NCBI GenBank assembly: GCA_030141605.1
Contig: JAQGDQ010001727.1
Location: forward strand, 1-27,884
Length of the DNA: 27,884 nucleotides
Direction of reading: 5' to 3'
From: Tubiluchus corallicola
Lineage: Eukaryota > Animalia > Priapulida
Part shown: piece after piece, positions 1-27,884 of the stretch
Numbering within the stretch: position 1 is the first letter of the stretch
Layout: the number at the start of each line of letters is the position of its first letter
Program-made: the position numbers and the translations under genes
Notes under the pieces: model-generated
Seen by the model: the letters and a program-made list of their open reading frames with translations, nothing else
Told to the model about the DNA's origin: nothing
Database searches by the model: none

Positions 1-384
1 GGCATTTATAATTGTGTATAATTTACATTTATAAAGTTTTTAGAGGAAGCCTATCAGAGTCAGAATAATTGGGTAATTATGTGGGCAATTTGGCACAATG
101 CCAAATACTGCTTATCCTACAGGCTTGTATGTTCATTCATAAACCTGTTTGCCAGGACAGTTCCAGGCAAAGCAAGTAAGCAATTTATTGTCATTATAGC
201 ATAATACATACAATGAAATTTATGTGGCTCAAATAGGATAAACAGTTATAAATACTATAACTAGTGATATGCCATACTGGCGTATTTCTCGACACCAACC
301 ATTTCAAGTTGTGTCTTTCAGTTTATTGATTAATAATGTATTGTTATGTAGGCCTTCTTGATTAATATAAGTACTGTTATTTAG

Positions 385-745
385 GGCTTCTGCTATCAGA
401 AGGTCGCCTATGGAAAGAACAGCGAAAATTTGCTCTTAGCAAGCTGCGAGAATTTGGCATGGGAAAGGTTAGCATCGAGCAGAAGATCAAAGAGGAGATA
501 TCCTGCTTTCTTGCTGAATGCAAGAGCAAAAGCATCGAGTGCTTTGACATCCAACTGTTGCTTGGCAACAGCGTCTCAAATGTCATCTGCTCGATTATAT
601 TCGGAAGTCGGTACGAGTATGACGATATGGAGTTTCAAAAGCTGATGGGAGCCATAAACTCCAATGCTACAAATATTTGCAATGTGGTTTTCTTTCTTGT
701 TGATGCGTTGCCATTTATTCGCTTCCTGCCGAAAATACGACCAAG
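385..745 (+). CDS. P450 exon 2, plus-strand copy (no exon 1 on this strand in the window)
   Basis: Same protein as 11402-11762; one synonymous difference (GTC/GTG Val, ~575); canonical AG/GT boundaries. Confidence 0.92.
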
Positions 746-777
746 GTATATAGCGTCGCCTAGGTTTAAATTAATTC

Positions 778-1060
778 ATAATAATAATAATAATAATAAT
801 AATAATCTTTATTTAAAGTCGGCTTTTGCATCAACAATTAACATTAGCTCAAAGAGCTATTATCACCGACTGTAAATTACAACCTACAACTATAAAACAG
901 AGACTATTATTACCCCACTTTTACCCTAAATACCACGCGTCAGGCAGGGCAACAGCAGGTACCATTTTTAAAGTCTTTGGTATGACCCGGCCGCTGGTTC
1001 GAACTCACGACCTCCCAGACGGAAAGCAGACGCATTGCCACTACACTAAACCGTCTGGTC
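778..1060 (-). mobile_element. tRNA-derived SINE in P450 intron 2 (left arm)
   Basis: Reverse complement shows Pol III A box TAGTGTAGTGG, B box GAGTTCGAACC, core GGTCATACCAAAGACTTTAAAAATGGTACC and an (ATT)n tail. Confidence 0.8.
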
Positions 1061-1520
1061 ATGAAAGGTATTTTCAGCTAAAGCTAATAGGAATTTTACT
1101 TTAGTAATATTCAGATCTGGAATGAATTATTTAGTGCAACAATTAAATCTACAAATAATGCAACAATATGTTGTCCTGCCAAGATTTACGAATCTGTAGA
1201 AATTACGGGACACTCAAAGGGTGCAGTAAGTTGCTTCCTGAAAATGTGGCATTGTTGGTTCCTAAGCTCCATATAAAGATACATGAACACTTAGTGAAGT
1301 TTATGGTACTTAATTATTAATACGTAACTCACTTATTTAACAACTTTGTTTATACATGACGTTGAAAATGTGGCCCAATTGGAAATGTGGTTTGTTCATT
1401 GTCCAAAATTTTGAGGCAAATGGCCGTGAACGTGGTGCAAATTATGTTAGAAACTCAGTTCAAAATAAATTCTCCAGATCTGCTTCTGCAAGAACTTTCA
1501 TGCTTATGTTCAATAATTTG

Positions 1521-1582
1521 AAAAAGGAATCATGGCTTCATTGCTCACAAAGTTTCCATTTTTGTCCAGGTGGCACTCGGGT
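1521..1582 (-). pseudogene. Antisense fragment of a paralogous P450 exon 5 inside intron 2 (mirrored at ~10568-10629)
   Basis: 52/62 nt identical to exon 5 (4672-4733); translates PECHLDKNGNFVSNEAMIPF vs PEHHLDQNGNFVRNEVMIPF. Confidence 0.85.
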
Positions 1583-1596
1583 AATGAGTTGCAAAA

Positions 1597-2421
1597 CCAT
1601 GCTCAGGGTCCATGAGTGTAGAGACAACTCTATGAAGCCATGCTCAGGATCCATGAGTATAGAGCCAACTCTATGAAGCCATGCTCAGGATCCATGAGTA
1701 CAGAGCCAATTCTATGAAGCCATGCTCGGGGTCCATGAGTATAGAGCCAACTCTATGAAGCCATGCTCGGGGTCCATGAGTACAGAGCCAACTCTATGAA
1801 GCCATGCTCAGGGTCCATGAGTGTAGAGCCAGCTCCATGAAGCCATGCTCAGGGTCCATGAGTATATCGCCAATTCTATGAAGCCATGCTCGGGGTCCAT
1901 GAGTATAGAGCCAACTCTATGAAGCCATGCTCAGGATCCATGAGTATAGAGCCAATTCTATGAAGCCATGCTCAGGGTCGATGAATATAGAGCCAATTCT
2001 ATGAAGCCATGCTCGGGGTCCATGAGTATAGAGCCAACTCTATGAAGCCATGCTCAGGATCCATGAGTATAGAACCAATTCTATGAAGCCATGCTCAGGA
2101 TCCATGAGTATAGAGCCAATTCTATGAAGCCATGCTCGGGGTCCATGAGTATAGAGCCAACTCTATGAAGCCATGCTCGGGGTCCATGAGTGTAGAGCCA
2201 ACTCCATGAAGCCATGCTCAGGATCCATGAGTATAGAGCCAATTCTATGAAGCCATGCTCAGGATCCATGAGTATAGAGCCAACTCTATGAAGCCATGCT
2301 CAGGGTCCATGTGTATAGAGCCAATTCTATGAAGCCATGCTCAGGGTCCATGAGTGTAGAGCCAACTCTATGAAGCCATGCTCAGGATCCATGAGTATAG
2401 AGCCAACTCTATGAAGCCATG
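1597..2421 (+). repeat. 41-bp minisatellite, ~20 units
   Basis: Consensus ATGAAGCCATGCTCRGGRTCCATGAGTATAGAGCCAAYTCT; exact 41-nt period from 1632 to 2411 (19 intervals). Confidence 0.97.
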
Positions 2422-2776
2422 ATCCCTTTTTCAAATTACTGAAGATCATTTTCTTAGTAATTATTGTTGATTCAGATATTTATTAAACTTGAAAATCACC
2501 TCAAATTGAAATTTCAAATTCTTTGTATGCAAACTTTTATGTAAGCTTGGCTGTTAATAACTATTAACATGAACTGCAAGTCAGATCCATCGAATGCCGT
2601 TGTGTCTATTGTAGGTGTTGCACAGGCAGAATTGTAGCATAAAAATAATCCATCTTCAAAGCAAGTAAATGCTGTTTAGTAAACAGTTGGCACAGTGCCA
2701 GTCAGCTCCAGCTTGTGTTACCAATTGAAGATCCGACATAAAAGAGTTACTCTCATATTGCGACTTCACTTTTCAG

Positions 2777-2946
2777 ATATGAAGCAATTCTAAAAAATAA
2801 TGAGGATGTTTCCGAGTTTATTAAGCGGCGAATTGACGAACATCTAGAAAGACACGATCCTAGTAACACGAACGACTTTATTGATGCTTACTTGAATGTT
2901 CTGAAGGAGGAAAAACAAAATGGAGTCACAGATTCTACATTCACAG
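2777..2946 (+). CDS. P450 exon 3, plus-strand copy
   Basis: Identical by eye to 9204-9373; DFIDAYL; phases match the flanking exons. Confidence 0.9.
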
Positions 2947-3584
2947 GTGTTTAAATTAAATTATTTTATACTGGCATCTTGCAAAACGTTTAGCTAAGAT
3001 TTATATAACAGAGATTATAGTAGCCAGATAAAAAAATCAATAATTTAATGTAACCAGACAACTTGATGTGTAACCACAGTATAATTTAATGCAACCATAC
3101 TACCTTGGAAATAAATATAAAGAACGGCGAGTGTTAATGCTAAGAACAATCAATACTTTCCAGTTTCTTGTACATGTAGCGATAACCCTTTTCACAGTTT
3201 CGCAACGTGCACACGCATAGTTGCTGTAGATCAAAGGTTAAGTGTACCTACTACCACAGAAACGCGTCTTAACTAAAACCGTCACGTGACACGTGGGTAA
3301 AGCAAAGTCATCTGCCGCATTAATTCAGCATCATCAGTTGTTTTACGTGGACTTCACTTAATTATGCATTAGTCTATGCGTAAAGTGATTTACTGGCAAG
3401 ATGTTGCTTGGAAACAGGAAAAAATGAACTAGGTAATGTTCTAGCTAGCTGTTAAAACATGTTAAAAGTTCCTTCTGATTGTCATATGTCTGTTTTAACT
3501 AAAACTTTCTGTCGCGAGTTAAAAAATAAATCTTTAATAACAAGTAATAAAAGTAAAATGAAAAACTGAGTGTTTTTTTATTAG

Positions 3585-3809
3585 CAATGGAGTTGACACT
3601 TGTGACCTTGGATCTCTTTACTGCTGGTTCTGAGACAACTACTACTACTCTGAGATGGGGTTTTCTCTTCTTAATGAAGCATCCAGGTGTTATGAAGAAG
3701 GTACAGGCAGAGATCGATGAAGTTGTGGGTCGAAGTCGGCTGCCAAATTATGATGATAGGACCAAAATGCCGTACACAGAAGCAACGATTATTGAAATAC
3801 AGAGATTAG
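3585..3809 (+). CDS. P450 exon 4, plus-strand copy
   Basis: AGSETT and EIQR motifs; three synonymous differences from 8341-8565. Confidence 0.93.
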
Positions 3810-3992
3810 GTGAGTCGGTCAAGAATCATTGGTCAGTGAAATGTCGGTCAAGAATCATTGGTCAGTGAGATATAAGTTACAAGCTTTCTGACGGAACCAT
3901 GACCGGTGGCTTGGTGATTAGGTGAGTCGGTGAAGAATCATTGGTCAGTGAGTTACAAGCTTTCTGAATGAACCATGACCCGAGGCTTGGTA
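3804..3992 (+). repeat. Nested tandem duplication of the exon 4/intron 4 junction (mirrored at ~8158-8346)
   Basis: GTCGGT(C/G)AAGAATCATTGGTCAGTGA occurs three times. GATTAG/GTGAGTCGG occurs at 3804 and 3916, each followed further on by GTTACAAGCTTTCTGA..GAACCATGACC..GGCTTGGT. Confidence 0.85.
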
Positions 3993-4099
3993 TCAGAATG
4001 TGGAAGCATGCCATTTTTTCTGACTTACTATTTCGCTTTGTAAGTGGTATTTTTTGTGTACATGCATTTGTAGTTTGTTTGATTTATCTTTGCTTTGTT

Positions 4100-4340
4100 T
4101 TTCTTTCTTTCTCTCTGTCTTTTCCTTTTCTCTGTCATTTTCTCTTCCTCTCTCTCCCTCTTTCCATCTCTCTGTCTCTCTCTCTCTTTCCCTCTCCCCC
4201 TCTTTGTCTCTCTTTCTCACTCTCTCTCTCTCACTCTCTCTTTCTGTCTTTCTCTGTCATTCTGTCTCTCACTCACTCTCTCTCTCTCTCTGTCTTCTCT
4301 CACTCTCTCTCTCTCTCTCTCTCACTCTCTCACACACACT
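4100..4340 (+). repeat. Compound (CT)n polypyrimidine microsatellite (mirrored at ~7815-8050)
   Basis: Visible CT/CTCA/CTGT runs. Confidence 0.95.
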
Positions 4341-4523
4341 TTTAAAAAACTGGAACATTTTTAAACTAATACAGTCCACTCCCCTATATGAAACACCTAG
4401 TTCTGTAAAATTGAGAAGCATATTTGTTTGTTATTTTAGCAACCCAGATTACAAATTATTGGACAAATTACAGCTTCATTTGCCATTAAATCTGTCTATG
4501 ATGTTGTTTTTGTTCATGAACAG

Positions 4524-4739
4524 GTAACATTCTTCCGTTTGGTGGTCCACACACTGCATCGGAGGAGGTAAATTTTAAAGGTTATACAATTCCTGCCAGG
4601 TCCGTGGTCTTGCTAAATCTCACCTCTATATTCATGGACCCTGCTGTGTTTCCTAATCCGGAAGCTTTTAGACCCGAGCACCACTTGGATCAAAACGGAA
4701 ACTTTGTGCGCAACGAAGTGATGATTCCTTTTTCTGTTG
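4524..4739 (+). CDS. P450 exon 5, plus-strand copy
   Basis: gaacag/GT acceptor; KGYTIP, meander FRPEHHL, PFSV; G/gtaagt donor; 216 nt. Confidence 0.92.
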
Positions 4740-5178
4740 GTAAGTAAAATACTAGAAACAGCCAAACCAAAAGTCATATAATGCTGTTACTTATTAAACA
4801 GACTGTATTTCATCCTCGTACTTTATATATAGTGACATATGTAATGTAGCTAATGTTGTTCTTTTGATTGTTCGTGAACTAAAAACCTACGAAATTCATT
4901 TATTTCAAATTAAATGCATATAGTCCATAAAATTGTACATAACACAAAAAGCAAAGCTAAAATGTAACATAGAGCTAACCAGAAAAATTAGCTCTATACT
5001 TTTCTATGAAATCTATGAAAAGTGTTTGTTGAAAAATGAAAATGCTAGAACAGTAAACAAGGCACATCCTGGCTAGAAATCAGAAGTTACTAGAAAGCAG
5101 TTTCCTCAAATATTTCTTTAAGGTGATAAGGTAAGAAAATGATGCCAAAAATTCAAAGATTTTTGTTGCCGTTGTTGT

Positions 5179-5299
5179 TCTCCCCCCCCCTCTCTCTCCC
5201 TCTCCCCCTCTCTCTCTCTCTCTCTCTCTCTCCCTCTCTTTCTCTCTCTGTCTTTCTGTTTATCTCTGTCATTCTGTCTCCCTCTCTCTCTCACTCTCT
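5179..5299 (+). repeat. (CT)n / poly-C microsatellite (mirrored at ~6850-6975)
   Basis: Visible; length differs by a few nt between the arms. Confidence 0.95.
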
Positions 5300-5736
5300 T
5301 TAGGAACTAATCGTTAAACACACAACTTATCCTATGTGTTTTAAAGCACTAAAGTTGCGTTTCACTACATAGTTTGGCACTGACCTTCATTGTCATTGTT
5401 AATTGTCTAATATGATCCGTTCTTCCGCATCTACCTAGAAACTCTGGAAACTCGCCAATCTTCAAGAAACGATATTTGATTGGTCGACTGTTTTGAGCTC
5501 TCATCTTGATGGTTAGTTAAATTTCTGAGCACAGACCGAGGGTGTATCTAGACCTGTACTTTTCTGTACTTTTACCCATATTTCTATGGATTATTGCTAC
5601 ACATTCAGTGCTATTGGTACGTAGGAAGCTCCTTCAGTGATGCGATATGTATGTGATCGCAGAAACCGAGCTGTTCAAAGGCCGAGTTTGCGAAAAATTG
5701 AGGTTAAAAATCGATCAATTTCGTTTTGATCATAGG

Positions 5737-5950
5737 GTCCCTTATATGCGAGGTAATTTACCCGGTTTTCTGTTACGCGGGACCTGAAGATATTGTCCCT
5801 TATAACCAAAAGTCCCTTATATCCGAGTACCTTATATTACGAAGATTTTTACATAGGAAACACGTTACTAAAAATCGGGACCGGTGTTGGTGGTCCCTTA
5901 TATGCGAGTGTCCGGTATAAGCACGTACCTTATACCCGAGGTTAACTGTA
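5737..5950. mobile_element. Truncated Tc1/mariner-type MITE end in intron 5
   Basis: Six subterminal GT(C/A)CCTTATA motifs and terminus CGAGGTTAACTG followed by TA; no matching left TIR found. Confidence 0.55.
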
Positions 5951-5977
5951 ATAACACCAGCTTGTGCTTTGTTTTAG

Positions 5978-6156
5978 GTCGCCGTGTCTGCATTGGTGAA
6001 AGCTTGGCAAAGATGGAACTTTTTCTCTTCTTTACTAGCATTCTCCAGAATTTCAATATCATGCTACCAGACGATGCAACCGAGCCCTGCATGGAAGCCG
6101 TCGTAGGACTTACTGCAGCTCCTAAACCTTATCAAATGAAAACGATGCCCCGGTAA
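5978..6156 (+). CDS. P450 terminal exon 6 with the heme-ligating Cys (single copy, in the spacer)
   Basis: gttttag/GT acceptor; [26 protein letters not shown]...[16 protein letters not shown]. With exon 5 it completes PFSVGRRVCIG (FxxGxRxCxG). Exons 1-6 sum to 1527 nt = 508 aa + stop. Confidence 0.95.
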
Positions 6157-6385
6157 TTTTCATGCAAACTTTCGCAGTGCTACGCACAAGTCGTATGCTT
6201 AATCCGATGTGATCTTTCTCTTAATCTAATCAGTTTAGTATTTACTCAAAGAATTAGCAAACACAATATTCACTGTGTGTGAATGAATGTTCATTAGATT
6301 ATGTTATGGAGTTTCATACTTGGTGTGTTTAAGTGCATTGTATTAGTACGGTAATATTTTTAGCTACAGCTTACAAACCATAGTG

Positions 6386-6450
6386 CAGGGGTTTGCAAAT
6401 TGCGGCCCGCGAAGAGATTTCTTAACCTAATGAAAGTGCGGCCCGGGCTA
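6386..6450 (+). mobile_element. Possible hAT (Charlie-like) terminal fragment in the P450 3' region
   Basis: CAGGGGTTTGCAAATTGCGGCCCGCG plus a second GCGGCCC, resembling hAT-Charlie termini recalled from memory; no opposite TIR or TSD seen. Confidence 0.4.
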
Positions 6451-7414
6451 TTAATTGAGTGTATCCAGCTGAAGCCACGATCCCAAAGATAGTGCGGGTA
6501 CTTTTTTCTACTAGATCGGATGCCATTAACCCTTACAAGACGGTTGTAGCTTAATGTCACTGTACTACACAGACTGTGTGATACACATTACTAATATGCA
6601 TTGTACTGAAATTAACACTATCTGTCCTGAAAGTAGAAATATATGGTTTGTAATATAAATTTTAATAACTTCTAAACTAGTTTACTGAGTGTAGTAGTAA
6701 TGATTTACGCAGGTCGGATGCAAAAAATCGTTATTAGGCCTGACAATTAACAATGACAATGAAGGTCAGTGCCAAACTATGTAGTGAAACGCAACTTTAG
6801 TGCTTTAAAACACATAGGATAAGTTGTGTGTTTAACGATTAGTTCCTAAAGAGAGTGAGAGAGAGAGGGAGACAGAATGACAGAGATAAACAGAAAGACA
6901 GAGAGAGAAAGAGAGGGAGAGAGAGAGAGAGAGAGAGAGAGGGGGAGAGGGAGAGAGAGAGGGGGGGGGGAGAGAACAACAACGGCAACAAAAATCTTTG
7001 AATTTTTGGCATCATTTTCTTACCTTATCACCTTAAAGAAATATTTGAGGAAACTGCTTTCTAGTAACTTCTGATTTCTAGCCAGGATGTGCCTTGTTTA
7101 CTGTTCTAGCATTTTCATTTTTCAACAAACACTTTTCATAGATTTCATAGAAAAGTATAGAGCTAATTTTTCTGGTTAGCTCTATGTTACATTTTAGCTT
7201 TGCTTTTTGTGTTATGTACAATTTTATGGACTATATGCATTTAATTTGAAATAAATGAATTTCGTAGGTTTTTAGTTCACGAACAATCAAAAGAACAACA
7301 TTAGCTACATTACATATGTCACTATATATAAAGTACGAGGATGAAATACAGTCTGTTTAATAAGTAACAGCATTATATGACTTTTGGTTTGGCTGTTTCT
7401 AGTATTTTACTTAC

Positions 7415-7630
7415 CAACAGAAAAAGGAATCATCACTTCGTTGCGCACAAAGTTTCCGTTTTGATCCAAGTGGTGCTCGGGTCTAAAAGCTTCCGGATTA
7501 GGAAACACAGCAGGGTCCATGAATATAGAGGTGAGATTTAGCAAGACCACGGACCTGGCAGGAATTGTATAACCTTTAAAATTTACCTCCTCCGATGCAG
7601 TGTGTGGACCACCAAACGGAAGAATGTTAC
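7415..7630 (-). CDS. P450 exon 5, minus-strand copy; no terminal exon follows on this strand
   Basis: GNILPFGGPHTASEEVNFKGYTIPARSVVLLNLTSIFMDPAVFPNPEAFRPEHHLDQNGNFVRNEVMIPFSV; G/gtaagt donor. Read-through gives ...PFSVGK* before the heme Cys. Confidence 0.9.
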
Positions 7631-8340
7631 CTGTTCATGAACAAAAACAACATCATAGACAGATTTAATGGCAAATGAAGCTGTAATTTGTCCAATAATT
7701 TGTAATCTGGGTTGCTAAAATAACAAACAAATATGCTTCTCAATTTTACAGAACTAGGTGTTTCATATAGGGGAGTGGACTGTATTAGTTTAAAAATGTT
7801 CCAGTTTTTTAAAAGTGTTTGTGAGAGAGTGAGAGAGAGAGAGAGAGAGAGTGAGAGAAGACAGAGAGAGAGAGAGTGAGTGAGAGACAGAATGACAGAG
7901 AAAGACAGAAAGAGAGAGTGAGAGAGAGAGAGTGAGAAAGAGAGACAAAGAGGGGGAGGGAAAGAGAGAGAGAGACAGAGAGATGGAAAGAGGGAGAGAG
8001 AGGAAGAGAAAATGACAGAGAAAAGGAAAAGACAGAGAGAAAGAAAGAAAAACAAAGCAAAGATAAATCAAACAAACTACAAATGCATGTACACAAAAAA
8101 TACCACTTACAAAGCGAAATAGTAAGTCAGAAAAAATGGCATGCTTCCACATTCTGATACCAAGCCTCGGGTCATGGTTCATTCAGAAAGCTTGTAACTC
8201 ACTGACCAATGATTCTTCACCGACTCACCTAATCACCAAGCCACCGGTCATGGTTCCGTCAGAAAGCTTGTAACTTATATCTCACTGACCAATGATTCTT
8301 GACCGACATTTCACTGACCAATGATTCTTGACCGACTCAC

Positions 8341-8565
8341 CTAATCTCTGTATTTCTATAATCGTTGCTTCTGTGTACGGCATTTTGGTCCTATCATCAT
8401 AATTTGGCAGCCGACTTCGACCCACAACTTCATCGATCTCGGCCTGTACCTTCTTCATAACACCTGGATGCTTCATTAAGAAGAGAAAACCCCATCTCAG
8501 AGTAGTAGTAGTAGTCTCAGAACCAGCAGTAAAGAGATCCAAGGTCACAAGTGTCAACTCCATTG
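8341..8565 (-). CDS. P450 exon 4, minus-strand copy (I and K helices)
   Basis: [16 protein letters not shown] (AGxETT) and [12 protein letters not shown] (ExxR); ttattag/CA acceptor and G/gtgagt donor; 225 nt. Confidence 0.93.
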
Positions 8566-9203
8566 CTAATAAAAAAACACTCAGTTTTTCATTTTACTTT
8601 TATTACTTGTTATTAAAGATTTATTTTTTAACTCGCGACAGAAAGTTTTAGTTAAAACAGACATATGACAATCAGAAGGAACTTTTAACATGTTTTAACA
8701 GCTAGCTAGAACATTAACTAGTTCATTTTTTCCTGTTCCCAAGCAACATCTTGCCAGTAAATCACTTTACGCATAGACTAATGCATAATTAAGTGAAGTC
8801 CACGTAAAACAACTGATGATGCTGAATTAATGCAGCAGATGACTTTGCTTTACCCACGTGTCACGTGACGGTTTTAGTTAAGACGCGTTGCTGTGGTAGT
8901 AGGTACACTTAACCTTTGATCTACAGCAACTATGCGTGTGCACGTTGCGAAACTGTGAAAAGGGTTATTGCTACATGTACAGGAAACTGGAAAGTATTGA
9001 TTGTTCTTAGCATTAACACTCGCCTTTCTTTATATTTATTTCCAAGGTAGTATGGTTGCATTAAATTATACTGTGGTTACACATCAAGTTGTCTGGTTAC
9101 ATTAAATTATTGATTTTTTTATCTGGCTACTATAATCTCTGTTATATAAATCTTAGCTAAACGTTTTGCAAGATGCCAGTATAAAATAATTTAATTTAAA
9201 CAC

Positions 9204-9373
9204 CTGTGAATGTAGAATCTGTGACTCCATTTTGTTTTTCCTCCTTCAGAACATTCAAGTAAGCATCAATAAAGTCGTTCGTGTTACTAGGATCGTGTCT
9301 TTCTAGATGTTCGTCAATTCGCCGCTTAATAAACTCGGAAACATCCTCATTATTTTTTAGAATTGCTTCATAT
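9204..9373 (-). CDS. P450 exon 3, minus-strand copy
   Basis: ttttcag/A acceptor; (R)YEAILKNNEDVSEFIKRRIDEHLERHDPSNTNDFIDAYLNVLKEEKQNGVTDSTFT contains the CYP2-type DFIDAYL; G/gtgttt donor; 170 nt, phase 2 to 1. Confidence 0.9.
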
Positions 9374-9728
9374 CTGAAAAGTGAAGTTGCAATATGAGAG
9401 TAACTCTTTTATGTCGGATCTTCAATTGGTAACACAAGCTGGAGCTGACTGGCACTGTGCCAACTGTTTACTAAACAGCATTTACTTGCTTTGAAGATGG
9501 ATTATTTTTATGCTACAATTCTGCCTGTGCAACACCTACAATAGACACAACGGCATTCGATGGATCTGACTTGCAGTTCATGTTAATAGTTATTAACAGC
9601 CAAGCTTACATAAAAGTTTGCATACAAAGAATTTGAAATTTCAATTTGAGGTGATTTTCAAATTTAATAAATATCTGAATCAACAATAATTACTAAGAAA
9701 ATGATCTTCAGTCATTTGAAAAAGGGAT

Positions 9729-10553
9729 CATGGCTTCATAGAGTTGGCTCTATACTAATGGATCCTGAGCATGGCTTCATAGAGTTGGCTCTACACTCAT
9801 GGACCCTGAGCATGGCTTCATAGAATTGGCTCTATACACATGGACCCTGAGCATGGCTTCATAGAGTTGGCTCTATACTCATGGATCCTGAGCATGGCTT
9901 CATAGAATTGGCTCTATACTCATGGATCCTGAGCATGGCTTCATGGAGTTGGCTCTACACTCATGGACCCCGAGCATGGCTTCATAGAGTTGGCTCTATA
10001 CTCATGGACCCCGAGCATGGCTTCATAGAATTGGCTCTATACTCATGGATCCTGAGCATGGCTTCATAGAATTGGTTCTATACTCATGGATCCTGAGCAT
10101 GGCTTCATAGAGTTGGCTCTATACTCATGGACCCTGAGCATGGCTTCATAGAATTGGCTCTATATTCATCGACCCTGAGCATGGCTTCATAGAATTGGCT
10201 CTATACTCATGGATCCTGAGCATGGCTTCATAGAGTTGGCTCTATACTCATGGACCCCGAGCATGGCTTCATAGAATTGGCTCTATACTCATGGACCCTG
10301 AGCATGGCTTCATGGAGCTGGCTCTACACTCATGGACCCTGAGCATGGCTTCATAGAGTTGGCTCTGTACTCATGGACCCCGAGCATGGCTTCATAGAGT
10401 TGGCTCTATACTCATGGACCCCGAGCATGGCTTCATAGAATTGGCTCTGTACTCATGGATCCTGAGCATGGCTTCATAGAGTTGGCTCTATACTCATGGA
10501 TCCTGAGCATGGCTTCATAGAGTTGTCTCTACACTCATGGACCCTGAGCATGG
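9729..10553 (-). repeat. 41-bp minisatellite, right-arm copy
   Basis: Reverse complement of 1597-2421 with the same unit number and a few substitutions. Confidence 0.97.
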
Positions 10554-11089
10554 TTTTGCAACTCATTACCCGAGTGCCACCTGGACAAAAATGGAAACTT
10601 TGTGAGCAATGAAGCCATGATTCCTTTTTCAAATTATTGAACATAAGCATGAAAGTTCTTGCAGAAGCAGATCTGGAGAATTTATTTTGAACTGAGTTTC
10701 TAACATAATTTGCACCACGTTCACGGCCATTTGCCTCAAAATTTTGGACAATGAACAAACCACATTTCCAATTGGGCCACATTTTCAACGTCATGTATAA
10801 ACAAAGTTGTTAAATAAGTGAGTTACGTATTAATAATTAAGTACCACAAACTTCACTAAGTGTTCATGTATCTTTATATGGAGCTTAGGAACCAACAATG
10901 CCACATTTTCAGGAAGCAACTTACTGCACCCTTTGAGTGTCCCGTAATTTCTACAGATTCGTAAATCTTGGCAGGACAACATATTGTTGCATTATTTGTA
11001 GATTTAATTGTTGCACTAAATAATTCATTCCAGATCTGAATATTACTAAAGTAAAATTCCTATTAGCTTTAGCTGAAAATACCTTTCAT

Positions 11090-11369
11090 GACCAGACGGT
11101 TTAGTGTAGTGGCAATGCGTCTGCTTTCCGTCTGGGAGGTCGTGAGTTCGAACCAGCGGCCGGGTCATACCAAAGACTTTAAAAATGGTACCTGCTGTTG
11201 CTCTGCCTGACGCGTGGTATTTAGGGTAAAAGTGGGGTAATAATAGTCTCTGTTTTATAGTTGTAGGTTGTAATTTACAGTCGGTGATAATAGCTCTTTG
11301 AGCTAATGTTAATTGTTGATGCAAAAGCCGACTTTAAATAAAGATTATTATTATTATTATTATTATTAT
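11090..11369 (+). mobile_element. tRNA-derived SINE (right-arm copy)
   Basis: A box 11102-11112, B box 11144-11154; (ATT)n tail one unit shorter than in the left copy. Confidence 0.8.
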
Positions 11370-11401
11370 GAATTAATTTAAACCTAGGCGACGCTATATA
11401 C

Positions 11402-11762
11402 CTTGGTCGTATTTTCGGCAGGAAGCGAATAAATGGCAACGCATCAACAAGAAAGAAAACCACATTGCAAATATTTGTAGCATTGGAGTTTATGGCTCCC
11501 ATCAGCTTTTGAAACTCCATATCGTCATACTCGTACCGACTTCCGAATATAATCGAGCAGATGACATTTGACACGCTGTTGCCAAGCAACAGTTGGATGT
11601 CAAAGCACTCGATGCTTTTGCTCTTGCATTCAGCAAGAAAGCAGGATATCTCCTCTTTGATCTTCTGCTCGATGCTAACCTTTCCCATGCCAAATTCTCG
11701 CAGCTTGCTAAGAGCAAATTTTCGCTGTTCTTTCCATAGGCGACCTTCTGATAGCAGAAGCC
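11402..11762 (-). CDS. P450 exon 2, minus-strand copy
   Basis: ttatttag/GG acceptor; GLLLSEGRLWKEQRKFALSKLREFGMGK (WxxxR C-helix)...NVICSIIFGSRYEYDD...PKIRP; AG/gtatat donor; phase 1 to 2. Confidence 0.92.
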
Positions 11763-12096
11763 CTAAATAACAGTACTTATATTAATCAAGAAGGCCTACA
11801 TAACAATACATTATTAATCAATAAACTGAAAGACACAACTTGAAATGGTTGGTGTCGAGAAATACGCCAGTATGGCATATCACTAGTTATAGTATTTATA
11901 GCTGTTTATCCTATTTGAGCCACATAAATTTCATTGTATGTATTATGCTATAATGACAATAAATTGCTTACTTGCTTTGCCTGGAACTGTCCTGGCAAAC
12001 AGGTTTATGAATGAACATACAAGCCTGTAGGATAAGCAGTATTTGGCATTGTGCCAAATTGCCCACATAATTATCCAATTATTCTGACTCTATTAT

Positions 12097-12116
12097 TATA
12101 TATATATATATATATA
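12097..12116. repeat. (TA)n microsatellite at the outer breakpoint of the right arm
   Basis: About 10 TA units starting 6 nt beyond the end of arm homology. Confidence 0.9.
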
Positions 12117-12982
12117 ATGCGTACTCGATTAAAGTTAACATAGTAGCCCACCAAGTGCTATGTTATCTCCCAGCTACTAATCGGGGATATCCTTGGGCAC
12201 AGGTTAACTGGTACGTTTGACTATTTTATATTATTGTTTTAACCTAGTAATATAACGGAAACAATAAAGTCATAGTTTTTGTCGAAACGTTTATTATCAT
12301 TTATTGATCGATTGTACTAAAATGCTGTTAGGCCTTTATAAGGTAAAAGACCAATATGTCTCTTGTATACTTGGACAGAAGAAAATCATTTTCATTACTC
12401 TAAATTTAAATTTATGTTGTATTGTCATCATACGTTTTTGAGTTTTGGATAGTGCTGCCACCTTCAGGTGTTCTTGTTAAAATTGTCAAATATTTCTCTT
12501 TACTGTTTAAATTTCCATTGGCTTCTACAGTCTTTATGAATGCATAATCTCTAAACCTGTTTTCACACCTGTATGATTTCACCTGTAGTTTTTGGTCACT
12601 TGGTTTTCTGCATTTCAACATGACACTACTTCACTGTTTATGTAGACACTTCAGAATAAAATCTTGAAACTAAATTTCAAGTTTTTAGCTACTGTAGTTT
12701 TCAATATTTTAGAGCATTCCTTATTCTGAACTAATGTTTACACAATCATCCGGTTTTCCTTTAAAATCAAAAAGAAATAAAAACGCTGATAGCTTGTACC
12801 TATATTGAACCGCAACAAAGTCTTATGGCGCTTTCAGGTTAGTGAGGTTACTAACCAAGTTAACTCGCAAGTGTGTTCTGATTAGAGAGCAAAACCTGCT
12901 GTGAGTTACTCTCCTACAGTATAAGTGCAAGCTGACACTCACTTCTCTAATCACTGCAACAAGTGTTGACAGTAACTCACCA

Positions 12983-13145
12983 AGGCGTTCACACTAGACA
13001 GTAACACACAGGAAATCAACTGGCAGCAACCGTCGAAGAGTTTGCAATAATCTGTCGACAGTAACTCGCAAAGCAGTTCATACTTGAGAGTTCGCTGACA
13101 GAAAGAAAACTTTTGATAGAAGACTCGCTAGTGTGAAATGATCCT
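12983..13145. mobile_element. Possible small degenerate TIR element in P450 intron 1
   Basis: AGGCGTTCACACTAG ... CTAGTGTGAAATGATCCT inverted ends; GACAGTAAC-like motifs repeated inside and just to the left. Confidence 0.35.
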
Positions 13146-13892
13146 GTGTATAGCCTAGGTCTATAACACTACCACCTAAGTCTATAGAACAAGACAGCTC
13201 TAGAAAGTTTCTCACCCATCCACTCTGCACAAATGAAACATGGCGCTTCTTAAGTTTTCTGGATGAGTTTTGCTGTATGCTAGCAGCATGATGTTGGACA
13301 AGTGTGCACGACGTCAATGTGTGTGGTAATAGCAGCGGAATGTTTTGATTTTTTTACATTGTGTAGGATGCATTTCACATGACCACAGTGCACAGCGCTC
13401 ATTCGTTCCCTACACACCATGCATTTGACCTTCAGCTGACCTTACACTTTGACTTATTGGTAGAATTTGTTTATTTACTGAACATCTATTTTCAGCTTCG
13501 AGTCTGCCTTCAACCCTTTCAAACATGTCTGTATCCTACACCACAACAAGAATGCTCTTCAAAGAACTCAGGATAGATGTACTCATCTTGCTAGTGACCC
13601 TCTTTCTACTCTTGAGCAAAGACATAAGACTGTAGACCTTGTGAACTGCTTGAAAATAATTATCAGTGCTTTATCATCTGATAGTTTCAAAAGGCATTCG
13701 AGAGATTACCACTTACAGATAGTTACTATCAAGGTCCTTATTTCTTTGTATAACTGTATAAGGTATTCTTGGATAAGGTGTTAGTACAAGTGATAACATA
13801 GAGCTTTTACGGACATACTATAAAGGGTAATACTAAATAGCATTGCTAGCTAGAAACCTAGAAAATTAGAAAACGCTTAGAGTTGCACTTAC

Positions 13893-14268
13893 CATGCATG
13901 TTACCCTTAGCATCGCCATATGTGCGTGACAAAATGAAACTTGTGTGCCTACCAGAAAACACATCTCCAAATTTCAGAAAAGCTTCACGTCCCGTTTCGT
14001 AATCGTTTAGTACAACGTGGAAGGCATTACCCAAGTAAAGACCGAAAATATCGCCATAACGTTTCTTTAGGTCCATCAAGTAGTAGCCGATATGTTGTTT
14101 ACCTACAGATAACAATGAACCTACTAACGGAAGGCCGACTGGTCCTGGAGGTGCCCCACGCGGACGTCTTAAACGATTCCACGCTAGTAACACTATTAGG
14201 AATGCAGTAAATATTGAGAGTGCAGTTAAAGCACTTACAGACATCAGACGATCGAGAAAATAAAACAT
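13893..14268 (-). CDS. Cytochrome P450 (CYP2 clan) exon 1: membrane anchor and proline-rich hinge
   Basis: MFYFLDRLMSVSALTALSIFTAFLIVLLAWNRLRRPRGAPPGPVGLPLVGSLL...KRYGDIFGLYLG...VVLNDYETGREAF...FSGR: hydrophobic anchor, basic stop-transfer and PPGP hinge. Ends in phase 1 at CATG/gtaagt (13893), with an in-frame alternative donor at 13905. Start may be the ATG at 14268 or 14244. Confidence 0.93.
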
Positions 14269-14596
14269 AATTCTCTTCCAAACGTTTGTAATTCAACAAT
14301 TTCTACGGACAGTGTACAGTAACTGACTACTGCTTGTACGGTAGATAGCTGCGCCATCAGTTGGGCGAAACATCAAAATAAAAGTGTTTTTGGAGCGGCG
14401 ATTCGACCATCAAAGAACCAAGCGGCTGATGACTGTTATGGATGTATGCCACGCAAAAAGATCTCAATGGAACGTCTCTAATTCTGGAAAATATTTCATT
14501 TTCGGGAGTAGCTATAAGGACCAAATCACTGGCATTAGAAAGTTATTATGTGAACATATAATGGGTAGTGGTATAGCAACTTTAGCTTTAAAATTA

Positions 14597-15051
14597 TTTA
14601 TTGGCACTGTCTGACTTCTTTGGAACAAAATAGCGTGTAATACAGCAATGATAGTTCACAGAAGTTGTTACCTGTTTCAATATGCTTACTGTTTTCCACG
14701 AAGATCACGCTGCCAATACATGATATCACACAGAAACCATGAGAATGTCACAAGTATTTTTAAAATCCCTAAACAAGCGGCCATCTTGCATATAAGTGCC
14801 AAGCATTTCTAAATGACATTCAGCTCCCTGTTTTTTAATTCTCAAGCATTTCAATTTTTCAAAACATCTGACTACAAAATTCAACTGTCTCGACTTGCAC
14901 TGAAATTTCAACACACATACATGTAATTTCATTTACCAAACAGTTTTTAGTTTTTATTACCAAGCTGTAACCTCAAGTATGCTATTTCTTTAGAAAGAAA
15001 AGCAACAACAACTATCTCGTACATGTGATGAACAGCAACATTAAGTTTATT
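14597..15051 (-). terminator. Candidate polyadenylation signals of the giant-exon gene
   Basis: Minus-strand AATAAA at 15046-15051, 14953-14958 and 14597-14602; which one is used cannot be told from sequence. Confidence 0.35.
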
Positions 15052-16441
15052 TCATGTATTAGTAGTTGTTCAAGACAAAAGTTCTCAAAATCCATGCAAC
15101 CACATTGTAAATAATTACAATGATTTATAAAAGTGTGTACTATATAACTAATGCAGTAATCAGCACGCAGTATTCATCGTTTCTGTGAAATTGCTGCTGG
15201 TATGCAATAGTTTGAAAAATAAACAGTAAAGCAAGTTGTAGGTTATTTAGTGATTTCAACCACTAGGCTGTGAATTACGCAAATAAAGGTGAATCTAAAA
15301 AATCAGATCAGAAACAGTCTTCCGTTTCTGTGTAACACAGGATACAATATTTCATATCACCGATTTTTAAGCCATAAAATCTACAAAATTGCGTATGTGC
15401 ACATTATAACCTATAAGAGTTCTACACCATCGCTATGTTCGGTTGTACATTTCAAAAGAAATATAATAACAATATAATATAACAAACTTTAGCTCTCACA
15501 ATAAAAAAACCATGATTAGTATGACATTAAATATTTTGTAAGACAGAGCGAGACGAGAGAGAAATTCATAATAACAAAGCGGCTTGAATACAAAACCACA
15601 AATACATTATTAATTAGCCAAGAAAAGCAACGTTAAGTGATACTGTTCACTCTGTTCACAGCGACCATGTGACAGTGTTCACATTATTTAAGACCTAGCT
15701 ACATTTCAGTGACTAAGGTAATCCTTTAACCATATTACTGCTATCTTGTCACTATACCCCGTATAGAAAAGTCAATTCCTGCCCAATGCGCACAGACACT
15801 GTAGGCGTGGAATTTGTTTAAAACCTATGAGAATGTATCATCTACGCCACGTTTCACTTTCACCGATATGTACACCCAGATACAAAAATTTTAACAAAAT
15901 CAAACTGTACATTTAAACCTCTCTCTCCAAGAGAATAAAGCACACACTTTCTTCCTGTTATAACGGCGCAATAGTAAAGAAGTCTGGTCAAAAATCTGTT
16001 TTCACATACGCAATCCGACTGATCAGCAAATTTATAATTAATATAAATGTGGCTGGTGCTTACAAAAACAGACTTCTACCAGTATGTGAACCTTTGTAAC
16101 TCATAGACAAGTTTCGCAAACACATACGCTGTCTTTGATATATAAAAGCAAACGTATGTTGAATAAATACTATTCAGATATTTACAAGGAGTATAATATG
16201 ATTAAGATAATAATAAACTTTAGTTTGCATCAAGACAATTGATAATTATAAAAGCAATAGGAATCATCGAGTTTTTATGACCTAGTTAGAGTAGTTATTT
16301 TAGTAATTTTATATTAATGTGATTAAAATTTTTGAAGAAGAAGAAGAAAACAGGTCCAAAAGAAAACTCGTCTATGAGCTTTAGGAACGCCCGCATTGAA
16401 GAAAATGTGTGCTTTAATGTTAAATATTTATCACTGTGACA

Positions 16442-16550
16442 TCATTCTTCGCTCTTCTCTCGTGTGACGTCATCATCTGGATGTTGATGTGTATGGCTGG
16501 TCTGCGTCATGGTTACCGTACCTTGCATGTCTGCTTCATCAGTCATGTAC
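16442..16550 (-). CDS. Terminal coding exon of the same gene
   Basis: ttttcactttcag/G; (R)YMTDEADMQGTVTMTQTSHTHQHPDDDVTREKSEE*; phase matches the preceding exon. Confidence 0.78.
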
Positions 16551-17327
16551 CTGAAAGTGAAAATAATGGCCACGTAAATCTGGCGATATGTCAAAATTTT
16601 CTTATAGAATATACAATACTGTATCTTTTTACGTGAGCCCAAATTACAAGCTGGCTTCACTGACTTTATTATATTTTCACCGAATTCAAGTTCCGCAAAG
16701 CTCCTGGTTACAAAATTCCTTGCCCTCTGCCAATATGACTTCTATGCTTTGTTCACCAACTGATCTTACATCAGATCAGCCCTTGAAGATTCGAAAAATA
16801 ACCATTAGATTTGCTAACGGGGCACAAGCCATTGGATAAAAAACAATGGAATAGCAGCAAATATTACTCACAGCAAAGAGTTAAAATTAAGATTACAACA
16901 GCACTCAAATCAAGGTACACTGCAAATTCACCCTGAACAATTAACCCGTGACATTGATTCTCGTTACAACAGACTTGCAGTAATAGTTGAAGTCATGCCA
17001 AGTGAAGCTGAGGTTTTGCAGGTGCAACAGCAACTAACACACACAAAAATGGAATTATTATCAACAATGGCAAATGGAAAATTGGAACCAATATCAGATG
17101 TATCTACTAAGGAGATAAGAGGTACTATTCAAAAGGTCTATTATTTAAATTAGTCCAACAAGCAAAGCACTGTCACCAGGTGCATTTAACATAAGACATA
17201 GAAACAGAAACAGATTTCTGATGGTACCAATTCAACGAATTAGTGAGAACAACAAGCAAAAACAGAACCACCACCACCACCAGACAGATATCTACCAGGA
17301 AAAAAGTGACAGAATTTCAGCTGGTAC

Positions 17328-17477
17328 CTATCGATCAGAGCCTGCACGTCAGCATCAAGTTCACTGGGACGCTCGTCACCAGTGTCAGAAACGGAACTAT
17401 CGGTTGTTCTTATAACTTCTTCTCGGCCGTCGGGATGGCGGATTGTCTTAGTGTGTATTTGTTTTTTGACAATAATT
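17328..17477 (-). CDS. 150-nt exon of the same gene
   Basis: gattgcag/A...GATAG/gtacca; (R)IIVKKQIHTKTIRHPDGREEVIRTTDSSVSDTGDERPSELDADVQALID; phase 2 to 2. Confidence 0.75.
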
Positions 17478-17969
17478 CTGCAATCAGAATTGCTAACAAT
17501 CAACTCACTGTTATTGTGCACAAAAATGATAACAGCGCACAATCGGGGCTTGCCTATCTTAAAAGGCATAAGAATGAATACGAAAGATATCCTTTTGCTA
17601 CAATACTCCAAAGTGATCGAACAATTGTGGGTAAAAGAAATGCAATGAAGATTACGAAATCATCTTATCAAAGGTTTAAAAAGCAACTGAAATGTGGAAG
17701 TTACCTCACTGGTTTTAAAAAACTTTACTTAAACTTGTCCGTTTGTTCAAAAGACAATTAAAAAAATTACTTCACATGTTAAGGCAGTTAAATCTGGCAT
17801 CAAACATTTTTAATGATGGCGGTAGCTCTAATGCTAGGCAAAACATCAGAACTGCAACGAAACATATCCGACAAAATGAAAATAAACAGACAAGCCCACG
17901 CAGACACAAACACATTCACCTGCAAAGAGAGCCATTAAATGTTAGAAATTTAATATTTGATGATTATAC

Positions 17970-18039
17970 CTTGACTGCTTGGCGACACCGTCTTCTGGAG
18001 CAAGGCTTTCTTCACGTGGTACGTCGTCATCTGGAAATT
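17970..18039 (-). CDS. 70-nt exon of the same gene
   Basis: tgtcatttcag/AA...CAAG/gtataa; EFPDDDVPREESLAPEDGVAKQS; phase 1 to 2; a second in-frame AG lies 9 nt downstream. Confidence 0.75.
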
Positions 18040-19223
18040 CTGAAATGACAAACAAAAAATTCGACTATTCAAATGTTGATTCAACAAAAATTATACCTAC
18101 TGAGAAAAGTCAGAAAAACGACAGTGGGATACTTGGAAATGACAGATAACGGGGCCTAAACACATCATTATTGTGCCTTGACTTTAGATACACACCACTT
18201 AAAATATGGAAAGATTTTTTGTTTTGAATGCTGAGAATAAATGAAAAACCAACACCTTATTATGTGAAGCATTAATTTCAACCAAGCGGCCTTATTTCAC
18301 ATGTCCGAATGATGTTTCATGACACATCATCAATCAATAGTCAATTTCATTATCATTGACATTATCTTCAACTCTACTTACGACGTTATCAAAAAATACG
18401 GGGAGAATCAAGGCAAGTCATGAATTGCATAAAAGTAACCAGAAACATCCAGATCAGTAACATGTTTCTGGAAATGCAGAAAACTATAATAAAGCATTCA
18501 CAGTGCATGCAACAATGCAGAATGCAAAAAGCTGCTATGAAGTTTTTTATAGGAAACTATAGACACATGGGAAACTTTATGGTCACGCGAATGCCGGCAA
18601 TGAGGCATAGAAGCAAAGCTACTATATCACCTCAGTTGGTGGCTAAAATTATGACTTATCATAACTTACTTGCTATATTGGCATACATGCTGTATTAAGT
18701 GTAAATATAAAACTGCCAGAAGGCTTGTTTTATAGCAAATTTCTTTACTTAATTAGTTTTTAAAGGCAATTTGGCTTAATATAAGTCATTAATTCGCAAT
18801 GGCAAATTTCAAAGCCAGCTAACATTTAACACAGAAGAGGACAGGTACGGATGACTTCATGGCAAGCTTATGTAACTAAATAAAGATGATTGGGGTATCT
18901 TTGCACCCCATTGCCAGTAGGCGAGGGTTAATAGTTCTGCACACTGGCAGTCTGTGTTCAGCACACTAGTGTGTAGATTAACAATGCTGATGAAACAAAA
19001 TCTCACTTGCTAACAAAGAGAATCCTCTAGGACAAGACACTGAACTGGCAAACCTGTATATTCATTTTTCCTCAATGATAGAAACATCCAGGACAGTATA
19101 GAGGAAATTTTTTGTTCACCAAGCCATTCACTAGCCAAGTTCAGATGGTGATTAACTTCATAGAAATGCATGCATTATGAACACGAAACTATTTCACTAG
19201 CATAGAGAATGCAACTGACTTAC

Positions 19224-19265
19224 CAGATTCTGTTACTTCCTGTGATGGTCCTTTCGCACCTTCTT
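19224..19265 (-). CDS. 42-nt symmetric exon of the same gene
   Basis: ctctaatacag/AA...TCTG/gtaagt; EEGAKGPSQEVTES; phase 1 to 1. Confidence 0.75.
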
Positions 19266-19975
19266 CTGTATTAGAGAAACAGGACACAAAAAATATAAGA
19301 AAGTTACAAAAATGCGAAATACTAAAATACGTTAATACTTTGTAAATCATTTAAAAAGATTTCTTGCTCTTTCTGATGAACATGCAAAAAATTAAGCTTT
19401 AACGCTTTCAAAACTTCACCATGCGTAGTGTTACCACATGTAGCAGAATAATAAAGATACGAGACAATCAGATTTGTGGAGAAATAGAAAAATCTAATTG
19501 AAGTAAAATAAGCATGATTATGGGCATCAACAATAACAGCTATTTTCAAATAGACAAAGAAAATTAATAACATTGCAAATAAAGTAATAAAACTGCTTCA
19601 CATATAGCCCACATACAAGATGGACAATATCGATCATAATACTGAAGACACTGTAAACAAATGCACGGCAACAAATGCATAAACATACTAAAAACACCAA
19701 AAATCATGCAAAAAACATCATCAGCGTATATGCAATCATAAAAACTAGCACTGTAAAATAAAAATTAATTCTGGAATTCTAATAAATCAGAAAGCTAAGA
19801 ATAAAATAAAAAAACCTTGTCGTGCATAAATGAATGCAAATGTGCTGCATGACTGAAAAACAGACTGAATGACTGCATGTGTAAAACAAAAGACGAGTGC
19901 ACGAAATAAAAGTGTCCATCATGCGTAAAGTACACCTACATAGACATCCAACACGGCATGTCTACATGGTGGTAC

Positions 19976-22900
19976 CTGCAGAATCATTCAGCTCTTGGTG
20001 CGACAGCTTCAAGAAGCGTGACCGTGCGCCACAGTAACAAGTATCAGAATGGGTTGAAGTCTCAGAGGGTGCAGGCGACTCGCACTTTTTGTCGACAGTC
20101 TCTCCAAAAGGAACAAACTGACACTGTGCTTGTGGAAGCATTGGGGTTGTATTACGAAACAGTCCCTCTGAGTCCTCTACCCTCATGAATATTGCACTAC
20201 CTGATGAATGAGGAGATCCAGACACAGGAGGCTGGTATGATTCAGTTTCATATGTATGTGTCAGGACACGTCGACGGGTGATGACCTTTGTTACATTTCC
20301 CATTTCGTCGACCGATTCAGTTTCGTCGACATCATCTCCTGGTGCTATATCCAGATGAGGTGGAGACTTCTCCACAAGTTCCCTATCCGCGACTGGTGCA
20401 GTGTACGTGTATTCTTGCACTTGAGGATCGGTTGATGTCTTAGTAGTTATTTTACGCACAATCTTTCGTTCTCCCGCTGCTTCGCCAGTCTGTGAATCAT
20501 GAATCGTGTAAATGGTTGTCATGATTGTTTCACTGTCGCCATCGTCGGTTTGTCTAGTAGTTGTACTGTATTCCACGTTACCTTCACTGTCTAAAGTCTC
20601 AAGATTATTTCCTTCATAATCAACACCTGATTCTTCTTGTGATGGAACATAAGTACTTTGTTCTAATGTATCAGTGCTAGAAATCATGCTGCTTGAGATT
20701 AAACTGGAAACAAGTGTTGAACTACCAGTAGAGAGGGCCATACTTTGAATTTGTGATGCATCTCTACAGACTCCTGAATCTTGCATGCTGGCATCTTCTT
20801 TCTCAAATTCCTCCACATTTGCAGATGCCTGTCGAACAATTTCTTCAATATCTTCCATGGGCTGGTCACTTTGCGAGCTGCTGGAATCCTCAGGCCTGCA
20901 CGATTCTAGTGGTTTACCTTCTATAATTGTTATCATCCTGTCACTATCAAACTCCTCCTGGCATTCCTTTTCTAGTCTCTCAAACTCAGTCAGCGAGTTA
21001 GCAGATCCAGAGTCACTTTCATTTTTCTTGAGGTCTGAAAGAAAGGTTTTCTTACCATTGTCATCAAGTGATATGGGAGAAGTGCTGCTGTCACCGCTCT
21101 TACGATGCCCAACTTCTTCCAACATTATCTGGGCCTCTAATTTTTCAAATTCCTCTAGTGATGCTTCAGACCGATGAACTTCATCAAATTTGCTAAAAAA
21201 TTTTGACTGCTTGTCTAATAATGGCGTGCCCCCAAGTGGAGTTCCACCTAGACTAGAACCAGAACTGTGAGAGGACTCTGCTTTGGCTTCTAATTCTACA
21301 TCTTTACCCGTATCCATTGGCACTTCAGCAGGTTTGTCTACTTTATCACTATCTTTTCGAACTGAAACATCAGATTTATCAATAATTTCATAAGTGTCTT
21401 CATCTTCGTCATCACGTTCTAAGCTGTCTTGTTCTGCAAAGTCATCAACCAATGCTGCACATGGCTCATCAGCATGTTCAGCTGCCACTTCAAGAACTTG
21501 TGTGGGACCTATAACTGCTATGGTTGGTTGTTCGTCAGTTACATCTACTGATTCTCGTTCTATAGAATCTTGAGCAACAATGTTTTCTATCAAGTCACCT
21601 GATTCACGTTCAGGAATGTCACCTGCTTGATCTTTAAAGAGATCCTCATCCAGCGAATCCTGCATAATGGCAGGTGATTCTTCTCCAGTTGTTAATGCCG
21701 TTTTATGTTCTTCTTCTATTGAATCACCCCCAGGTGGTAAATCTTGCTGCTGAATGCCACTATCCTGTAGCTCTGTACTTAGAATTTGTTCATCTAGTGA
21801 ATCTTGCATAACACAAGGTTCTGAAAATTGTTTGAATTTGTCTTCATCTAAAGAGTCTTCCATTTTGTCTGTTATGGCAACATCTACCTCGGCATCATGC
21901 GAAATTGCTCTTTCTTCAAGAGAATCACTGTACTGAAGGCGAACAGAAGATGTACCTTCTGCAGCTTCCTCGGGAGATGTTCGCACTAAGTCAACTTCAT
22001 CTTTTTGTTCTGCAAGATCAGCTGTTGTTTTTGAGCCGTACATGCCGAATTGTTCAAAAGCTTCAGGATCCAATGACATCTCCATAGGATCATCTATTTT
22101 ATGTGGAACTAATTCATAATCATCTGATCCAGGCGAATATTCCATTTTTTCAGCTTGAGCAAATTCAGTCTCAAGCTTTACCTCAGATTCTATATCTTTA
22201 ATACCAGAATCAGTCCGGTCATTTCCATGCTCAAGTGCATCCTCAGTAGGCTCTGGTGATTCTGGCCTCTCAACTATATCAGAAACCCGACTAGAATCGC
22301 TTTGAACTGAAAGTTGCCTTAATTCAAACTCATCTTCAGAAGTCTGAACACTTAAATGAGATTCAGGGCGAGATTCTGCTTCCGATTCTGGTCTAGAAAA
22401 TCCTTCAAATGTTTGCCTTTCAAAGTAGAGAGCTCCACCACCAGTTGTTTCACATTCTGGCTTATCTCCACTGCCTTGCCTCGTTGTTGATTCTCTTTGT
22501 GTTATTAATTTTTCTTCAAAGCTGACAGTCCGAACAACAACTGAGTCACTGTATGTCTCACCAGTAGCATCCAATTCAAGTTCAGCTCTAAAATCTTCTT
22601 GTTCATGTTCCTCAGCTCCTTCTTCGTCACCTTCATCAATCCTGGCACTTACATCTAGATCTTCTTCAGCTATTGCAATTTTAGTGTCTTCTTCGGGACT
22701 GGACATAACAACAGGCGCAGGTACGTAGCTGCGTTCATCCTCTGGTTGTTCAGATGTTACTTCCTCATCGAATGGAGAATAAACAACAACTTCAGGTGGC
22801 GATGTATCATCTACAGTAATCCCAGGTCCAGCTTCTGGTACTTGAGCATCTTCTGAAGAAATACTAATATCAGCATGCACTGAGACAGTCTGTGTTCCTA

Positions 22901-25900
22901 ATGGTGGCAAATCTATTTCAACTGGGCCATTATGTGATTTTTCATCAGTAATAGTTATGGGAATGGATGCAACATCAGCACTGTCAAGATTGGCATCATC
23001 TTCTGGAAGACTTGAAGTGCTTTCAGGTACGTCAAAAGGCATATCACTTATTTCCGAAGGTGAAACAAGCTCAAACTCCTCCATCCCAGCATCCTGCTTG
23101 GGAACTTCTACTTCAGTTACATCTTCTTCAGTCTCATCAATACCATCTTGAATTGAACCGTGAGCACTAGGCATGTAAGTCTGTGAGTATGAAAGTTGGT
23201 CTGATTCTGCTTTTGTCCACGACTCAAAAGATTCCCTCATTTCTGACATGATGCTGCTGGCTGTAAAAGATGAATCCATTAAAGCAGGCTCAGTGGCATC
23301 AGATGGAGAAGTATCAAAAAATAGCAACTTTCCTTCCTCTTCTTCTGATGCAGTGGGAGTAGCTACTAGTTCGCCCTCGGACTCAGTTTCATATTGTGAT
23401 TTCTGAAGAGTTTCACTGTCGGCATCAGATGGTTGATAAGATTCAAAGGATAGGGTACTCTGCCTTGAGCTTTGACCGGATGTGTTTGAGCTTATGTGAG
23501 TACCAGGTGTATGATACGAATCCTCTGTTTTGACCGATTCCTGAGCTGTCTCGTAAGACGAAGCTCCCAATGGAGATGTGAACTGTGAGGAAGGTCCACT
23601 GTCAGCAGTTGTGTAGGCATCAAACGACGAATCCTTTCCACTTTCTGCTGTTTCATATTGAGTAGTTTCAGTGGATGCTTGGGAAAGTCCACTCGAATCT
23701 TGAGTGGAAGATTTCTCAAATGGATGGGCCAATCTTAGGTCAATACTGCTTAGATCCACATCACTTTTCTCTGCTGGGGCTAAGTCAAACATTAATTTAC
23801 CAGCATCAAACTGGTTTTCAGCAGCAAAATCAACTGGCATATCATATGGCTCTGTCACAAGACGAGTCTCAGTTTGATCATCTGTCTCACCAACTTCTGC
23901 AATATCATAGCCATCACCAACAACAGTACTCTCAGTAGTCTCATCAATTTCAATGTCTGCCATAGTTGTTTGTTCTTTCTCTATATCAACACATGATTGA
24001 GCATTTTGCTTTTCAACAAGATCAAGAGTTTCCTTCTCATAAGAAATTTCAGGAGAAATTTTGGTGTCAAAACCCTCTTCATAATCTTCAGAAATCTGTT
24101 CTACACATGGCTCAGCAGGACTAATGTCAGTGTCTTCAAACTTTTCAAGATCCTTCACTTGAATTAGGTAATCCTGATTAAGTTTAGCATCAGAATCTTC
24201 AAGTTCTTCAGCATCATGTATTTCTTCTGGATGATCGTCAATATGTCTGAAATCATCAGGTTGTTCATCTATCACAACTTCAACAGTGGTATCAGGTTTA
24301 AAGGTGTCTGCAAAATCTTCATCCATCTCAGGTGGGCGAGCTTCAAGTTCTTCATCAGAGATTGATGACGTTGATAAGACATGTTTTTCCTGGGGTGCTT
24401 GACCTGAAAATTGTCTTACCAAAGGTTTTTCTGTATCCTCACTGTACTGATATACTGCTTCATCTTCTGTAGTCAAACACACATCTTGATCAATATCCTC
24501 TGCAATTTCATCTGTAGTCTCCTCCATATAAGTATCTTTCTGATCCTGAACACCTACTTCCCACAAAACATGCTGTATTTGCTCTTGAATTTCATCATGT
24601 TCTTTTTTACTTGAAAAGCTGTCATTTTCTTCAGAAGTTTGAGTTCCTTCAAAATGTTTGTAATCATATTTCCCCTCTACTGATTCTGCAACAATTGCAG
24701 TACTTTCAAAGCATTCAGGAGTCTTTTCTAGTTTTTTATACAGTTCTTCATGTTCTTTTGAAGAAATTCCAATTATTTCAAATTGTTTGTAATCCTCTAC
24801 TTCTCTTTGCGAAGAAACAACTTGCTCTACTGACTCTTCTATTTTGCTAACTTCAACTTGTTCAAGACTATCTTCTTGCTTTGTAAGAAGTTCACCATGT
24901 TCTTCTGAAAAAATTGCTGTTGTTTTAAACTGTTTGTGATCTTCTACTTCTCTTTGTGACAAATCATCTTGTTCTACTGACGCACTTTCTATTCTGCTAT
25001 CATCAAACTGTTCAGAGGCTTCTTCATTTTGTAAAAATGCTGCTTGTTCTTGAGATGCTTCTAAATCAGCTTCACTACTTTGAGGAGGTTCTTCTTGTTC
25101 CCCCACTGGCTCTGCAACAAGTCTGCCAGCTTTAATTACTGCTTCACACGGTTCTTCTTGTCTTCTTGAATACTCAGCTTGTTCTCCACTTGGCTCTTCA
25201 GCAACTTCAGCTGCCTCGGTTAATTTTGATAGCGATTCATGCTCTCCTAGACGTTCGTCAGTATGATCGGTGTGATGTTCTTCTACAATTTCTAATCCAC
25301 TTTTTTGAATGTGAGTTTCTACTTCTTGCTCTTCTTGATCAAAAGATAAACTCGTGCTGCCTGTAGCAGCACCTTCAGACTCAAGTGACAGCTCTCTACG
25401 CTCTTCTGTGTAAAAGCCTGCAATATCTATAGGCGACTGCTTTGAAGGGTCGGGTTCAGCACAACTGGAAGCTCTCTCTTGGCTTTCTGAACCGAAGAAT
25501 TCCCTTGCTGTTTGTAGGTTCACTTGATCGCCTTCCACCAATTCTTGAAAAACTTCATCTGAAGGAGTTCGCTTTCTAGCTTCTTCTAGTGCTACAATAT
25601 CTTTTTGTTCTTTTTCCTTTAAGACTAAATCTTGTCTCTTTTCAAAGGCAGTTTGATCAAATTCAAGAGAAAACACTTCTTTCTTGTCTGCTACTTCACT
25701 TTCTTCTTTTAAATCAGTAGACGAAACTTCTGAGAACTTTTCCCATCTGTCCACCATTTGTTCGCTTTTTTGAGCCTCGTTCGAACCAATGATTCTGGCT
25801 GTTTTTGTACTACCTTCGACAGCAGATTCATCTATAGTAGTAGATCCTTCTCTTTCACTATCGGTTTTTGCAAAAGATTTTTCACTGTCAGGAGATATTG

Positions 25901-27205
25901 ATAACTGCCTTGATATTTTTTCAGATTCACCTAGAGTTTCTTCAGACTGATAACCATCTGTAAAGTTATCATCTCTTGGTTTAGACATTTCAACATTCAA
26001 GTCTGAAGGCACACTTTCATCAGGTATTACAGATGGTGGTGATGGTGTTTCGTCAGGTGGTTGTTTCACTGGTTCTTCAACCGATGTCGTATCTTGAAGT
26101 GCATCCTCAGTTAAAACTAGTCCATCTTTAGTTACATCAAGCTGCAACGGTCCTGCAGACTCTCGTGATAATAATAATTCCGATGCAACAGACTCCGTGG
26201 GTTCTTGCAATTCCTCATCCAAAACAGGAGATGTTGATGCAACAGATTCCGTGGGTTCTTGCAATTCCTTATCCAAAACAGGAGATGTTGATGCAACAGA
26301 TTCCGTGGGTTCTTGCAATTCCTTATCCAAAACAGGAGATGTTGATGCAACAGATTCCGTGGGTTCTTGCAATTCCTTATCCAAAACAGGAGATGTTGAT
26401 GCAACAGATTCCGTGGGTTCTTGCAATTCCTTATCCAAAACAGAAGATGTTGATGCAACATCTTGGCCTGCAAATTGTTCTGGAAGTTCACTACGTTCTT
26501 CAACTGTTCTAAACAAATCATCATCGAAGCTCTTCTTCAATTGGCCTTCAAGTGGCGAGGCAGCTATTGGCTCTTCTGAAAGTTCTTCTGAATCAGGATG
26601 CCCTTCTTGCAATGTTACTGTCGCATGGTCATCATATTCAGAAATAAGTGTTTGTGTTTCAAAGGTTTTTTTTGTCGTTTCTTCTAAATGTTTTACTTCC
26701 GGAGAAGTCGATTCGTACTTCTCCATCATTTCTGTAACAAAAATTCCAGTTTTAATGTGCCGTTCAACAGCATCTCCCGTATCAATAAGCTTCAACTCCG
26801 GGCTCTGTGTAAAATCAGGCTGAGTCACTTCTTCTTGGAATATTGAACTTCTAATTTGTTTGTCATATTCTTCCTGTTTTTCAAAACCGAGCTGGGACAC
26901 CTCTTGATGATCAATGACACCTGCGACTTGTTCCAAATTTTCTTCTTCCTCCTCTTGGGCTTCTTGTCTTGCTTGAATTTCCTGCAAGTCGTAGACATCT
27001 TGTTCAAGTTCCTCCGTTGCTATTTCTGAGTAGGATCTTTCAGTTCTTTGTCGGCCTTCAGCAACCTCATCTTCATCTTCAAGCCTCTTTCCATCTTCCA
27101 CAAATGCCATGTTATCGAAAGCATAACCCTCCAGTTCAAGATCTTGATCAAGTGAAAAATGTTCTTCTTTTTCTGTTTTGTTACCTTCATCAGCAAGCAA
27201 TGTAT
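19976..27205 (-). CDS. Giant (7230-nt) acidic low-complexity exon, probably of a giant ankyrin (Ank2/UNC-44-like)
   Basis: 2412-codon open frame rich in E/D/S/T/P. Acceptor gtactaacatattctag/AT at 27205 (phase 1); probable donor GCAG/gtacca at 19976 (phase 1). ESVDEMGNVTKVITRRRV resembles the ankyrin C-terminal obscurin-binding motif. ANK/ZU5/death domains are not in the window, so the identity is inferred; the coding call itself is near certain. Confidence 0.8.
26182..26460 (-). repeat. 54-bp coding tandem repeat, ~5.2 copies (VASTSPVLDKELQEPTES)
   Basis: Near-identical DNA units with a 54-nt period. Confidence 0.95.
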
Positions 27206-27214
27206 CTAGAATAT

Positions 27215-27368
27215 GTTAGTACAAGTATTAGTAAAGATATGAGGTTAATTTTAGATGTGTTAGTAAACACCTATGCAGTATGTTCAACTTACTCAGCATA
27301 AATTAGTAAAAAAAATGCATTTCAGAGAAAATTAGTAGGACAAGGGAAGTTAGTAACAAAGCGTTAGT
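27215..27368 (-). promoter_or_regulatory. Cluster of seven ACTAAY motifs upstream of the giant-exon acceptor
   Basis: Plus-strand RTTAGT at 27215, 27227, 27259, 27302, 27331, 27349 and 27363; matches the branch-point/STAR-family (QKI, HOW, SF1) motif. Confidence 0.7.
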
Positions 27369-27884
27369 TACATCCACAAATATGAACTCACGGCTAAAAT
27401 AATAGCCCTTTGAAACTAAACTAACTGAAGTTTTACTTTTGACAAACCTGCATGCAAATATTCATCATCATGCACACGATCACTTTCACTAGATGAGCTT
27501 TTGCGACGCTTTTCAAAGCCCGGTTCCTGCTGCTCCTCACCAACTTGTTCTTCATAAGTATCTTTAATGGCAAAACAATTGATATTATGCATAAACTTGT
27601 TTTTGCATGATGTAACAAACTATCATAGCATGTTTTAATGTTTCAGTTACCTAGTGCACCTGCATGACTTGTGTGAAAAGAAATGTTACGAAATTAAGAG
27701 TAAAAAATCACAATGGTGCTCATGCACATCATTCCAAAAAAAAAATGCATGTTAAGAATGTTAGCTGTGTCAAGGTACAAGTATATTACAATGTTATTTA
27801 CTATGTAATAGACTCCTATGTAACAAATAAATTTGTTAAATGCGGTAGTATGATGTAGCAACGAAGTGGTGTAATTTCGTGAAA

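Follow-up and report, generated by a model that had tools for sequence, protein, structure and literature searches.

The window, that is the whole stretch of 27,884 nucleotides analysed here (Tubiluchus corallicola, assembly GCA_030141605.1, contig JAQGDQ010001727.1), harbors the exons of a cytochrome P450 gene, distributed over both strands (Table 1). Exon 1 and exon 6 each gave a single tblastn match in the window, which confirms the first-pass annotation in placing exon 1 on the minus strand only and exon 6 on the plus strand only, within the spacer between two inverted arms. Exons 2 to 5 are, as it had also held, intact in both arms, with matching lengths, AG/GT ends and a shared frame. 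Exon 1, either arm and exon 6 together give a frame of 508 aa, identical in length and frame with both arms and containing the motifs WxxxR, AGxETT, ExxR, a PERF-type motif and FxxGxRxCxG. Exons 1 and 6 both match the Pfam family p450 (PF00067) over the curated cut-off, the nearest named relatives are annotated as CYP2-like, and among 41 full-length relatives the best matches of both exons are Priapulus CYP2-like proteins. Judged by its sequence, the product of the joined exons is a CYP2-like cytochrome P450, which neither strand specifies alone. Read through into intron 5, the minus copy stops at 451 aa with the C-terminus PFSVGK before the heme cysteine is reached, in agreement with the initial description, and the minus strand of the spacer offers no in-frame substitute for the terminal exon, whatever its length.

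A protein of this very gene was not found, the best identities being 49% for exon 1 (four matches among 409 candidates) and 55% for exon 2 (among the best 150 of 2,471). Metagenome contigs yielded no close locus, the one confirmed stretch among 401 candidates being a distant P450 (30%; L001). A literature search, with most subscription papers outside its reach, found no published P450 split in such a manner.

Table 1. Features of the P450 locus in the window.
Feature	Position	Strand	Inverted copy in right arm	Remarks
Left flank	1..55			no significant match to spacer or 12092-16400, either strand
Left arm	56..5407	+		inverted copy of the right arm's 5.35 kb; collinear with exon 6
Exon 2	385..745	+	11402..11762 (-)	left arm
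41-bp minisatellite	1594..2424	+	9726-10553	left arm
Exon 3	2777..2946	+	9204..9373 (-)	left arm
Exon 4	3585..3809	+	8341..8565 (-)	left arm
Exon 5	4524..4739	+	7415..7630 (-)	left arm
Single-copy spacer	5408..6741	+		1,334 bp; remainder of intron 5, exon 6, 3′ flank
High-copy repeat in intron 5	5532..5950 (ends approximate)			contig depth, when summed, is thousands-fold that of single-copy sequence
Exon 6	5978..6156	+		heme cysteine and stop; sole copy in window
High-copy repeat 3′ of exon 6	6385..6741 (left end approximate)			ends exactly at spacer/arm join
Right arm	6742..12091	-		exons 2-5 with the last part of intron 1 and the first part of intron 5; collinear with exon 1
AT run with 24-bp perfect dyad	12092..12116			outer edge of right arm
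Exon 1	13893..14268	-		ATG, membrane anchor, proline hinge; sole copy in window

Arms and flanks

Self-BLAST aligned the arms with 99.35% identity over 5,357 columns (23 mismatches, five gap openings), while a global alignment counts 24 substitutions. They thus exceed the minimum length (1 kb) and identity (97%) given in the cited part of PMC3961182 for inverted repeats that flank an inverted segment. The arms comprise whole introns, repeats and microsatellites; their 41-bp minisatellites have equal unit numbers, with 16 of the 18 whole units identical. The window is free of any N. The arm ends are sharp and lie inside introns, and no homology was detected past the inner ends (an equal score is reached by 51 of 200 shuffles) or between bases 1-55 and 12092-16400 on either strand (196 of 200 and 15 of 200 shuffles, respectively). 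To the right of exon 1, the sequence continues into the 3′ part of a further gene that looks intact, and no second join could be recognised there. This anatomy is confirmed for the assembled sequence; the correctness of the assembly is a separate question. The same applies to the geometry proposed in the first-pass annotation, by which a flip of the spacer would supply the minus copy with exon 6 and so complete the 508-aa P450.

Divergence between the arms

The arms differ at 24 of 5,352 positions (0.45%), compared with 3 of 591 (0.51%) between alleles of the spacer (Fisher p 0.75). The differences that fall in coding sequence, four in number, are all synonymous (213 synonymous and 759 replacement sites; Fisher p 0.002), and the absence of replacements is not significant relative to the intron rate, from which 1.7 would be expected with one arm evolving neutrally (P 0.18). 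Neighbouring substitutions are at most 854 bp apart, and at 575 and 1303 the arm-specific letter changes from run to run as it would at heterozygous sites. As far as sequence comparison can tell, this allele-level, all-synonymous divergence is what would be expected of two working alleles, and a false join of two haplotypes fits equally well.

Read depth in public runs

Six public runs are listed, four of which (X1 to X4) contain part of the stretch, as contigs only; such short-word contigs cannot span the 5-kb arms, and X1 to X3 may represent the assembly's own sample. X5 has a share of 0.01, none of the runs containing the stretch is listed as RNA, and X6, presumably an RNA run, contributed no contig to the window, which says nothing about expression. 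In terms of depth, which is not copy number, two arm contigs of X1 reach 15.6 and 18.4, compared with a spacer value of 8.79 (arm/spacer 1.8-2.1) and with 5.5-10 for seven contigs from other loci, and X3 scales with X1. The arm/spacer ratio is 0.71 and 0.92 in X2, which is about 20 times deeper than X1 and shares its sample label, and 0.67 in X4. Coverage of the arms, suggested in the first-pass annotation as a check on misassembly, is about twice that of the spacer in X1, a weak hint of a doubled arm, and approximately equal to it in X2 and X4, which give no sign of doubling. For X2/X1, the two arm ratios (9.8 and 10.7) fall below those of all ten other paired places (12.4-38.4, median 22.8), with one-sided p values of 0.03 and 0.04 that are not independent. 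The density of restriction sites fails to account for the X2 pattern, and the X2 depth is compatible with an inversion allele only if X2 represents another genome.

The contigs are filtered and gaps in their cover count neither way; those of X1, X2 and X4 omit 5320-5523 and 6748-6830 and show neither inner join, including the natural one at 5407/5408, and X2, X3 and X4 give no cover of 1-100. One X1 contig matches 29-146 without any difference across the 55/56 join, having 27 letters to the left of it, which is below the bridging bar of 31 letters, and its first 25 letters lie off the window.

The spacer/arm join

The repeat 3′ of exon 6, whose left end presumably resembles hAT, is matched up to 6741 by contigs that then diverge (24 in X1, 29 in X2, five in X4). 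Since other copies of the repeat continue beyond 6741, the 6741/6742 join has cut a pre-existing repeat. Microhomology at this join amounts to 0 bp on either side, with the continuation taken from other repeat copies rather than from this one. Because the right edge of the spacer cuts a high-copy repeat in this manner, the join is, by its sequence, a derived break or a false join. Bases 1-55 were predicted to continue the cut repeat and failed to do so, and an inversion model therefore needs an added deletion; the continuation has a sole match in the window, with three mismatches and at chance level (14 of 100 shuffles). A shared 5-bp word was rejected as the mark of a clean staggered break, the repeat's continuation being absent from 1-55. 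No dyad of at least 5 bp was found at the inner arm ends; the Pfam scan covered three frames, and a recombination factor could lie elsewhere.

Origin of the split gene

We tentatively interpret the locus, with a probability of about 0.42, as a real and probably polymorphic one-off inversion with an inverted breakpoint duplication, by which the gene was knocked out and which ordinary recombination could revert. In the ancestral order that we infer, exon 1, exons 2-5 and exon 6 followed one another on the minus strand. The exon 2-5 block may then have been broken at both of its ends, in different chromatids or homologues, with a further break inside the repeat 3′ of exon 6, and the broken ends may have been rejoined bluntly. 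This would have reversed the exon 2-5 block together with exon 6 and duplicated 5.35 kb, with loss of what remained of the repeat; the product would be no different had an inverted duplication come first and the spacer flipped afterwards. On this view, the arms would represent two working alleles placed face to face. Likely left without a usable last exon, the allele would be null, with the species relying on unrearranged alleles, and crossing-over between the arms may now and then invert the spacer and make the gene whole again, for which regulation would not be needed.

Such an inversion allele accords with the sharp intronic arm ends and the lack of homology outside the arms, with the blunt cut through an older repeat, with arm divergence at the level of spacer alleles and exclusively synonymous in coding sequence, and with the shared Priapulus matches of exons 1 and 6; the X1 arm depth, its scaling in X3 and the X1 contig across 55/56 are weak hints in the same direction. 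It is weakened by arm depths near or below that of the spacer in X2 and X4, by the short reach of this X1 contig to the left of 55/56 and its first 25 letters off the window, by the extra deletion, by the non-significant lack of replacements and by the equally good fit of a false haplotype join. Furthermore, the 5.35-kb duplication exceeds the maximum of about 1.9 kb in a Drosophila set of inversions, in which staggered breaks with inverted breakpoint duplications are found in 17 of 29 cases according to the cited part of PMC1885836. The locus resembles this set in that once-unique gene sequence lies duplicated and inverted at both ends of the inverted segment, and differs from it in the size of the duplication and in the far breakpoint, where the flank (1-55) does not continue the turned-back segment end and rejoining is possible only with a deletion.

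Somewhat unlikely, in our estimate, is an artefact of assembly or amplification. Either an ordinary single gene is represented by a contig that folds back at 6741/6742 onto the reverse of the other haplotype, which would make the 55/56 edge an intron 1 indel in the heterozygous state, or the duplicate is real and its spacer misoriented. The former requires a large indel exactly at 55/56, and accurate long reads should phase arms with 24 substitutions at such spacing. The near-equality of arm and spacer depth in X4 and in X2, the deepest run, points to an artefact, as do the allele-level differences and the behavior of letters 575 and 1303, whereas the doubled X1 arm depth and the X2/X1 ratios, lowest at the arms, speak against one. 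Mispriming requires some microhomology, which the join lacks. If the library was amplified, the 1,334-bp spacer is to be set beside an average of 1,493 bp for false inversions in amplified long-read libraries, as stated in the available part of 10.64898/2026.06.11.730069.

It is doubtful that a longer fold-back duplication is present, with a complete plus copy having its own exon 1 to the left of the window, the minus copy being a truncated duplicate. An indel at 55/56 would interrupt the mirror, and a flip would merely swap near-identical promoters and first exons, as in CTRB1/CTRB2. This requires no broken gene and accounts for the intact exons of the left arm, and the spacer, collinear with the left arm and bearing the derived join at its far end, has the layout described for fold-backs in the cited sections of PMC3907307. 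There, spacers of 766-70,466 bp separate megabase-scale copies, mostly with 2-8 bp of inverted microhomology, and 13 of 18 joins show microhomology and 5 of 18 insertions. The present locus shares the inverted copies around a kilobase-sized single-copy spacer (within ~0.8-70 kb) and departs from them in its 5.35-kb arms and in a join where no microhomology is seen. Further objections are that bases 1-55 match nothing in 12092-16400 and that no second join was recognised to the right of exon 1.

The first-pass annotation had raised a DNA flip-flop, for which we found no support. A regulated or frequent inversion switching the P450 on and off is very improbable, being permitted by the geometry and the intact, near-identical arms but disfavoured by the blunt spacer edge through a repeat, the allele-level arm difference, the absence of short dyad sites from the inner ends of both arms and arms that hold whole introns, repeats and microsatellites like a plain duplication. 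Two of the four runs covering an arm give no sign of its doubling; the X2 and X4 depths do not suggest the species-wide fixed duplication that a developmental switch needs. Its precedent is the mating-type switching of the yeasts Ogataea and Ascoidea across 2-kb inverted repeats, where, in the part of PMC6692504 cited here, both orientations are observed and the cell type changes; kilobase inverted repeats with a partial gene around an invertible region are common to both cases, but for the P450 a single orientation is known, from the assembly alone. Hardly more credible is a P450 toggled by flipping of its last exon with both states coexisting in one body or balanced in the population, the off state yielding a hairpin RNA. 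The truncated duplicate and the assembly error, named as alternatives at the outset, together outweigh the switch. Least probable is trans-splicing of a minus-strand exon 1-5 RNA to a plus-strand exon 6 RNA as in mod(mdg4). Exons do lie on opposite strands, and the mod(mdg4) layout is thought to stem from small inversions, but the cited part of PMC4528330 gives only two well-supported Drosophila melanogaster genes, both of the BTB/zinc-finger type and with many alternative 3′ exons, while here there is a single terminal exon in the window and no known plus-strand start.

Comparison with human inversions and significance

A gene adjoining an inverted partial copy of itself is also known from human IDS/IDS2 (Hunter syndrome) and F8 intron 22, where recombination with the copy inverts a portion of the gene and breaks it (PMC4576756, in the part cited). 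Unlike in these cases, the last exon is all that the inverted 1.3-kb piece contains, the partial copy retains an open frame and 99.35% identity, and the broken state is the one present in the reference. In HsInv0030 (CTRB1/CTRB2), inverted gene copies swap a terminal exon upon a flip, and recurrent unregulated inversions occur at 5.35e-5 per generation in one chromosome Y case, according to the sections used of PMC6748972 and PMC3961182. In contrast to the P450 with its one last exon and one orientation taken from the assembly, both CTRB genes are complete in either orientation, and both orientations are proven.

A surprise would come only from a flip that is frequent or regulated, of which we found no evidence. 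If an artefact, the locus is a warning of false gene-splitting fold-back duplications in this assembly. If real, it is a compact, revertible P450 knockout allele, whose off and on states are one arm crossover apart. Each flip would then be countable by the arm-specific letters, which makes the locus a clean place for determining rates of inverted-repeat inversion in an invertebrate.

Structure of the P450 locus

Self-comparison of the window gave an identity of 99.35% for two inverted arms, which are separated by a spacer of 1,334 bp (see table). Exons 2 to 5 of a CYP2-like P450 are found in both arms with canonical splice ends and with lengths equal between the arms. Exon 1 and exon 6, the latter holding the heme cysteine and the stop codon, occur once each, so that the anatomy proposed in the first-pass annotation (exon 1 on the minus strand only, exon 6 on the plus strand only, and exons 2 to 5 in both arms) was borne out. 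As assembled, the minus copy stops at 451 aa and does not reach the heme cysteine, as had been claimed from the sequence. The complete P450 of 508 aa that had been postulated was likewise recovered, as exon 1 spliced by script through either of the arms to exon 6 yields an identical 508-aa frame with all P450 motifs.

Features of the P450 locus within the window
Feature	Position	Strand	Remarks
Left arm	56-5407		inverted relative to right arm
Spacer	5408-6741		between the arms
Exon 6	5978-6156	plus	single occurrence in window; matches Pfam p450
Right arm	6742-12091		inverted relative to left arm
Exon 1	13893-14268	minus	single occurrence in window; matches Pfam p450

For comparison with relatives, 41 fetched proteins of 470-530 aa were ranked by global match, and the two best were the Priapulus caudatus CYP2-like proteins P0015 and P0155, in this order. 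Identity to P0015 was 43, 51, 28, 61, 60 and 58% for exons 1 to 6, respectively. Because the top match of both exon 1 and exon 6 among the 41 relatives is P0015 or P0155, all six exons would fit a single gene, with room left by an identity of about 50% for an exon 1 from a paralogue.

The arms differ at 24 of 5,352 sites (0.45%), and between a spacer contig of the public sequencing run X1 and the window the count is 3 of 591 (0.51%). Their minisatellites have an equal number of units, 16 of 18 whole units being identical. All four coding differences are synonymous (Fisher p 0.002 against site counts); measured against the intron rate, zero replacements have a probability of 0.18 if one arm is neutral and of 0.03 if both are. 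Most simply, the arms would represent two alleles of a working gene. Such a pair could stem from a rearrangement in which two homologues took part, from an exchange with working alleles at a later stage, or from two haplotypes joined by mistake.

High-copy repeats, seen from summed contig depth, lie in introns 1 and 2 (about 150-290 and 800-1050) and are mirrored in the right arm; the one at about 800-1050 has a SINE-like look. Where intron 4 begins, a short internal duplication (3804-3991) brings the donor sequence of exon 4 a second time, at 3916-3951, possibly as an alternative donor.

Joins at the arm ends and contig depth

All four arm ends are sharp and lie within non-coding DNA, and a search for homology beyond the inner ends found none that continues. 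The 5407/5408 join, where intron 5 runs on into exon 6, is presumably natural. The 6741/6742 join is not, because contigs matching the high-copy repeat that forms the final 350 bp of the spacer up to 6741 run on with other letters (24 contigs in X1, 29 in X2 and 5 in X4). No microhomology was seen at this join. Neither the spacer nor 12092-16400 gave a match to bases 1-55, and these bases proved not to be the missing continuation of the cut repeat that a clean inversion would predict. The outer end of the right arm adjoins an AT run, a known type of break site, in which there is a 24-bp dyad.

Six public runs are listed, all as contigs, and four of the six were compared on 5320-6830 and four on 1-1500; X1 to X3 carry one sample label between them, and the assembly itself may derive from that source. 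Since copy number cannot be read from contig depth, the following figures, in which stretches lacking cover carry no weight, serve as hints only: 15.6 and 18.4 for arm contigs, 8.79 for the spacer and 5.5-10 for seven listed other-locus contigs in X1; 153 and 197, 215, and 79-212 (seven contigs), respectively, in X2; and 5.7 for the arm with 9.65 and 7.3 for the spacer in X4. The X2/X1 ratio is lower at the arms than at all 10 other paired places, the pairing by coordinates being a matter of judgement, and the X3 arm contig scales with X1 by 2.1, as against 2.35-3.2 for seven repeat bins. Depth in X1 and X3 leans toward a doubled arm and in X2 and X4 toward a single one, and a real polymorphic allele would reconcile them only if X2 represents another genome. 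One X1 contig matches 29-146 with zero differences, which leaves 27 letters to the left of the 55/56 join, four under the bridging threshold; its first 25 letters are off the window, with the break inside a run of three T, where a one-base slip is possible. Its join-only depth of 6-8, about 40-50% of arm depth, fits a real duplicate and also a heterozygous edge.

Origin of the layout

The layout is confirmed and unusual, and the likeliest of the causes considered is a known kind of rearrangement. Starting from an ancestral minus-strand order of exons 1 to 6, the exon 2-5 block would have been broken at its two ends, on two chromatids, and the repeat would have been broken as well; the pieces would then have been joined bluntly, with the block turned round and the remainder of the repeat lost. 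An inverted duplication followed by a flip would give the same product. These steps are a reconstruction; what is observed is the layout, the truncation of the repeat, a join that is blunt, and arm differences of allele level. The staggered-break route described in PMC1885836 follows the same path, with a larger duplication and an added deletion in our case. Recombination between inverted repeats reverses the DNA between them and recurs without regulation in humans (PMC3961182, PMC6748972). At IDS/IDS2, a gene is known to be disrupted when it inverts against a partial copy of itself (PMC4576756). No report of a P450 split in this manner was found in a search largely outside the subscription literature.

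An artefact of assembly or amplification is suggested by the depth in X2 and X4 and by the allele-like arm differences, and amplified libraries are known for 1.5-kb false inversions (10.64898/2026.06.11.730069); with the depth in X1 and X3 and the blunt join speaking against it, this explanation is only somewhat less likely than the rearrangement. Less probable still is a longer fold-back duplicate with its own exon 1 on the left, which would resemble the layout in PMC3907307 but is at odds with the lack of microhomology and of any match for bases 1-55. A regulated flip-flop of the spacer, for which the sources consulted offered a precedent in yeasts only (PMC6692504), is very unlikely. Trans-splicing between opposite-strand RNAs would join the exons as well, but mod(mdg4) (PMC4528330) differs from the P450 locus in gene type and exon number, and we regard this route as the most improbable.

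Transcript ends and remaining window

As assembled, the minus transcript has no AATAAA from 7414 to 5408. Because the first one it meets (4904) falls in the left arm, a read-through RNA would fold back on its own intron 5 and pair over about 0.5 kb; ATTAAA sites on its path (7361, 7245 and 6666) could end it sooner. The plus strand carries neither hexamer from 6157, after the P450 stop, to the spacer end, and its first AATAAA past this stop lies at 7250, within the right arm; the original poly(A) site may be gone with the lost DNA or may use a variant hexamer.

On the minus strand, 19962-27215 holds an acidic open frame of 2,417 codons (Ser+Glu 27.8%, S/E/T/D/K/P 54.2%), with no Pfam hit, no Atlas hit and no homologue among proteins of 4,231-5,000 aa. 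For the long exons of giant ankyrins, PMC5135030 gives about 25% and over 55%, a likeness of composition and not an identification. A tandem 54-bp coding repeat of about five copies lies within the frame at 26182-26460. Downstream of the 2,417-codon frame, short acidic exon-like pieces at about 16490-19270 (minus strand), one of them inside the 17240-17659 frame, probably belong to its gene as the 3' end, directed at the P450 promoter.
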